Part shown: piece after piece, positions 1 through 25,510 of the stretch
Layout: each line of letters begins with the position of its first letter
Position numbering within the stretch: the stretch's first letter is position 1
Source: a virus
Lineage: Duplodnaviria > Caudoviricetes
DNA length: 25,510 bases
IMG/VR virus record: IMGVR_UViG_3300044723_003767
Coordinates: 1-25,510 of that record
Reading direction: 5' to 3' (one strand)
The notes under the pieces: model-generated
Told to the model about the DNA's origin: nothing
Database searches by the model: none
What the model saw: only the letters and a program-made list of their open reading frames with translations
Made by a program: the position numbers and the translations under genes

Positions 1-2
1 CT

Positions 3-1970
3 CCTGAGCGCGTCAAGTCTCAAAGGTACTTTGATGGTGAGGTTGATATTGGTTATGAGCCTGGGCGTTCTAGGGTAGTAGCTACTAAGGTCCGTGATAT
101 TGTCAGAGGCATCAAACCCTCACTAATGCGAATCTTTTTATCTTCTGAGCGACCTGTAGAGTTTATGCCTATGGGGCCAGAGGATGTTGCTAACGCTGAA
201 CAGGCAAATAGATATATGCACTGGAAGTTTGGCGAGATTGGCGGATATAAAGTTTTAAACGATGTATTCCATGATGCCTTGATTAAAAAGAATGGCATCG
301 TCAAAGTTTACTGGGAAACTTATGAGAAAGGAACTACGTACACCTTTAATGATTTGAATGACATGGAGTTCTCACTGATTGTCAATGAGGATGACATCGA
401 GGTTATTGAACACTCAGAAGAAACTAGCATAGAGATTGATGAAACCGGCATTGAGATTGAGGACACCAAGCACTCAATCAAGATTATCCGTAAAGAGGAA
501 GATGGCAGGCTTTGTGTTGAGTCTGTCCCACCTGAAGAATTCTTTGTAGACAGGAATGCTCGCTCTATTGATGATGCTTATGTTGTCTGCCAGAGAAGCG
601 AGATGCGTGTTGGTGATTTGGTTGAGATGGGCTATGACTTTGATGATGTAATTGAATTATCAGGCATCTCTGATTCTGCTTCACTGGTTGATGAGGAGCA
701 GTACGCTCGAAGCGGATTCTATCGTGACAGAGCTGAAGAAGATTATCGTGACCCATCAATGAAGATGGTGCTAGTCACTGAAGCTTATATGTATATGGAT
801 ATTGATGGTGCTGGTATCGCACAGCTTTACAAATTTATCTTGGGTGGTAGCTCATACAAGGTATTGGATTACGAACTGGCTGACGAGATTCCTTTTGCCG
901 TCTTTGAGTGCGACCCAGAGCCGCATACATTCTATGGTCGCTCAGTTGCCGATCTTATTCTTAATGACCAAGATGCCTGCACTTCTGTCCTTCGAGGTGT
1001 TTTGGACAACGTGGCACTAACCAACAATCCTCCTCTTGATGTGGTTGAAGATTTGGTAAACATGGATGATGTTCTGAACAATGAGATTGGAGCAATCCGC
1101 CGCATGAAGCAGATCGGAGCTATCCAGGCTAACCCTGTTCCTTTTGTTGCTGGTTCTACTCTGCCAGCACTTCAGTACATGGATGATCAGGTTGAGTCTA
1201 AGACAGGTGTATCAAGAGCGTCTATGGGGCTTGACCCAGATGCCTTGCAGAACGCTACCGCAACTGCTGTATCTATGACTATGAGCGCAGCAGCAGGACA
1301 GATTGAGGTTATCGCCAGAAACTTTGCTGAAGGTGGAATGAAACGGATGTTCAAGCTAATGCTTAATGAGATGACCAAAAATTCTGAAGATGAAGTAATC
1401 ATGAGATTGAATGGCCAGTTTATCCCTGTAGACCCTAGAGTCTGGAACAGCGACATGGACCTGACTATCAATGTTGGATTAGGTACTGGCAAAGAAGAAC
1501 AGAAGATGGTTGCCCTGAATAATACTTTACAGCAGCAGATGATGGTTTATCAAACATATGGACCGCAAAACGGATTAGTCACTATGACCAATATCCGCAA
1601 TACTCTTGGTGATATGCTTTCAATGTCTGGAATTAGAAATGCTGACAGATATTTTGCTCCAATGTCTCCTGAGATCGAGCAAATGTTACTGCAACAGGCT
1701 CAGGCAGCACAGCAGGCGGCAGCACAAGGCCAGGCTGATCCGAATCAGGCCTACCTACAGGCGGAGCAGATGAAGGCTCAGGCTAGAGCTGAGAGCGATA
1801 TGATGAAGATGCAGTTAGACGCTCAGAAGGCAGCCGCTAAAGATGACCTAGAACGAGACAAGATGGACCAAGACTTATTAATTAAAGGCGCAGAGGTTGT
1901 TGGCAAATACGGCACTGCTGTAGATGTTGCCAGAATCAAACAATTACAAAACGAGCCTAGAGGCATTTAA
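3..1970 (+). CDS. Portal protein (P22/SU10-like), 5'-truncated by window edge
   Basis: Frame is open from base 3 (PERVKSQRYFDGEVDIG...SRVVATKVRD...), so the ATG at 126 is internal. Motifs DALIKKNGIVKVYW, VPPEEF, PHTFYGRS and a Q-rich coiled-coil C-terminus. Lies upstream of scaffold and capsid. Confidence 0.92.
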   Translation, partial: PERVKSQRYFDGEVDIGYEPGRSRVVATKVRDIVRGIKPSLMRIFLSSERPVEFMPMGPEDVANAEQANRYMHWKFGEIGGYKVLNDVFHDALIKKNGIVKVYWETYEKGTTYTFNDLNDMEFSLIVNEDDIEVIEHSEETSIEIDETGIEIEDTKHSIKIIRKEEDGRLCVESVPPEEFFVDRNARSIDDAYVVCQRSEMRVGDLVEMGYDFDDVIELSGISDSASLVDEEQYARSGFYRDRAEEDYRDPSMKMVLVTEAYMYMDIDGAGIAQLYKFILGGSSYKVLDYELADEIPFAVFECDPEPHTFYGRSVADLILNDQDACTSVLRGVLDNVALTNNPPLDVVEDLVNMDDVLNNEIGAIRRMKQIGAIQANPVPFVAGSTLPALQYMDDQVESKTGVSRASMGLDPDALQNATATAVSMTMSAAAGQIEVIARNFAEGGMKRMFKLMLNEMTKNSEDEVIMRLNGQFIPVDPRVWNSDMDLTINVGLGTGKEEQKMVALNNTLQQQMMVYQTYGPQNGLVTMTNIRNTLGDMLSMSGIRNADRYFAPMSPEIEQMLLQQAQAAQQAAAQGQADPNQAYLQAEQMKAQARAESDMMKMQLDAQKAAAKDDLERDKMDQDLLIKGAEVVGKYGTAVDVARIKQLQNEPRGI

Positions 1971-2206
1971 TGGATGTAAAGCAAAAGGCTGCTAGAGCCA
2001 GAGAGCTATTGCATAACGAGTCATTCGTAAAAGTTATGGATGACATCAAAAAGGAACAGGTAAACAGATTTCTAAACTCTATTCCTACGGATACAGAGTT
2101 GAGAGAGCAAGCGCATTCAGTAGTGAATGCAATTAGAGTTATCGAGTCCTATCTCCAATCTGCAATAACAGACGAGAAGGTTTTCGATAAAAAACACAAT
2201 AAATAG
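1970..2206 (+). CDS. Small hypothetical protein between portal and scaffold
   Basis: 78 aa, helical, TAATG coupling to portal stop. Confidence 0.8.
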   Translation: MDVKQKAARARELLHNESFVKVMDDIKKEQVNRFLNSIPTDTELREQAHSVVNAIRVIESYLQSAITDEKVFDKKHNK

Positions 2207-2221
2207 GAGATCAGCACCGCT

Positions 2222-3208
2222 ATGTCGACTGACAATGACGGCACAATTGAGGCCGTAGCCAACAGCTTGTTGGCAAACATACCAGAACAAGAAAGTAACC
2301 TTGAGTCAGATACTCCCGAAGTGGAATCTGAAGATGTACAAGAAGAAATCTTGGATGAAGGTGATATGGAAGAATCTGATGAGACTGATGCTGACGAGGC
2401 AGAAGTTGATGAAGATGATTCCGAAGATGTAGCTGAAGAACTGGATGACGATGGTCAGGATGCCCTTGAAGTTTTTTCCGTCAAAGTAGATGGAGAGGAA
2501 GTTCAGGTAAGCATAGATGACCTAAAACGCTCTTACAGTGGTCAAGCTTACATTCAGAAAGGAATGCAAGAAGCTGCTAATCAGAAGAAAGAAGCTGAAG
2601 CAGTTTATCAAGCACTCCTTCAAGAGCGACAGCAAACTTCACAGCTTTTAAGCCAGATGCAATCTGGTGAGATGTTACAAGAGCCGCAAGCTCCAACTAA
2701 AGAACTGTTCAACAAGGACCCGATTGGGTACATGGAAGCCAAGATGCAGTACGATGAGGCTAAGTCCGAATTCGACAAGCAGCAAGCAACCATCCAACAG
2801 GCCCAAGCTCAACAGAATCAGCAGATGGAGTACGCAAGGCAGGTATATCTCAAGGAAGAAATGCAGAAACTTACTCAAGTTATCCCTGATTTTGCTGACC
2901 CTGAAAAGGCAGGCAAGATGAGAGATGATTTAGTACAAGGCGGAATGAAGTTAGGCTTCTCTGAGGCCGAGCTTGCAGAGGTATCAGACCACAGGGCCTT
3001 AGTAGCTTTGTATAAAGCTATGAAATACGATGAAATCGTAAATGGCAAAGAGAAGGCGGTTAATAAAACCAAGAACTCACGAAAGATGGTTAAGCCTGGA
3101 GCTAAGAAATCTGCATCACTCTCTAAAGTAAAAGCGCGTGAGCAAGCTGTTTCCAGAATGAAACAAACTGGTGACGTTAATGACGTTGCTAATTTTATAA
3201 TAAGCTAA
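2222..3208 (+). CDS. Head scaffolding protein
   Basis: Very acidic N-terminus, VKVDGEEVQVSIDDLKRSY motif, coiled coil, basic C-terminus, directly before the capsid gene. Confidence 0.88.
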   Translation: MSTDNDGTIEAVANSLLANIPEQESNLESDTPEVESEDVQEEILDEGDMEESDETDADEAEVDEDDSEDVAEELDDDGQDALEVFSVKVDGEEVQVSIDDLKRSYSGQAYIQKGMQEAANQKKEAEAVYQALLQERQQTSQLLSQMQSGEMLQEPQAPTKELFNKDPIGYMEAKMQYDEAKSEFDKQQATIQQAQAQQNQQMEYARQVYLKEEMQKLTQVIPDFADPEKAGKMRDDLVQGGMKLGFSEAELAEVSDHRALVALYKAMKYDEIVNGKEKAVNKTKNSRKMVKPGAKKSASLSKVKAREQAVSRMKQTGDVNDVANFIIS

Positions 3209-3227
3209 CTTTAAGAGGTAATAAAAA

Positions 3228-4199
3228 ATGGGCGTATCAGCTAATACTGTTGAAACCTATGATAGCTCAGTCATCCGTGAAGATTTACAAGATGCTCTGA
3301 TTTCTATCTCTCCAACCGAAACACCTTTCATGTCTGCTATTGGCCGAAGAAATGTTGCCAATACTTATTTTGAGTGGGGTGTTGTATCTTTAACTGCCGC
3401 CGATAGCTCTAACCGAGTTATTGAAGGCGAAGCCGCTCCAGGTAATGACGCATTAACTGCTGCTGTACGTCAGGGCAACTATACTCAGATTTCTGATAAA
3501 GTTGTTGAAGTATCTGACACTGCTGAAGCTGTTAATGGCGCAGGCAACGAGCAGACTATTGCTAAACAGATCGCTTACAAGCTGAAAGAGCTTAAACGCG
3601 ATATGGAAACCATGCTTACAGCTAACGTAGCTGCTTCTGCTGGTGCTTCTGGAACTGCTCGTCAGACTGCTGGACTTCCAGCTTTCTTGCGCACTAATGC
3701 TAGTAGAGCTGGTGATGGTGCTGATGGGACTACTTCTGGTTCTGGTGATTCTGGATATGTTGATGCTGCTGCTACCGATGGTACACAGCGTGACGTAACT
3801 GAGGACCTGTTGAAATCTGTTATTGCCCAGTGCTGGGATGCAGGTGCAGAGCCTTCAGTTGTTATCTGCGGATCAGGCGTTAAGCAGGAAATCTCTACTT
3901 TCACTGGTAATGCTACTAAGTACAAAGATATCACTGACAAAACTTTGTCAGCCGCTATTGATGTATATGTAAGTGACTTCGGTGAGCTAACTATCGTTCC
4001 AGATCGTTTTTCTCGCGGTCGCGATTGTTTAGTTCTTGACCCGAACTATGCTCGTGTAGCTTATCTGAAACCTACTACTCAGAAACCACTTGCTCGCACT
4101 GGTCACAGTGAGCGCAGACTGATTTCTGTAGAGTATGGCTTACAGATAGATAACGAAGCAGCACATGGTATCGTTGCTGACGTTAACACTAGCTACTAA
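3228..4199 (+). CDS. Major capsid protein (DUF5309/SU10-type)
   Basis: REDL..ISPTETPF, NYTQI, ELKRDME and YVSDFG motifs. RBS AAGAGG. Terminator downstream. Confidence 0.93.
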   Translation: MGVSANTVETYDSSVIREDLQDALISISPTETPFMSAIGRRNVANTYFEWGVVSLTAADSSNRVIEGEAAPGNDALTAAVRQGNYTQISDKVVEVSDTAEAVNGAGNEQTIAKQIAYKLKELKRDMETMLTANVAASAGASGTARQTAGLPAFLRTNASRAGDGADGTTSGSGDSGYVDAAATDGTQRDVTEDLLKSVIAQCWDAGAEPSVVICGSGVKQEISTFTGNATKYKDITDKTLSAAIDVYVSDFGELTIVPDRFSRGRDCLVLDPNYARVAYLKPTTQKPLARTGHSERRLISVEYGLQIDNEAAHGIVADVNTSY

Positions 4200-4217
4200 T
4201 CATAGCTAACTAATGAT

Positions 4218-4244
4218 GGGGAGCTTTGGCTCCCCTGATTTTTT
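4218..4244 (+). terminator. Intrinsic terminator after capsid gene
   Basis: GGGGAGC-TTTG-GCTCCCC stem followed by TGATTTTTT. Confidence 0.85.
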
Positions 4245-4253
4245 GGAGATTAA

Positions 4254-4544
4254 ATGAAAGACTCAATAATCAAAGAAAAAATGCAAGAGGAAGATGGGAA
4301 GCTTCATATCGTAAGACAGCAGGATGTCTCAGAGATTTTAAAAATGACAAAGCATCTTCGGGATGTATCTCCATCAAGAAAGGGTGATGCAAACTGGAGG
4401 TTAGCAGGAAAAATACCATTAGTTATTGCTGAACAGTGGTCAAGAGAGTGTAAAGCTGGCATTGGCACACAAGAGTTTGCCGCATATGTTAAGAAGAAAT
4501 TACAGGATAGCGATTGGGCTTATTTGCGCGTTAGGGGTTACTAG
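4254..4544 (+). CDS. Hypothetical phage protein (post-capsid)
   Basis: 96 aa, RBS GGAG, WRLAGKIPLVIAEQW motif of the type commonly seen just after this capsid family. Confidence 0.8.
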   Translation: MKDSIIKEKMQEEDGKLHIVRQQDVSEILKMTKHLRDVSPSRKGDANWRLAGKIPLVIAEQWSRECKAGIGTQEFAAYVKKKLQDSDWAYLRVRGY

Positions 4545-5118
4545 CCTATTTGCGCAAACTCAGACAGGTGATTTGAATACTAATAATGTCAACTCAACTG
4601 TCAATAGCGAAAATCCAGACAATTCTGTTGTAAATAACTTCAATGGTGCTGGCTCTGCTTCTAGGGTAACACCAGTGCCATCGGCCATTACGCCAAGCTA
4701 TATTTTCAACGGAAGCGATAGCTGCTTGATAGGAACGGGCGCAGGGATACAGCTAGACGTACTAGGCTTCAGCATTGGCGGCTATAAGCAAGATGATGAG
4801 TGTAACCGAAGGCGTGACGCTAGAGCTTTAAACGACTTAGGTATGCAGATAGCAGCAATAAGCCGTTTATGCCAATCAGATGAGAATTGGACTGCAATGT
4901 TCAAAGCAGGAACTTATTGCCCTGTTATGGTAAGAGGAAGCCTGATGGTAGGCAGGCAAGCGTATTTTGCAATGAGGCGTGACCCAGAATTATTGATACC
5001 GAACTATCGGCAAGACAGAGAGTTTTATGATGCCGTACTTGGCATAGGAGTTGAAGATGAAGAAAGCACTAACGACACTCGCAGTATCTCTGAGCGTTTC
5101 AGGACAAGCATACGCTGA
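4486..5118 (+). CDS. Putative exported protein with four cysteines
   Basis: Start re-assigned to ATG 4486, giving a Sec-type signal MLRRNYRIAIGLICALGVTSLFA|Q. N-rich linker, then DSCL/DECN/LCQ/YCP. Confidence 0.78.
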   Translation: MLRRNYRIAIGLICALGVTSLFAQTQTGDLNTNNVNSTVNSENPDNSVVNNFNGAGSASRVTPVPSAITPSYIFNGSDSCLIGTGAGIQLDVLGFSIGGYKQDDECNRRRDARALNDLGMQIAAISRLCQSDENWTAMFKAGTYCPVMVRGSLMVGRQAYFAMRRDPELLIPNYRQDREFYDAVLGIGVEDEESTNDTRSISERFRTSIR

Positions 5119-5824
5119 TGAAATCTCAGACCTTGTCAATGCGAGCAACTCGCTCATTACCACGATTGATAATGGACAGTATGCTGTGTCTGGTCTTGCA
5201 TACTATGCTGGTATTGGTGGGATTGCTGAGTCTAATACGATTGACTCCGCTATTATATCGCAGGCTCAGATGGATGCTTATAATACTGCACTGGCAGATG
5301 TCCAGGCGGCCACCTATTATAATGCGCAGATGTTTTTTGAAGACCAAGCGGATATTGCGCTTGAACAGATGAGCTTGGCTGTTGACGACTTTGTAGATGC
5401 GACCAGCGCGATGTCTCAGGTCATTACTGTTTTCGATATGGCATCAAATGCTACCGATACAGATACACAACTTGCCTTGCAGTCTTATGTAACTGATAAC
5501 GCCCTGTCCATTACTCAGGGGCAGGTATTGGAATACAACGATTCACTTGAAAGTGTACAGACCTACTCACAGATGGCTGCTGCTTTTGTTCAGGCAAGTC
5601 AGAATGATTTTATTACCCAGACTGTTGACCAGCAGAGTCAAGACTTCAATGTGTCTTTGTTTGAGACAACCGCCACTTATACGCAATCCACTGATCACAT
5701 GATGCTGACTTGGGCGCAGACAAATGAGTCTATGGGTTTTATGAATTTCTTCCAAAACGACATGAAATCAGCTCTGGATGTGATGGGCGTAGGTCAAAGT
5801 ATTTACGAAGGTCAGAAATTGTAA
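5051..5824 (+). CDS. Putative exported acidic helical protein
   Basis: Signal peptide MKKALTTLAVSLSVSGQAYA|D (A-x-A site). Mature region is D/Q/A/T rich and nearly lacks K/R. Confidence 0.8.
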   Translation: MKMKKALTTLAVSLSVSGQAYADEISDLVNASNSLITTIDNGQYAVSGLAYYAGIGGIAESNTIDSAIISQAQMDAYNTALADVQAATYYNAQMFFEDQADIALEQMSLAVDDFVDATSAMSQVITVFDMASNATDTDTQLALQSYVTDNALSITQGQVLEYNDSLESVQTYSQMAAAFVQASQNDFITQTVDQQSQDFNVSLFETTATYTQSTDHMMLTWAQTNESMGFMNFFQNDMKSALDVMGVGQSIYEGQKL

Positions 5825-6375
5825 TGCTGGATGAGGCTGAAGTCAGTGTTGGTGGCTTCAAGCTCAAGGGTGCTTGGATTATTGTTGCTTTATCTATCCT
5901 AGCACCTGTCGCTGGCGGTATCTGGACTGCTGCCGAGTTCTTTGGTCGCATCGATTCGCTGGAAGGCTCTGTATCAGAATTTACCATTCCTGACATTTCT
6001 CCGTTGCAAGAACAACTCTCTGTTATGCGCTCAGAGCTTGATACAGTGCGCTCAGAGGTAGGCGGTACAGGAGTACGTCTTGACACCAGAATCGCTGTTA
6101 TTGAGGAACAGATGGACTCACAAGATGTATCCCAGCTACAAGGCAGATTAGCTGAACTTGCTACCAACCTTCAGACCATTATGAATCAGCAACAACAACT
6201 ACTAGATTTGCGAGATAGGGTAGAAGCTGCCGAGCGTATAGTGCTTGAAAATCAACGACTTTCAGAGGATACTTTGGATTCCATTCAAGAATTTGAACAG
6301 GATGTTGACCGCTTTGCCCAAGAAGTAGAAGATTTATGGGAAGCATTTGACGCGGTATCCAATCCACTGAGATGA
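5824..6375 (+). CDS. Membrane-anchored coiled-coil protein
   Basis: One N-terminal TM segment (AWIIVALSILAPVAGGIW) then heptad-rich helix. TAATG coupling. Confidence 0.8.
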   Translation: MLDEAEVSVGGFKLKGAWIIVALSILAPVAGGIWTAAEFFGRIDSLEGSVSEFTIPDISPLQEQLSVMRSELDTVRSEVGGTGVRLDTRIAVIEEQMDSQDVSQLQGRLAELATNLQTIMNQQQQLLDLRDRVEAAERIVLENQRLSEDTLDSIQEFEQDVDRFAQEVEDLWEAFDAVSNPLR

Positions 6376-6385
6376 GAGTAAAAGC

Positions 6386-7645
6386 ATGACACAACTACCG
6401 ACAAAAAACACTTGGGATTGGCTTTCTGTTCCTGACGAAGCTGAAGAAATATTTGTCAATTATCCCACTCGCTGGTATTGGGTGAAAAAAAACCAAGAAA
6501 GAATCAAGAAAGGCATTTCCATGTCTGAGATGGCTCAATCTCATAATATTAATATGCGCTCCATGCAAAGGCAGCTTGCCTTCTCGAAAGAGATGCTTCT
6601 CAAGCATGGAATTGACTGCACAATTTCAGAGCCAATGTATAATGCTGTACCTGCTCCACATTACCTTAAAGGTCAGTCTACCTACTATAAAATAAATCCA
6701 GAGACAGGCGAGAAAACTGCCGTCGCTCAGTGGCACAAGACCGACATTGACCGAGAGCGCAAAGAGCAGCCGTTTAAGGATTTTGTTGCTGACGCTGTTC
6801 AAGGCATCAAGCCATTTCCATTAGTTAAGCAACCTAAGTCGGCTCCGAAAGATGCAGACAAATGCACTGTCTACACTCTGACGGATTTCCATCTGGGTAT
6901 GTATGCTTGGGCAGACGAAACTGGTAATGATTGGGACATGGAAATTGCTGAAAAGGTTATGCTTGGAGCTTTCCAAGATATGATGGATGGCTCGCCAGAT
7001 TCCGAGCAAGCTGTATTCGCCCAGCTAGGTGATTTGCTTCACTGGGATGGTATGCTTTTCCAGCCAGTTACAAGCTCTGGTAAAAATGTCCTTGATGCCG
7101 ACACAAGATTCCCAAGACTCGTTCAGTCAGCAATCAATTTGATGATAAAAGCTGTCGAGATGCTTCTTCACAAGCACAAGCAGGTTCATGTGATTATGGC
7201 TGAAGGAAATCACGACCAAGCAAGCTCAGTATGGCTCAGAGCTATCATGGGTGCAATGTTCGCTAAGAATAAAAGAGTCACTGTAGAGTTAAGCCCATTC
7301 CCTTACTACGTCTACAGGTTTGAGGACTGCTTTCTGGCTTGGCATCATGGTCACCTGACTCGCAAGCTGGAAGATTTGCCATTGAGATTTGCGACTGAAT
7401 GGCGTGATGATTTTGGAAAGTGTAAGTGGACATATATTCACACAGGACACCACCATACTAAGCAAGTCATCGAGAAGGCTGGGATATTCATTGAGCAGCA
7501 TCCTACTCTGTCTGCCAGAGATGCTTACGCAGCAAGAAATTTCATGATGGCGCAAAGAGGCGCATCTGCAATAACATACGCAAAAGGTGTAGGGGAATAC
7601 TCTCGCATTACAGTGCGCCCCAAAATTGATGTAAAAAGTGTATAA
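6386..7645 (+). CDS. Calcineurin-like metallophosphoesterase with N-terminal HTH-like region
   Basis: All five motifs present: DFH, GDLLH, GNHD, HHGH, GHHH. GISMSEMAQSHNINMRSMQRQL resembles an HTH. Confidence 0.85.
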   Translation: MTQLPTKNTWDWLSVPDEAEEIFVNYPTRWYWVKKNQERIKKGISMSEMAQSHNINMRSMQRQLAFSKEMLLKHGIDCTISEPMYNAVPAPHYLKGQSTYYKINPETGEKTAVAQWHKTDIDRERKEQPFKDFVADAVQGIKPFPLVKQPKSAPKDADKCTVYTLTDFHLGMYAWADETGNDWDMEIAEKVMLGAFQDMMDGSPDSEQAVFAQLGDLLHWDGMLFQPVTSSGKNVLDADTRFPRLVQSAINLMIKAVEMLLHKHKQVHVIMAEGNHDQASSVWLRAIMGAMFAKNKRVTVELSPFPYYVYRFEDCFLAWHHGHLTRKLEDLPLRFATEWRDDFGKCKWTYIHTGHHHTKQVIEKAGIFIEQHPTLSARDAYAARNFMMAQRGASAITYAKGVGEYSRITVRPKIDVKSV

Positions 7646-7652
7646 TACGCTC

Positions 7653-7934
7653 ATGGCTAAAGACACAAGATTAGAGCGGAACAACCTTGCAGGCTTCAAC
7701 AAGCCCAAAAGAACACCGAATCACCCAACTAAAAGTCATGTGGTGTTAGCCAAAGAAGGCGATCAGACTAAGCTTATTCGTTTCGGCCAGCAAGGTGTAT
7801 CTGGATCGCCTGCCCGTAAAGGTGAGAGCAGTGCAAATGCGGCCAGACGTAAATCTTTTAAGGCTCGCCATGCTAAAAATATTGCTAAAGGCAAGATGAG
7901 TGCAGCATATTGGGCTAACAAGGTGAAATGGTAA
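7653..7934 (+). CDS. Small basic phage protein (IRFGQQG / SFKARH / SAAYWA family)
   Basis: K/R-rich 93 aa. ATG 7653 preferred over GTG 7638. TATAAT at 7641-7646 lies just upstream. Confidence 0.8.
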   Translation: MAKDTRLERNNLAGFNKPKRTPNHPTKSHVVLAKEGDQTKLIRFGQQGVSGSPARKGESSANAARRKSFKARHAKNIAKGKMSAAYWANKVKW

Positions 7935-8101
7935 TGCCAGGTAAAGGTTTGTACGCAAATATTAACGCAAAGCGAAAAAGAATAACTTCTCAGAAAGCTC
8001 GCGGCGCAAAGAAAGTTGAAAGAATGAGAAGCCCCGGCAGCAAAGGCGCACCAACTGCCTCAGCTTTTCGCAAAGCTAAAAAGACTGCCAAGAAAAAATA
8101 G
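7934..8101 (+). CDS. Small highly basic protein (55 aa, not in ORF track)
   Basis: MPGKGLYANINAKRKRITSQKARGAKKVERMRSPGSKGAPTASAFRKAKKTAKKK. TAATG coupling. Confidence 0.8.
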   Translation: MPGKGLYANINAKRKRITSQKARGAKKVERMRSPGSKGAPTASAFRKAKKTAKKK

Positions 8102-8102
8102 C

Positions 8103-8276
8103 ATGAACAACGAGCAGAAAATAGAAATGCTCATGAGTATATGCGCTTACACTGGTGGCGAATGGACACCAGAAGATTGCTATGAATTTTATTGCTATAT
8201 CTATGACGAGCTTGAAGAACAAAAACCTAAACCAGACATAAGAGTAATTGAAAGTGGACCCACAGACACTCATTAA
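8103..8276 (+). CDS. Small acidic hypothetical protein (57 aa, not in ORF track)
   Basis: MNNEQKIEMLMSICAYTGGEWTPEDCYEFYCYIYDELEEQKPKPDIRVIESGPTDTH fills the gap between its neighbours. Confidence 0.65.
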   Translation: MNNEQKIEMLMSICAYTGGEWTPEDCYEFYCYIYDELEEQKPKPDIRVIESGPTDTH

Positions 8277-8466
8277 CTTTGCATTTAGTATTATCGCCGC
8301 TGGTTGCGGCTGGATCATCAAATCTATCTACGATGCGATGAAGTCTCTGGAAAAAGAGGTCCACATAGAATACGTCAGGAAAGATGATTTCCGAGAGGAC
8401 ATGAAGGAAGTAAAAGAGATGCTAAATGCCATCTTCAAACGCTTAGATAATAAGGCGGATAAATGA
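8254..8466 (+). CDS. Single-TM holin-like/lysis-associated protein
   Basis: N-terminal TM plus charged helix (YVRKDDFREDM...RLDNKADK). GTG start assumed. Heads the lysis cassette. Confidence 0.65.
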   Translation: MDPQTLINFAFSIIAAGCGWIIKSIYDAMKSLEKEVHIEYVRKDDFREDMKEVKEMLNAIFKRLDNKADK

Positions 8467-8576
8467 AAAAGCTTGGATACGCTATCACAATATTTCTTTG
8501 CAAATTAACTGACAAGCAAGCTGGCTATTTGTTCACTGCAATAGCAGCTCTCATCATTGGATTAGGTATTTTATGA
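8463..8576 (+). CDS. 37-aa membrane peptide (not in ORF track)
   Basis: MKKLGYAITIFLCKLTDKQAGYLFTAIAALIIGLGIL. ATGA overlaps at both ends. Confidence 0.7.
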   Translation: MKKLGYAITIFLCKLTDKQAGYLFTAIAALIIGLGIL

Positions 8577-9052
8577 AATTCTCTGCAATAAAAGGTCTTG
8601 TTGGTGCTGTTGCTCCCACTCTCGGTGCTGCTTTGGGCGGACCAGTAGGCGGTGCTGCAATGCAAGTTGTTTCTCAGGTTCTAGGATGCAAGCCAGATGA
8701 GCGCAGCGTAGAGCAGGCTATATCTCAAGCAAGTGCAGAGGACTTGGCAAAGATTCGTGAGGCAGAGCTTGAATTTGAGGCTAAGATGCAGCAGATGGAA
8801 GTAGATGTTTTTGCGCTCGAAACTCAAGACCGCCAATCTGCACGATCTCACTTCGCAAAGGATTGGACCGCAAGAGCTTTGGCAATTTCATTGATGCTTC
8901 TATTTGCAACATATATCATTCTGGTTACTGTTTTGCCCAACGATCTAATCGGCAATGAGGCCACGATAAATCTGATATTAGGAAGCATAACCGGAAGCTT
9001 CTCGACAGTGGTTGCATTTTATTTTGGCAGTTCGCAGAAACAAGATGACTGA
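8573..9052 (+). CDS. Holin (3TM/GTA-type)
   Basis: VAPTLGAALGGPVGG N-terminus, DRQSAR motif, two C-terminal TMs ending FYFGSS, adjacent to lysozyme. Confidence 0.8.
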   Translation: MKFSAIKGLVGAVAPTLGAALGGPVGGAAMQVVSQVLGCKPDERSVEQAISQASAEDLAKIREAELEFEAKMQQMEVDVFALETQDRQSARSHFAKDWTARALAISLMLLFATYIILVTVLPNDLIGNEATINLILGSITGSFSTVVAFYFGSSQKQDD

Positions 9053-9479
9053 TAATATCGTAAAACTCCTGCGCCATCACGAAGGCGTAAAAGCTCATGC
9101 GTACAAGTGTACTGCCAACAAGATAACTGTCGGCGTTGGTCGCAATATTGATCCTGAAGGCGGCTTAGGGCTTTTTGACGATGAGATAGACTATATGCTG
9201 ACCAATGACATTAATAGAGTCATAAAGGAGCTAGGAGAGGCTTTTCCTTGGTTTTCAGGGCTTGATGAAGCTAGAAGGGATGCCATGATAGATATCTGCT
9301 TTAACTTAGGTATGCCGAGGCTTAAAGGCTTTGCAAAAGCTCTATCTGCTATGGCAAGTGAAGATTACGAAATTGCGGCGTATGAGTTTTCAGACTCAGC
9401 TTGGTTCAAGCAAGTCGGTAATAGGGCGCAGACCATTGTTGATATGATCCGCTTTGGTAAGTACCCAGACCTACCTTGA
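9045..9479 (+). CDS. Endolysin, GH24 (T4-like) lysozyme
   Basis: HEG..AYKC....TVGVGRN catalytic region, FNLG and QVGNRA motifs. ATG 9045 preferred. Confidence 0.9.
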   Translation: MTDNIVKLLRHHEGVKAHAYKCTANKITVGVGRNIDPEGGLGLFDDEIDYMLTNDINRVIKELGEAFPWFSGLDEARRDAMIDICFNLGMPRLKGFAKALSAMASEDYEIAAYEFSDSAWFKQVGNRAQTIVDMIRFGKYPDLP

Positions 9480-9650
9480 TTCTAACTCTGAGGCTACCTT
9501 AGATCGCACATGCGCGATTTCAACTAAGACCCTGACTAAATCATCATCAATATCTTTTAGCTTTCGCCTCTCAATTCTTTTTAAGCCAAAGTTAAAAAAG
9601 TCAGATGTCTTGTGTAGCGTTTCTTGAGCAAGCTTCCAGTTCAATTCCAT
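9471..9650 (-). CDS. Hypothetical protein
   Basis: MELNWKLAQE..., RBS GGAGG, last gene of the leftward operon. Confidence 0.6.
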   Translation of the reverse strand: MELNWKLAQETLHKTSDFFNFGLKRIERRKLKDIDDDLVRVLVEIAHVRSKVASELESR

Positions 9651-9855
9651 CTTGTGCCTCCTGTTCAATCAGCAATTCGATGTAGTGTTTTGCTTTCTCA
9701 AGGTCAATTATACCACCTTTTTGCCTGTATCGTGTTACGTATTTGATTACGTTGCCAGCACAGTAGTTTAAATTATTAGCCATTATGTATTCGATTGGCT
9801 GGATTTTGAGATGCTTATAATGATCTCCGCCAACCTGGTTATCCTTCGCTGACAC
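9601..9855 (-). CDS. DUF3310 (T7 gp1.7/SaV-like) protein
   Basis: QVGGDHY, IQPIEYI, GNVIKYVTR and DLEKAKHY motifs. GTG start after GGGAGAG. Confidence 0.88.
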   Translation of the reverse strand: MSAKDNQVGGDHYKHLKIQPIEYIMANNLNYCAGNVIKYVTRYRQKGGIIDLEKAKHYIELLIEQEAQDGIELEACSRNATQDI

Positions 9856-10006
9856 GTTTCTCTCTCCCAATTGCTTGATCAAAGTGGTAGCACTTGACGC
9901 AGTACCAACCTTTCCTGACAGCTACTCCTTCCTCGTAATTTATTACTTCCTCTGCTGTTTTCTTACTGCATTTGTCGCAAACCTTAACCTCTAAAGTATC
10001 TTTCAT
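9839..10006 (-). CDS. Small Zn-ribbon protein
   Basis: CDKC...WYCVKC. Overlaps both neighbours. Confidence 0.7.
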   Translation of the reverse strand: MKDTLEVKVCDKCSKKTAEEVINYEEGVAVRKGWYCVKCYHFDQAIGREKRVSEG

Positions 10007-10550
10007 AAATCCTCTTTTTCCTTGCAAATATTGTTTTGATCCGCTTGAGATATTCTATCTCGTGAGTGTGCGGCTGGGTTTGGCTTTCCAACCACAAGAC
10101 CTTTTCCTCACCAATCATTTCAATTAGATGTGCGCGGTAGGGTATCAGATTTCCTGACTTCATAGTGTTGCATTGTGCGCAACTGGCATGGACATTGTAA
10201 GTGTTAAAAGTAACTGCTCGATTGACGCTTGGGCGGTAGTGTGATGCGTGTCTTTGATGTGATCCATCATCAGGCTTTCCACACGATACACATGGCTTAC
10301 CCTTATCCCTTATCCGAATATACCCATTAAAGGCTGTCTGAGCCTCTCTAAGCCAATCTGAGCGACTTTTTAACTTTTCTTTTATCTCTTTTGTTTCTCG
10401 CTTATACGCTTTCTTAACAGCTTCTTTTCCGCTATCAGATTTGGCCCATTGAAGCAGATGGTCCATGCTACAGAATGCTTTTAGCTGCCCCATGACTGCT
10501 TCTTGCTCTGGAACTTTAGTCTTGCAAAGATAGCATCTCCTGGTACGCAT
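9984..10550 (-). CDS. ninG: NinG/Rap-family recombination endonuclease
   Basis: N-terminal CxxC..FCS, AQTAFNGYIRIRD, PCVSCG, HASHY, NVHASCAQCN..SGN. Confidence 0.92.
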   Translation of the reverse strand: MRTRRCYLCKTKVPEQEAVMGQLKAFCSMDHLLQWAKSDSGKEAVKKAYKRETKEIKEKLKSRSDWLREAQTAFNGYIRIRDKGKPCVSCGKPDDGSHQRHASHYRPSVNRAVTFNTYNVHASCAQCNTMKSGNLIPYRAHLIEMIGEEKVLWLESQTQPHTHEIEYLKRIKTIFARKKRIYERYFRG

Positions 10551-10923
10551 TACCCTCTGTCTCCAGACACATCTAGGCTTTTTCCCCTGAGAAGAGCTAA
10601 CCTGCTGGGGTTATGCTCCAATCACCTGACCTAAGTCAAAACGCCCTTCGGCGTGGTACTCATTCCCGATCCACAAAGATGAACCGACCCTGTACTGCTC
10701 AATCCAGCATAGCTCACACCCTGCCAACCACGTTGCTTCTCAGGTTCTCGTTGACAAGCCTAGTCAGAGCGAGAATTTATGGGTGCTTGCCTGTCGCATT
10801 TCTGCCGCTATCTTTAAAGTCTATAGCTAGACATTAGCCGTGAGGAAGTCAGGCTTTGCCACACTTTTCTTGGTGAGTTGCTAATCGTTGAGGATTGCTG
10901 AAAATATCACTAACTCCCAAGAG
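10551..10923 (-). ncRNA. Putative large structured RNA / long 5' leader of ninG operon
   Basis: No credible ORF. Nested helices 10586-10594/10736-10744, 10594-10599/10710-10715, 10603-10608/10704-10709, 10745-10750/10770-10775, plus several hairpins. G-U pairing favours the minus strand. Confidence 0.65.
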
Positions 10924-10929
10924 GCACTT

Positions 10930-10980
10930 ATCATACTGAAATATTACAAAAAAATAAAATATTTTTTTTGCTTTGAAAAA
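10930..10980 (-). promoter_or_regulatory. Putative leftward promoter
   Basis: TATGAT (10935-10930), weak TTTATT 17 bp upstream, A/T tracts resembling an UP element. Confidence 0.45.
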
Positions 10981-10997
10981 ATACCCGTTAAAATAAT

Positions 10998-11026
10998 TTG
11001 CGGAACAGTCTGTGTTAGTGCATACT
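10998..11026 (+). promoter_or_regulatory. Putative sigma70 promoter for the small RNA
   Basis: TTGCGG-17-CATACT. Confidence 0.55.
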
Positions 11027-11032
11027 TTGATT

Positions 11033-11109
11033 TCCATGTTCTCCCTTAGCATGGCTTTGTCTCCAACAAAGTAAAGCCCTTGTTAGCCTGAACTAGCAGG
11101 GGCTTTTTT
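11033..11109 (+). ncRNA. Putative small regulatory RNA with two anti-SD (CUCC) loops
   Basis: Three consecutive hairpins: CCATG-TTCTCCCTTAG-CATGG, CTTTGT-CTCCA-ACAAAG, and a terminator. Confidence 0.7.
11073..11109 (+). terminator. Intrinsic terminator
   Basis: AAAGCCCTTGTTAG-CCTGAA-CTAGCAGGGGCTTT with G-U pairs on the + strand, ending in T6. Confidence 0.85.
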
Positions 11110-11113
11110 AATC

Positions 11114-11155
11114 CAATCAAAAAAGTTTGCAATCTTAATCGAATTAGTTTACGCT
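11114..11155 (+). promoter_or_regulatory. Early promoter with two overlapping operator-like palindromes
   Basis: TTGCAA(11127)-17-TACGCT(11150). CAATC-N6-GTTTG and TAATC-N6-GTTTA. Confidence 0.7.
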
Positions 11156-11186
11156 TGCATCTTAACTAATAAAACTGGAGACAAAG

Positions 11187-11768
11187 ATGAAAACTAGCGA
11201 ATCAATCGCTGCGCTCGCAGCAGCACTATGTAAAGCACAATCAGAGATGGGCGGAGCTGCAAAGTCAGCAGACAACCCGTTCTTCAAATCAAAATATGCG
11301 GACCTTAGTTCTGTTGTCCAAGCAGTTAAGCAGCCTTTTGCTGACAATGGCTTGAGCTATGTCCAGTTCCCCATTTCAACTCAGTCAGCTATCGGTGTGG
11401 TCACAAGACTGATGCACGAAAGTGGCGAGTGGATGGAGCAGGATTATTACTTGCCATTGCAGAAGCTCGACCCACAGGCAGCAGGTTCAGCAATCACTTA
11501 CGCAAGACGCTATTCACTTCAAGCTGTTGCTGGAATCCCTGCTGAAGATGATGATGGTGAAAGCTCAATGTTGCGTGGCAATCCTAAAACAATCACTGGT
11601 GTGCAGGTAGAATCTTTATACGATGCGCTGGAAGAATCGGATTCAGATTTGGAAAAGTTTCTGAAGGCATTTAAAAAACAATCGCTTGAAGAATTCACCG
11701 AACCTGAGTACATCCGCGCTCTACAGATGATTGAAATGAAGAAGGGGAAATCTAATGAGAATATCTAA
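11187..11768 (+). CDS. erf: ERF-family single-strand annealing protein
   Basis: NPFFKSKYADL, HESGEW, PQAAGSAITYARRYSL and EDDDG signatures. Confidence 0.95.
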   Translation: MKTSESIAALAAALCKAQSEMGGAAKSADNPFFKSKYADLSSVVQAVKQPFADNGLSYVQFPISTQSAIGVVTRLMHESGEWMEQDYYLPLQKLDPQAAGSAITYARRYSLQAVAGIPAEDDDGESSMLRGNPKTITGVQVESLYDALEESDSDLEKFLKAFKKQSLEEFTEPEYIRALQMIEMKKGKSNENI

Positions 11769-12366
11769 ATTTGAGCAACGAACCCCAGAATGGTTTGCAG
11801 ATAGGATTGGCGTACCTTCTGCATCACAGTTCCATAAAATAATCACACCAACAGGTCAGGCAAGCAAGCAGGTTGATGGCTATATCAATGAGCTGGTAGC
11901 CGAGAAGGTTACGCAGCAGCAAGCCTATGTGCATGAGACTGAGGCAATGAAGCGTGGTACTGAGCTGGAGCCAATGGCAAGGGAGAACTTTGAATTTATC
12001 ACTGACTATTCTGTCAGCGAGATTGGATTCTGCAAGCACGATAAGCTGGAAATCGGCTGTTCGCCAGATGGCGTGATTGACCTTCCAGACGGAAAGGTAG
12101 CTGTCTTAGAAATAAAATGCCCGATGGCGAACACGATGGTTGAGTATCTTCGAGATGGAATCCTGCCGCCAAAGTATAAGCCTCAAGTGCAGGGCCAGCT
12201 ATGGATTACCGAAGCTGACCATGCGTATTTTTTTGCATTTCATCCTGAATTTGTTGGATTGCTGATTAAGGTGGAGCGCGATCAAGATTTTATTCAAAAA
12301 CTAAGCACACTATCCTACGAGATGATCCAAAAAATTGAAAAGCTCGCAAAAGAGTACAAAGTATGA
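11755..12366 (+). CDS. YqaJ/lambda-exonuclease family nuclease
   Basis: EQRTPEW, SAS, RGTELEP.AR, CSPDG, EIKCP, Y.PQVQGQL. Confidence 0.93.
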   Translation: MRISKFEQRTPEWFADRIGVPSASQFHKIITPTGQASKQVDGYINELVAEKVTQQQAYVHETEAMKRGTELEPMARENFEFITDYSVSEIGFCKHDKLEIGCSPDGVIDLPDGKVAVLEIKCPMANTMVEYLRDGILPPKYKPQVQGQLWITEADHAYFFAFHPEFVGLLIKVERDQDFIQKLSTLSYEMIQKIEKLAKEYKV

Positions 12367-12569
12367 GCTACATGACTATATTCAGCATGAGGTACAAAGA
12401 CAAGTATGGCAAAGAGCTTGAGAAAGAGCCTTTAGAATTACAAAACATATACAAAACAGGATATGTCGATGCGATAGAAATTTTTCAAAACCAGCTAAAC
12501 CTGATTTTGCAAGATGTACAAAACTCACCAACTTACACAATAGAGGAAAATAAAAATGACGAATTATGA
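12363..12569 (+). CDS. Hypothetical protein
   Basis: 68 aa, ATGA coupling. Confidence 0.6.
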   Translation: MSYMTIFSMRYKDKYGKELEKEPLELQNIYKTGYVDAIEIFQNQLNLILQDVQNSPTYTIEENKNDEL

Positions 12570-12801
12570 TAATAACAATCGCGGAGCTATCTGGAAAAAT
12601 GACCGCAAAACAACAGACAAGCACCCAGACTTTACTGGAGCAATAACAGTTGATGGTAAAGATTATTGGCTATCAGCTTGGCGTGGCGATAAAGAAAACC
12701 CCAAAGCACCAACGCTATCATTTAGTGTCCAGGCAAAAGATGTGCCTAAACAGCAGCCAACTCCAAACTTGAACGAGGATTTTGATGATGCCCCATTCTA
12801 A
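12556..12801 (+). CDS. Small single-stranded DNA-binding-like protein
   Basis: GAIWKN..K..HPDFTG...YWLSAW core and an SSB-type acidic tail DFDDAPF. Sits next to ERF and the exonuclease. Confidence 0.75.
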   Translation: MTNYDNNNRGAIWKNDRKTTDKHPDFTGAITVDGKDYWLSAWRGDKENPKAPTLSFSVQAKDVPKQQPTPNLNEDFDDAPF

Positions 12802-13000
12802 TGTAGACTTTGGTAAATGTGTAAGGGCTGCACAGGCTATGCGCAGATATACTAACAAGCAGATAGGTGATGGACTAGGGACAACACCCCAGCAAGTCTC
12901 TAGGTTTAGGAATAATACCGACTGCAAAATAAATGTTGCGATCAGCTTGGCTCATTTTTTTGAGCTATCTTTACAAGAGATGCTGAACCTTGACAAATAA
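12785..13000 (+). CDS. XRE/Cro-type helix-turn-helix regulator
   Basis: TNKQIGDGLGTTPQQVSRF...ISLAHFFELSLQEM. Start is 12785 or 12788. Confidence 0.85.
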   Translation: MMPHSNVDFGKCVRAAQAMRRYTNKQIGDGLGTTPQQVSRFRNNTDCKINVAISLAHFFELSLQEMLNLDK

Positions 13001-13199
13001 AAAACAAAAACATCTGGACCAGCTTGCTGCCGACATTGCGGCCTATCTCAAAAAGGGCGGGAAGATTACTACCTTGCCTAGCGGGGAAACAGAGATGACT
13101 TGGCGGAGCAGGCTTAATCCAGATGCAACAAAAAATTCTGGAGATGAAGATGCAAACGTGGACAGTAAAAAACGAAGAAAGCCTAAACTTTCTGATTGA
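12990..13199 (+). CDS. SutA-like RNA-polymerase-binding domain protein
   Basis: KQKHLDQLAADIAAYLKKGGKITTL resembles the K.K....LA.....FL..GGK(V/I) core of Pseudomonas SutA. Confidence 0.65.
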   Translation: MTNKKQKHLDQLAADIAAYLKKGGKITTLPSGETEMTWRSRLNPDATKNSGDEDANVDSKKRRKPKLSD

Positions 13200-13587
13200 C
13201 GCTTTGAAAGAGCAAAAGAAGCCATTTGTGGTTGAGCTTTTACCAGCTCACAGAACTATTCCGCAAAATCGGTTGTTTTACTTGATATACGATATTATTG
13301 CAGAGCAGCTTTATGGTGGCGATGGGCATCATGCGAGGAACGAATGTAAGCTAACTATTGGTGTACCAATACTCCGCAGGGATAGCGAAAAATTCCAACA
13401 GACCTATGACCGACTTCTGAAGCCAGCAAGCTACGAGGACAAGCTTGCGATGATGGAATACGTTTCAATAAGCTCAATATTCGATAAAGCTCAAGGCACT
13501 GAGTACATAAAATCTATGTTCGACAAGTATGCTCAGAAAGGCGTTACTTGGTCTGAAATAATTATTGCTCAGGTTGGTATGCTATGA
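13150..13587 (+). CDS. NinB/Orf-like protein
   Basis: RTIPQNRLF motif, C-terminal YI.......A.KGV. Start chosen from GGAG spacing. Confidence 0.65.
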   Translation: MQTWTVKNEESLNFLIDALKEQKKPFVVELLPAHRTIPQNRLFYLIYDIIAEQLYGGDGHHARNECKLTIGVPILRRDSEKFQQTYDRLLKPASYEDKLAMMEYVSISSIFDKAQGTEYIKSMFDKYAQKGVTWSEIIIAQVGML

Positions 13588-15122
13588 AGCTTAGACCTCA
13601 CCAGGAAAAGGCTGTTGAGATGCTCAAGGCATCTTTCCAGTCTGGCCATAAACGCCCAATAGTTGCAGCTCCATGCGCATTCGGGAAAACGCATCTGGCC
13701 GCATACCTTATGAAAGGCTGTCAAGACAAGGGCAACCGAGGGCTTTTCATCTGCGACAGGATTAAGCTTGTGGACCAGACGCTTGATGCTTTTCGAGATT
13801 GGGACATCTGGACCGGAGTGTTGCAAAGTGATCACCCTGACACTGACTACGCTGCACCTATCCAAGTTGCTTCGGCTCAAACCCTTTCGATACGCATGAA
13901 AAATGGCTATGACCCTGACCCACAGCTAATCATTGTTGATGAATGCCACACAGTATATAAGGGTGTGCAGAAGATTCTTGACACATATCCACAAGCAAAG
14001 ATTATCGGATTATCGGCTACTCCATATAGTAAAGGCTTAGGGCTAACTTATGATGACCTATTAATTCCTGCCACTACAGAGGAGCTGCTTGAACAGGGAT
14101 ACCTTACCCCAATAACTTACTATGGCGGTAAGCACATCAATACGGCAGCTCTAAGGACAAGAAGTATCAAAACTGGTGGCTCTGACTTTGACCCCAAACA
14201 TCTGGAGAAGAGGACAAATGAAAACAAGGATATGCTGACAGGCTCAATCATTGAGAATTGGATAAAGTATGGAGAGAACCGCCAGACTATTGCTTTTTCT
14301 CCAAGTATCGCTCACTCGAAGTACCTTGTAAAAATGTTCAAGGCGAATGGCATACCTGCTGCACACATTGATGGATATACAGATATCTCTAGGAGGCTGA
14401 AACTTTATAAGCAGCATGATGAGGGCAAGATTAAAATATTGTCTTGCTCACAACTACTGACTGCCGGTTTCGATTCACCTACTACCTCATGCATGATCGA
14501 TTGCACTCCCACTTTTTCAAAAATTCAGTTCCAGCAACGCGCCGGGAGAATAATGCGCATAGCTCCTGGCAAAGAATACGCAGTATATCTAGATCATTCA
14601 GGAAATGTTGGGAAAAGGCATGGGCTGGTTGAATGGATGATACCAAGCGAGCTGAGTACCAATGAGAAGAAATTTGCTGAGAAGAATCAGCTAAAAGAGA
14701 AAAAAGAAAAAGAGCCTAACGAATGTCCAGAGTGCCACCGCATAATGACTGGGATTAAGTGTATATGCGGCTTTGAATTTGAAATCAAAAAAGAACTCAC
14801 CAGCACTCAAGAGATGCTTGTCAGGATAAGCGGAAAGAAGGCAACGCCAGAGGACAGGGAATATATGGGCAAGTTTTATTCTAGCCTTCTGAAGCTCAGC
14901 AGAGATTGGGGATTCAAGGATGGCTGGGCAGCTTGGAAGTACAAAGAAAGATTTGGGATATGGCCGAGATCAATTGACATCAATACCAGCCAACCAGTGC
15001 TGCCAGAAGCTAAAGCCTGGGCAGATGCTGCATTGATTAAATACGCAAAACGGAGAAAAGCCAATGATGACAACGAAGGAAAGATGGTGGAAGTGGCACA
15101 GGAAGAATCCTCACGTATATAA
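13584..15122 (+). CDS. Superfamily 2 (DExH) helicase with C-terminal Zn finger
   Basis: LRPHQ, APCAFGKT, DECH, SAT, GFD, QRAGRIMR, CPEC..CICG, GWA. Confidence 0.93.
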   Translation: MKLRPHQEKAVEMLKASFQSGHKRPIVAAPCAFGKTHLAAYLMKGCQDKGNRGLFICDRIKLVDQTLDAFRDWDIWTGVLQSDHPDTDYAAPIQVASAQTLSIRMKNGYDPDPQLIIVDECHTVYKGVQKILDTYPQAKIIGLSATPYSKGLGLTYDDLLIPATTEELLEQGYLTPITYYGGKHINTAALRTRSIKTGGSDFDPKHLEKRTNENKDMLTGSIIENWIKYGENRQTIAFSPSIAHSKYLVKMFKANGIPAAHIDGYTDISRRLKLYKQHDEGKIKILSCSQLLTAGFDSPTTSCMIDCTPTFSKIQFQQRAGRIMRIAPGKEYAVYLDHSGNVGKRHGLVEWMIPSELSTNEKKFAEKNQLKEKKEKEPNECPECHRIMTGIKCICGFEFEIKKELTSTQEMLVRISGKKATPEDREYMGKFYSSLLKLSRDWGFKDGWAAWKYKERFGIWPRSIDINTSQPVLPEAKAWADAALIKYAKRRKANDDNEGKMVEVAQEESSRI

Positions 15123-15342
15123 GCTGTTTGAGCGTTTTACCTTCCAAGCTATCAATCGAGGCCACAAGCACCTATCTGCCTGGCTAGTCATAAATCGTAT
15201 CAGATGGGAGACATCAATTGAGACTGAGGGCGATGATTTTAAAATATCCAACGACTTCATTGCTTATTATTCAAGACTTTTCATGCACTATCATCCTGAA
15301 TATCAAGGGTTTTTTCGGACCAAAGAACTAACACGAAAATAA
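15064..15342 (+). CDS. Conserved-looking phage hypothetical protein
   Basis: NPHVYKLF..NRIRW..FKISND..AYYSRLF..FF, aromatic-rich. Confidence 0.75.
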   Translation: MMTTKERWWKWHRKNPHVYKLFERFTFQAINRGHKHLSAWLVINRIRWETSIETEGDDFKISNDFIAYYSRLFMHYHPEYQGFFRTKELTRK

Positions 15343-15343
15343 T

Positions 15344-15389
15344 TAAACAAAAATGTTGACATAATGTGAATTATAAACGATAATGTTTA
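15344..15389 (+). promoter_or_regulatory. Near-consensus sigma70 promoter with two operator-like palindromes
   Basis: TTGACA(15356)-17-GATAAT(15379). TAAAC-N6-GTTGA and TAAAC-N6-GTTTA overlap -35 and -10. Confidence 0.85.
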
Positions 15390-15430
15390 CATGGTTGGCG
15401 AGGTGCTGACCCAAACTTGGAGATAAAGAC

Positions 15431-15727
15431 ATGAACGAACTTACTTACAACAGATCAGACTGGTCAGGTAGAGAAGAAACTGTAGTGATTAAAGCAAGAT
15501 CATTTAAAGTAAAAAATTCTGACTTCAACGGAACTTATAAAATAATTGAAGAAGATGGTGTTGGTTCTTACGCTAAAGTAACTGTTGCAGATGGCCAACA
15601 CGTTATTGATACCATAACTGTTTATAACATAGAAAATAATTGCTGGTACGCAGAGTTCTGCGATATATCCAGAGGGTCAAACAACCCAATCGTGACCGCT
15701 CTACAAACTATACATAACACTTACTAA
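15431..15727 (+). CDS. Hypothetical early protein
   Basis: 98 aa, RBS GGAG, first gene after the promoter. Confidence 0.75.
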   Translation: MNELTYNRSDWSGREETVVIKARSFKVKNSDFNGTYKIIEEDGVGSYAKVTVADGQHVIDTITVYNIENNCWYAEFCDISRGSNNPIVTALQTIHNTY

Positions 15728-15735
15728 CCAAACCA

Positions 15736-15749
15736 GCACAAGGATGTGC
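15736..15749 (+). promoter_or_regulatory. CsrA/RsmA-type binding hairpin
   Basis: GCACA-AGGA-TGTGC, intergenic, immediately before an RBS. Confidence 0.65.
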
Positions 15750-15764
15750 ATCAGGAGAGAGAAA

Positions 15765-15980
15765 ATGACACACCAAGAAATTAAAGAGATAGCATGTAAC
15801 AACGGAGATTTAACTATAGAGCAGTTAGTTAAAATCTCTAACCTCCCAGCAGCAGAAGTTTTAAGAGCTGTAGCTGGATCACCTTGGGGACAGTGGTTGA
15901 TCAATAACTATGTATGTTATGAGAGCGCACACATTGGCTTTGATGCTGAAGATTTTGACAACCCTTTGTTCGGGAGATAA
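15765..15980 (+). CDS. Hypothetical protein, possible HTH
   Basis: RBS AGGAG. LTIEQLVKISNLPAAEV. Confidence 0.65.
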   Translation: MTHQEIKEIACNNGDLTIEQLVKISNLPAAEVLRAVAGSPWGQWLINNYVCYESAHIGFDAEDFDNPLFGR

Positions 15981-15982
15981 AC

Positions 15983-16096
15983 ATGAAACTTACCAAAAAG
16001 CAAAAACACTATATATCAGAACTGGCATATGCTACTGGCAGCATAATAATGCTGACCGGAATAATTTTTTACACATTTATGGGATGGGTACTATGA
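15983..16096 (+). CDS. 37-aa single-TM peptide (not in ORF track)
   Basis: MKLTKKQKHYISELAYATGSIIMLTGIIFYTFMGWVL. RBS GGGAG. ATGA coupling to the next gene. Confidence 0.7.
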   Translation: MKLTKKQKHYISELAYATGSIIMLTGIIFYTFMGWVL

Positions 16097-16476
16097 GCTT
16101 AAAAAATATTTATGAAAATAATTTAAACGAATTTATCAGGTATGGTGAGTTCGACCCTAGCGACAAAGCGTTATTCTTGGTCTGGCAGCACCTGAAAAAT
16201 GAAATGGGTGCTGGTGATTTTTTGAGCGAGGTAATCAATGGCGATGACTTGCTGTCAGATGACTTGCTCAACTTCGTTGTTTTTAATAATCCCGGAGATC
16301 AGGGAAAGTTGAGATTGCAAGATGCATGTAACAGGTATGCCATGTATTTTGTTGAGCAAGATGCTGATATAATTTGGAGTATGTGGGATGGCACTAACAA
16401 GCCTGACCCGATGGATTTGGCAAAGGAAAGTAGATATATCGATGAAATTGCCGGCAGCTTGAAAGGAATTTTTTGA
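16093..16476 (+). CDS. Acidic hypothetical protein
   Basis: Start re-assigned to ATG 16093 (MSLKNIYE...) by ATGA overlap. Confidence 0.7.
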   Translation: MSLKNIYENNLNEFIRYGEFDPSDKALFLVWQHLKNEMGAGDFLSEVINGDDLLSDDLLNFVVFNNPGDQGKLRLQDACNRYAMYFVEQDADIIWSMWDGTNKPDPMDLAKESRYIDEIAGSLKGIF

Positions 16477-16496
16477 GAACTACTCCAAGTGGTAAA

Positions 16497-16514
16497 TGGG
16501 GCAAGGATGCTCCA
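16497..16514 (+). promoter_or_regulatory. Second CsrA/RsmA-type hairpin
   Basis: TGGGGCA-AGGA-TGCTCCA, intergenic. Confidence 0.6.
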
Positions 16515-16537
16515 GATTATCAACAAAAGGTGACAAC

Positions 16538-16633
16538 ATGAAAAACAAAACACCTGAAGAACAAAAATTTGAAGCATGGGCAGGAATGGTTATTTTGCTA
16601 TCAATGATAATTATGATTTTGTTATCTATATGA
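16538..16633 (+). CDS. 31-aa single-TM peptide (not in ORF track)
   Basis: MKNKTPEEQKFEAWAGMVILLSMIIMILLSI. RBS AGGTGA. ATGA coupling. Confidence 0.65.
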   Translation: MKNKTPEEQKFEAWAGMVILLSMIIMILLSI

Positions 16634-16890
16634 ATTCATTTATTTGCACAAGCTGCCATGAAGAAAAACCAGGCAGTGAACGCTGGCGGCATAACCAGCT
16701 AAAATGTATTGACTGCAAACTAGCTTACCAGAAAGAGCAGAATCAAAAGGCATACAAGCGCAGAGGTCATGAAAACGAGCCAGCTTGGGATGTGTCTTTA
16801 TCACAAAGAACCAGGAGCGAGTATGAGCAAAGGCAGCTTGCAAAGGCCAAGACAGGTATCATCTCAGCAATTCTCAGAATCATGGGATAA
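16630..16890 (+). CDS. Zn-finger protein
   Basis: CTSC..EK....CIDCK. Start at the ATGA overlap. Confidence 0.65.
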   Translation: MNSFICTSCHEEKPGSERWRHNQLKCIDCKLAYQKEQNQKAYKRRGHENEPAWDVSLSQRTRSEYEQRQLAKAKTGIISAILRIMG

Positions 16891-16978
16891 GATTTTCAAA
16901 TCTAAACAAAAGAGCGTAGAATCCAGTAATGGACATCGCACCCCTGACAAGAGAAGAAATAAAATACCTTCTGAATGA
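16823..16978 (+). CDS. Small phage protein (MSKGS..RP...WDKIF type)
   Basis: RBS AGGAG before ATG 16823. N-terminal motif is familiar from small phage ORFs. Confidence 0.6.
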   Translation: MSKGSLQRPRQVSSQQFSESWDKIFKSKQKSVESSNGHRTPDKRRNKIPSE

Positions 16979-17111
16979 GAATGGCTATCCTACAGAAAAT
17001 CCAGTCCTGTTTGAGCAAATAGTTAAGCTGATTCGTATTTTGGAAACACAAGGGTACGGCATAAGCTTTAGCGATGTAGAAAACGAAAATTCAATTGTGA
17101 GGCGAAGATGA
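16929..17111 (+). CDS. Hypothetical protein
   Basis: 60 aa, ATGA overlap with terS. Confidence 0.55.
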   Translation: MDIAPLTREEIKYLLNENGYPTENPVLFEQIVKLIRILETQGYGISFSDVENENSIVRRR

Positions 17112-17539
17112 CTTACACAGCAGATAAATTACCAAGAGGCAGACCCAGCAGCTATCTAGAAGAATACGTTGAACAAGCATTTGACTACGCTGACGGCGGA
17201 TGGATGAAGCTTGCAGATGCTATTCCTACACTAGATAGGCTTGCTATCCTGTTAGGCACGAATGTAAACACTATGAGTGATTGGGCAAACAAACACGATG
17301 ATTTCTCTTCAGCATTAGAGAGAGTCAAAACCCAGCAGAAGCTGGCCCTTATGAATGGCTCCTTGAACGGCGAGTACAACGCCCAGATTGCCAAGATGTT
17401 GTTTAGTGCTAATCATGGTATGTCTGAGAAAACAGAGCAGCACATGACCTCTGATGGCTCACTAGCACCAACTCATGTAGTCCTCCAGGGCGTAGCAGCA
17501 CATCACGAAGATGACGAACCAGAAATCGGCATCCATTAA
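17108..17539 (+). CDS. terS: Terminase small subunit
   Basis: GRPSSY, IPT...LA..LG HTH, W...H.DFS.AL, LSANHG-like end. Precedes terL. Confidence 0.88.
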   Translation: MTYTADKLPRGRPSSYLEEYVEQAFDYADGGWMKLADAIPTLDRLAILLGTNVNTMSDWANKHDDFSSALERVKTQQKLALMNGSLNGEYNAQIAKMLFSANHGMSEKTEQHMTSDGSLAPTHVVLQGVAAHHEDDEPEIGIH

Positions 17540-18797
17540 TTTACCTGATAAGCTCCGGCCAGTCTTTGAGGGCGAGGCTCGTTATCGAGCAAGCTTTGGT
17601 GGCAGAGGGTCTGGCAAGACAAGAACCTTTGCTTTGATGACTGCGGTCCGAGGATATCAGTGGGGCAAGGCTGGCAAGGAAGGCATTATCCTTTGCGCTA
17701 GGGAACATCTCAACTCACTTGATGAATCATCCCTAGAAGAAGTCAAGGCTGCCATATCCTCTGTTGACTGGCTCAAGAATTATTACGAGGTTGGCGAGAG
17801 ATATATCCGCAGCAAAGATGGCAGAATCAATTACTCATTCGCTGGTCTTAGACGTAATGTAGACTCGCTCAAGAGCCGCAGCAGGATATTGATATGCTGG
17901 GTTGACGAAGCTGAGAACGTATCTGAGAGCGCATGGCAGAAGCTAATACCAACTGTCCGAGAACATGAATCAGAGATATGGGTTACTTGGAATCCAGAGA
18001 GCAAACAGTCAGCTACCCATAAGCGATTCAGAGAAACGCCGCCAGACGATATGAAATGTGCTGAGATGAATTGGAGAGATAACCCCTGGTTTCCTTCAGT
18101 GCTACAGCAAGCTCGCTTGGAAGACAAAGAGAAACGACCAGATATCTATCCGCACGTTTGGGAAGGTGACTTCCGTATCCATGTTGAGGGCAGCTACTAC
18201 GCCACCGAGATGCTTAGAGCGCAGTCAGAAGGCAGGATATGTGCTGTACCATATGACCGGAACGCTGCTGTAGTTACAGCTTGGGATTTAGGTATGGCAG
18301 ATACCACCAGCATATGGTTTGCTCAGTATGTTGGCAAAGAGATTCGCATCATTGATTACTACGAGAACTCAGGTATGGCTCTAGACCACTATGTTCGAGT
18401 CCTAGCTGACAAGGGCTACGCCTATGACCAGCACATACTTCCTCACGATGTCAGAGTCAAAGAGCTAGGCACTGGACTTAGCCGATATGAGGTCCTACAG
18501 AATCTTGGCCTGTCAAATGTAATTATCTGCCCAATGGTATCTGTCGAGGATGGTATCCAGCAGGTACGCTCCCAGCTTGATCGGTGCTGGTTTGATGAGC
18601 CTCAATGCGATAGGGGAGTAGACGCTCTCAGGCAGTACCGCAGAGATTGGGATGATGTAGGCAAGGCTTGGCGAGGCAGACCACTCCACGATTGGACATC
18701 GCACCCAGCAGATGCTTTCCGTTACCTGGCAGTTGGCTACCAGCCGGCTAAAGACTGGGGCGCACCCATCCGCAGAAGGCTACAGGGCATAGCGTAA
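17511..18797 (+). CDS. terL: Terminase large subunit
   Basis: Walker A GGRGSGKT, Walker B WVDEAE, TWNP, nuclease WDLG and SHPADAFRY. Confidence 0.96.
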   Translation: MTNQKSASINLPDKLRPVFEGEARYRASFGGRGSGKTRTFALMTAVRGYQWGKAGKEGIILCAREHLNSLDESSLEEVKAAISSVDWLKNYYEVGERYIRSKDGRINYSFAGLRRNVDSLKSRSRILICWVDEAENVSESAWQKLIPTVREHESEIWVTWNPESKQSATHKRFRETPPDDMKCAEMNWRDNPWFPSVLQQARLEDKEKRPDIYPHVWEGDFRIHVEGSYYATEMLRAQSEGRICAVPYDRNAAVVTAWDLGMADTTSIWFAQYVGKEIRIIDYYENSGMALDHYVRVLADKGYAYDQHILPHDVRVKELGTGLSRYEVLQNLGLSNVIICPMVSVEDGIQQVRSQLDRCWFDEPQCDRGVDALRQYRRDWDDVGKAWRGRPLHDWTSHPADAFRYLAVGYQPAKDWGAPIRRRLQGIA

Positions 18798-18813
18798 GAA
18801 AACCTGCCAACTA

Positions 18814-18845
18814 TGCTATAATCGCCTCATGTGATTTACGAGGCG
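18814..18845 (+). promoter_or_regulatory. Extended -10 promoter with RBS-sequestering hairpin
   Basis: TGCTATAAT 18814-18822. CGCCTC(18823-28) pairs with GAGGCG(18840-45). Confidence 0.65.
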
Positions 18846-18849
18846 CAAG

Positions 18850-20340
18850 ATGGCTAACGGAATACTGGACAGATTATTACCAAGGCGCAGAGAGCTGACA
18901 CCTGAGCAGCAAGCTCAAGCTCTTGAAGCTTTGAGAAGGGCAGGCATTCCCACAGAGATGCCATTCACTGGATCACAAGCGGCTTACTTCGGATCACAGT
19001 TAGCACCTGGTGCAGGAGCATTAGACGCAAGCGGTTATATGCCTGCAATGCCATCCAGAGAGCAAGGGCTGCTTGATACTGCTACACAAGGCCAGTTCAA
19101 TCCAAGCTTGAGACAGAACTTCAGAGAAGGCAATTATTTCGATGCAGCCTTACAAGGGCTTGGGCTACTAGGCGATGCAGCTTATACCATACCTTTAGCT
19201 GGAGCTATTGTTGGGCCAGCACTCAAAGCCCCTAGAGCTATTCAAGCGACTGCAAGGGCTGCAAGAACATTTAACCCAGAAAGCGTTGATACAAGATTTT
19301 CACCAAGGACTGTTAAAAAGACAGGAGAAATGGGGAAAGCTGACGCAACAAGATTGGGTGAAGCTTTTGAAGCGCAATATGAGTCTAGGAATTTAGACAT
19401 CCCTAATCTAAGCATATTTGATCTTGAAGGAAGGCCGTTCATGACTACTATGTCAGATAGAACTGCTGCCGGAGGACTGCTAACAAGAATAAATAATACA
19501 GCTTTTGATCAGCCTATAGATTTGAGGGGAGGTCAAGACTATATGTTTGATCTTATGAACTCTGGACAGGTTTGGGCATCAGACCCTAAAGTTGTCGCTC
19601 AGATGCTGGAATATGCAAAAGATGCAAGAAAGGCAGCAGGCCAAGACCCTATATATATTCCTTGGAGAATGGCTCCATCTGGAGGAGACTATTCCACAAT
19701 GACTGGCGAGGCTATGGTTTCTTATGCTGGCCGAAATATGTCACCAAGCGACATACAAGCAATAAACAAGGAAATAAGAGAAACGGGGATAAATGTATCG
19801 GTCAGAAGATTAAAGCCCGGCACAACAGATGAGTATATTACTGAAAGTAAAAACATAATAGTTCCAGATTTTAAAGGCCTTGATAATCCTGAATCTGCTG
19901 TCCAAATGAGAGAGCTAACTGGAAACCAAAGGAAAGCAATACAAAAAATCTTGGACAAGAACAGAGGCTTAGGTGGACTTTCTTATACTGAGGCAAGGCT
20001 TGCTGTTGCTGACCCGACACAATTAAACGCTATGGATGCAGGGCTACAGAATGTTGGTATTGTAGATACATCAAGAGGCATCATATCTCAATCTGGCCAT
20101 CCTACATATGCTGCTGGCTTACCAGGTGAGGGAATCGGAAGATTGAATGAGGATGTTGGCATATATGAGCTTTTGCCTGAACTTGCTGATTTTAGAAGAG
20201 CCAAGAAAACATCTACAGCCTATATAAACCCGATAGCTCCATCAGCCCAAGACATAAGAGCTTTGCAGATGAAGCCATACACAGGCATCCTAACAGAAGG
20301 TATTTTAAGACGAATACAGGATAGATTAGCTAATCAATAA
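18850..20340 (+). CDS. 496-aa protein of unknown function, possibly virion-delivered (G/A/L-rich N-terminus, globular C-terminus)
   Basis: Long ORF with RBS GAGG. N-terminal DAALQGLGLLGD..IPLAG...K segment. No recognisable catalytic motif. Confidence 0.75.
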   Translation: MANGILDRLLPRRRELTPEQQAQALEALRRAGIPTEMPFTGSQAAYFGSQLAPGAGALDASGYMPAMPSREQGLLDTATQGQFNPSLRQNFREGNYFDAALQGLGLLGDAAYTIPLAGAIVGPALKAPRAIQATARAARTFNPESVDTRFSPRTVKKTGEMGKADATRLGEAFEAQYESRNLDIPNLSIFDLEGRPFMTTMSDRTAAGGLLTRINNTAFDQPIDLRGGQDYMFDLMNSGQVWASDPKVVAQMLEYAKDARKAAGQDPIYIPWRMAPSGGDYSTMTGEAMVSYAGRNMSPSDIQAINKEIRETGINVSVRRLKPGTTDEYITESKNIIVPDFKGLDNPESAVQMRELTGNQRKAIQKILDKNRGLGGLSYTEARLAVADPTQLNAMDAGLQNVGIVDTSRGIISQSGHPTYAAGLPGEGIGRLNEDVGIYELLPELADFRRAKKTSTAYINPIAPSAQDIRALQMKPYTGILTEGILRRIQDRLANQ

Positions 20341-20530
20341 TGCAGAAATATTCAGGTTTAAATAAAGATGCTTTTTCTTTGCCGCACATCTCAGTAAGCT
20401 CTGCGACAACATCTTGAACATCCATAAGCGGCCTGCCAATCCAAGATTTTTTAACCTCAATCATCATTAGATGATCATAAATCTCTTTTGGTATTTTTGC
20501 TTCGGTATTTATCATTGGTAATAGTTTCAT
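20330..20530 (-). CDS. Small convergent hypothetical protein (66 aa)
   Basis: RBS GGAGG, ATG 20530, own promoter, 11-nt tail-to-tail overlap with the 496-aa gene. Confidence 0.75.
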   Translation of the reverse strand: MKLLPMINTEAKIPKEIYDHLMMIEVKKSWIGRPLMDVQDVVAELTEMCGKEKASLFKPEYFCIID

Positions 20531-20554
20531 ATTTGCCTCCAATTGAAACCCTTA

Positions 20555-20583
20555 ATTATATAATCCCAGCGTTAGAAAAGCAC
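20555..20583 (-). promoter_or_regulatory. Sigma70-type promoter for the convergent gene
   Basis: GTGCTT-17-TATAAT. Confidence 0.6.
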
Positions 20584-20590
20584 CAGAAAA

Positions 20591-20599
20591 TGCTATAAT
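20591..20599 (+). promoter_or_regulatory. Extended -10 promoter for tail operon
   Basis: TGCTATAAT, identical to the 18814 element. Confidence 0.65.
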
Positions 20600-20620
20600 G
20601 CTGGCAAGAGGTAAAAATTT

Positions 20621-21238
20621 ATGGCAATCACAACATACTCAGAATTAAAAACATCAATCGCTGACTTTCTCAACCGCGATGATTTAACTTCTGTTATCCC
20701 TGACTTCATCACTCTGGCTGAAGCACAGATGGAGCGTGAGCTACGCCATTACAGCATGGAGAAGCGATCTACTGCCGAGATTGATACCAGGTACTCAGAG
20801 CTTCCTAGTGACTTCCTAGAGCCGATTAGGATGCACCTTGAGGAGCAATCTACTAGGCTTGAGCTGATATCTCTTGATGATATGCTTGAGCTGAGACAGG
20901 ACAGCAATAACACTTCTGGCAGGCCAACAAGCTACGCAATAACCGGCGGAGCTATTGAGGTATATCCAACACCTGATGCCACCTACAATCTTGAATTACT
21001 ATATTACGCCAGCATAGCCAAGCTGTCAGACTCGAACACTAGCAACTGGATACTCGCAAGCCACCCTGATGCCTATCTCTATGGAGCATTATTGCAATCA
21101 GCACCTTACCTGAAGGATGATGCTAGAATGCAGGTTTGGAGTATGCTTTACGCTGGTGCTGTACAATCAATTAACACTCAGAGCAATCGTGCCAAGCATG
21201 GCGGCTCTGGACTTAGACTTAAAATCAGGAGCTACTGA
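20621..21238 (+). CDS. Head-tail adaptor / tail tubular protein A-like
   Basis: TYSELK..IADFLNRDDL..IPDFI.LAE, PTPD, NWIL..HPDAYLYGAL. Confidence 0.82.
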   Translation: MAITTYSELKTSIADFLNRDDLTSVIPDFITLAEAQMERELRHYSMEKRSTAEIDTRYSELPSDFLEPIRMHLEEQSTRLELISLDDMLELRQDSNNTSGRPTSYAITGGAIEVYPTPDATYNLELLYYASIAKLSDSNTSNWILASHPDAYLYGALLQSAPYLKDDARMQVWSMLYAGAVQSINTQSNRAKHGGSGLRLKIRSY

Positions 21239-21618
21239 TGTCATTAACTAATACATATGAAACAACCACTCTAACCTGGCTGTTTACTGGTGATTCGGCT
21301 ACTAGGCCGACCGCTTGGTACATTGGCCTTTTTACTACTGACCCAGGCGAAACTGGAAGCGGTACTGAAGTATCTGGCGGCTCATACGCTAGAACTGCTG
21401 TTACCCTGACTGTATCAGGCAACACGGCTACCAATAGCGCGGCTGTAGAGTTTGCTGCTGCAACTGCAAGTTGGGGAACTATTACCCACATTGGCGTTAT
21501 GGATGCTTCTTCTGGTGGAACCATGATTGTTCATGCGGCCCTAGATGCAAGCAAGGCTATTGCAAGCGGTGACGTATTCCGAATCCCTGCCGGTGACTTG
21601 GATATTACGCTCGACTAA
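21238..21618 (+). CDS. Small beta-rich virion/tail protein
   Basis: YIGLFTTDP..G.GTEVSGGSYAR..WGTITH..DASSGG motif. Confidence 0.75.
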   Translation: MSLTNTYETTTLTWLFTGDSATRPTAWYIGLFTTDPGETGSGTEVSGGSYARTAVTLTVSGNTATNSAAVEFAAATASWGTITHIGVMDASSGGTMIVHAALDASKAIASGDVFRIPAGDLDITLD

Positions 21619-22331
21619 TGGCACTAAGAACCGGATATGGCACTGGGGCGTATAGCTCTGGAAAGTATGGCTACCCTGAAGTCTTTGAGGGAGCATCTGC
21701 CACATCCATAACCTCTGTTGTCAGTGAGGCTACTGGGCAGAGGATTGGGCTTGGTTCGGCTACAGCAATAAGCTCGGTAACGACTACCGCAGCAGCAGAA
21801 ATTGTAAGGCTCGGCAGTGCTACTGAGGCAATAACTAGCGCAACGACTGCCTCAGCCACTAGAGTAAGGCTAGGCTCGCTCACAGAGGCTATCACAAGCT
21901 CAACGAGCGCATCTGCTGTCAGGGTATTTGATTTAAGCGCAACTAGCGCATTGACATCTGCTGTTACCGCATCTGCTGTTGCAGTTAAGACTTGCTCTGC
22001 AACTGTATCGCCCAGCAGCTCTGTTACGGCTTCTGGTGAACGCATTAGACTTGGAACGGCCACAAGTAGCTCCAGCACTACAACAAGTGCTAATGCTGTT
22101 ACTGTACTTTCTGCGTCATCAACTGCTGCAATATCTGTTATAATCGGGCTATCGGTAAACAGAGTACAAAACGCATCATGCTCAGAATCGTTTACATCTA
22201 GCGCATCATGTTCGGCTAGATTTAAATGGCAGGATGATTCAGAGCCAAGTGATTCTTGGACAGACATAACCCTGTTGCCAGAAACTTGGACAAATCAAAC
22301 TAACACAAGCGAAAGCTGGACAGGACTATAG
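21618..22331 (+). CDS. Ser/Thr/Ala-rich protein with ~20-aa repeats (putative virion fibre)
   Basis: About nine units of the form SAT.AITS...ASA.RVRLG. YG-rich N-terminus and W-spaced C-terminus. Confidence 0.78.
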   Translation: MALRTGYGTGAYSSGKYGYPEVFEGASATSITSVVSEATGQRIGLGSATAISSVTTTAAAEIVRLGSATEAITSATTASATRVRLGSLTEAITSSTSASAVRVFDLSATSALTSAVTASAVAVKTCSATVSPSSSVTASGERIRLGTATSSSSTTTSANAVTVLSASSTAAISVIIGLSVNRVQNASCSESFTSSASCSARFKWQDDSEPSDSWTDITLLPETWTNQTNTSESWTGL

Positions 22332-22340
22332 AGGCACAAA

Positions 22341-23405
22341 ATGGCTGATACTACTACTACCACATACGGATTGACTAAACCCGAAGTCGGTGCGTCTGAT
22401 GACACTTGGGGTACTAAGCTCAATACCAACTTGGACAGTATTGATGACCTGCTTGATGGTACTACTCCTGTTACCGGCATTGATATTAACTCCGGCACAA
22501 TTGATGGAGTCACGATAGGCGGTTCTAGTGCTGGTGCTGGTACGTTTACCACCTTTACTTCCACAGGCATTGATGATAATGGTACGGCTACTGCTGTCAC
22601 TATTGATAGCTCTGATAATGTCGGCATAGGTACTGCCTCGCCAGACGGAACGCTTCATGTCCATACGGCAAGTGCTGGTAGTGTTACTGCGTCTACTGCC
22701 GCAGATGACTTAGTAGTTGAGAACTCTGCTAGTGGAGGTATGTCTATACTGACCCCTGATGCCAGTTCTGGTGCTATATTTGCTGGTAGTCCTTCTGATT
22801 CAGTAGGTGCTGTCTTTGGTAGGTGGAATTATGACTCCAATCTTTTAGATAACGGAACCGCAAAAGTTGGCGCTACTTATGAACTTAGGGCAGACAATGG
22901 AGTAACCAACCTAACCCTATCAGGTGGTAGCGGTAGTGAATCTGCTGTTTTTGCAGGGACAGTAACGGCTACAGACGGGATTTACCTTGGGGGTACACTA
23001 GCAGGAAATTTGCTTGATTACTACCTTGAGACAACGTGGTCACCTATTACAAAAGGCTCATCTACGGCAGGGACAGGAACATATACTTATCAAAATGGAA
23101 CACTTACAAGGATAGGAAGGCTGGTGGTATTCAATGCGTATTGTGCTGTTACGGCTCACACTGGGTCGGGAGGTTTTAGAGTTTCTATACCATATACGGC
23201 ATCTTCATTTGCATATTTTGCTCTAAGCTCCCCTTACCAGTATCAAATTACGCTTAGTGCCAACCATACGTGTACAGGAGGTTATATAGCTCCTAATACA
23301 ACTTTTGCACAATTACAAGAAGTTCCTGTTGGGGGTGGAACACTAGGTACACCAAACTTAGATGCTGCATGTGAAATAATGTGGGGAGCATCCTATGAAA
23401 TTTAA
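22341..23405 (+). CDS. Tail fibre protein
   Basis: Anchor [37 protein letters not shown] repeat unit, C-terminal LDYY.E.TW.P / TRIGRLV domain. Confidence 0.85.
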
Positions 23406-24231
23406 TGGAGATACTGTGAAACCTTTTCTAATTACAGCAGAACCGAAAGCAAATCTTACATTGAAAGATGGCTCGCCAGAGGTTAGAGAGCCAGCAGTCT
23501 TTATTGTCTACATGGATGATAAAGGCAAGTGTCACATGGAGAAATTCGAGAGTGATGCAGACCTATCAGGTGAGATTCAGGCAGTACAAACTGCTATGGA
23601 AAATATTAAAACTGTTAATGAAGCTACAGATATTAAATGTATTGAGTTCCATGCTATGCCTAGACGGGTTAAGTACGAAGGTGCTGGCACGAAAAGAACA
23701 CCAGCAGGCTTTGAAGATAATCCTTTGTTTGGTTGCTGTTCAGTGATGTATAAAGATAAATTCAATACGCCAATAATTGCGCAGCCAGTTAAAAAGACTG
23801 AGACAGGTGAGATTGTTGAAGGTACAGACGCAGACTATGACCAGTGTGACTGTCCAGAACTAGCAGAGTTTACAAAAGCTATCCATAGAGATACTGGCGG
23901 TATTTATAAGGAAGCAGCTAGACTAATACAGCTTAAAGACGAACCAGACTACCAAGCTGTTGAAACTGTAGAAGCCACTGAAGAAGTAACAGAAGTAGTA
24001 GGCGATAAAGCAGTAGTCAAAACAGTTACCAAGACTAAAGAGATTCCACTGTTTGATGAGATACCTTGTGTAGATGAGGATGGTAATGGCATCTGTGACA
24101 TCTGTAATACTACTCACAAGAAATTCCCGATTACACAGCCTAAGACAGTTAAAGTACCTAGAATGATTGAAGGCAAGAAAGTATCTGATGCTGATAAGGC
24201 TAGATTAGCTGAATTGATGGAGAAATTATAA
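23395..24231 (+). CDS. Hypothetical protein downstream of tail fibre
   Basis: 278 aa, E/K/T/V rich with several Cys. Overlaps the fibre stop. Confidence 0.7.
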
Positions 24232-24290
24232 TGGCTAAAACTACAGTACCACAAGAGTTATCTAGCACTCCTAGTATCACAGAGAGATAG
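24231..24290 (+). pseudogene. 19-codon remnant resembling a tail-fibre N-terminus
   Basis: [19 protein letters not shown] with RBS GGAG and TAATG coupling. Confidence 0.4.
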
Positions 24291-24294
24291 ATAT

Positions 24295-25509
24295 ATGGCC
24301 CTAATTCCGCTTCAGATCGAGTCTGGGATTTATCGCAATGGAACTGACCTTCAGTCGGCCAATAGATGGCGAGATTCCAACTTAGTAAGATGGATTGATG
24401 GAACTATGCGGCCTGTTGGCGGATGGACTGTTAGGAGTCAGACTGCTTCTGCCGCCTCAGTCAGAGGTATGCTTTCTTGGACCGATAACTCTGATGACAA
24501 GTATATTGCTGGCGGAACCTATGAGAAGCTTTATGTATGGAATCAAGCTGGCATTAGATATGACATCACTCCAACAGGATTCACTACTGGCACTGAAGAT
24601 TCTCCAATAAGCTCTGGCTATGGTGGTGGATTATATGGTCAAGAGTATTACGGAACGCCTAGACTTGAGACAACATCTCCGCAGCTAGTAACCACTTGGG
24701 CATTAGATAACTGGGGCGAGTACCTTGTAGGATGCACTGCCGATGATGGAAAGATATATGAGTGGCAGCTTAATACAGCAACACCTGCCGCCGTTGTTAC
24801 CAATGCTCCAACAAGCAATCGCTCTATTATAGTGACTGAGGAAAGGTTCTTATTTGCTTTAGGTGCTGGCGGAAATCCTAGACTTGTACAGTGGTCAGAT
24901 AAAGAAGATAACACCACATGGACTCCATCCGCGACTAATGAGGCTGGCGATCTTGAGCTTCAGACTGAAGGCGAGATTATGTGCGCAATCAGGGTTAGGG
25001 GACAGACTCTCATCCTGACAACTATTGATGCTCATGCTGCTACTTATCAAGGCCCACCATACGTTTATGGTATTGAGCGTGTAGGCTCATCTTGTGGAAT
25101 CATTTCGCAGAAGGCTGTCGCAAGTATTGGCACTGGCGCAGCTTGGATGGGTAGAAACTCATTCTTCCTGTATAACGGAGGTGAGGTCCAGAAGCTCCCT
25201 AGCAGCGTTTCTGACTATGTATTCTCTGACATTAACTCTAATCAGATCAGCAAGGTTTGGGCTGTCAGCAACGCAAGAAATAGCGAGGTTTGGTGGTTTT
25301 ATCCATCCGGCTCAAGCGGAGAATGCAATAAGTATATATCTTATAATTACACTGAGAACACATGGGCCATTGGGGAACTTGCTAGAACCTCTGGCGTTGA
25401 TCATGGAGCATTACAAAGACCAATCTGGGCATCTGCTGATAACTACCATCTTTATGACCATGAGTATGGTTTTGATTATGAATCATTAACACCCTACGCT
25501 GAGTCTGGT
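24295..25509 (+). CDS. Tail nozzle / packaged-DNA stabilisation protein (P22 gp10-like), 3'-truncated
   Basis: MALIPLQIESGIYRNGT...RWRDSNLVRW..RPVGGW, DNWGEYLV and VQWSD beta-propeller-like blades. Open to the window end, hence absent from the ORF track. Confidence 0.8.
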   Translation, partial: MALIPLQIESGIYRNGTDLQSANRWRDSNLVRWIDGTMRPVGGWTVRSQTASAASVRGMLSWTDNSDDKYIAGGTYEKLYVWNQAGIRYDITPTGFTTGTEDSPISSGYGGGLYGQEYYGTPRLETTSPQLVTTWALDNWGEYLVGCTADDGKIYEWQLNTATPAAVVTNAPTSNRSIIVTEERFLFALGAGGNPRLVQWSDKEDNTTWTPSATNEAGDLELQTEGEIMCAIRVRGQTLILTTIDAHAATYQGPPYVYGIERVGSSCGIISQKAVASIGTGAAWMGRNSFFLYNGGEVQKLPSSVSDYVFSDINSNQISKVWAVSNARNSEVWWFYPSGSSGECNKYISYNYTENTWAIGELARTSGVDHGALQRPIWASADNYHLYDHEYGFDYESLTPYAESG

Positions 25510-25510
25510 C

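Follow-up and report, generated by a model that had tools for sequence, protein, structure and literature searches.

The stretch of DNA analysed here (the window, 25,510 nucleotides of the tailed-phage record IMGVR_UViG_3300044723_003767 in IMG/VR) carries on its minus strand a member of a real, uncatalogued and highly structured family of non-coding phage RNAs, which we designate family A. Its conserved core, as defined by an alignment of 46 sequences, comprises positions 10566..10864, with GUGUG at the 5' end and the second strand of the closing helix at the 3' end. From the genome context we predict, with about even confidence, that this RNA is a ColE1-like, R-loop-forming primer and origin RNA that replaces an initiator protein. 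Three functions had been offered in the initial annotation, i.e., a replication primer or origin RNA, a ribozyme or an antitermination leader, and the first of them appears to fit the genome context best. It is favoured because the link to a helicase is tight and because initiators remained undetected in the phage clade concerned.

Family members, non-coding nature and strand

Compensatory changes were already present among four close loci that carry ninG. A wider search with ninG yielded one distant copy (L034), in which the element lies downstream of this gene, so that a reading as ninG leader is ruled out. The location upstream of ninG, as initially described, is correct for the window but incidental: the gene following the element varies between members and can be the helicase, a small Cys-rich protein or others.

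Members were gathered by patterns of shared motifs and checked with iterated nhmmer profiles. For the final pattern, the confirmed loci were 59 of 60 from viruses, 70 of 90 from metagenomes and 1 of 17 from GTDB, with the single GTDB member (L407) being a phage-like contig within a MAG. The 165 full-length matches represent 78 distinct sequences and 51 representatives, a collection by pattern that favours members keeping the 5' motif; most of them were found by a pattern holding GTGG. For the alignment 46 of the 51 representatives were used (five were omitted as close to others); their mean identity is 61% and the core measures 294-339 nt. Some of the member records have names marked marine or TARA.

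No reading frame is conserved among the relatives. No PHROG matches a 74-codon open reading frame on the plus strand of the window (10613-10837). Interrupted frames are seen in 45 of the 46 relatives in sense and in 42 in antisense direction, and the core lengths fall into all three classes modulo 3. The helices had been given in plus-strand coordinates, and here a correction is needed: the RNA lies on the minus strand, like ninG. Over 60 pairs and 46 rows the minus strand shows 146 G·U versus 22 A·C cells, and one U·G pair is invariant. These G·U pairs together with GNRA and UNCG/GNRA loops identify the molecule as RNA of the minus strand. By contrast, we regard it as very improbable that the structure acts as single-stranded DNA, as a priming signal of the G4-ori kind or similar to ssi that is recognised by the phage zinc finger protein (see below) or by host primase. 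The replication context would fit such a signal, and RNA and single-stranded DNA are described as not separable by covariation alone (PMC5737381), but a GNRA loop in 46 of 46 relatives, a UNCG/GNRA loop in 33 of 46 and the G·U pairing just mentioned are habits of RNA; the RNA pieces that cover the element in one sequencing run point weakly in the same direction.

The initial annotation had not recognised the element as tRNA, tmRNA or intron. In the window no Rfam model matched at its gathering score and nothing credible was found on the element at E values up to 10. Rfam also gave no match for the related element types B-F described below (one locus per type scanned). A blastn search with the window element and L034 against 50,697 phage records returned short chance matches only, and the element had no match among 72,556 plasmids.

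Fold of the element

The initial annotation described a highly structured non-coding RNA of about 370 nt with a possible pseudoknot, and covariation across the family strongly supports both; the conserved core is shorter, with the boundaries given above, and more knotted than was claimed. All five helices named at that time, including the pairing of a hairpin loop with 10573-80, are exact Watson-Crick complements in the window. In the following, all features lie on the minus strand and are described in window coordinates.

The core starts with a pentamer that reads GUGUG in 44 of 46 relatives, GUGCG in one and GUGGG in one. It is closed by a helix of 10857-10860 with 10566-10569, which is paired in 87% of cases and shows little covariation. 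The subsequent 5' hairpin (10836..10855) is 98.9% paired with two-sided changes in three of four pairs, and its loop CUC (10842-10844) can pair with a distal GAG(U) at 10658-10661, a conserved if unproven contact (91.3% paired, no compensatory change). The hairpin formerly assigned to 10819-32 is one stem of an H-type pseudoknot (10807..10832): the stem 10830-32/10819-21 (74% paired in an imperfect part of the alignment) is combined with the pairing of loop 10824-27 with 10807-10 (96.7%), and columns 74-92 of this knot lie at or above all 25 null maxima in the G-test. It is followed by a GNRA-capped hairpin (10793..10806) with two-sided changes in all four pairs and by a long-range helix, 10781-86/10716-21 (10716..10786), that crosses the central helix. 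In 45 of the 46 relatives this crossing helix is 5 bp long or longer; its mean length is 5.7 bp versus 3.6 with shuffled partners.

For the stem proposed at 10745-50/10770-75, family-wide covariation supports the hairpin 10747-55/10763-73 (10747..10773). Its loop 10756-61 pairs with the 3' segment 10575-80, and five of these six pseudoknot pairs show two-sided changes. The central helix (10587..10743), annotated as 10586-94/10736-44 and supported by covariation as 10737-43/10587-93, encloses the 3' domain and is 97.2% paired with six of seven pairs changing on both sides. Within this domain the hairpins expected at 10627-38, 10641-54 and ~10666-10687 are all supported by covariation as 10626-39, 10640-54 and 10670-83 (10626..10683); they are arranged around a conserved GAGUACC, and it is the middle one that bears the UNCG/GNRA loop. 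A crossing extension of two pairs occurs at 10655-56/10585-86, and in its pair 10656/10585 a C-G in 35 relatives is replaced by U-A in 11. For the helices 10594-99/10710-15 and 10603-08/10704-09, which fall in length-variable and poorly aligned columns, the evidence is their complementarity in the window. Besides the paired regions, 19 unpaired positions are invariant in the 46 relatives.

Altogether 60 pairs in 14 helices were named, pseudoknots included, with 94.6% of cells paired. Of these pairs 40 show two-sided changes, whereas shuffling gave 25.4 and sliding of the partners no more than 21; the comparison favours the structure as it was derived from the same alignment, from which the pseudoknots were read directly. 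RNAalifold gave 41 nested pairs, 28 of them with two-sided changes among the 46 relatives. In an APC G-test against a tree-simulated null, 7 of 52,975 column pairs were at or above all 25 null maxima, two pseudoknot pairs included; few pass since strong conservation or misalignment keeps most of the other true pairs below this level.

Folding energy had been put forward in the initial annotation as a possible ground for refutation, and indeed the 373-nt stretch folds no better than shuffles (z -0.71 and -0.58 on the two strands). However, the folding program ignores pseudoknots, and the covariation outweighs this result; the segment 10585-10745 alone folds better than shuffles (z about -2.5). 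The same whole-region energy would be the argument for chance complementarity or an unrecognised small gene, an explanation to which we attach practically no probability and which is rejected by the excess of two-sided pairs over shuffled and slid partners and by the broken frames.

Two repeats within the fold suggest strand exchange or base triples. A triplet at 10622..10624 copies 10740-42 (identical in 32 of 46 relatives versus 8.6 in shuffles, with columns 164-341 above all null maxima) and may form a base triple or serve the central helix as another pairing partner. Moreover, a G-tract is present in two copies, namely copy 1 at 10687..10693 and copy 2 at 10584..10590, the latter being followed by an invariant AAA, with the core ending about 18 nt further on at its 3' side. 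They match in 5.98 of 7 letters versus 5.37 +/- 0.10 for shuffled partners, a comparison that ignores kinship. In 11 relatives copy 2 reads GAG, all of them with UC at the partner site, and five relatives have mismatched copies (CGG/CAG). The 3' half is G-rich in nine of nine elements (skew +0.19 to +0.30), which may merely reflect pairing with a C-richer 5' half.

The helicase and exchangeable element types

An SF2 helicase was found in 26 of 26 non-redundant family A loci with at least 4 kb of downstream sequence, in 25 of them on the same strand as the element. In the window this travelling partner of the RNA family is encoded at 13584..15122 on the plus strand (phrog_16, E 2e-88; ResIII + Helicase_C). 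When nine near-complete RNA-bearing genomes and the window are compared, the virion genes differ, and the helicase (9/10), an HTH protein (9/10), an exonuclease (8/10) and ERF (7/10) are found in most of them.

Many helicase loci lack family A, and clustering of their intergenic regions revealed further conserved elements of about 310-340 nt. Upstream sequence of at least 4.5 kb was available for 70 helicase loci. In 66 of these a single element was present, which belongs to type A in 28, D in 21, E in 8, F in 6 and B in 3 cases; the other four loci have none and are untyped, with an element possibly located elsewhere in their records. After de-duplication one element is present in 49 of 53, 37 of 41 and 28 of 32 loci, and two types were never found together; since types D, E and F were defined from the same loci these one-per-locus counts are partly circular, which does not apply to the exclusion of A. 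Structured and uncatalogued representatives from the same slot are the elements of type D (L577 7743-8098), type E (L590 2203-2522), type F (L579 4462-4810), type B (L538 4131-4447) and type C (L023 541-849). With the filter applied five covarying helices were obtained for type D and three for type E, and types F and B are based on four sequences each. The 3' core of family A is common to B and C, its 5' domain is common to some E elements, D and E have a common 3' domain and F shows no cross-match. The types are scattered over the helicase tree, which, with one of them per locus, fits an exchangeable function needed once per genome.

Among the untyped helicase loci, L550 (4622-4847) and L033 (4348-4858) have structured-looking gaps, and the one in L033 ends in a D/E-like 3' motif. 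The Pseudomonas phages PS-1 (L665 5380-5995) and YA3 (L668 5260-5990) have mutually similar gaps of 600-750 nt before the helicase that are hairpin-rich by eye and resemble family A at their 5' end; they have no profile match to the families and no Rfam match. The gap before the origin-binding gene of T5 gave no credible match to the family profiles.

Both the next gene and the orientation of the element relative to the helicase vary, as an origin would allow. They also bear on the possibility that the RNA is a cis-acting leader which, by changing from one pairing to another, regulates how the replication operon is read through or translated, like a put-like antiterminator or a translational switch, possibly by sensing the helicase or the zinc finger. 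We consider this unlikely. It could explain why an open reading frame with an RBS-like motif begins 26-57 nt past the last G-tract in 40 of 49 relatives examined, why element and helicase are on the same strand in almost all loci and why duplicated strands suggest alternative folds. However, there is no conserved next gene. Both in the window and in six loci of type D the element is directed away from the helicase, and the genes it leads in the window amount to only about 1.1 kb, after which a convergent lysis gene follows. Furthermore, known leaders of this kind need less fold than this element has, in which four to five helices cross and 19 unpaired bases are invariant. The fact that the 5' and 3' ends can pair and that an RBS is close behind in most members suits a compact RNA and a leader equally well.

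Initiators, primases and the zinc finger

RepL, lambda O and family A polymerase (not to be confused with the RNA family) were found in none of 31 clade records, 18 of which are at least 90% complete. Toprim_2 and Prim-Pol are missing from 30 clade records (47 records were searched), in which DnaB yielded sub-cut-off P-loop matches only. The result for initiators is based on the RepL and lambda O models plus a survey of open reading frames in nine genomes, and a small initiator of unrecognised type could escape Pfam searches. The initial annotation had seen neither initiator nor primase in the window; for initiators this can be extended to the clade within the reach of these models, but two of the 30 clade records, G014 and G021, contain a full Toprim primase (Toprim_3) together with a divergent family A RNA. 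A primase elsewhere had been named in the initial annotation as a finding that would weaken the replication idea, and these two records do so in part. None of the 26 non-redundant family loci has a G014-type primase. These two phages rule out that the RNA replaces a primase as a strict rule, and their complete primase is compatible with an initiator-like role.

The five cultured phages examined that have the nearest helicases (30-34% identity) each possess a primase-type gene of 280-330 aa adjoining the helicase, and in two of them a RepL-annotated gene is located directly upstream of it; none of the five has a family profile match. As RepL is found there in these two cultured relatives, the RNA apparently stands in the place of the initiator and not strictly in that of the primase.

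In six of nine near-complete genomes the helicase is followed by a CHC2 zinc finger protein of 127-141 aa without Toprim, and 20 of 26 loci contain it; the window has no such gene. The CHC2 family comprises 79 proteins of 77-247 aa. Stand-alone primase-type CHC2 zinc fingers such as L511 4334-4759 (minus strand) and its relatives have 127-150 aa and a conserved C-terminal part. This protein enters into the alternative that a free RNA works together with helicase and zinc finger as a ribonucleoprotein, or that it is a ribozyme, in order to carry or make the primer or to cut itself to a defined 3' end. A fold with closed ends and nested pseudoknots would suit this alternative, as would the probable base triples and the invariance of unpaired bases, and what the zinc finger lacks is exactly the catalytic Toprim part that is kept beside the same helicase in cultured relatives. 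On the other hand, 6 of the 26 loci, among them the window, lack the zinc finger, the core is not followed by a terminator and no Rfam ribozyme matches even at E up to 10. We see a role as free ribonucleoprotein or ribozyme as a minor possibility.

The locus in the window

In the gene map of the window the element is flanked by ninG on the minus strand and by an ERF-exonuclease-SSB-HTH-ninB-helicase arm on the plus strand. The ninG/Rap endonuclease gene (9984..10550, minus strand; phrog_171, E 8e-58) is the first gene after the RNA, and the genes for ERF, YqaJ-type exonuclease, SSB and HTH protein (11187..13000, plus strand; PHROG/Pfam matches) belong to the same replication/recombination module. 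The divergent arms are separated by an AT-rich tract (10936..11000, GC 0.33), a putative promoter region that is situated upstream and not downstream of the RNA. A weak candidate -10 hexamer, TATGAT at 10930..10935 (minus strand), lies 65 nt before the core and predicts, from sequence only, a start near 10923. A consensus scan of the window found no full promoter at 10930-10935, and a sigma-70 promoter within 130 nt of the element is not evident in the family (raw score of at least 9/12 in 4 of 49 flanks). In the window scan neither a plus-strand promoter or terminator within the element, which might indicate an antisense RNA, nor a terminator after the core was found. A minimum of the cumulative GC skew near 11,100-11,300 was set aside as a sign of an origin as it coincides with the switch of gene direction.

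Transcription of the element is weakly hinted by one estuarine RNA run (X1), in which two pieces of 151 nt cover 10586-10886 (depth 2) and five pieces lie on portal, scaffold and capsid genes; in this run most of window positions 1-20,000 are uncovered, which is silent on expression, and carry-over of DNA is possible.

Several other features of these loci were observed. At 11033-11110 (plus strand) the window contains a small RNA with three hairpins and a terminator at its end (z -4.56), which has anti-Shine-Dalgarno sequence in two loops. Its segment 11055-65 is exactly complementary to the ribosome site of ERF (11176-86) and, over part of its length, also to that of ninG (10558-66). It is kept with changes in L002-L004, L449 and L473, has weak Rfam matches to anti-hemB and similar sRNAs and is likely a translational repressor of early genes. 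The close relatives L002-L004 have an additional 80-codon open reading frame between RNA and ninG (L002 2790-3000) that is absent in the window and in L001, with the junction at a repeated GGAGACA ribosome site (window 10553-10563). In L002 ERF is replaced by a different annealing protein, and an HNH-like frame, as read from its sequence, is located between the annealing-protein and exonuclease genes (1050-1562). In the upstream flanks of family A members (120 nt) a palindrome of the type CACAA-N4-TTGTG (loose pattern) was found in 25 of 50 cases versus 0.008 expected per 140 nt; it is a candidate site of the phage HTH protein and was not seen in the flank of the window.

Comparison with known structured RNAs

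Group II introns start with the 5' motif GUGYG, which resembles the first pentamer of family A. Membership in this class is not supported, as Domains V and VI were not detected by Rfam and the flanking genes are whole and differ between members. Nor did the Rfam models of group I introns, RNase P, tmRNA and known self-cleaving ribozymes match the element.

The closest functional analogue may be RNA II of ColE1. This plasmid has no initiator of its own; instead, an RNA of 550 nt stays hybridised, RNase H cleaves it and Pol I uses it as primer (PMC5043065), and rG:dC pairing is reported as essential for the hybrid (PMC4412123). The role proposed here, a long non-coding primer that opens the origin without an element-encoded initiator, would be the same (PMC5043065). 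Possible further similarities are the repeated G-tracts with the last one near the 3' end, whose matching may also stem from RNA-RNA switching, and the G-rich 3' half; the ColE1 record has two G6 runs, at 928 and at 1175, of which the latter is soon followed by an A5 run. In contrast, the present RNA is shorter (about 310 nt versus about 550 nt), is phage-borne and tied to its own helicase and zinc finger, and no sign of an antisense RNA I was found in the scan of the window. Homology to RNA II is rejected, as there is no sequence or profile match in either direction: family profiles against the ColE1 record and ColE1 640-1200 against the members gave no match for A, B, D and E, and the best match of type F (E 0.36) lies outside RNA II.

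The RNA II of MRB plasmids and the motifs ARRPOF, GEBRO and PAGEV are similar in being structured RNAs of 220-470 nt that are linked with replication without a Rep protein (PMC3035462, PMC5737381), with the MRB elements also being marine. ARRPOF, GEBRO and PAGEV are plasmid motifs of 223-349 nt for which a role in replication was proposed (PMC5737381). Family A belongs to none of them, as it has no Rfam or plasmid match and those are elements of plasmids. In T4 R-loops prime replication and the helicase UvsW unwinds R-loops (PMC3016281), so that at oriF and oriG, too, a phage transcript primes the leading strand and an SF2 helicase acts on the R-loop. However, the T4 R-loop is independent of specific sequence (PMC3016281) and T4 encodes its own replisome, whereas the element described here is under strong structural selection. 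In density of helices and pseudoknots it is similar to ROOL, GOLLD, raiA, OLE and HEARO, of which ROOL and GOLLD occur in prophages (PMC5737381), but it has no Rfam match and its partner is a replication helicase instead of tRNAs or a nuclease.

No description of family A was found in the literature searched. The IMG/VR candidates of Fremin 2023 (PMC10690425) have 29-151 nt, and in those parts of the supplement that were searched no match to the family motifs occurs; a fragment may be listed in its alignment files.

Proposed function

According to the primer/origin reading the element would be transcribed by host RNA polymerase and the transcript would adopt the knotted shape demonstrated by covariation. 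In view of the matched repeats and the analogy with ColE1, the upstream G-tract could then pair with the template-strand C-tract of the downstream copy and thus keep the 3' end as an R-loop, or upstream segments might trap the displaced strand to the same effect. A host polymerase would use this 3' end, either after trimming or as it is, as leading-strand primer, the phages themselves showing no polymerase. The phage helicase, often with the lone primase zinc finger, may widen the opening and recruit the primase for the lagging strand. It has to be considered that an RNA-only switch or a triple helix explains the matched G-tracts equally well. Several points count against certainty about the primer/origin function: the ends are closed, an RBS is close by, two members occur together with a primase, and neither an antisense RNA nor a consensus promoter is evident.

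A more far-reaching and rather doubtful idea is that RNA, SF2 helicase and zinc-finger-only primase form one ribonucleoprotein primosome. In this complex the RNA would find the origin and supply or make the primer that the lost catalytic domain had made, with interchangeable folds used throughout the clade. If true, this would be categorically new, with RNA doing the jobs of proteins.

Large and heavily knotted bacterial RNAs are few, and ROOL, GOLLD, raiA and OLE are without settled function. Family A offers a sharp lead, as there is one element per genome beside one helicase, with the initiator undetected and mostly no primase catalytic domain. The trigger of the persistent hybrid at an origin has been called speculative (PMC5043065), and the five exchangeable types constitute a natural series for what keeps a transcript hybridised there. 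If the primer/origin reading holds, tailed phages would possess a structured-RNA origin, a mode described for plasmids (ColE1, MRB), and the replication of an uncultured aquatic phage clade would be explained.

What the first reader, a model, noticed from the sequence alone, without database searches (positions are those of the whole stretch)
10998..11109. Putative anti-Shine-Dalgarno sRNA that matches the first gene of four phage transcription units
Seen: a promoter-like TTGCGG-17-CATACT, then ~77 nt made entirely of three hairpins. Two present CUCC in their loops and the third is an intrinsic terminator. The second hairpin's 5' arm and loop (CUUUGUCUCCAA, 11055-11066) is complementary to the RBS plus spacer of four genes: erf (TGGAGACAAAG 11176-11186, 11/11), ninG (TGGAGACAGAG, minus 10565-10555, one G-U), ORF 15431 (TTGGAGATAAAG 15417-15428, 12 nt, one G-U), and the convergent ORF 20530 (TTGGAGGCAAA, minus 20542-20532, one G-U). 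Each is the first gene behind its own predicted promoter. Capsid and adaptor RBSs (AAGAGGTAA) do not match. Established analogies: P1/P7 C4 and P4 CI immunity RNAs, and cuckoo RNAs with anti-SD loops. Inference: an RNA master repressor for early-gene shut-off, lysogeny or superinfection immunity. Caveat: GGAG alone would match by chance; the informative part is the extension into the spacer.
Basis: partly seen in the sequence, partly recalled or inferred. Interest (0 to 1): 0.9.

Follow-up and report, generated by a model that had tools for sequence, protein, structure and literature searches.

The report
Phage small RNA targeting early genes
An estuarine phage carries a conserved 77-base three-hairpin stretch, likely a small RNA gene, whose middle hairpin is complementary to the ribosome-binding sites of several of the phage's own predicted early genes, so it likely turns their translation down together, a predicted RNA-based switch for the early programme.

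Summary
The element is kept in 7 related contigs; every stem change keeps pairing on the + strand and the 11-nt seed never varies. The match is not chance: 5 of 17 GGAG starts in the window pair over 11 or more bases, against 0 of 721 elsewhere. I add ninB as a fifth site; in relatives the matched site stays while the genes behind it are swapped. An unrelated phage group carries a similar RNA with a different seed, and each seed fits only its own group's sites. The 'first gene only' rule fails, and nothing supports lysogeny or immunity (no integrase or repressor hit; record 73% complete). Best reading: a trans-acting anti-Shine-Dalgarno sRNA that damps early genes, an RNA counterpart of T4 RegB. 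Transcription and repression are untested; no seed change occurs within the family, and the host is unknown. It is not C4, cuckoo or any Rfam family at threshold. The scan noted CUCC-loop RNAs on other DNA before, but not this sequence.

The parts
10998..11026 (+). Predicted sigma70-type promoter of the sRNA (TTGCGG-17-CATACT)
   Evidence: spacing kept in 8 of 8 sequences, -10 reads CATAAT in 4 of 8; below the scan's threshold
11033..11109 (+). Predicted sRNA, about 77 nt, three hairpins
   Evidence: Fold z -4.84; covariance model finds the window and 7 relatives at 89-109 bits, next hit 19.7 bits
11034..11054 (+). Hairpin 1 with a C-rich loop that varies among relatives
   Evidence: no matching start region found in the window
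11055..11071 (+). Hairpin 2; the seed is its 5' arm and loop, 11055-11066
   Evidence: 0 of 11 columns vary at 11055-11065; opening cost 3.9 kcal/mol
11073..11109 (+). Predicted intrinsic terminator (14-bp stem, U6 tail)
   Evidence: G-U pairs and the U tail are on the + strand; not listed by the scan
11127..11155 (+). Predicted erf promoter (TTGCAA-17-TACGCT), near-palindromic
   Evidence: Kept in 8 of 8 sequences; 2 of the 8 were found with this pattern
11176..11186 (+). Predicted target: RBS of erf (11 of 11 Watson-Crick)
   Evidence: net -12.8 kcal/mol; kept in front of a Sak-type gene in relatives
10555..10565 (-). Predicted target: RBS of ninG; likely a fusion of two matched RBSs after loss of an 80-aa gene
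   Evidence: (net -9.1)
13139..13149 (+).
   Evidence: net only -4.4; 11 nt also in L049, L055, L069
15417..15428 (+). Predicted target: RBS of ORF 15431, behind TTGACA-17-GATAAT at 15356-15384
   Evidence: net -11.7; same cassette in front of other genes in L049, L152, L196
20532..20542 (-). Predicted target: RBS of the 66-aa ORF that starts at 20530
   Evidence: net -8.2; no difference listed there among the 40 of 44 rows shown
15973..15981 (+). Weaker candidate target: RBS of the 37-aa ORF 15983 (9 nt)
   Evidence: net -5.4
17099..17107 (+). Weaker candidate target: terS RBS (9 nt, lacks the first G of GGAG)
   Evidence: net -4.2; 9 Watson-Crick pairs at this site in L049, read

Best explanation
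The element is likely a phage-encoded trans-acting small RNA, predicted to be made from its own promoter and ended by its own terminator, whose hairpin-2 seed is complementary to the Shine-Dalgarno and spacer of at least five of the phage's predicted early genes and would block ribosome loading on them together. Shown: the structure, its conservation, + strand polarity of the stems, and specific complementarity to start regions. Inferred: (1) the unpaired CUCCA loop nucleates on GGAG; (2) the weak 6-bp stem (3.9 kcal/mol) melts and the U-rich arm zips along the spacer almost to the start codon, giving 11-12 bp; (3) 30S loading is blocked, and transcripts whose first gene is silenced probably also decay faster or terminate early; (4) because the RNA lacks the TGnTATAAT motif seen before two late-block genes, it probably builds up from early infection and works as a delayed brake that tapers recombination and accessory genes while structural genes, whose RBSs do not match, stay on.
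For: Fold z -4.84 on + against -1.78 on -. In 5 distinct sequences, 6 of 25 pairs change on one side (all to or from G-U) and 1 on both; none is broken except by gaps. The 7 relatives were found by protein or promoter queries that do not contain the seed. Across both strands the five best non-self sites are all start regions (P = 2e-5 given that 17 of 131 GGAG are at starts). 7 of 41 family RBSs against 0 of 721 background reach 11 nt. None of 4,062 natural CUCC 12-mers in 61 other loci matches 3 own RBSs at 11 nt; this seed matches 5. 6 of 22 early against 0 of 25 late starts reach 9 nt, p = 0.007. Held-out contig L196: 4 of 5 GGAG starts match over 10-12 nt. L002 (erf 95%, exonuclease 91% identical) has neither the RNA nor the motif in 8.2 kb. 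Reciprocal fit with an unrelated group: seed A 8 of 27 own and 0 of 35 foreign orthogroups at 10 nt; seed B 7 of 35 own and 0 of 27 foreign.
Against: No transcript or repression data. No seed change at 11055-11065 inside the family, so there is no direct compensatory seed/target change; only three main sequence types exist and only one stem pair changes on both sides. The 3' arms of hairpins 1 and 3 are about as invariant as the seed (1 of 7, 1 of 17). Several sites belong to one shared promoter-RBS cassette and are not independent. The early/late split is mine, and 20530 was called early on orientation alone; over all duplex energies the split gives p = 0.051, and GGAG is itself commoner at early starts (11 of 22 against 6 of 25). 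ninB's net energy is weak (-4.4). The erf site drops to 8 nt in L049. Family B was found with a pattern holding part of its seed, and its UAAGGAG is the canonical SD. L002 is a fragment, so the RNA could lie elsewhere in it.
Confidence: 0.62

Rival explanations
1. Same pairing, but the purpose is lysogeny or superinfection immunity: a resident phage makes the RNA to silence early genes of itself or of incoming kin, as P1/P7 C4 does.
For: The targets head early units; the seed is lineage-specific, as immunity determinants are; the promoter needs only host polymerase (inferred).
Against: No integrase, CI-type repressor or antirepressor hit among 46 ORFs; the only HTH is 71 aa and below Pfam's cut-off; none of 22 pattern hits in GTDB genomes has the three-hairpin context. 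The seed is invariant across relatives about 78% identical, whereas C4 differs between P1 and P7 (heteroimmunity, PMC12197685). The record is only 73% complete, so this is not excluded.
Confidence: 0.12
2. The repeated RBS comes from shuffled promoter-RBS cassettes, and the RNA is a generic CU-rich sRNA aimed at host mRNAs; the match to phage genes is a by-product.
For: One cassette heads different genes in the window, L049, L152 and L196; genes are swapped at the start codon. The best Rfam likenesses are host CU-rich sRNAs (anti-hemB 26.3 bits; toxic sRNA 18.6 bits, sharing UGUCUCC).
Against: Matched sites lie in at least five unrelated flanks, including ninB and ninG sites inside upstream coding regions. 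A shared cassette does not explain why its complement sits in a separate RNA loop: 0 of 4,062 control 12-mers do this. Family B repeats the pattern with its own code. Host targets could not be tested because the host is unknown.
Confidence: 0.12
3. The pairing protects or activates rather than represses, for example by shielding GGAG from a RegB-like nuclease or from CsrA/RsmA.
For: The target motif resembles the T4 RegB consensus GGAGRAYARAA (PMC3014915), offset by one base; CsrA-like GGA hairpins lie next to two early-region starts (consensus recalled).
Against: The duplex covers the SD and the spacer up to 0-3 nt from the start codon, which would exclude the 30S subunit; no RegB-like hit in the window.
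Confidence: 0.07
4. The functional strand is the minus strand: either a GGA-loop decoy for CsrA/RsmA, or the RBS and start of a small leftward ORF (10852-11052), with a leftward promoter overlapping the palindromic erf promoter.
For: The minus strand reads as a full matched RBS plus ATG and shows GGAG in two loops; the erf promoter is near-palindromic.
Against: The ORF is 67, 35, 67, 67, 11, 11, 33 and 33 aa in the 8 sequences, with unrelated tails, and has no PHROGs or Pfam hit. The minus fold is weaker (z -1.78); the G-U pairs become A-C mismatches there; the U tail is on +.
Confidence: 0.05

Closest known systems
T4 RegB endoribonuclease (PMC3014915, passages read)
   Same: Same predicted outcome and nearly the same address: inactivation of early phage mRNAs at GGAG plus an A-rich 3' spacer, with late mRNAs spared.
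   Different: RegB is a protein nuclease that needs S1; here a base-pairing RNA would read the site. No RegB-like gene was found.
P1/P7 C4 antisense RNA (PMC12197685 parts 1-4 of 6; PMC8198154 passages)
   Same: Phage-encoded, loop-presented seed, acts at a ribosome-binding region of the phage's own mRNA.
   Different: C4 controls one operon (icd-ant) for immunity; here there are many dispersed early-region starts, no antirepressor hit and no Rfam C4 hit.
Burkholderia double-hairpin 'toxic' sRNAs RF02278 and anti-hemB RF02837 (PMC5688073, PMC4603805 passages)
   Same: Short multi-hairpin RNAs with CU-rich unpaired seeds predicted to cover RBSs; RF02278's consensus starts with UGUCUCC; anti-hemB has the same three-hairpin layout.
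   Different: Scores are far below gathering (18.6 of 50; 26.3 of 49.5); they are chromosomal host regulators, while this one is in a phage and fits phage RBSs.
Cuckoo / alpha-r14 RNAs (PMC4615179 passages)
   Same: 2-4 adjacent hairpins with C-rich anti-SD loops.
   Different: Cuckoo loops each carry CCUCCUCCC with variable stems; here no loop has it, and the predicted specificity lies in a stem arm.
Other phage sRNAs: P22 sar, lambda OOP, aQ and PreS, VP882 VpdS, 24B_1 (PMC12197685)
   Same: Phage-encoded riboregulators of development.
   Different: As described in the parts read, they are cis-antisense, single-target or host-directed; none addresses a shared RBS code on many of the phage's own early genes.

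Membership tests
Trans-encoded base-pairing anti-SD sRNA (broad class) | Discrete non-coding unit with promoter, conserved structure and intrinsic terminator | tested here: met
   the promoter is supported by conservation only
Trans-encoded base-pairing anti-SD sRNA (broad class) | Short conserved seed complementary to several distant start regions beyond chance | tested here: met
Trans-encoded base-pairing anti-SD sRNA (broad class) | Transcribed, and represses targets by pairing (often with Hfq) | not testable with these tools
   Needs RNA data and reporters
P1/P7 C4 RNA | Match to an Rfam C4 model | tested here: not met
   No C4 row at E up to 1 or up to 10
P1/P7 C4 RNA | Targets an antirepressor operon for immunity | tested here: not met
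   No antirepressor hit among 46 ORFs; targets are erf, ninG, ninB and unknown ORFs; 27% of the genome is missing
P4 CI RNA | Processed from the leader that it regulates (recalled, from no call) | tested here: inconclusive
   The element has its own predicted promoter and terminator and dispersed targets; processing cannot be tested
Cuckoo / alpha-r14 | CCUCCUCCC in each hairpin loop | tested here: not met
   Loops in 8 of 8 sequences lack it; definition from PMC4615179; no Rfam row
Betaproteobacteria toxic sRNA RF02278 | Score at or above gathering (50 bits) | tested here: not met
   18.6 bits, E 0.38
Betaproteobacteria toxic sRNA RF02278 | CU-rich seed complementary to RBSs | tested here: met
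   UGUCUCC is shared; PMC5688073
anti-hemB RF02837 | Score at or above gathering (49.5 bits) | tested here: not met
   26.3 bits, E 5.7e-4 on 661 nt; absent from the whole-window scan

The most novel reading that the evidence does not exclude
Unrelated phages have repeatedly built an RNA-addressed early regulon: one short sRNA carries a lineage-specific seed, and any gene placed behind the matching RBS, including freshly swapped-in cargo, comes under its control. This would be an RNA counterpart of T4 RegB, seen here in two phage groups with reciprocal seed/RBS codes.
Probability: 0.4. Interest if true: 0.88.

Novelty: new variant of a known kind. Interest (0 to 1): 0.76.

Why it matters
How small phages that rely on host polymerase switch early genes off is poorly known; the textbook post-transcriptional answer is a protein (T4 RegB or RegA). 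A 77-nt RNA with a readable address in the RBS would be a compact alternative. It predicts which unknown genes are early, and it can be tested with simple reporters and compensatory mutations. The search recipe (promoter, CUCC hairpin, terminator, then fit to the phage's own RBSs) already gave a second, unrelated phage group, so the design may be widespread.

Tried and rejected
No RNA holder was listed among 14 sequencing runs. Rfam: nothing at gathering for the window region or for 6 other loci. GenBank phages: one 34-nt hit at E 0.05, ignored; best capsid relatives 46% or less, so no host could be assigned. GTDB pattern: 22 hits, none with the three-hairpin context. Leader pattern: 6 hits, 4 known and 2 chance. 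Promoter patterns: 3 of 16 metagenome and 5 of 19 viral hits were real; only L148 and L152 were new. Cassette pattern: 6 hits, 1 known, 1 new (L196), 4 chance. The model R1 found no distant homolog in 165 sources and does not detect family B. Minus-strand ORF rejected. Hairpin 1 has no start-region match in the window; 10-11-nt matches in the leader of L148/L152 only. Of 9 other single loci or groups, only L094 showed a long self-match. Atlas searches for ORFs 20530 and 15431 gave nothing usable. IntaRNA was not available; RNAduplex plus opening energies stood in. Nine paper searches were answered; no listing described a phage sRNA acting on many own early RBSs, but most subscription papers and the review's supplementary table of 38 uncharacterised phage sRNAs were not seen.

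Full report
Setting. The window is a whole IMG/VR virus record, 73% complete, held in estuary metagenomes (9 of 14 listed runs hold half or more of the sampled words). PHROGs (46 ORFs) gives portal, scaffold, capsid and lysis genes at 1-9479, a leftward ninG unit, a rightward erf-exonuclease-ssb-ninB-helicase unit from 11187, small unknown ORFs, then terminase and virion genes. No integrase, repressor or antirepressor was hit. The host is unknown; a SutA RNAP-binding domain in ORF 12990 hints at a gammaproteobacterium (recalled association).

The element. The promoter-like hexamers, three hairpins and U tail are at the stated places: -30.9 kcal/mol, z -4.84, against z -1.78 for the opposite strand. 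The consensus scan did not list this promoter, the erf promoter or hairpin 3, so these rest on fold and conservation. Seven related contigs carry the element: four from an erf protein query (4 of 65 loci), one from an exonuclease query and two from an erf-promoter pattern; none of these queries held the seed. A covariance model separates them (89-109 bits) from everything else in 94 sources (19.7 bits at most). They give five distinct RNAs of three main types. Of 25 pairs, 6 change on one side, always to or from G-U, 1 changes on both sides, and none breaks except at gaps. G-U pairs at shifting positions favour the + strand. The seed has 0 of 11 variable columns, against 16 of 36 upstream and 12 of 21 downstream, but the 3' arms of hairpins 1 and 3 are nearly as constant. 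The one change beside the seed (11066 A to G in L148/L152) keeps both the stem pair and the target pair as wobbles. In L148/L152 the unit follows the helicase gene instead, so it travels with the SSAP promoter and not with the leftward unit. The minus-strand ORF that starts in the element is not conserved.

The targets. Among 47 starts that I curated, five pair over 11-12 contiguous bases: ninG, erf, 15431, ninB and 20530; 15983 pairs over 9. ninB and 15983 are new and internal. With CUCC fixed, 12 of 65,536 seeds reach five such sites. Because A-rich spacers could favour U-rich seeds, I used real starts as background: 0 of 721 GGAG starts from 157 other loci reach 11 nt and 8 reach 10, against 7 and 11 of 41 in the family; the element's own antisense site was dropped from the family count. 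Across both strands 22 sites pair over 9 nt or more, and the five best apart from the element's own complement are all starts (P = 2e-5). As a look-elsewhere control, none of 4,062 natural CUCC 12-mers in 61 other loci matches three own starts at 11 nt. Net energies after opening both RNAs are -12.8 (erf), -11.7 (15431), -9.1 (ninG), -8.2 (20530), -5.4 (15983), -4.4 (ninB), -4.2 (terS), -1.4 (4254), +0.7 (MCP) and +4.8 (20621) kcal/mol. Six of 22 early-region and 0 of 25 late starts reach 9 nt (p = 0.007), but the classes are mine, GGAG is commoner at early starts (11 of 22 against 6 of 25), and the all-energy comparison gives p = 0.051.

Relatives. The matched RBS stays while genes change: a Sak-type gene replaces erf, other ORFs replace 15431, and L152 has four consecutive ORFs of 50 aa or more with 10-12-nt matches. 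L049, L050 and L069 have an 80-aa gene before ninG, and both starts match; the window's ninG site reads as a fusion of the two across the shared core. Held-out L196 has 4 of 5 GGAG starts matched, though it does not reach the RNA locus. L002, with erf 95% and exonuclease 91% identical, lacks the RNA at that place and has no motif site in 8,249 bases; it is a fragment. Against: the erf site falls to 8 nt in L049, some sites share one cassette, and no seed variant exists to show direct compensation.

A second group. A loose pattern (57 hits) gave 17 contigs of an unrelated phage group (only a 27%-identical helicase shared among the four compared) with a promoter-like TTTAC(A/T)-17-TATCTT, a hairpin with UGUCUCCUUAAC in its loop, and a terminator-like end. 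By orthogroup, seed A matches 8 of 27 own, 0 of 35 foreign and 6 of 540 background starts at 10 nt; seed B matches 7 of 35 own, 0 of 27 foreign and 12 of 540. The pattern preselected part of seed B, its free part pairs with the canonical UAAGGAG, and the model R1 does not detect it, so this is a parallel, not proven homology.

Mechanism. Shown: structure, polarity, conservation and specific complementarity. Inferred: loop nucleation on GGAG, melting of the 3.9 kcal/mol stem, an 11-12-bp duplex ending 0-3 nt before the start codon in four of the five sites (5 nt for ninG), and blocked initiation. Timing is inferred from the lack of the TGnTATAAT motif found before 18850 and 20621. I put 0.62 on a brake for early genes, 0.12 on immunity, 0.12 on a host-directed RNA with incidental matches, 0.07 on protection and 0.05 on a minus-strand function.

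Comparison. No Rfam family reaches threshold; the best are anti-hemB (26.3 of 49.5 bits) and the betaproteobacterial toxic sRNA (18.6 of 50), both CU-rich. Papers: PMC5688073 and PMC4603805 (passages) describe those RNAs as predicted RBS binders; PMC4615179 (passages) defines cuckoo by CCUCCUCCC loops, absent here; PMC8198154 (passages) and PMC12197685 (parts 1-4 of 6; supplement not seen) describe C4 as controlling ant, and the review lists no phage sRNA acting on many own early starts; PMC3014915 (passages) gives RegB's consensus GGAGRAYARAA on early mRNAs, the closest functional parallel. P4 CI, CsrA and Yfr1 details are recalled. The scan's earlier notes hold CUCC-loop RNAs on other DNA and nothing on this sequence or genome.

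Verdict. A real and uncatalogued element with strong computational evidence for self-targeting; it works like CU-rich anti-SD sRNAs but is a member of no named family. New variant of a known kind; interest 0.76. Expression and repression remain to be shown.

Noticed in passing
window 10566-10900 (-); L049, L050, L152: A conserved non-coding leader of about 330 nt precedes the ninG unit here and the helicase in L148/L152. RNAalifold on 4 sequences gives 17 of 85 pairs changed on both sides, but the single-sequence fold is not better than shuffles (z 0.09) and Rfam has no hit. Candidate second ncRNA or origin.
   Followed up: partly
window 12990-13199 (+): 69-aa ORF with a SutA RNAP-binding domain above Pfam's cut-off (35.2 bits, E 8e-9); only 2 homologs found. 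Possible phage modulator of host RNA polymerase.
   Followed up: partly
window 15738-15747 and 16501-16510 (+); L152: Small hairpins with an AAGGAU loop that fit the CsrA/RsmA site (consensus recalled) lie before early-region starts; in L152 two sit just before seed-matched RBSs.
   Followed up: no
window 11127-11160: The erf promoter is a near-palindrome and could be a repressor operator or a bidirectional promoter; the 71-aa HTH ORF at 12785 is a candidate binder.
   Followed up: no
window 18814-18822 and 20591-20599 (+): TGCTATAAT before two late-block genes, a candidate late promoter motif.
   Followed up: no
window 11187-12802 against L002, L049, L055: erf and the exonuclease look swapped in from an L002-like phage exactly at the start codon, replacing a Sak-type gene.
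   Followed up: partly
L121:8190-8300 and 16 related loci (family B): Unrelated phage group with a promoter-like site, a UGUCUCCUUAAC-loop hairpin and a terminator-like end that fits its own RBSs; no Rfam hit at gathering.
   Followed up: partly
L148 and L152, leader before the helicase: Hairpin 1 of this sequence type has two 10-11-nt matches in the conserved leader; the other types have none.
   Followed up: partly
L089, L090, L103, L104, L117, L127: A structured element with a CUCCCC segment complementary to GGGGAG repeats on both sides, one being the RBS of the next gene; possible cis switch. No Rfam hit for L104.
   Followed up: no
L083 and related 58-59-nt hits; L094:7018-7074; L107, L130: Further promoter/hairpin/terminator-like units with UGUCUCC: a group with a CUCCUCACAC loop resembling cyanobacterial Yfr1 (recalled; no Rfam hit at gathering), and L094, whose 15-nt match is its own opposite strand.
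   Followed up: no
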